Below are positions 1-25,526 of a DNA stretch of 25,526 bases, one piece after another. Within the stretch, counting starts at the first letter, position 1. The number at the start of each line of letters is the position of its first letter. Source of the stretch: Actinomycetota bacterium (GTDB lineage: Bacteria > Actinomycetota > Thermoleophilia > Gaiellales > Gaiellaceae); assembly GCA_013696185.1 (NCBI GenBank), contig JACCZA010000045.1, forward strand, positions 1 to 25,526, written 5' to 3'. The position numbers and the translations under genes were made by a program. The notes below the pieces were generated by a model. That model made no database searches. It had not been told where the DNA came from and saw only the letters and a program-made list of their open reading frames with translations.

Positions 1-544
1 CGGGGCCGGTCGGGACGCGCTCGGCCAGCATCGCCAGCATCGGCGCGTAGCGGGACCGCTCGCGCGGCCCGGGACGCGACTGGTCCCGCTTCTTGATCAA
101 CAGCCAGTTCTTCGCGTCGCCCGAGAGCTTCGCCGGGACGAGCGCCCACGTGCCCTCGAGCCGCTTCCCCGCGAGCCGGAAGGTCAGGCCGCCGTCACGC
201 TTCTCCTCGACCAGCTCGTACGTCCCCTCGTCCCAGATCTCGACCAGCCCTGCGCCGTAGTTGCCCTGCGGGATCTCGCCCTCGAAGCTCGCGTACTCGA
301 GCGGGTGGTCCTCCACGTGCACCGCCAGGTGCTGCTGGCCAGGCTCGAGCGGCACGCCCTTCGGCACCGCCCAGCTCGCGAGCGCACCCTCCCGCTCCAG
401 ACGCAGGTCGTAGTGGAGCCGCCGCGCGTCGTGGCGCTGGACGACGAAGATCGGGGCGCCGCCGTCCTTGCGGTTGCCGAAGGGCTCGGGCGTCCCCTTC
501 GGGTCGCGCTTGCGCCGGTACTCGCGCAGCCTGGCCTCGGCCAC
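1..544 (-). CDS. ligD: DNA ligase D (NHEJ), N-terminal part: 3'-phosphoesterase domain followed by the start of the ATP-dependent ligase domain; runs off the window edge
   Basis: Not in the ORF track; translated by hand from GTG at 544. It reads VAEARLREYRRKRDPKGTPEP...FVVQRHDARRLHYDLRLE...SWAVPKG...LAVHVEDHP..YASFEGEIPQGNYGAGLVEIWDEG...NWLLIKKRD...YAPMLA. These are the LigD PE motifs followed by the ligase-domain PMLA. SD-like GGAGAGG lies upstream. Confidence 0.92.
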   Translation of the reverse strand, partial: MAEARLREYRRKRDPKGTPEPFGNRKDGGAPIFVVQRHDARRLHYDLRLEREGALASWAVPKGVPLEPGQQHLAVHVEDHPLEYASFEGEIPQGNYGAGLVEIWDEGTYELVEEKRDGGLTFRLAGKRLEGTWALVPAKLSGDAKNWLLIKKRDQSRPGPRERSRYAPMLAMLAERVPTGP

Positions 545-598
545 GCTAGCGCCCTCTCCCCGGGGCTGTCCGGCGGGCGCGGCGGGCGCTCACAACCG

Positions 599-627
599 TG
601 GGGATAACCCTGTGGACATGTGGATCA
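599..627. promoter_or_regulatory. Cluster of three co-oriented DnaA-box-like 9-mers in the accA-ligD spacer
   Basis: TGGGGATAA (599-607, 1 mismatch to TGTGGATAA), TGTGGACAT (611-619, 1 mismatch to the actinobacterial TGTGGACAA) and TGTGGATCA (619-627, 1 mismatch to TGTGGATAA). Confidence 0.65.
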
Positions 628-635
628 CGGATCCT

Positions 636-1568
636 CTACGCGAACACGCCGAGCGAGCGGAACTTCGCCCGGCGGGTGCGGCGAAGCTCCTCGCCGGGGA
701 TGCCGTCGAGGTCCTCCAGCGCCTCCCGCAGCGACGCGCCGAGCAGGCGCGCCGCCTCCTCGTGGTCGAGGTGAGCCCCTCCCGCCGGCTCGGGCACGAT
801 GCCGTCGATCACGCCGAGCTCGAGGCAGTGGGCAGCGTCGGGCTTGAACGCCGCTGCCGCCTTCTTCGCCTCGGAGGCGTCGCGCCAGAGGATGGCCGCA
901 CAGCCCTCGGGCGTGATCACCGAGTAGATCGCGTGCTCCTGCATCAGCACCCGGTCCGAGAGCGCGAGCGCGATCGCTCCCCCCGAGCCGCCCTCGCCGA
1001 TCACGCAGGCGACCGTCGGCACGGTGAGTCGGGCCATCGTCGCCTGGGAGCGCGCGATCGAGCCGCCCTGGCCGTGCTGCTCGGCCGCGACGCCCGGATA
1101 GGCGCCCGGGGTGTCGACGAGCGAGACGAGCGGAAAGCCCTGCCGCTCGGCGAGCTCCATCGCCCGCATCGCCTTGCGGTAGCCCTCGGGGAAGGCCATG
1201 CCGAAGTTGCGCCGCGTGCGCTCCTTGATGTCGCGCCCCTTCTGCTGGCCGACGAGCACGATCGTGCGACCGTCGAGACGACCCAGGCCGGCGACGATCG
1301 CCGCGTCGTCGGCGCGGGTGCGATCGCCGTGGAGCTCGAAGAAGTCGTCCAGCAGACGGCCGACGTAGTCGAGCGTGTAGGGGCGATCCTGGTGTCGGGC
1401 CAGCTCGACCGAGCGCCAGATCTCCTCGTCGGTGGGCTCGGCGGCCAGCAGGTCGAGCTGGCGCTGGAGCCGCTCGAGCTCGCCGGAGAGCCCGGTCCGA
1501 CCGAGCAGGCGGGTGGCGCGCAGCTTGCCCAGGCGCTCGCGCAGCCTGAGCTCGGCCTCACTCGCCAC
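636..1568 (-). CDS. accA: Acetyl-CoA carboxylase carboxyltransferase alpha subunit
   Basis: Motifs ARHQDRPYTLDY, NFGMAFPEGYRKAMR, LVDTPGAYPG, GEGGSGGA and YSVITPEGCAAILWRD. Overlaps the accD stop. Confidence 0.96.
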   Translation of the reverse strand: MASEAELRLRERLGKLRATRLLGRTGLSGELERLQRQLDLLAAEPTDEEIWRSVELARHQDRPYTLDYVGRLLDDFFELHGDRTRADDAAIVAGLGRLDGRTIVLVGQQKGRDIKERTRRNFGMAFPEGYRKAMRAMELAERQGFPLVSLVDTPGAYPGVAAEQHGQGGSIARSQATMARLTVPTVACVIGEGGSGGAIALALSDRVLMQEHAIYSVITPEGCAAILWRDASEAKKAAAAFKPDAAHCLELGVIDGIVPEPAGGAHLDHEEAARLLGASLREALEDLDGIPGEELRRTRRAKFRSLGVFA

Positions 1569-2403
1569 GGTCGAAGAGCCTCAGCAGGCGGGCCAGAGTC
1601 GAGCGGAGCTCCGGCCGGGGCACGATCGCATCGACGTGACCGTAGCGGAGGTTGGACTCGGCCAGGCCGAAGTCGTCCGGGAGCTTCTCGCGCGTCGTCT
1701 GCTGCACGACGCGCGGGCCCGCGAAGGACATGAGCGCGCCCGGCTCGGCGAGCAGGACGTCGCCGAGGCTCGCGAAGCTCGCAAGCAGGCCGCCGGTGGT
1801 CGGATGGCCGAGCACGGTGACGAGAGGGACGCGCGCGTCGCGCAGGTCCTCGGCGGCGCAGACGGTCTTCGGCATCTGCATCAGCGCGAGGATGCCCTCC
1901 TGCATGCGCGCCCCGCCCGACGCCGCGACGGCGATCAGCGGCACGCGGCGCTCGGCTGCGCTGTCGCAGGCCCGGGAGAACTTCTCCCCCACGACGCTGC
2001 CCATCGAGCCGCCCATGAAGGCGAAGTCCATCACCGCCAGCTCGCAGCCGTGGCCGTCGAGCGTCGCCTCGCCGATCACCATCGCCTCGCCGAGCCCCGT
2101 CGCGAGCTCCGCCTCCGCGAGCCGCTCCGTGTAGGGGCGAAGGTCGAAGAAGTCGAGCGGATCCTCGGAGCGCAGATCGGCGGCCTGCTCGACGAAGCTC
2201 CCCTCGTCGGCGAGTTGCGCGATGCGCGCGCGGGCGCGCATGGGGAAGTGGTGGCCGCAGTGCCGGCAGACCCAGAGCGAGGCGTCGAGCTCGTCGTCGC
2301 GGTAGTGCGAGGCGCAGCTCGGGCAGGTGTTCGGGTTTCGCTTCCCCCCCTCGGGGGGTGGGAGGTGCTTGTGCTCGACGGAGACGTCGATCCGGCTCGC
2401 CAT
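1558..2403 (-). CDS. accD: Acetyl-CoA carboxylase carboxyltransferase beta subunit
   Basis: N-terminal zinc ribbon CPSC-x15-CRHCGHHF, plus MDFAFMGGSMGSVVGEK, ASGGARMQEGILALMQM, PTTGG and FAGPRVVQQT. Confidence 0.96.
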   Translation of the reverse strand: MASRIDVSVEHKHLPPPEGGKRNPNTCPSCASHYRDDELDASLWVCRHCGHHFPMRARARIAQLADEGSFVEQAADLRSEDPLDFFDLRPYTERLAEAELATGLGEAMVIGEATLDGHGCELAVMDFAFMGGSMGSVVGEKFSRACDSAAERRVPLIAVAASGGARMQEGILALMQMPKTVCAAEDLRDARVPLVTVLGHPTTGGLLASFASLGDVLLAEPGALMSFAGPRVVQQTTREKLPDDFGLAESNLRYGHVDAIVPRPELRSTLARLLRLFDRGE

Positions 2404-2413
2404 TGAGCGCCTG

Positions 2414-2419
2414 AGTCTA
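2414..2419 (-). promoter_or_regulatory. Putative -10 hexamer TAGACT of an internal accDA promoter (near-leaderless)
   Basis: TAGACT on the minus strand ends 10 nt before the accD ATG. It fits the actinobacterial TANNNT consensus; no clear -35. Confidence 0.4.
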
Positions 2420-2452
2420 GTGCTCCTCCATGCCCGCCCGAGCCCCAGGGAC

Positions 2453-3229
2453 CTACAGACCGAGCGCCCGCGTCAGGCGGACGAGCGGCTCGACGTTGCG
2501 CGGGTCGGCCGTCAGGCCCGAGAGGCCCGCGCCGATCACCGTCGCGCTCGCGCAGACCTCGCGCAGGACGTCCTCGGCCTCCACGAGCGAGAGGCCGGCA
2601 GGCTCGGGCATGAACGGCGTGATCTCGCCCGGGTCGAGCACGTCGCCGTCGAGGGCGACGTAGACGCAGCTCGTGTCGGCGAGGGCGCGGTCGACCGCCC
2701 CTTGCCCGGTGTGGAGCCCGCTCGCGGCCACGAACTCCTCCTCCGCCGGGTCGAGAGCTCTGGCTCCGACGAGCGCGACGTCGTCGGCCAGCACGACCTG
2801 GGCGTCGATCAGCATCCGCAGGGGCATGCCCCACTTGTTGCCGGAGGGAGACGTCTCGGGCGTATTCAGGTCGCCGTGGGCGTCGAGCCAGACGAGCGCG
2901 ACCCGGTCCCTCCCCGACGCGAGGGCAGTCACGGCGCCGACGTGGGCGCAGCAGCAGCCGCCGAGCACGAGCGGCCGGTCCGGCAGCTCGCTCGCGAGCG
3001 CGGCGCTCTGCTCGGGCAGGGAGTCCTCCGCGACGACTCCCGTCTCCGGCCAGGGCAGGTCGAGCCACGCCGCCGCGGCCATGGCCTCCCCATCCTTCCC
3101 CCAGGCCCGCGGCACGCGCACGAGCCCCGCGGCGAACTCGTGGCCGCAGGCGTGGCACTCGTACTCCGGACCGAGCGCGACCGCCGTCAGCGTCCGGCAG
3201 AAGGGGCATCGGGCACGCAGGCGGCTCAC
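2453..3229 (-). CDS. Arginase/ureohydrolase-family protein with N-terminal Cys4 zinc ribbon and atypical active site (258 aa)
   Basis: GTG start at 3229, in frame with track ORF 2453..3400. It carries RCPFC-x13-CHACGHEF, LVLGGCCCAH, WLDAHGDLNTPETSPSGNKWGMP and YVALDGDVLDP. The fold assignment is strong; the substrate is unknown. Confidence 0.85.
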   Translation of the reverse strand: MSRLRARCPFCRTLTAVALGPEYECHACGHEFAAGLVRVPRAWGKDGEAMAAAAWLDLPWPETGVVAEDSLPEQSAALASELPDRPLVLGGCCCAHVGAVTALASGRDRVALVWLDAHGDLNTPETSPSGNKWGMPLRMLIDAQVVLADDVALVGARALDPAEEEFVAASGLHTGQGAVDRALADTSCVYVALDGDVLDPGEITPFMPEPAGLSLVEAEDVLREVCASATVIGAGLSGLTADPRNVEPLVRLTRALGL

Positions 3230-3314
3230 AGGGGCTTCTCCCACCGGTCGTTCCGCCGCGCCGTGGTCATCCCGACGCGCTCGTACAGACGGACGCCGAC
3301 AGCGTGACGGACCC
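3226..3314 (-). pseudogene. C-terminal relic of a GNAT-family acetyltransferase
   Basis: The spacer between the HAD stop and the arginase-like start translates as ..HAVGVRLYERVGMTTARRNDRWEKPL*. This matches the GNAT C-terminal 'A..LYE..G' motif, and its TGA overlaps the next GTG (GTGA). The frame is closed upstream by a stop at 3397-3399. Confidence 0.6.
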
Positions 3315-3977
3315 TCAAGCCGGCACCAGCTCGTCGAGCGTCTCGGGCAGAGCCTCGATGTCAGGCAGCTCGCGCGCCGGCCGGGGGTCGGCGGCCTCAC
3401 CCAGCCGGTTGACCCAGACCGACGTGAGCCCGAGCTCCGACGCAGGAACGACGTCGTGGAACAGACTCGCCGCGACGTGCACGTGGCGGCCCCGCTCCGC
3501 GGCCGTCAGCTCGAAGAAGCGCTCCCAGTGCCCGTGCGCAGGCTTGTAGGAATGGACGTCCCCGGCGGCGACCGTGACGTCGAAGGGCACGCCGAGCGCC
3601 AGCTGCGACGCGGCGAGCAGCTCGCGGTCGCAGTTCGAGAGCACGCCGAGGCTCCACCCCCGCCGGCGCAGCTCGGCGAGCGCCTCGGGCACCTCGGGGA
3701 AGGGCGGCCACTCGGGCAGGGAGCGCGCGAGCATGGCCGACTCGCCCTCCGGGAGGCCGTACCCGGACTCCGCTGCGAGCCGCTCCAGCGTGAGCCCGAG
3801 CACGACCGCGTAGGGCCGGTACGCCTCTGCCTGCACCCCCGGCTCGAGCTCGTGGTAGCGCTCGAGCAGCCGCGGCGCATGCTCGACGCCGAACAGCCGC
3901 TCGAGCACGGCGCCGATGCCCGCATTCCAGTCGATCAACGTCCCGTAGCAGTCGAATGTCGCCCAGCGCCCGGCCAC
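3315..3977 (-). CDS. HAD-superfamily hydrolase, haloacid dehalogenase type II-like (220 aa)
   Basis: 3' part of track ORF 3315..5054 with probable GTG at 3977. HAD motifs WATFDCYGTLIDW (I), LSNCD (II), SYKP (III) and HVAASLFHDVVPA (IV). Confidence 0.9.
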   Translation of the reverse strand: MAGRWATFDCYGTLIDWNAGIGAVLERLFGVEHAPRLLERYHELEPGVQAEAYRPYAVVLGLTLERLAAESGYGLPEGESAMLARSLPEWPPFPEVPEALAELRRRGWSLGVLSNCDRELLAASQLALGVPFDVTVAAGDVHSYKPAHGHWERFFELTAAERGRHVHVAASLFHDVVPASELGLTSVWVNRLGEAADPRPARELPDIEALPETLDELVPA

Positions 3978-3991
3978 GTCTGCCGCCTGGA

Positions 3992-5254
3992 TCAGTCGTC
4001 GAGCCCGCGGATCACGATGCAGGCGTTGTGCCCGCCGAAGCCGAACGAGTTCGACACGCCGACCCGCACCTCGGCCTCGCGCGCCTCGTTCGGGACGTAG
4101 TCGAGATCGCAGGCAGGGTCGGCCTCGTCGTGGTTGATCGTGGGCGGCAGGATGCCGCGGTCGATCGCGAGGGTCGTGAAGATCGCCTCGATCGCGCCCG
4201 CGGCGCCGAGGCAGTGCCCGGTCGCGCCCTTCGTCGAGGAGACGGGAACGCGCGCCGCGTTCTCCTGCCCGAGCGCGATCTTGATCACCCGTGTCTCGCT
4301 CGCGTCGCCGAGCGGGGTCGAGGTGCCGTGGGCGTTGACGTAGTCGATCTCGGACGGATCGATGCCTGCGTCGGAGAACGCCATCGTCATCGCCCGGGCG
4401 GGGTTCAGGCCGGTCGGGTCGGGCTCGGTGATGTGCGTCGCGTCGGAGGAGAGCCCGTAGCCGGCCAGCTCCGCGTAGATGCGCGCGCCTCGGGCTCGGG
4501 CATGCTCGAGCTCCTCGAGCACGAGGATGGCAGCCCCCTCGCCCATCACGAAGCCGTCGCGGGCGGCGTCGAACGGTCGGCTGGCGCCCTCCGGATCGTC
4601 GTTTCGACGTGACAGCGCCCGCATCGAGCCGAAACCCGCGATCCCGACCCGCGTCACGGGCGCCTCGGTTCCACCGGCGAGCATCACGTCCGCGCGGCCG
4701 AGCCGGATCGCGTCTGCGCTCTCGCCGATCGCCATGTTGGAGGCGGCGCAGGCGGTGCACTGGGAAGTCAGCGGCCCGCGCGTGCCGAGCTCCATTGAGA
4801 CCCACGCGGCGCCCATGTTCGGGATGATCGCGGGGATCGAGAAGGGGTTGACCCGGTCGGGGCCGCGGTCGATCAGCGTGTGGTAGCAGTCCTGGAAGGA
4901 CTTCAGGCCTCCGATCCCGGTCGCCACCGAGACGCCCACGCGGTCGGGCGCCGCGGCCACGTCGAGGCCCGAGTCCTGCTCGGCCTGGCGCGCGGCGGCG
5001 AGGACCATCTGCGAGAAGCGGTCCATGCGCCTCGCCTGCTTGCGCTCGATCCACGCTGCCGGATCGAAGTCCTTCAGCTCGCAGGCGAAGGTGACGGGAT
5101 ACTCGGTCGCGTCGAACGCCGTGATCGGAGCGGCCGAGGCCCGACCCGCGATCAGGCTCTCCCAGGTCGTCTCGACATCGTTGCCGAGCGGCGTCACGGC
5201 ACCGAGCCCGGTGATCACGACGCGCCGGCGGCCGGCTCCGTTCGTACTGCTCAT
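3992..5254 (-). CDS. fabF: 3-oxoacyl-ACP synthase II (KAS II)
   Basis: RRVVITGLGAVTPLG; catalytic Cys in CTACAAS; HGTSTPLGD; GHCLGAAG; SNSFGFGGHN. Confidence 0.96.
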   Translation of the reverse strand: MSSTNGAGRRRVVITGLGAVTPLGNDVETTWESLIAGRASAAPITAFDATEYPVTFACELKDFDPAAWIERKQARRMDRFSQMVLAAARQAEQDSGLDVAAAPDRVGVSVATGIGGLKSFQDCYHTLIDRGPDRVNPFSIPAIIPNMGAAWVSMELGTRGPLTSQCTACAASNMAIGESADAIRLGRADVMLAGGTEAPVTRVGIAGFGSMRALSRRNDDPEGASRPFDAARDGFVMGEGAAILVLEELEHARARGARIYAELAGYGLSSDATHITEPDPTGLNPARAMTMAFSDAGIDPSEIDYVNAHGTSTPLGDASETRVIKIALGQENAARVPVSSTKGATGHCLGAAGAIEAIFTTLAIDRGILPPTINHDEADPACDLDYVPNEAREAEVRVGVSNSFGFGGHNACIVIRGLDD

Positions 5255-5265
5255 CGGCCGAGAAC

Positions 5266-5988
5266 CTACATACCGAGACCGCCGTCGACGAGCAGCACCT
5301 CGCCCGTCACGTACGACGCCTCGTCGGAGCAGAGGAAGCGCACCGCGCCCGCGACGTCCTCCGGGCGCCCGAGGCGGCCGAGCGGCGTGCTCGCGAGCAT
5401 CGCCCCTCGCAGCTCCTCCGGTAGGTCGTCGGTCAGCCGCGTGGCGACGTAGCCCGGGGCGACGACGTTGGCGCGCACGCCGCGGTTCCCGAGCTCGCGG
5501 GCGAGCGCCTTCGTGAAGCCGATGATCCCCGCCTTCGAGGCCGAGTAGTTGGTCTGCCCGGGGTTCCCGTGCAGCCCGACGATGCTGGAGACGTTGACGA
5601 TCGCGCCGGCGCGGCGCTTCATCATTCCCCGCGCGGCAGCACGGCAGGTGTGGAAGGTGCCGCCGAGGTTGGTCTCGAGGACGACCCGCCAGTCCTCGTC
5701 GGACATGCGCGCCAGGAGGCCGTCCCGCGTCAGCCCCGCGTTGTTCACGAGGACGTCGAGGTCGCCCGCCTCCTGCACGAGCCGTCGCGCCTGCTCGGGG
5801 TCGGCGACATCGGCCTGCGCCGCCCGGCCGCCGATCTCCTCGGCGACCGCCGTCGCCTCCTCGGCGCCCGAGCGGTAGCCGACGACGACGCTCGCGCCCG
5901 CACGGGCCAGCTCGAACGCGATCGCGCGACCGATGCCCCGCGAGCCACCGGTGACGAGCGCCGTCTTGCCAGCCAGGGAGCAGAACAC
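5266..5988 (-). CDS. fabG: 3-oxoacyl-ACP reductase
   Basis: TGGSRGIG, LVNNAGLTRDGLLARM, YSASKAG and VAPGYVAT; position inside the fab cluster. Confidence 0.94.
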   Translation of the reverse strand: MFCSLAGKTALVTGGSRGIGRAIAFELARAGASVVVGYRSGAEEATAVAEEIGGRAAQADVADPEQARRLVQEAGDLDVLVNNAGLTRDGLLARMSDEDWRVVLETNLGGTFHTCRAAARGMMKRRAGAIVNVSSIVGLHGNPGQTNYSASKAGIIGFTKALARELGNRGVRANVVAPGYVATRLTDDLPEELRGAMLASTPLGRLGRPEDVAGAVRFLCSDEASYVTGEVLLVDGGLGM

Positions 5989-6007
5989 GCCGCCGACCGG
6001 AGGCGAG

Positions 6008-6934
6008 TCAGGCAGCGGAGAGCGTCTCCTCGAGCTTCTGCAGCGACTCCAGGTTGTTCACGGGCACCGCCTTGACGCTCTTGTCGATGCGCCGGACCAG
6101 GCCCGACAGGACGTTCCCCGGGCCCACCTCGACGAAGGTGCGGACACCCTGTCGCACCAGCTCGCTCGTCGCCTGCGTGAACCTGACGGGCGCCGTCAGC
6201 TGCTCGACGAGGAGCCCGGCGATCCGGTGGGCGGGCTCGATGCTCGCGGTCACCGTCGAGACGAACGGGGCGACCGGCTCGGACACGCGCACCCGGTCGA
6301 GCGCCGGCCGCAGCCGGTCGGCGGCACGGGCGACGAGCGGGCTGTGGAAGGCGCCCGAGACCTTGAGCTTGATCGCGCGCCGCGCGCCCTGGGCCTCGGC
6401 CTCGCTGCAGCACTCCTCGACTGCCTCGTCCTCGCCCGAGACGACCACCTGACCGGGGCAGTTGTAGTTCGCCGGCCAGACGCCGATGATGCGGCGGCAG
6501 AGCGACTCGACCACCTCGTCGGGAAGACCGAGGATCGCGGCCATCGAGCCCGGGTGCTCCCGGGCCGCCGCGGCCATCGCGAGCCCGCGCTCGCGCACGA
6601 GCCCGATCGCGGGGCCCGTCTCGATCGCCGAGACCGCCGCGAGGGCGGCGAACTCCCCGACCGAGTGGCCGACCACGTAGTCGGGTCGCAGCCCGCGCGT
6701 CTCGAGCGCCGCGAGGATCGCGAGGCTCGTCGCGACGAGCGCAGGCTGCTGCACCTCGGTCTCGACGAGCTCCTCGAGGGGCGCCTCGAAGCAGAGGCGG
6801 CGCAGGTCGAGACCGGACGCCTCGCTGCCCCGGTCGAACACCTCCATCGCCTCGGGAATCGCCTCGGCGACGTCTCGACCCATGCCCGCCTCGAGCGAGC
6901 CCTGGCCCGGAAAACAGAACGCGACCTTACCCAC
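6008..6934 (-). CDS. fabD: Malonyl-CoA:ACP transacylase
   Basis: AFCFPGQGS, QQPAL, GHSVGE (catalytic Ser), ANYNCPGQVVVSG, VSGAFHSPL and EVGPGNVL. Confidence 0.96.
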   Translation of the reverse strand: MGKVAFCFPGQGSLEAGMGRDVAEAIPEAMEVFDRGSEASGLDLRRLCFEAPLEELVETEVQQPALVATSLAILAALETRGLRPDYVVGHSVGEFAALAAVSAIETGPAIGLVRERGLAMAAAAREHPGSMAAILGLPDEVVESLCRRIIGVWPANYNCPGQVVVSGEDEAVEECCSEAEAQGARRAIKLKVSGAFHSPLVARAADRLRPALDRVRVSEPVAPFVSTVTASIEPAHRIAGLLVEQLTAPVRFTQATSELVRQGVRTFVEVGPGNVLSGLVRRIDKSVKAVPVNNLESLQKLEETLSAA

Positions 6935-7979
6935 CGACCGTCTCCTCTCGACGCCTGCTCTGCCCGTTGCCGTTCGTCTGCCCGGTCCACTCCATCACCG
7001 CGGAGCCCCAGGTGAGCCCGGCACCCATGCCCGTCATCAGCACCGTCTGACCGGGGTGCAACATCCCGTCGGCGGCGGCATCGGCGAGCGCGAGCGGGAT
7101 CGAGCCCGACGACGTGTTGCCGAAGCGATCGACGTTGACGACGACCCGCTCGCGAGCGATGCCGAGCTTGCGCACCGCGTAGTCGATGATCCGGACGTTT
7201 GCCTGGTGCGGCACGTAGAGGTCGATGTCGGCGACCGACAGCCCGCACTCGGCGAGCACGCGCTCGGCGGACGACACGAGCACGCGGGTGGCGAACTTGA
7301 ACACCTCGGGCCCGTTCATCTTCACGAGGTGCTGCCCCCCCGCCACCGACTCGGCGGTCGCGGGCATGCGCGACCCTCCGGCCGGCAGGTTCAGGTGGAC
7401 CCCGCCCGCGCCGTCGGCGCCGAGCTCGAAGCCGAGAAAGCCGCCCGCGTCCACCGCCTCGAGCACGACGGCGCCCGCGCCGTCGCCGAAGAGGACGGCG
7501 GTGCTGCGGTCGCTCCAGTCGACGATCTTCGAGAGGACGTCGCCCCCGACGACGAGCGCCCGCGACGAGAGGCCGCCGGCGATCATCCCGTAGGCCTGCG
7601 CGAGCGCGTACATGAAGCCCGTGCAGCCCGCCGAGAGGTCGTAGGCCGCCGCGTCGGGCATGCCGAGCCGGTCGGCCAGGACAGCGCCCGAGGAGGGGAA
7701 GACCATGTCCGGTGTGACCGTGGCGACGATCAGCAGGTCGATCGAGGAGGGCTCGCCGCCTGCCTGGGCGAGCGCCTGGCGGGCGGCGGGCAGGGCGAGG
7801 TCCGACAGCGCCTGCTCGGGCAGGGCGATGCGGCGCTCGCGGATGCCGGTGCGCTCGCGGATCCACTCGTCGGAGGTGTCGAGCGTCCGCGACAGGTCGT
7901 CGTTCGTGACTACGCGCTCGGGCGTGCAGCAGCCGAGCCCCGTGATCGAGACCCGCGCGCCGTTCGTCGCGCCGATCAC
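6927..7979 (-). CDS. fabH: 3-oxoacyl-ACP synthase III (350 aa)
   Basis: GTG at 7979 overlaps the fabZ stop (GTGA). Motifs DTSDEWIRERTGIRERR, DLSAGCTGF, LFGDGAGA, PHQAN and GNTSSGSIP (Cys-His-Asn triad). Confidence 0.96.
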   Translation of the reverse strand: MIGATNGARVSITGLGCCTPERVVTNDDLSRTLDTSDEWIRERTGIRERRIALPEQALSDLALPAARQALAQAGGEPSSIDLLIVATVTPDMVFPSSGAVLADRLGMPDAAAYDLSAGCTGFMYALAQAYGMIAGGLSSRALVVGGDVLSKIVDWSDRSTAVLFGDGAGAVVLEAVDAGGFLGFELGADGAGGVHLNLPAGGSRMPATAESVAGGQHLVKMNGPEVFKFATRVLVSSAERVLAECGLSVADIDLYVPHQANVRIIDYAVRKLGIARERVVVNVDRFGNTSSGSIPLALADAAADGMLHPGQTVLMTGMGAGLTWGSAVMEWTGQTNGNGQSRRREETVGG

Positions 7980-8419
7980 GCGCCCACCGCGAAGGTGAGC
8001 GTGCCGCGGGCGGCCAGCTCGGCGCCGACCGTCGCGCGTGCCTTGCCACGGCCGATCGGCCCACGCACCTGCTCGAGCTCGCACAGCAGCGTGAGCTCGT
8101 CGCCCGGCCTGACGACGCGCTTGAAGCGCACGCCGTCGATCCCGCCGAAGAGCGCGAGCTTGCCGCGATTGTCCTCCTGCGACAGAACGGCGACCGCGCC
8201 CGCCTGCGCGAGCGCCTCGACGATGAGCACGCCCGGCATGATCGGGTTGCCGGGGAAGTGACCCCGGCACCAGTCCTCCCGGACGGTCGAGCGGGCGACC
8301 ACGCGGCTGCCCGGCACGAGCTCGAGCACCTCGTCCAGGAAGAGGAAGGGCGCGCGGTGCGGCAGGACCGCCTCGATCCCCTCCTGTCCGAGCGGCGCCT
8401 CGAGCGCCCGGGCCCTCAC
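7976..8419 (-). CDS. fabZ: 3-hydroxyacyl-ACP dehydratase (147 aa)
   Basis: LPHRAPFLFLD, GHFPGNPIMPGVLIVEALAQ and VRFKRVVRPGD. Start taken at GTG 8419; the exact start is uncertain. Confidence 0.94.
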   Translation of the reverse strand: MRARALEAPLGQEGIEAVLPHRAPFLFLDEVLELVPGSRVVARSTVREDWCRGHFPGNPIMPGVLIVEALAQAGAVAVLSQEDNRGKLALFGGIDGVRFKRVVRPGDELTLLCELEQVRGPIGRGKARATVGAELAARGTLTFAVGA

Positions 8420-8451
8420 CGGCCGGCGCGGGGTTCGCGGGGGCGAAGCAT
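8416..8451 (-). CDS. Putative leaderless small ORF MLRPREPRAGR* coupled to fabZ
   Basis: The ATG at 8451 lies 6 nt after the TACAAT hexamer. Its TGA (8418-8416) overlaps the fabZ GTG (8419-8417). Confidence 0.4.
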   Translation of the reverse strand: MLRPREPRAGR

Positions 8452-8457
8452 CCGGCG

Positions 8458-8463
8458 ATTGTA
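8458..8463 (-). promoter_or_regulatory. Putative -10 hexamer TACAAT of the fab operon promoter
   Basis: ATTGTA on + is TACAAT on -, a rare AT-rich hexamer in the amidase-fabZ spacer. No good -35. Confidence 0.55.
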
Positions 8464-8535
8464 GTGGGGAGGTCGCACGGGCGGGCCGGCGCCGACGTCT
8501 CGCGTACCGCCCGCCACGGGTCGCCGAGTGCGTTC

Positions 8536-10713
8536 CTAAGGGAGACCGAGCGGGAGGCTCGCGTTGCCCGCGGCATCCGTCGCCACGACCCGGAGCCGCC
8601 TCGGCCTGGCACCCACGCTCACTGTGAAGACGCCCGGCGCCGTTCGCGTCACGGCCTGCCGGGCGCCGTCCGCGAGCACCACCACCTCGGCGGGCTCGCT
8701 CAGGCGCAGGCGCAGCGGGAAGACCGCCACGAGCGCGAGCTGCGGGGCCTTCGTGTCCGAGGTGAATTGCACGCGTCCGGAGACCGTCCCGATCGTGTCC
8801 GTGACCGCGAGCTCGGCCTCGTACGCGCCGTCGAGCAGCCTGCCGATCCGTTTGCTGCCGTCCCACTCGAGGGTCTGCGGGCCTGCCGCGAGCGGCCCGC
8901 TGAACGGCGTGGCGAGCCAGCCTCCCCCGGCGAGGATACGGAGCGTCACCTGCGCCGGGGCGGCGAGGGTGAACGTGAGGCGCAACGTGTCCTCGCGCCC
9001 GTCGCCGTTCGGGGAGAAGACCGGGCGCTCGGCAGCGAGCGCCGAGAGGGTCCGGTTGACCAGGATCGGCACCGTCGCGCTCGCCGTTCCCGCCGTTCCG
9101 CTCGCCGACAGGACGATCGTGTAGAGGCCGTCGGGCACGGCGTCCGCCGAGAAGGCGAAGCGGTGGGTGCCCGCGAGGCGGGGCTCGGCGAAGAGCGTCG
9201 CGAGGACGTTGCCGGCCGGATCGACCAGCGTCACGGTCACCGTGGCAGGGGCGCCGAGCGCGTAGTGGATCTGCGCCGAATCGTCCACGCCGTCGCCGTT
9301 CGGGGTCACCGCCGTGGGCTCCGCGCGCGCATCGCTCAGCAGGACCGCTCCCGTGGGAGGAGGCGGGGGTGGCGGGGGCGGAGGAGGAGGCGGTGGGGGC
9401 GGAGGAGGAGAGCCGTCCTTACGGCCGAGTGTGCCGGTCGCGGCGAGGACGGTCGAGGGCCCCGAGCCGGCCGTGATCGCGTAGGAGTAGGCGCCCGCGG
9501 CGGCACGCTGCGAGCTCCAGCTCCAGAGCACTGCGGAGCCGGTGCCCGCCCCGAGGGCGACCTGCCTGCCACGGGCGTCCGTCACGACGACCCGCCAGGG
9601 GAGCGGCGTAGACAGCCGCGCCGTGAAGCGGATCGTCTTGCCGAGCGTGCCGTCGACCCTCGGTGCGTACAGCTTCGGCAGCCCCGTCCCGGCGACGTCG
9701 CGGGCGAGGCCGTCGAGAGCGCGATAGAGGACGGCGCCGGGACAGTCGGTGAAGCCCGTATCGCGGTGACCCGAGACCGGGCGCAGGAACACCGGCGCGC
9801 CCCGGCTGAAGCGCGGGTTGCCACCGGAGATCCAGGAGAACGGCTCGAGCGGGTCGACGTGAGCCACGTCGAGGCGCCACGCGAGCGTTTGCACGATCGC
9901 CGCACGCGCCGCCGGCGTGATTCCCTCCGAGCCATAGCTCCCGATCACCGCGATGCCGGTCGAGCCGGTGTTGAAGCCCTGGGCGTGCGCCCCGATCACG
10001 TTCCGGTCGGCGCCGCCATAGCGCCCCTCGAAGACCTGACCGTAGCGGTCGACGAGGAAGTTGTAGCCGATGTCGTTCCAGCCGTTTCCACGCACGTGGT
10101 AGAGCTGGATCGCCCGCACGATCGCCGCCGACTCGGCGCGCGAGTAGCTGCTCGCGCCCGCTGTGTGGTGGATGACGGCGAACCGCACGGCCCCGGCGAA
10201 GCGAGGCGGCTCCCTCTTGATCAGCTCGTTCGCGCCCCAGGAGAGTCGCGGCACGATCGCCGGCGAGGCGGCGAGCGCCGGCGTGCGAGCGTCCCCGGAC
10301 ACAGGGAGCGCTGCTGCTGTGGGCGGGCTGCGGACGAAGTGTGCACGGAGGCGGCGAACCCGGCCGCTCAGGCGGTACTGGATGGCGTCGGACGGCCCCG
10401 TCCAGTAGGGATTGCCGAGCCGCCAGCCCGCGCGGCTTCCCTCGCCCGTGCCCGCGTCGGGCAGGTCCTCGTACTCGGGCGCCGCGGGGCGCCACGGGCT
10501 CCAGCGGCCCGTGAGCGCACGGGTGCGGAAGCGCACGCTGCCCGAGCCCTGCCAGTGCAGGCCGACGAGGTCGAAGCGCGGGGTCGCCGCGGTCGCGTGC
10601 AGCGCTCGAGTGGCGCCGAGAGGCACCTCGCGGGTGACGATGCTCGCGGGCTCGGCCCGCGCCGGGCCGGCGTCGAGCGCGAGGAGCAGGAGGATTGCAG
10701 CGAGGAGCTTCAC
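8536..10713 (-). CDS. Secreted N-acetylmuramoyl-L-alanine amidase (Amidase_2/PGRP type) with poly-Pro linker and FlgD/Ig-like C-terminal repeats
   Basis: Signal-peptide-like MKLLAAILLLLALDAGPARA. Catalytic motifs VIHHTAG, GWNDIGYNFLVD, GAHAQGFN and GHRD..TDCPG (His/His/Cys zinc ligands). Two (T/S)PNGDG..D Ig-like modules follow the Pro18 linker. Confidence 0.88.
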   Translation of the reverse strand: MKLLAAILLLLALDAGPARAEPASIVTREVPLGATRALHATAATPRFDLVGLHWQGSGSVRFRTRALTGRWSPWRPAAPEYEDLPDAGTGEGSRAGWRLGNPYWTGPSDAIQYRLSGRVRRLRAHFVRSPPTAAALPVSGDARTPALAASPAIVPRLSWGANELIKREPPRFAGAVRFAVIHHTAGASSYSRAESAAIVRAIQLYHVRGNGWNDIGYNFLVDRYGQVFEGRYGGADRNVIGAHAQGFNTGSTGIAVIGSYGSEGITPAARAAIVQTLAWRLDVAHVDPLEPFSWISGGNPRFSRGAPVFLRPVSGHRDTGFTDCPGAVLYRALDGLARDVAGTGLPKLYAPRVDGTLGKTIRFTARLSTPLPWRVVVTDARGRQVALGAGTGSAVLWSWSSQRAAAGAYSYAITAGSGPSTVLAATGTLGRKDGSPPPPPPPPPPPPPPPPPPTGAVLLSDARAEPTAVTPNGDGVDDSAQIHYALGAPATVTVTLVDPAGNVLATLFAEPRLAGTHRFAFSADAVPDGLYTIVLSASGTAGTASATVPILVNRTLSALAAERPVFSPNGDGREDTLRLTFTLAAPAQVTLRILAGGGWLATPFSGPLAAGPQTLEWDGSKRIGRLLDGAYEAELAVTDTIGTVSGRVQFTSDTKAPQLALVAVFPLRLRLSEPAEVVVLADGARQAVTRTAPGVFTVSVGARPRRLRVVATDAAGNASLPLGLP
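9355..9408 (-). repeat. Run of 18 consecutive proline codons; (NGG)18 on the + strand
   Basis: Counted directly: ggg agg agg cgg ggg tgg cgg ggg cgg agg agg agg cgg tgg ggg cgg agg agg. Confidence 0.95.
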
Positions 10714-10779
10714 GCGGGGGAGGTCGAGAGGGGTATCAGCGATCGCGGCTCGAGCTCAAGCGCCCGAGCGCCGCCCCAA

Positions 10780-10785
10780 TACAAT
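10780..10785 (+). promoter_or_regulatory. Putative -10 hexamer TACAAT for the GalT-family gene (near-leaderless)
   Basis: TACAAT ends 9 nt before GTG 10795; no SD in between. Confidence 0.5.
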
Positions 10786-10794
10786 CCTTACAAG

Positions 10795-11738
10795 GTGGAG
10801 AGGCCTGCCGAAGCCGCGGAGCCGCCCCGCACGAGTCCCCCGCTCCGGATCGATCCGCACTCGGGCCGCTCGGTCGTGATCGCGCCGCGGCGGGCGAGTC
10901 GTCCCGGGCAGACCCGCCCGCCGGCCGAGGCGCCGAGCGAGGGCGAGCTCGAGAGCTGCCCCTTCTGCGAGGGCCGCGAGGAGCGGACGCCACCCGAGGC
11001 GCTGGCACTGCCGCAGTCTTCACGCGCGCCGGACTCGCCCGGCTGGCAAGTCCGGGTCGTGCCGAACCTCTACCCCGCGTTCGAGCGGCAGGAGGTGGTG
11101 GTGCACAGCCCGCGGCACGTGCGCAGCATCGTCGAGCTCGCCCCGGACGAGCTCGGGGTCGTCGCCGCCGCCTGGCAGGCCCGCGCGCGCGCCGCGGCGG
11201 AGGCGGGCTTCGACTACGTCCACGCACTCGTGAACGAGGGCCGCGCCGCCGGTGCGACACTCGCCCACTCGCACTCCCAGCTCGTGTGGCTGCGCGAGGT
11301 GCCGCCGCTGCCGGCGAGGGAGCAGGCCCTCTCGGCGGGACGCTGCGTCCTCTGCGACGACCTCGCGTCGGAGCGCGCGGAGGGAACGCGCGTCGTCTCC
11401 GAGCGGGACGGCGTCGTCAGCCTCTGCCCCGCCGCCTCCCGCGAGCCCTACGAGCTCCTCGTCGCTCCGACCAGACACGAGCCGGACGCCTGGACGAGCG
11501 CGCGACTCGCAACCGCTCTCGAGCTGCTCGCGGAAGGCTGGCGGCGACTGAGATCGCTCGAGGGGGCCGTGCCGGCGAATGCCTGGCTGCACGCCGCCCC
11601 CTTCGGCGGAGAGGGCCACTGGCACCTCGAGGCACTGCCGCGGCTGACGACGCCGGCGGGAGTCGAGCTCGGCGCCGGGGTGTTCGTGAACCCGCTCGAC
11701 CCCGACGCTGCGGCGCAGGCCCTGCGCACCGCGACCCC

Positions 11739-11742
<4 letters not shown>
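10795..11742 (+). CDS. galT: GalT-family (HxHxQ) nucleotidyltransferase; sugar and nucleotide specificity uncertain (315 aa)
   Basis: 3' part of track ORF 8464..11742. Motifs [62 protein letters not shown] and [13 protein letters not shown]. The symbol is family-level only. Its stop overlaps the gyrA stop (CTAG). Confidence 0.85.
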
Positions 11743-14339
<2,597 letters not shown>

Positions 14340-14362
14340 GGTCGGAGCGGGGGTCTACGGCC

Positions 14363-16786
<2,424 letters not shown>

Positions 16787-16788
16787 TC

Positions 16789-16797
16789 AGTCTATCA
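16789..16797 (-). promoter_or_regulatory. Extended -10 promoter element TGATAGACT for gyrB-gyrA
   Basis: TGn-TAGACT overlaps the dciA stop codon. A start site about 7 nt downstream would fall just 5' of the hairpin. Confidence 0.65.
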
Positions 16798-17259
16798 AAT
16801 CGGGCGGCTGGAAACCGACCTGGCGAGGCTGGCGGCGGCGGCTCGGGCGACCAGACGCCGCAGCTCGTCGTTCTCGATCGGAGCAGCCAGCGACTCGGCC
16901 TGGACCCACTCGGCCGCACCCGGGCGAGGCGCGACGCGTCCCTGTGGGGCAGAGCCTACGTCACCGGCGGGTTGGGGCAGGTGCCCGACCGCGAAGCGCA
17001 GGGCGGACGGTGCGTTCGCGGCGAGCCGCGCGCGCAGGCGCTCGAGGAGCTGCGGCGCGAGCTGCGTCAGCTCGAAGGCCCACGCCGAGGAGCTGACCGC
17101 GACGTGCAGGGTTCCGTTGCCCGCGATCCGCGCGGGCCACGCGTTCGCGGCGATCGGCGCCCCCACGAGCTCCGGCCAGACCGCCACGAGCTCGCCCATG
17201 CCGGCCTGCGGGCCGAAGCGGGAGAGCTCCCGGCGGACCTCGTGCTCGAGCGACTCCAC
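16795..17259 (-). CDS. dciA: DciA (DUF721) replicative helicase loader (154 aa)
   Basis: GTG at 17259 overlaps the recF TAG. Sequence LVAVWPELVGAPIAANAWPARIAGNGTLHVAVSSSAWAFEL; classical recF-gyrB position. Confidence 0.85.
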   Translation of the reverse strand: MESLEHEVRRELSRFGPQAGMGELVAVWPELVGAPIAANAWPARIAGNGTLHVAVSSSAWAFELTQLAPQLLERLRARLAANAPSALRFAVGHLPQPAGDVGSAPQGRVAPRPGAAEWVQAESLAAPIENDELRRLVARAAAASLARSVSSRPI

Positions 17260-18326
17260 TACGCGCGCTCCTGCACGAGGCCCGGCGTGACGTCGAGCAC
17301 CTGGTCGGCCTCGACCGGCAGAGCGGAGGCGCTCGTGGCCGTGATCAGCGTCTGGCCCGTACCGCGCAGGCGCTCGGCGAGCGAGCGGCGGCGGTCGGGG
17401 TCGAGCTCCGAGAGGACGTCGTCCAGGAGCAGGAGCGGTGGCTCCCCCGTGCGCTCGGCGATCAGCCCGGCCTCCGCGAGCAGCAGGGACAGCACCGCGA
17501 GGCGCTGCTCGCCCTGGGAGCCGAACAGTCGGAGCTCGCGCGTCCCTGCGGTGACCGACACGTCGTCCAGGTGCGGTCCGAGTCCGGTCGTGCCCCGCTC
17601 GAGGTCGCGCTCGAGCCGCGCCGCCAGCGCCTCCTCCGTGGGCGGGCTGCCGTCGTAGGCCAGTCGTGCGGCGGCGAGGCCGAGTTGAGAGGCTCGCTCC
17701 CCGAACACCGGGGAGAGCAGCTCGACCGCGTCCCGGCGAGCCAGCACGAGCTCGCGCCCGAGATCCACGACACGCTCGGTCCACGGCGCGAGCGCCTCAC
17801 GGGTGGAGAGGCCGAGCGAGACCCGCCTGAGGGCGGCGTTGCGCTGCGTGAGGGCTGCGCCGTAGCCGGGCGACAGCTCCGCCCGAGCCGGGAACAACCG
17901 CGCGAGCGTGCGATCGAAGTAGGCCCGCCGGACGAGCGGCCCGCCCTTCACGACGGCGAGCCGGTCCGGCGTGAAGACCAGGGTCGCGAGCTCCCGCCGC
18001 AGCTCCTCGACGGCTTGCAGGGGCGCGCCGTTCAGCCTGCTTCGCCTGCCCTCGCCGCGCCGGAGCACCACCTCCACGTCGACGGGCACGCCGCTTGCGC
18101 GGCGGCCGTGCAGGGCGATCCGGCAGCCCTCCGTGCCGAAGCGCACGAGCTGCGACTCGACCCGGGTGCGCGGCGAGAAGCCCTGCGTGCCCACGTGCAG
18201 CGACTCCAGCAGGTTCGTCTTGCCCGCGCCGTTCGGCCCGACGACGAGCACGATGCCCGGGCGGAGCGCCAGGTCGAGCCGGGCGTAGGAGCGGAAGTCT
18301 CGGAGCGAGACCCGGGAGACGATCAG
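17259..18326 (-). CDS. recF: DNA replication/repair protein RecF; start uncertain (CTG 18326 or GTG 18362)
   Basis: VSLRDFRSY, Walker A GPNGAGKTNLLE, GSQGEQR and LLLLDDVLSELD; position downstream of dnaN. Confidence 0.93.
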   Translation of the reverse strand: MIVSRVSLRDFRSYARLDLALRPGIVLVVGPNGAGKTNLLESLHVGTQGFSPRTRVESQLVRFGTEGCRIALHGRRASGVPVDVEVVLRRGEGRRSRLNGAPLQAVEELRRELATLVFTPDRLAVVKGGPLVRRAYFDRTLARLFPARAELSPGYGAALTQRNAALRRVSLGLSTREALAPWTERVVDLGRELVLARRDAVELLSPVFGERASQLGLAAARLAYDGSPPTEEALAARLERDLERGTTGLGPHLDDVSVTAGTRELRLFGSQGEQRLAVLSLLLAEAGLIAERTGEPPLLLLDDVLSELDPDRRRSLAERLRGTGQTLITATSASALPVEADQVLDVTPGLVQERA

Positions 18327-19456
18327 CCGGCCAGCCGGATCGGCATGATCAGGTATGACCACGAGGCGTCGCCGCTCGCCTGGATCACCGCGGGCCGCAG
18401 CGGACTGATCAGCTTGAGCACGAGCTCGTCGCCGCTGACCGAGTCGACGCCGTCGCGCAGGAACTCCGCGTTGAAGCCGATCTCGAGCGGCTCGCCCGAG
18501 AAGGCGACGGGCAGCGACTCGCGCGACTCGCCGACGTCCTGGGTCTGCGCGGAGACGGTCAGCTCGCCCTCGGCGAAGCGCAGCCGCAGCGGCGAGTTCC
18601 GCTGCACCATCACCGCCGTCCTGCGCACCGCGTCGAGGAACTCCCCCCGCGGCAGCGCCACCTCGTGCTCGAAGGCGTCCGGCAGGAGCTGCTGGACGTT
18701 CGGGAACTGCCCGTCGATCCGCCGCGTGGTCAGCGTGACCCCCTCCGTGCGGAACACGACCTGGTTCTCGAGCACGCCGAGCTCCAGGGTCTCGCCCCCG
18801 CCGGCGCTGCGCCCGAGCTCGACGAGCGCTCGCGCCGGGACGATCGCCTCGAGCTCCGGGCCTGCGCCCGTGAGCGGCGTCTCCTTCACGGACAGCCGGT
18901 AGGAGTCGGTGGCCGCCATCACGAGCTTGCCGCTCTCGAAGCGGACGAGGATGCCCGTCAGGACGGGACGCGACTCGTCGCGCGAGGCCGAGCGTGCGAC
19001 ACGGGACACGGTCTCGAGGAGCGCCCGCCGCTCGACGGGGAACGTCTGCAGCGCCTCGAGCTCCGGCAGGCGCGGAAAGTCCTCGGCGCTGTAGGTGTTG
19101 AGCCTATAGGACGCCGGGCCGCACTCGATCCGCAGGCTCCCCTCGTCGGCCCGGTGCTCCAGCGAGACCTCCGCTGCCGGCAGGAGGCGCACGAGGTCCA
19201 CGAGCAGCCGTCCGGGCACCACGACAGCGCCCTCCGCCTCGACCTCCGCCGGCAGCGAGGCGCGCAGCGACAGCTCCATGTCGGTTGCCGCGAGCTCGAG
19301 GCGGCCGTCCTCGGCTCGGAGCAGCACTCCGAGGAGCACCTGAACCGCGCTTCGGGTCGAGACGGCGCGCGCCACGGTCGTCAGGCGCCCGACGAGCTCG
19401 TCCCGGCTGCACGTGAGCTTGAGGCCCGAGCCGACGGCGATGTCTGTTTCCATCAT
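18323..19456 (-). CDS. dnaN: DNA polymerase III beta sliding clamp
   Basis: ATDMELS, AEDFPRLP, DESRPVLTG, ATDSYRL, RRIDGQFPNV, IGFNAEFL and YLIMPIRL. Confidence 0.97.
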   Translation of the reverse strand: MMETDIAVGSGLKLTCSRDELVGRLTTVARAVSTRSAVQVLLGVLLRAEDGRLELAATDMELSLRASLPAEVEAEGAVVVPGRLLVDLVRLLPAAEVSLEHRADEGSLRIECGPASYRLNTYSAEDFPRLPELEALQTFPVERRALLETVSRVARSASRDESRPVLTGILVRFESGKLVMAATDSYRLSVKETPLTGAGPELEAIVPARALVELGRSAGGGETLELGVLENQVVFRTEGVTLTTRRIDGQFPNVQQLLPDAFEHEVALPRGEFLDAVRRTAVMVQRNSPLRLRFAEGELTVSAQTQDVGESRESLPVAFSGEPLEIGFNAEFLRDGVDSVSGDELVLKLISPLRPAVIQASGDASWSYLIMPIRLAG

Positions 19457-19614
19457 GGTTTAGAGAAACTCCTCGTCGTAGTCATAGGGAGTGTGGACGA
19501 CGGGGAAGACGGCAGAGACCCCTGCTCACGGGCAGAACCGCCCTGTGCACGCCGGCTGGGGAGAAGGACGCTCCGCCCACAACCCCGAGTCGCGTGAACG
19601 AGACTCTCCACCGA
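19457..19614. other. Predicted oriC unwinding sub-region (dnaA-dnaN spacer) with DnaA-trio-like repeats and DnaA boxes
   Basis: TCG TCG TAG TCA TAG - GGAG - TGTGGACGA (19473-19500) next to an AT-richer patch. Further degenerate boxes TGTGCACGC (19544) and TGGGGAGAA (19557). Confidence 0.75.
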
Positions 19615-20958
19615 TCAGCGCACCTGCTTCACGCGCGCCGTCAGCTCTTGCACGAGGTTGTACACAGAGCGGTCCTCACGGATCAACCGCGCGATCTTGG
19701 AGGTCGCGTGGATGACCGTCGTGTGGTCGCGGCCACCGAACTCCTTGCCGATCCGCGGCAGCGACGAGTCGGTCAGCTCGCGGGAGAGGTACATCGCGAC
19801 CTGGCGCGGATAGACGATGTTCTGCGAGCGGCGCTCCCCCACGAGCTCCTCGAGCGAGAGGCCGAAGCGCTCCGAGACGAGATCCTGGATGCGCTTGATC
19901 GAGACCTGAGGAGCCTCGCCCTGGGGAAACACGTCGCGCAGCACGTCCTGGGCGAGCTCGACCGTCATCGAGCGCCCCGTGAGGGACGAGAAGGCGACGA
20001 CGCGGGTCAGGGCGCCCTCGAGCTCGCGGATGTTCGAGGAGACCCTGCCGGCGATGAAGGTGAGCACCTGCGGGTCGGAGACCTCGATCCGATCGTTGTC
20101 GACCTTCTTGCGCAGGATGGCGATGCGGGTCTCGAGGTCGGGAGGCTGGATGTCGGTGATGAGCCCCCACTCGAACCGCGAGCGCAGCCGCTCCTCGAGC
20201 GTGGAGATCTCCCGCGGAGGGCGGTCGGACGAGATCACGATCTGCGCGCCACCCTCGTACAGGGAGTTGAACGTGTGGAAGAACTCCTCCTGGATCCGCT
20301 CCTTGTTCTCGAAGAACTGGATGTCGTCCACGAGCAGCAGGTCGTAGGTGCGGTAGCGCTGCTTGAAGCCCTCGATGCGCTTGTCGCGCAGCGAGTTGAT
20401 GAAGTCGTTCATGAAGGTCTCGCTCGTGACGTAGCGGACGGTCAGCTCGCTCGAGTGCTGCCCCACGTACTGCCCGATCGCCTGCATCAGGTGCGTCTTC
20501 CCGAGCCCGGTGCCGCCGTAGATGAAGAGCGGGTTGTAGGCCTGCGCGGGAGCCTCCGCCACCGCCAGCGCCGCCGCGTGGGCGAACCGGTTCGAGGAGC
20601 CGATCACGAAGAGGTCGAAGGTGTACTTGGGGGTGCCGCCGAGACCGTCGGCGCCGGCGTCCTTGACCCGCGGCGGCGCCTCGTCACGGGGAGCGCCCTC
20701 GCGCACCCGGAGCTGGACGCGCAACTCGCGGCCGGTCGTGTCGGCGACGATCGCGCGGATCAGGCCGAGGAAGTGCCCCTCGATCCACTCGCGCGTGAAG
20801 TCGTTCGGGACCGTGAGGATGACGGCGTCGCCGGTCACCTCCGACACGGCGGCGTCCGCGAACCACGTCCTGTAAGTGGTCTCGTTCAGCGCCTCCCTGA
20901 GGCGGGCCGCAACCTCGCTCCACAGGGTGTCCGCAGTCCGTTCGTCGACGTCCTCCAC
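19615..20958 (-). CDS. dnaA: Chromosomal replication initiator DnaA (447 aa)
   Basis: Probable GTG at 20958; the track ORF extension to 21270 is non-conserved. Motifs [53 protein letters not shown] and [15 protein letters not shown]. Confidence 0.98.
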
Positions 20959-20998
20959 GTGCTCTCGTTCAGCTCCTCGCCGCTTCGGGGAATCGCCG

Positions 20999-21007
20999 AG
21001 CATAGCA
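20999..21007 (-). promoter_or_regulatory. Extended -10 element TGCTATGCT for dnaA
   Basis: TGn-TATGCT about 40 nt upstream of the dnaA start; SD-like AGGAG in the leader. Confidence 0.5.
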
Positions 21008-21086
21008 GCGTCGAAGCGGCCCGACACGGGTGCCGAAGCCTGGACAAAAGCCCGCAGTTTGCAGGATCTTCGAGTTCGCGGGCGAT

Positions 21087-21184
21087 CTCTCCACAAGTGT
21101 GGAGAACGCCGGGGAAAACAGCGCCTCGCGACTGCCCGCGTCCCCGCCCGGGCGGCTCCGGGCCGACGGACCGACTGTGGACAA
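21087..21184. promoter_or_regulatory. DnaA boxes in the dnaA-rpmH divergent promoter region
   Basis: Inverted pair CTCTCCACA (21087-21095) and TGTGGAGAA (21098-21106). Also a perfect actinobacterial box TGTGGACAA (21176-21184) and a weak CGGGGAAAA (21110). Confidence 0.75.
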
Positions 21185-21204
21185 GCCGGCCCGAAGGACG
21201 TCGC

Positions 21205-21210
21205 TATACT
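21205..21210 (+). promoter_or_regulatory. Putative -10 hexamer TATACT for the rpmH-rnpA-yidD-yidC-jag-rsmG operon
   Basis: TATACT ends about 50 nt upstream of the rpmH ATG. Confidence 0.55.
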
Positions 21211-21259
21211 CGCCGGGCGGAGCGGGCTCTCCCGGCGCCCCCTCGCGCCGTGCCTCCCG

Positions 21260-21394
21260 ATGAAGCGCACCTACCAGCCCAACGTCCGCCGCCGGAAGCG
21301 TCGCCACGGCTTCCGTGCCCGCATGGCGACGAAGGCCGGACGGGTGATCCTCAAGCGCCGCCGCGCCAAGGGCCGCAAGCGGCTCTCGGCCTGA
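21260..21394 (+). CDS. rpmH: 50S ribosomal protein L34 (44 aa)
   Basis: [44 protein letters not shown]. Confidence 0.98.
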
Positions 21395-21415
21395 GTAGCG
21401 CCGGAGGAAGCCCAC

Positions 21416-21763
21416 GTGCAGCGCCGGCACCGCCTGTCTCGCTCCCGCGACTTCGATGCCGTCTACCGGCACGGCCGCTCCACCTCGACGCGCTCGCTCG
21501 TCCTCTACTGGTTCCGCCGGGACGAGGACGAGGTGGAGCCTCGGCTCGGGCTGGCGGTGCCGAGAGCGACGGGCTCGGCAGTCGTGCGGAACAGGATCAA
21601 GCGCCAGCTGCGCGAGGCGTGGCGAGCGCAGCGGGAGACGATCCCGCCGGGGTTCGACTACGTGCTGATCGCCCGCCCGGGCCTGCCGGAGTCCGTCGAG
21701 GCGCGCGGGTACGCGTGGCTGGAGGAGCGCCTCGCAGAGGTGCTCTCGAAGGCGCGCGCGTGA
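21416..21763 (+). CDS. rnpA: Ribonuclease P protein component
   Basis: RLSRSRDFDAVYRHG, PRLGLAV and SAVVRNRIKRQLREAWR (RNR motif). Confidence 0.95.
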   Translation: MQRRHRLSRSRDFDAVYRHGRSTSTRSLVLYWFRRDEDEVEPRLGLAVPRATGSAVVRNRIKRQLREAWRAQRETIPPGFDYVLIARPGLPESVEARGYAWLEERLAEVLSKARA

Positions 21764-22020
21764 GCGGCGTCCTGCGCCTGCCGGTGCTCGGGCTGCTGCG
21801 CCTCTACCAGCTCCTCGTCAGCCCGCTGACGCCGCCCGGCTCCTGCAAGTACCACCCGTCCTGCTCGCAGTACGCGCTCGAGGCGGTCAGGCGCTACGGC
21901 GTCCTGCGCGGCGGCACGCTCGCGCTCTGGCGCCTCGCGCGCTGCAATCCGTGGAGCCACGGCGGCGTCGATCGCGCCGAGGATCAGCGGCTCTTCCGCA
22001 CGGGGCGGGCCCGGTCGTGA
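21760..22020 (+). CDS. yidD: Membrane protein insertion efficiency factor YidD (86 aa)
   Basis: GTG 21760 overlaps the rnpA stop. Sequence LYQLLVSPLTPPGSCKYHPSCSQYALEAVRRYG..RLARCNPWSHGGVD. Confidence 0.95.
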   Translation: MSGVLRLPVLGLLRLYQLLVSPLTPPGSCKYHPSCSQYALEAVRRYGVLRGGTLALWRLARCNPWSHGGVDRAEDQRLFRTGRARS

Positions 22021-22847
22021 TCGTCGCCAGCGTGCTCGGCCCCCTCGAGGACATCCTCGAGACAGTCCTGCGCTTCCTCCATTCGTCGGTCGGGCTCCCC
22101 TGGGCCTGGTCGATCGTCGCCCTCACCGTGCTCGTGCGGATCCTGCTCGTGCCGCTCACGGTGCGCCAGATCCACTCGATGCAGAACCTCCAGCGGCACG
22201 CGCCCCAGATGAAGGAGCTCCAGCGCAAGCACAAGGGCGACCGCCAGAAGCTGAACGAGGAGATGATGAAGTTCTACAAGGAGAACCGCATCAACCCTGC
22301 GGCCTCCTGCCTGCCCCTCGTGGCGCAGTTCCCGGTCTTCATCTCGCTCTTCTTCGTCCTGCGCGACTTCGAGAAGACGATCCTGCCGGACTTCCCGACC
22401 GCGGAGCTCGGCTGGCTCCACGTCGTGCCGAACATCACCGCAGACGCGAACTCGCACTGGTCGGGCTACCTGCTCCTCGCCATCTATGCGATCAGCCAGA
22501 CGACCTCGACGCTGCTGATGTCGACCACGATGGAGCGGACGCAGCGGATCCTGCTGCTGATCCTGCCGCTCGCCTTCCTCTTCTTCGTCCTCAACTTTCC
22601 AGCGGGTCTCGTCCTCTACTGGGTCACCACCAACCTGTGGACGACGGGGCAGGGCCTGGTGACCCGCCGCCTGATGCCGAAGCCGATCGAGCCGCCCAAG
22701 CGCTCCTCCCGCACGCCCGAGCAGGCCCCGCCCACGCCGGCGCAGCCGAAGGGAGGGAAGGCGGTTCCCGCCGCGGGCGCCAAGGCGGCGACCGCCCCGC
22801 GCCAGCCTCCGCGCCGGGTCAAGCGCAAGCGGGGCGCGCGGAGGTGA
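22017..22847 (+). CDS. yidC: Membrane protein insertase YidC/Oxa1, short form with basic C-tail (276 aa)
   Basis: GTG 22017 overlaps the yidD stop. Motifs WAWSIVALTVLVRILLVPL, APQMKELQRKHKGDRQKLNEEMMKFYKE, CLPLVAQFPVF and GLVLYWVTTNLWT. Confidence 0.95.
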   Translation: MIVASVLGPLEDILETVLRFLHSSVGLPWAWSIVALTVLVRILLVPLTVRQIHSMQNLQRHAPQMKELQRKHKGDRQKLNEEMMKFYKENRINPAASCLPLVAQFPVFISLFFVLRDFEKTILPDFPTAELGWLHVVPNITADANSHWSGYLLLAIYAISQTTSTLLMSTTMERTQRILLLILPLAFLFFVLNFPAGLVLYWVTTNLWTTGQGLVTRRLMPKPIEPPKRSSRTPEQAPPTPAQPKGGKAVPAAGAKAATAPRQPPRRVKRKRGARR

Positions 22848-23548
22848 CCGGGGAGGTCGAGGTCGAGGCGACCGGGGAGACGGTCGGCGAGGCCAAGTGG
22901 ATCGCCCTGCGTGAGCTCGAGCGCCGCAGCCCCGGGCTGGACAAGGCCGCCGTCCAGTTCGAGGTCGTCTCGGAGGGTGAGCGCGGCCTGCTCGGCGTCG
23001 GCTACGCGCCGGCCCGCGTGATCGCCTCGGTGGAGGCCGCGGAAGCCGTCCTGTCGGAGGATCCCGCCCACCCGGAGTCGCACACCGAGGGCTCGCTGGC
23101 CGCGGAGGCCCGCGACCTCGTGGGGCTGATCGCCCGCGGCATCGGCGTCCCGTGCGCGGTTCGCGTCAGCGAGGACGAGGCGACGGTGCTCGTCGAGTGC
23201 ACGGGCCGTGAACTCGGCTCCCTGATCGGGAAGCACGGGCAGACGATCGACGCCGTCCAGTATCTGGTCAACGCGATCGTCGCCCGGTCGCACGGCGACG
23301 AGGGCCGCAAGGACGTCGTGGTCGATGCCGCCGGCTACCGGGAGCGCCGGCGGGTCACGCTGGAGGCCCTCGCGCTCCAGGCTGCCGAGCGCGCGCTCGC
23401 CGAGCGCTCCGCGGTCGCCCTCGAGTCGATGACGGCTGTCGAGCGGAAGGTCGTGCACCTGCGGTTGAAGGAGCACCCGGGCATCGTGACGACGAGCGAG
23501 GGCACCGAGCCCAACCGCCACGTCGTCGTCGCGCTCGCAGGTGCGTAG
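22844..23548 (+). CDS. jag: Jag/EloR/KhpB RNA-binding protein (Jag_N + KH + R3H; 234 aa)
   Basis: GTG 22844. Jag_N-like VEVEATGETVGEA..EVVSEGERGLLG, KH LIGKHGQTIDAVQYL and R3H MTAVERKVVH. Confidence 0.93.
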   Translation: MTGEVEVEATGETVGEAKWIALRELERRSPGLDKAAVQFEVVSEGERGLLGVGYAPARVIASVEAAEAVLSEDPAHPESHTEGSLAAEARDLVGLIARGIGVPCAVRVSEDEATVLVECTGRELGSLIGKHGQTIDAVQYLVNAIVARSHGDEGRKDVVVDAAGYRERRRVTLEALALQAAERALAERSAVALESMTAVERKVVHLRLKEHPGIVTTSEGTEPNRHVVVALAGA

Positions 23549-24149
23549 AGGGTGCGCCTCGGCTGACCCGAGGCTCGAGCGCTGGCTCGATGCGCTGCTG
23601 CGGACGCCTGGACTGACGGGGATCCGCGACCGGGGCGAGGCCCGGCGGGTGCACGTGACCGAGAGCCTGGCGGGTGCGGAGCTCGTCCGCAGCTTCGGCG
23701 GCCCCGTCGTCGATGTCGGCTCCGGTGGAGGGGCGCCCGGCCTCCCGCTCGCGGCGGCGCTGCCGGAGCTCGAGGTGACGCTGCTCGAGGCGAACGGGCG
23801 CAAGTGCGCGTTCCTCGAGCTCGCCGCGCACGACTTCCCGAACGTGCGCGTGCTGAACGGTCGCGCCGAGGAGCAGGGGGTCGACGGCTACGCCGTCGCC
23901 GTGGCGAAGGCGCTTGCGCCCCCGGTGGTTGCAGTCGAGTGGTGCCTGCCGCTCGTCCGCCCGGACGGCGCAGCCATCCTCTGGGTCGGGCCGAGCGCCG
24001 AGCCGGGTCGGGTGGCGCGGGTCGCCGAGCAGCTCGGCGGGCGGTTGCAGCCCTCGCCTGCGGGGTTCCTCGTGCTCCGCAAGTGCGGCCCGACGCCGGC
24101 GGGCTTCCCGCGCCGCCCGGGCGTGGCCCGGAAGCGTCCGCTCGCCTGA
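23541..24149 (+). CDS. rsmG: 16S rRNA m7G527 methyltransferase RsmG (GidB)
   Basis: HVTESL, VDVGSGGGAPGLPLA, LLEANGRKCAFLE, GRAEE and GVARKRPL; canonical jag-parA position. Confidence 0.92.
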   Translation: MRRGCASADPRLERWLDALLRTPGLTGIRDRGEARRVHVTESLAGAELVRSFGGPVVDVGSGGGAPGLPLAAALPELEVTLLEANGRKCAFLELAAHDFPNVRVLNGRAEEQGVDGYAVAVAKALAPPVVAVEWCLPLVRPDGAAILWVGPSAEPGRVARVAEQLGGRLQPSPAGFLVLRKCGPTPAGFPRRPGVARKRPLA

Positions 24150-24150
24150 C

Positions 24151-24156
24151 TACATT
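24151..24156 (+). promoter_or_regulatory. Putative -10 hexamer TACATT of a leaderless parAB promoter
   Basis: TACATT is followed by 6 nt and then GTG 24163; no SD. Confidence 0.55.
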
Positions 24157-24162
24157 CGGGGC

Positions 24163-24913
<751 letters not shown>

Positions 24914-24921
<8 letters not shown>

Positions 24922-25526
24922 GGAGGAGGGCCGCCGCCGCGGCCTCGGGCGTGGGCTGGAGGTGCTGTTCGGCGGCCTCGGCGAGGGGCAGGAGCTGGCC
25001 CACCTGCCGGTCGAGTCGATCCATCCCAACGGCCGGCAGCCGCGCCGCCGGTTCGAGCCCGAGGCGACCGCCGGCCTCGCCGACTCGATCCGGGCGCAGG
25101 GCGTTCTGCAGCCGGTGATCGTGCGACCCCGAGGGTCGGGCGGCTTCGAGCTGATCGCCGGCGAGCGCCGCTGGCGCGCCGCCCGCGAGGCGGGATCAGC
25201 GACCGTGCCGGCGCTGATCCGGGCGGCCGACGACCGCAGCTCGCTGCTCCTGGCGCTCGTCGAGAACGTCGCCCGCGAGCAGCTCTCCCCGCACGAGGAA
25301 GCGCGCGCCTACGCGGTCCTGATCGACGAGTTCGGCCTCTCGCTGGGGGAGGTCGCAGATCGTGTCGGTCGCTCGAAGCCGAGCGTGTCGAACCGGGTGC
25401 GCCTGCTCGAGCTCCCTGCGGACGTCCTCGCGCTCCTCGACGACCCGCGCTTCACCGAGGGGCACGCGTGCGCCGTCCTGGCCGTGCCCGACCACGAGCA
25501 GCGCCGCCTTCTGGCGCGGCGGATCG
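24914..25526 (+). CDS. parB: Chromosome partitioning protein ParB/Spo0J (partial, runs off the window)
   Basis: Not in the ORF track; translated by hand from GTG 24914. It reads RRRGLGRGLEVL, QPRRRF, GVLQPVIVRP, ELIAGERRWRAA (CTPase box), ALVENVAREQL and HTH GRSKPSVSNRVRLL. Confidence 0.96.

What the first reader, a model, noticed from the sequence alone, without database searches (positions are those of the whole stretch)
2453..3229. Zinc-ribbon arginase-like protein with a rewired active site: candidate new ureohydrolase-fold enzyme
Seen: the core DAHGDLNTPETSPSGN..GMP is arginase-like and the DAHxD and DxD (LDGD) metal ligands are intact. However, GGDH(S) has become GGCCCAH, the catalytic His of SGNxHG (His141 in rat arginase numbering) is Trp (SGNKWGMP), and the C-terminal strand that normally carries the guanidinium-binding Glu reads GAGLSGL with no acidic residue. 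The usual N-terminus is replaced by a CxxC-x13-CxxC ribbon, giving seven clustered Cys. Known: this fold also covers agmatinase, guanidinase, formiminoglutamase and the related class I/II deacetylases. Inference: it does not hydrolyse arginine; it may act on another amide or acyl substrate, use a different metal or Fe-S/redox centre, or be a regulatory pseudoenzyme.
Basis: partly seen in the sequence, partly recalled or inferred. Interest (0 to 1): 0.75.

Follow-up and report, generated by a model that had tools for sequence, protein, structure and literature searches.

The report
Divergent Cys-ligand arginase paralogue of Gaiellaceae
This gene encodes a conserved but uncharacterised extra copy of arginase, found only in the soil actinobacterial family Gaiellaceae; it keeps the metal site and the amino-acid-binding loops but has a rebuilt catalytic pocket and an added zinc ribbon, so it probably acts on something other than plain arginine.

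Summary
Window 2453-3229 (-) encodes a 258-aa arginase-fold protein ("ArgL") with these features:
- a Cys4 ribbon;
- GGCCCAH in place of GGDHS;
- Trp in place of the catalytic His141;
- Gly in place of Glu277.

These are not assembly errors. They are invariant or nearly so in the 37 full-length orthologues aligned here, taken from a pool of thousands of 258-aa proteins named "Gaiellaceae". ArgL occurs in 41 of 52 genomes of that family and in 0 of 249 genomes of other families of the class. It sits beside canonical arginase-family paralogues.

New findings:
- The fold is complete (Z 28 to arginases). The ribbon is an N-terminal addition to a shortened N-terminal part.
- The loops that bind the alpha-carboxylate and alpha-amino groups of arginine are unchanged.
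- A Cys at the His101 position has precedents in active enzymes: Zymomonas arginase 6KSY and DcsB.
- Loss of His141 has a precedent in DcsB.
- The gene belongs to a HAD-GNAT-ArgL cassette inserted between fabF and accD. Each of the three parts has been lost independently, so ArgL is accessory and not an acetyl-CoA carboxylase subunit.

Best reading (about 0.45): an active metallohydrolase that acts on a modified or neutral arginine/ornithine analogue. The substrate is unknown.

First-stage readers of this scan noted the same protein in four other genomes.

The parts
2453..3229 (-). argL: 258-aa arginase-fold protein with an N-terminal Cys4 ribbon (GTG start at 3229, stop at 2453-2455)
3146..3208 (-). 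Cys4 zinc-ribbon/rubredoxin-like knuckles (C8, C11, C25, H26, C28). All are invariant. Model confidence is low here.
2942..2962 (-). GGCCCAH (residues 90-96). C93 occupies the position of metal-A ligand His101. C94 and H96 are invariant. C92 is Asp in one orthologue (GGDCC).
2870..2884 (-). DAHGD (D116, H118, D120): binuclear-metal ligands, invariant
2822..2866 (-). Loop A (N122 ... S129-G-N131-x-W133-G-M-P136). The alpha-carboxylate-binding residues are kept. The catalytic His141 is replaced by an invariant Trp.
2741..2767 (-). Loop B (G155-x-R-x-L-D160-P-x-E163): the alpha-amino-binding Asp and Glu are kept
2630..2653 (-). LDGDVLDP (D194, D196): metal ligands, invariant
2600..2611 (-). M207-P-E209-P210. 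It lies where Thermus arginase has Thr-Pro-Val-Pro (alignment). Naming that Thr as Thr246 comes from my own knowledge. Nearly invariant.
2513..2533 (-). GAGLSGL (233-239). G238 lies where arginases and DcsB have the guanidinium-binding Glu277.
3226..3314 (-). Relic of the last ~24 codons of the double-GNAT gene that precedes argL in most relatives. Its stop overlaps the argL GTG start.
   Evidence: compared
3315..3998 (-). HAD-family hydrolase (type II haloacid-dehalogenase-like), a variable member of the same inserted cassette
1558..2403 (-). accD (carboxyltransferase beta, with its own N-terminal zinc ribbon), directly downstream of argL in every locus that carries argL
636..1568 (-). accA (carboxyltransferase alpha)
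3992..5254 (-). fabF, the last gene of the fabH-D-G-F block. In sister families it lies directly next to accD.

Best explanation
ArgL is a functional, metal-dependent hydrolase of the arginase fold that is specific to Gaiellaceae.

Shown:
- The fold is a complete arginase fold.
- All six metal-ligand positions are filled by metal-binding residues, with Cys93 in place of His101.
- Loops A and B, which hold the alpha-carboxylate and alpha-amino groups of L-arginine, are unchanged.
- The distal pocket is rebuilt: His141 to Trp133, the Thr246 position to Met207, and Glu277 to Gly238. Cys94 and His96 next to the ligand are invariant, and Cys92 nearly so.

Inferred:
- A metal-bound hydroxide still attacks the terminal carbon of an L-ornithine-derived side chain.
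- The group it attacks is probably not a plain, positively charged guanidinium. It is more likely an N-omega-substituted or neutral analogue, for example hydroxy- or otherwise modified arginine, canavanine, or citrulline/N-delta-acyl-ornithine types.
- The Cys ligand may shift the metal preference.
- The gene arrived as part of a HAD / double-GNAT / ArgL cassette inserted between fabF and accD. It is co-transcribed with lipid-synthesis genes, is translationally coupled to the GNAT where that gene is present, and is dispensable.
For: - Fold: TM 0.71-0.75 and Z 28 to solved arginases across their whole chains. PF00491 scores 81 bits.
- Conservation: metal ligands, loop A (N122, S129, N131), loop B (D160, E163) and the new residues (C93, C94, H96, W133, M207, E209, G238) are invariant or at least 90% conserved in the alignments. 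The genomes that carry the gene span 19 genera.
- Residue roles: loops A and B, Glu277 and His141 are described in PMC9224512.
- Precedents: Cys92 ligates metal A in the Mn-dependent Zymomonas arginase. DcsB, an N-omega-hydroxy-L-arginine amidinohydrolase, has Cys86 at the same position and Gly at the His141 position.
- Paralogue status: the window's own genome has a full-length canonical PF00491 gene (247 bits). Gaiellaceae genomes usually carry canonical copies of 240-313 bits as well as ArgL at 85-100 bits.
- ArgL scores 64.6 bits against the 227.6-bit arginase equivalog cut-off.
- Context: the order fabD-G-F-[HAD]-[GNAT]-argL-accD-accA holds in 22 loci. The GNAT stop overlaps or abuts the argL start. 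Arginase-like plus GNAT fusions occur in other Actinomycetota.
Against: - There is no biochemical evidence, and the substrate is a guess.
- E209 in the invariant M-P-E-P segment might replace Glu277, which would leave arginine as a possible substrate.
- No NO synthase and no urease alpha subunit were found in the window's own genome, which is 86% complete. A hydroxyarginine source and a urea sink are therefore not evident.
- The gene has been lost from about one fifth of Gaiellaceae genomes, so its role is not central.
- The GNATs fused to arginase-like domains elsewhere are not specifically related to the Gaiellaceae GNAT.
Confidence: 0.45

Rival explanations
1. It is still an ordinary arginase (L-arginine to ornithine plus urea) with unusual residues, like the Zymomonas GGDC arginase.
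For: - zmARG, which has a Cys metal ligand, is an Mn-dependent arginase with Km 6.8 mM and kcat 302 per s.
- Loops A and B are identical in type to those of true arginases.
- On the tree, ArgL groups (94/77) with canonical actinobacterial arginases.
Against: - In the printed alignment zmARG has a His in the region of the His141 position (AHAH). ArgL has lost both His141 and Glu277, and the losses are invariant.
- ArgL scores 64.6 bits against the 227.6-bit rocF equivalog cut-off.
- Its genomes already encode canonical arginase-family copies.
Confidence: 0.15
2. It is a non-catalytic ligand sensor or regulatory subunit. It binds arginine or a related amino acid and modulates a partner, either the co-translated GNAT or acetyl-CoA carboxylase / fatty-acid synthesis.
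For: - The general acid/base and the guanidinium-binding Glu are gone, while the amino-acid-binding loops are kept.
- The gene is translationally coupled to a GNAT.
- Other Actinomycetota fuse an arginase-like domain to a GNAT that weakly resembles Cg3035-type N-acetylglutamate synthase (88 bits, below the cut-off).
- The gene lies in the fab-acc operon.
Against: - All six metal-ligand positions, and Asp120 (the Asp128 equivalent), are strictly conserved. That is unusual for a dead enzyme.
- ArgL persists in genomes that have lost the GNAT, including this window, and the GNAT persists without ArgL.
- In sister families, which lack the gene, fabF lies directly next to accD.
Confidence: 0.2
3. 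The zinc ribbon directs the enzyme to a macromolecule, for example protein-arginine modification or docking on AccD-AccA. Alternatively, the seven Cys form a redox or Fe-S centre with chemistry different from ureohydrolases.
For: - The ribbon is invariant.
- argL lies next to accD, which has a similar CPxC...CxxCGHxF ribbon.
- Peptide arginases exist in this superfamily (title listed).
- The PDB titles for DcsB mention an oxidisable Cys86.
Against: - Retained alpha-carboxylate and alpha-amino binding residues fit a free amino acid, not a peptide.
- The ArgL and AccD ribbons match only weakly (hhalign E 0.0019, probability 14%).
- argL has been lost repeatedly while accDA stays.
- In the aligned arginase motif, only C93 among the three adjacent Cys lies at a ligand position.
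Confidence: 0.1

Closest known systems
Bacterial arginase RocF (Thermus thermophilus 2EF4/2EIV; Bacillus 1CEV, 6NFP)
   Same: Best sequence and structure matches (E 1e-19, profile E 2e-25, Z 28, rmsd about 2 A). The DAHxD and DxDxxDP metal motifs are shared. Loop A (D-L-N-T-P-E-T-S-P-S-G-N) and loop B (R-x-L-D-P-x-E) are nearly identical.
   Different: His101 to Cys93, His141 to Trp133, Glu277 to Gly238, and the Thr246 position to Met207. The N-terminal part is shortened and a Cys4 ribbon is added. ArgL is 258 aa against about 290-300 aa. It falls below the rocF equivalog cut-off.
Zymomonas mobilis dimeric arginase zmARG (PDB 6KSY, GGDCL motif; PMC6988801)
   Same: A Cys at the His101 position is a direct ligand of metal A, and the enzyme is active. 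One ArgL orthologue still reads GGDCC.
   Different: Direct similarity is weak (E 2e-4). zmARG belongs to a separate PQWQGG/GGDC clade. In the printed alignment it has a His in the region of the His141 position. It has no ribbon and no CCC run.
DcsB, N-omega-hydroxy-L-arginine amidinohydrolase of D-cycloserine biosynthesis (PDB 6LUG, 7EUQ, 9IXE)
   Same: Cys86 aligns with the His101 position, and the catalytic His141 is absent (Gly in DcsB, Trp here). DcsB is an arginase-fold enzyme that acts on a modified arginine rather than on arginine (alignment; E 7e-11 to ArgL). The substrate statement comes from the PDB molecule name and my own knowledge of Oda et al. 2020, which is not in the paper library.
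   Different: DcsB keeps the Glu277 equivalent, has N-N-T-C-S rather than G-G-C-C-C, has no ribbon, and lies in an antibiotic gene cluster. No NO synthase was found in this genome.
Uncharacterised arginase-like + GNAT fusion proteins of Actinomycetota (AFDB cluster A0A243QJ27; L020 589-2265)
   Same: Best AlphaFold-cluster match (33% identity, rmsd 2.7 A, ArgL residues 36-256). ArgL is 38% identical to the L020 arginase-like domain. That domain has a GGDC Cys. The fusion echoes the GNAT-argL gene pair.
   Different: The fusion keeps His141 and the Glu. Its GNAT is of the Rv0428c_C / Cg3035-like type and is not specifically related to the Gaiellaceae double GNAT. On the tree it lies in a separate clade (98/94).

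Membership tests
Arginase/ureohydrolase family (Pfam PF00491) | Profile match above the gathering cut-off | tested here: met
   81.1 bits against a cut-off of 22, but only profile positions 82-250 of 280 match
Arginase/ureohydrolase family (Pfam PF00491) | Three-layer alpha/beta arginase fold | tested here: met
   AlphaFold model with pLDDT 80 and pTM 0.82. Foldseek TM 0.71-0.75. VIA Z 28 with 226-228 aligned residues covering whole arginase chains.
Arginase/ureohydrolase family (Pfam PF00491) | DAHxD and DxDxxDP metal-ligand motifs | tested here: met
   D116-A-H118-G-D120 and D194-G-D196-V-L-D-P are invariant
Arginase/ureohydrolase family (Pfam PF00491) | GGDHS motif with His as ligand of metal A | tested here: not met
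   The motif reads GGCCC, with Cys93 at the His position. Cys is a proven ligand at this position in 6KSY.
Bona fide arginase, EC 3.5.3.1 (NCBIfam TIGR01229 rocF) | Equivalog model above the trusted cut-off | tested here: not met
   64.6 bits against 227.6
Bona fide arginase, EC 3.5.3.1 (NCBIfam TIGR01229 rocF) | Catalytic His141 and guanidinium-binding Glu277 | tested here: not met
   Trp133 and Gly238, both conserved. Residue roles are from PMC9224512.
Bona fide arginase, EC 3.5.3.1 (NCBIfam TIGR01229 rocF) | Loop A (Asn130, Ser137) and loop B (Asp183, Glu186), which bind the alpha-carboxylate and alpha-amino groups | tested here: met
   N122, S129, N131, D160 and E163 are conserved
Bona fide arginase, EC 3.5.3.1 (NCBIfam TIGR01229 rocF) | Urea and ornithine formed from L-arginine | not testable with these tools
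   Needs an enzyme assay
DcsB-type N-omega-hydroxy-L-arginine amidinohydrolase | Cys as metal-A ligand and no His141 counterpart | tested here: met
   DcsB Cys86 and Gly align with ArgL C93 and W133 through the L020 and Thermus alignments
DcsB-type N-omega-hydroxy-L-arginine amidinohydrolase | Close sequence kinship, or a source of hydroxyarginine in the cluster or genome | tested here: not met
   E is only 7e-11, weaker than to arginases. No NO synthase (PF02898) was found in the window's own genome, which is 86% complete. A DcsA-type heme protein was not searched for. The neighbours are fab/acc genes.
Acetyl-CoA carboxylase accessory subunit (hypothetical) | Obligate co-occurrence with, or binding to, AccD/AccA | tested here: not met
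   accD-accA persist without argL in 5 Gaiellaceae genomes and in sister families. The binding prediction gave no verdict, so binding itself remains untested.

The most novel reading that the evidence does not exclude
ArgL is a new enzyme activity on the ureohydrolase scaffold. In this reading, a Cys-ligated metal centre (possibly not Mn) with a Trp/Met/Gly pocket hydrolyses a neutral or anionic N-delta/N-omega-substituted ornithine, for example a ureido or acyl group rather than a guanidinium. It would work together with the co-translated double-GNAT, which uses acetyl-CoA, and be expressed with the fatty-acid/ACC operon in one of the most abundant soil actinobacterial families.
Probability: 0.2. 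Interest if true: 0.7.

Novelty: new variant of a known kind. Interest (0 to 1): 0.5.

Why it matters
Gaiellaceae are abundant soil bacteria and few have been cultured. This protein appears in thousands of metagenomic sequences, all annotated simply as "arginase", and that annotation is probably wrong.

It combines four changes around the catalytic centre (Cys ligand, Trp for His141, Gly for Glu277, Met at the Thr246 position) with untouched amino-acid-binding loops. That makes it a natural experiment on how the arginase scaffold changes chemistry or substrate, in the way DcsB does, and a concrete target for enzyme discovery.

The result also shows that Cys-for-His at metal site A recurs in the family. 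It corrects the idea that the gene is tied to acetyl-CoA carboxylase: it is part of an inserted cassette that has been lost repeatedly.

Tried and rejected
1. Complex prediction of ArgL with AccD plus AccA scored 0.00 and gave no verdict. It counts neither for nor against binding.
2. The idea that the ArgL ribbon was copied from the AccD ribbon is not supported. hhalign aligns the two, but with E 0.0019 and probability 14%, which is generic zinc-ribbon similarity.
3. The idea that ArgL belongs to the GGDC/PQWQGG clade (zmARG, the GNAT fusions, family f61) is not supported. The tree puts ArgL plus P0194 in their own clade, which groups weakly with canonical arginases, while the GGDC clade is separate. 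The Cys may therefore be convergent.
4. The GNAT next to ArgL and the GNAT fused to arginase-like domains elsewhere share only the generic GNAT motif.
5. Literature searches for DcsB found nothing in the held library. A search on ureohydrolase plus zinc-ribbon terms returned no paper containing "zinc ribbon". A search for the GGDC motif found only the zmARG paper.
6. Many "fusion" or odd-length representatives from the 50%-identity library turned out to be frame-shifted high-GC reads and were not used.
8. I did not compute dN/dS. At 60-70% protein identity, synonymous sites would be saturated.

Full report
**1. The observation**

The minus-strand ORF from GTG 3229 to the stop at 2453-2455 encodes 258 residues.
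- C8-x2-C11-x13-C25-x2-C28
- GGCCCAH at 90-96
- DAHGD at 116-120
- SGNKWGMP at 129-136
- LDGD at 193-196
- GAGLSGL at 233-239

Pfam PF00491 matches at 81 bits, but only over profile positions 82-250. The arginase, agmatinase and formiminoglutamase equivalog models all fall far below their cut-offs, with rocF at 64.6 against 227.6 bits. HMMER alignments to Thermus and Bacillus arginases put C92-C93-C94 on D-H-S of GGDHS and W133 on the His of SGNxHG.

**2. It is real and conserved**

A search of 5.8 billion proteins returned thousands of hits. The best 120 are almost all exactly 258 aa, 66-98% identical, and are named "arginase family protein [Gaiellaceae bacterium]" where a name exists.

Two alignments of 20 sequences each show the following as invariant or at least 90% conserved:
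- the ribbon Cys and His;
- C93, C94 and H96;
- the five Asp/His metal ligands;
- N122, S129 and N131;
- W133;
- D160 and E163;
- M207-P-E-P;
- G238.

C92 is Asp in one orthologue, which reads GGDCC.

Genome searches found the protein in 41 of 52 genomes of the window's own family and in 0 of 249 genomes from other families of the class at E <= 1e-20. Elsewhere in the phylum the best hit is only 81 bits.

The window's genome is an 86%-complete MAG. It also has a canonical full-length PF00491 gene on another contig. Gaiellaceae genomes generally carry one or more canonical copies (240-313 bits) alongside this divergent one (85-100 bits). ArgL is therefore a neofunctionalised extra paralogue, not decay and not an assembly error.

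**3. Structure**

The AlphaFold model has pLDDT 80 and pTM 0.82, with low confidence in residues 1-40. It matches solved arginases with TM 0.71-0.75 and Z about 28. Some 226-228 residues align at about 2.0 A. Model residues from about 19-22 to 258 cover arginase chains from residue 2 to about 292.

The fold is therefore complete but compact. The N-terminal alpha/beta elements (residues 36-90) are shortened and too diverged for the HMM to detect. The Cys4 ribbon is an addition at the front.

P0194 is a metagenomic homologue that lies immediately upstream of an accD. It has a conventional arginase N-terminus, GGDC, and the same Trp. It is sister to ArgL on the tree (99/92), which suggests the ribbon was acquired later.

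**4. What is kept and what is changed**

Kept:
- All metal-ligand positions are kept, with Cys93 replacing His101.
- The Asp128 equivalent (D120) is kept.
- The two loops that make arginase specific for an alpha-amino acid are kept. Loop A (N122, S129, N131) binds the alpha-carboxylate. Loop B (D160, E163) binds the alpha-amino group. These roles are described in PMC9224512.

Changed, all at the distal, guanidinium-binding and proton-shuttling end:
- His141 to Trp133
- Glu277 to Gly238
- the Thr246 position to Met207
- Cys94 and His96 next to the ligand, both invariant (Cys92 nearly so)

This pattern points to an arginine/ornithine-type amino-acid ligand whose far end is handled differently.

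**5. Precedents**

The Zymomonas arginase 6KSY has GGDCL. Its Cys92 sulfur ligates metal A, and the enzyme is an Mn-dependent arginase with Km 6.8 mM and kcat 302 per s (PMC6988801).

DcsB (6LUG and related entries) is named an N-omega-hydroxy-L-arginine amidinohydrolase. It has Cys86 at the same aligned position and Gly at the His141 position, but it keeps the Glu (alignment). The PDB titles mention an oxidisable Cys86.

Other Actinomycetota carry GGDC proteins with Ala, Ser or Gly at the His141 position. Each single change therefore has a precedent. The combination with loss of Glu277, the CCC run and the ribbon does not.

On a maximum-likelihood tree, ArgL plus P0194 form their own clade. 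It groups weakly (94/77) with canonical actinobacterial arginases. The GGDC clade, which includes the GNAT fusion, is separate (98/94). The Cys may therefore have arisen independently. One row of that tree (L021) comes from the unpublished genome G345. The tallies include the unpublished genomes G345, G595, G412, G701 and G692. No conclusion depends on any of them.

**6. Context**

In 22 loci from different genera the order is fabD-fabG-fabF-[HAD]-[double GNAT]-argL-accD-accA-ligD. argL always lies directly upstream of accD. Where the GNAT is present, its stop overlaps or abuts the argL start, which indicates translational coupling.

HAD, GNAT and ArgL are each missing in some genomes, in all combinations. 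Five Gaiellaceae genomes without ArgL show a clean absence or a short relic at the same place. In two sister families of the same order, fabF lies directly next to accD.

The trio is thus a cassette inserted into an older fabF-accD junction and later eroded piecemeal. In this window the GNAT is reduced to its last ~24 codons (3226-3314), still ending on the argL start.

This argues against an obligate role in acetyl-CoA carboxylase. A complex prediction with AccD plus AccA gave no verdict. The similarity between the ArgL and AccD ribbons is not significant.

Arginase-like plus GNAT fusions elsewhere echo the GNAT-ArgL pairing, but their GNATs are of a different kind.

**7. Interpretation**

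Most likely (about 0.45), ArgL is an active metallohydrolase. It binds an L-arginine/ornithine-type amino acid and hydrolyses a terminal group other than a plain guanidinium. The substrate is unknown.

No NO synthase or urease alpha subunit was found in this incomplete genome, so a DcsB-like hydroxyarginine role has no support from context.

The rivals are a plain arginase (0.15), a non-catalytic arginine sensor or regulator (0.2), and a ribbon-directed or redox function (0.1).

First-stage notes of this scan describe the same protein in four other genomes, and none of them has been followed up. The family has no characterised member. I rate it a new variant of a known kind, of moderate interest.

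Noticed in passing
window 3226-3314 (-): Relic of the C-terminus of a double-GNAT acetyltransferase. It reads ...V-R-L-Y-E-R-V-G-M...R-N-D-R-W-E-K-P-L-stop and matches the GNAT C-termini found upstream of argL in relatives. Its TGA overlaps the argL GTG start.
   Followed up: yes
window 636-8866 (-); loci L038-L067: Gaiellaceae and sister families have an E. coli-type split accD-accA placed directly after fabH-fabD-fabG-fabF. No acpP lies between fabG and fabF (12-bp gap in the window). ligD follows accA in most Gaiellaceae loci.
   Followed up: partly
L059 2011-2214 (G099): A short argL relic (residues ~178-245, 44% identity) lies between HAD and accD in a Gaiellaceae genome that otherwise lacks argL. 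It is direct evidence of gene decay at this position.
   Followed up: partly
L063 111-893 (metagenome contig, protein P0194): A syntenic ArgL relative upstream of accD. It has no zinc ribbon, a canonical arginase N-terminus, GGDC, and D-A-N-A-D (the metal-B His replaced by Asn). It may be an ancestral or recombinant form.
   Followed up: partly
L020 589-2265 (-) (G562): A 558-aa fusion of a GGDC arginase-like domain with a C-terminal GNAT of the Rv0428c_C / Cg3035-like (N-acetylglutamate-synthase-like) type. It may couple arginine sensing to acetylation.
   Followed up: partly
L022, L025, L026, L032 (family f61 genomes): A clade of actinobacterial GGDC arginase-like proteins with Gly, Ala or Ser at the His141 position. 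In those two features they resemble DcsB. They are uncharacterised.
   Followed up: no
window 11739-19456 and 19594-22020: The window lies in the replication-origin region. It carries gyrA, gyrB, a DciA-domain protein, dnaN and a YidD-containing ORF on the other strand.
   Followed up: no
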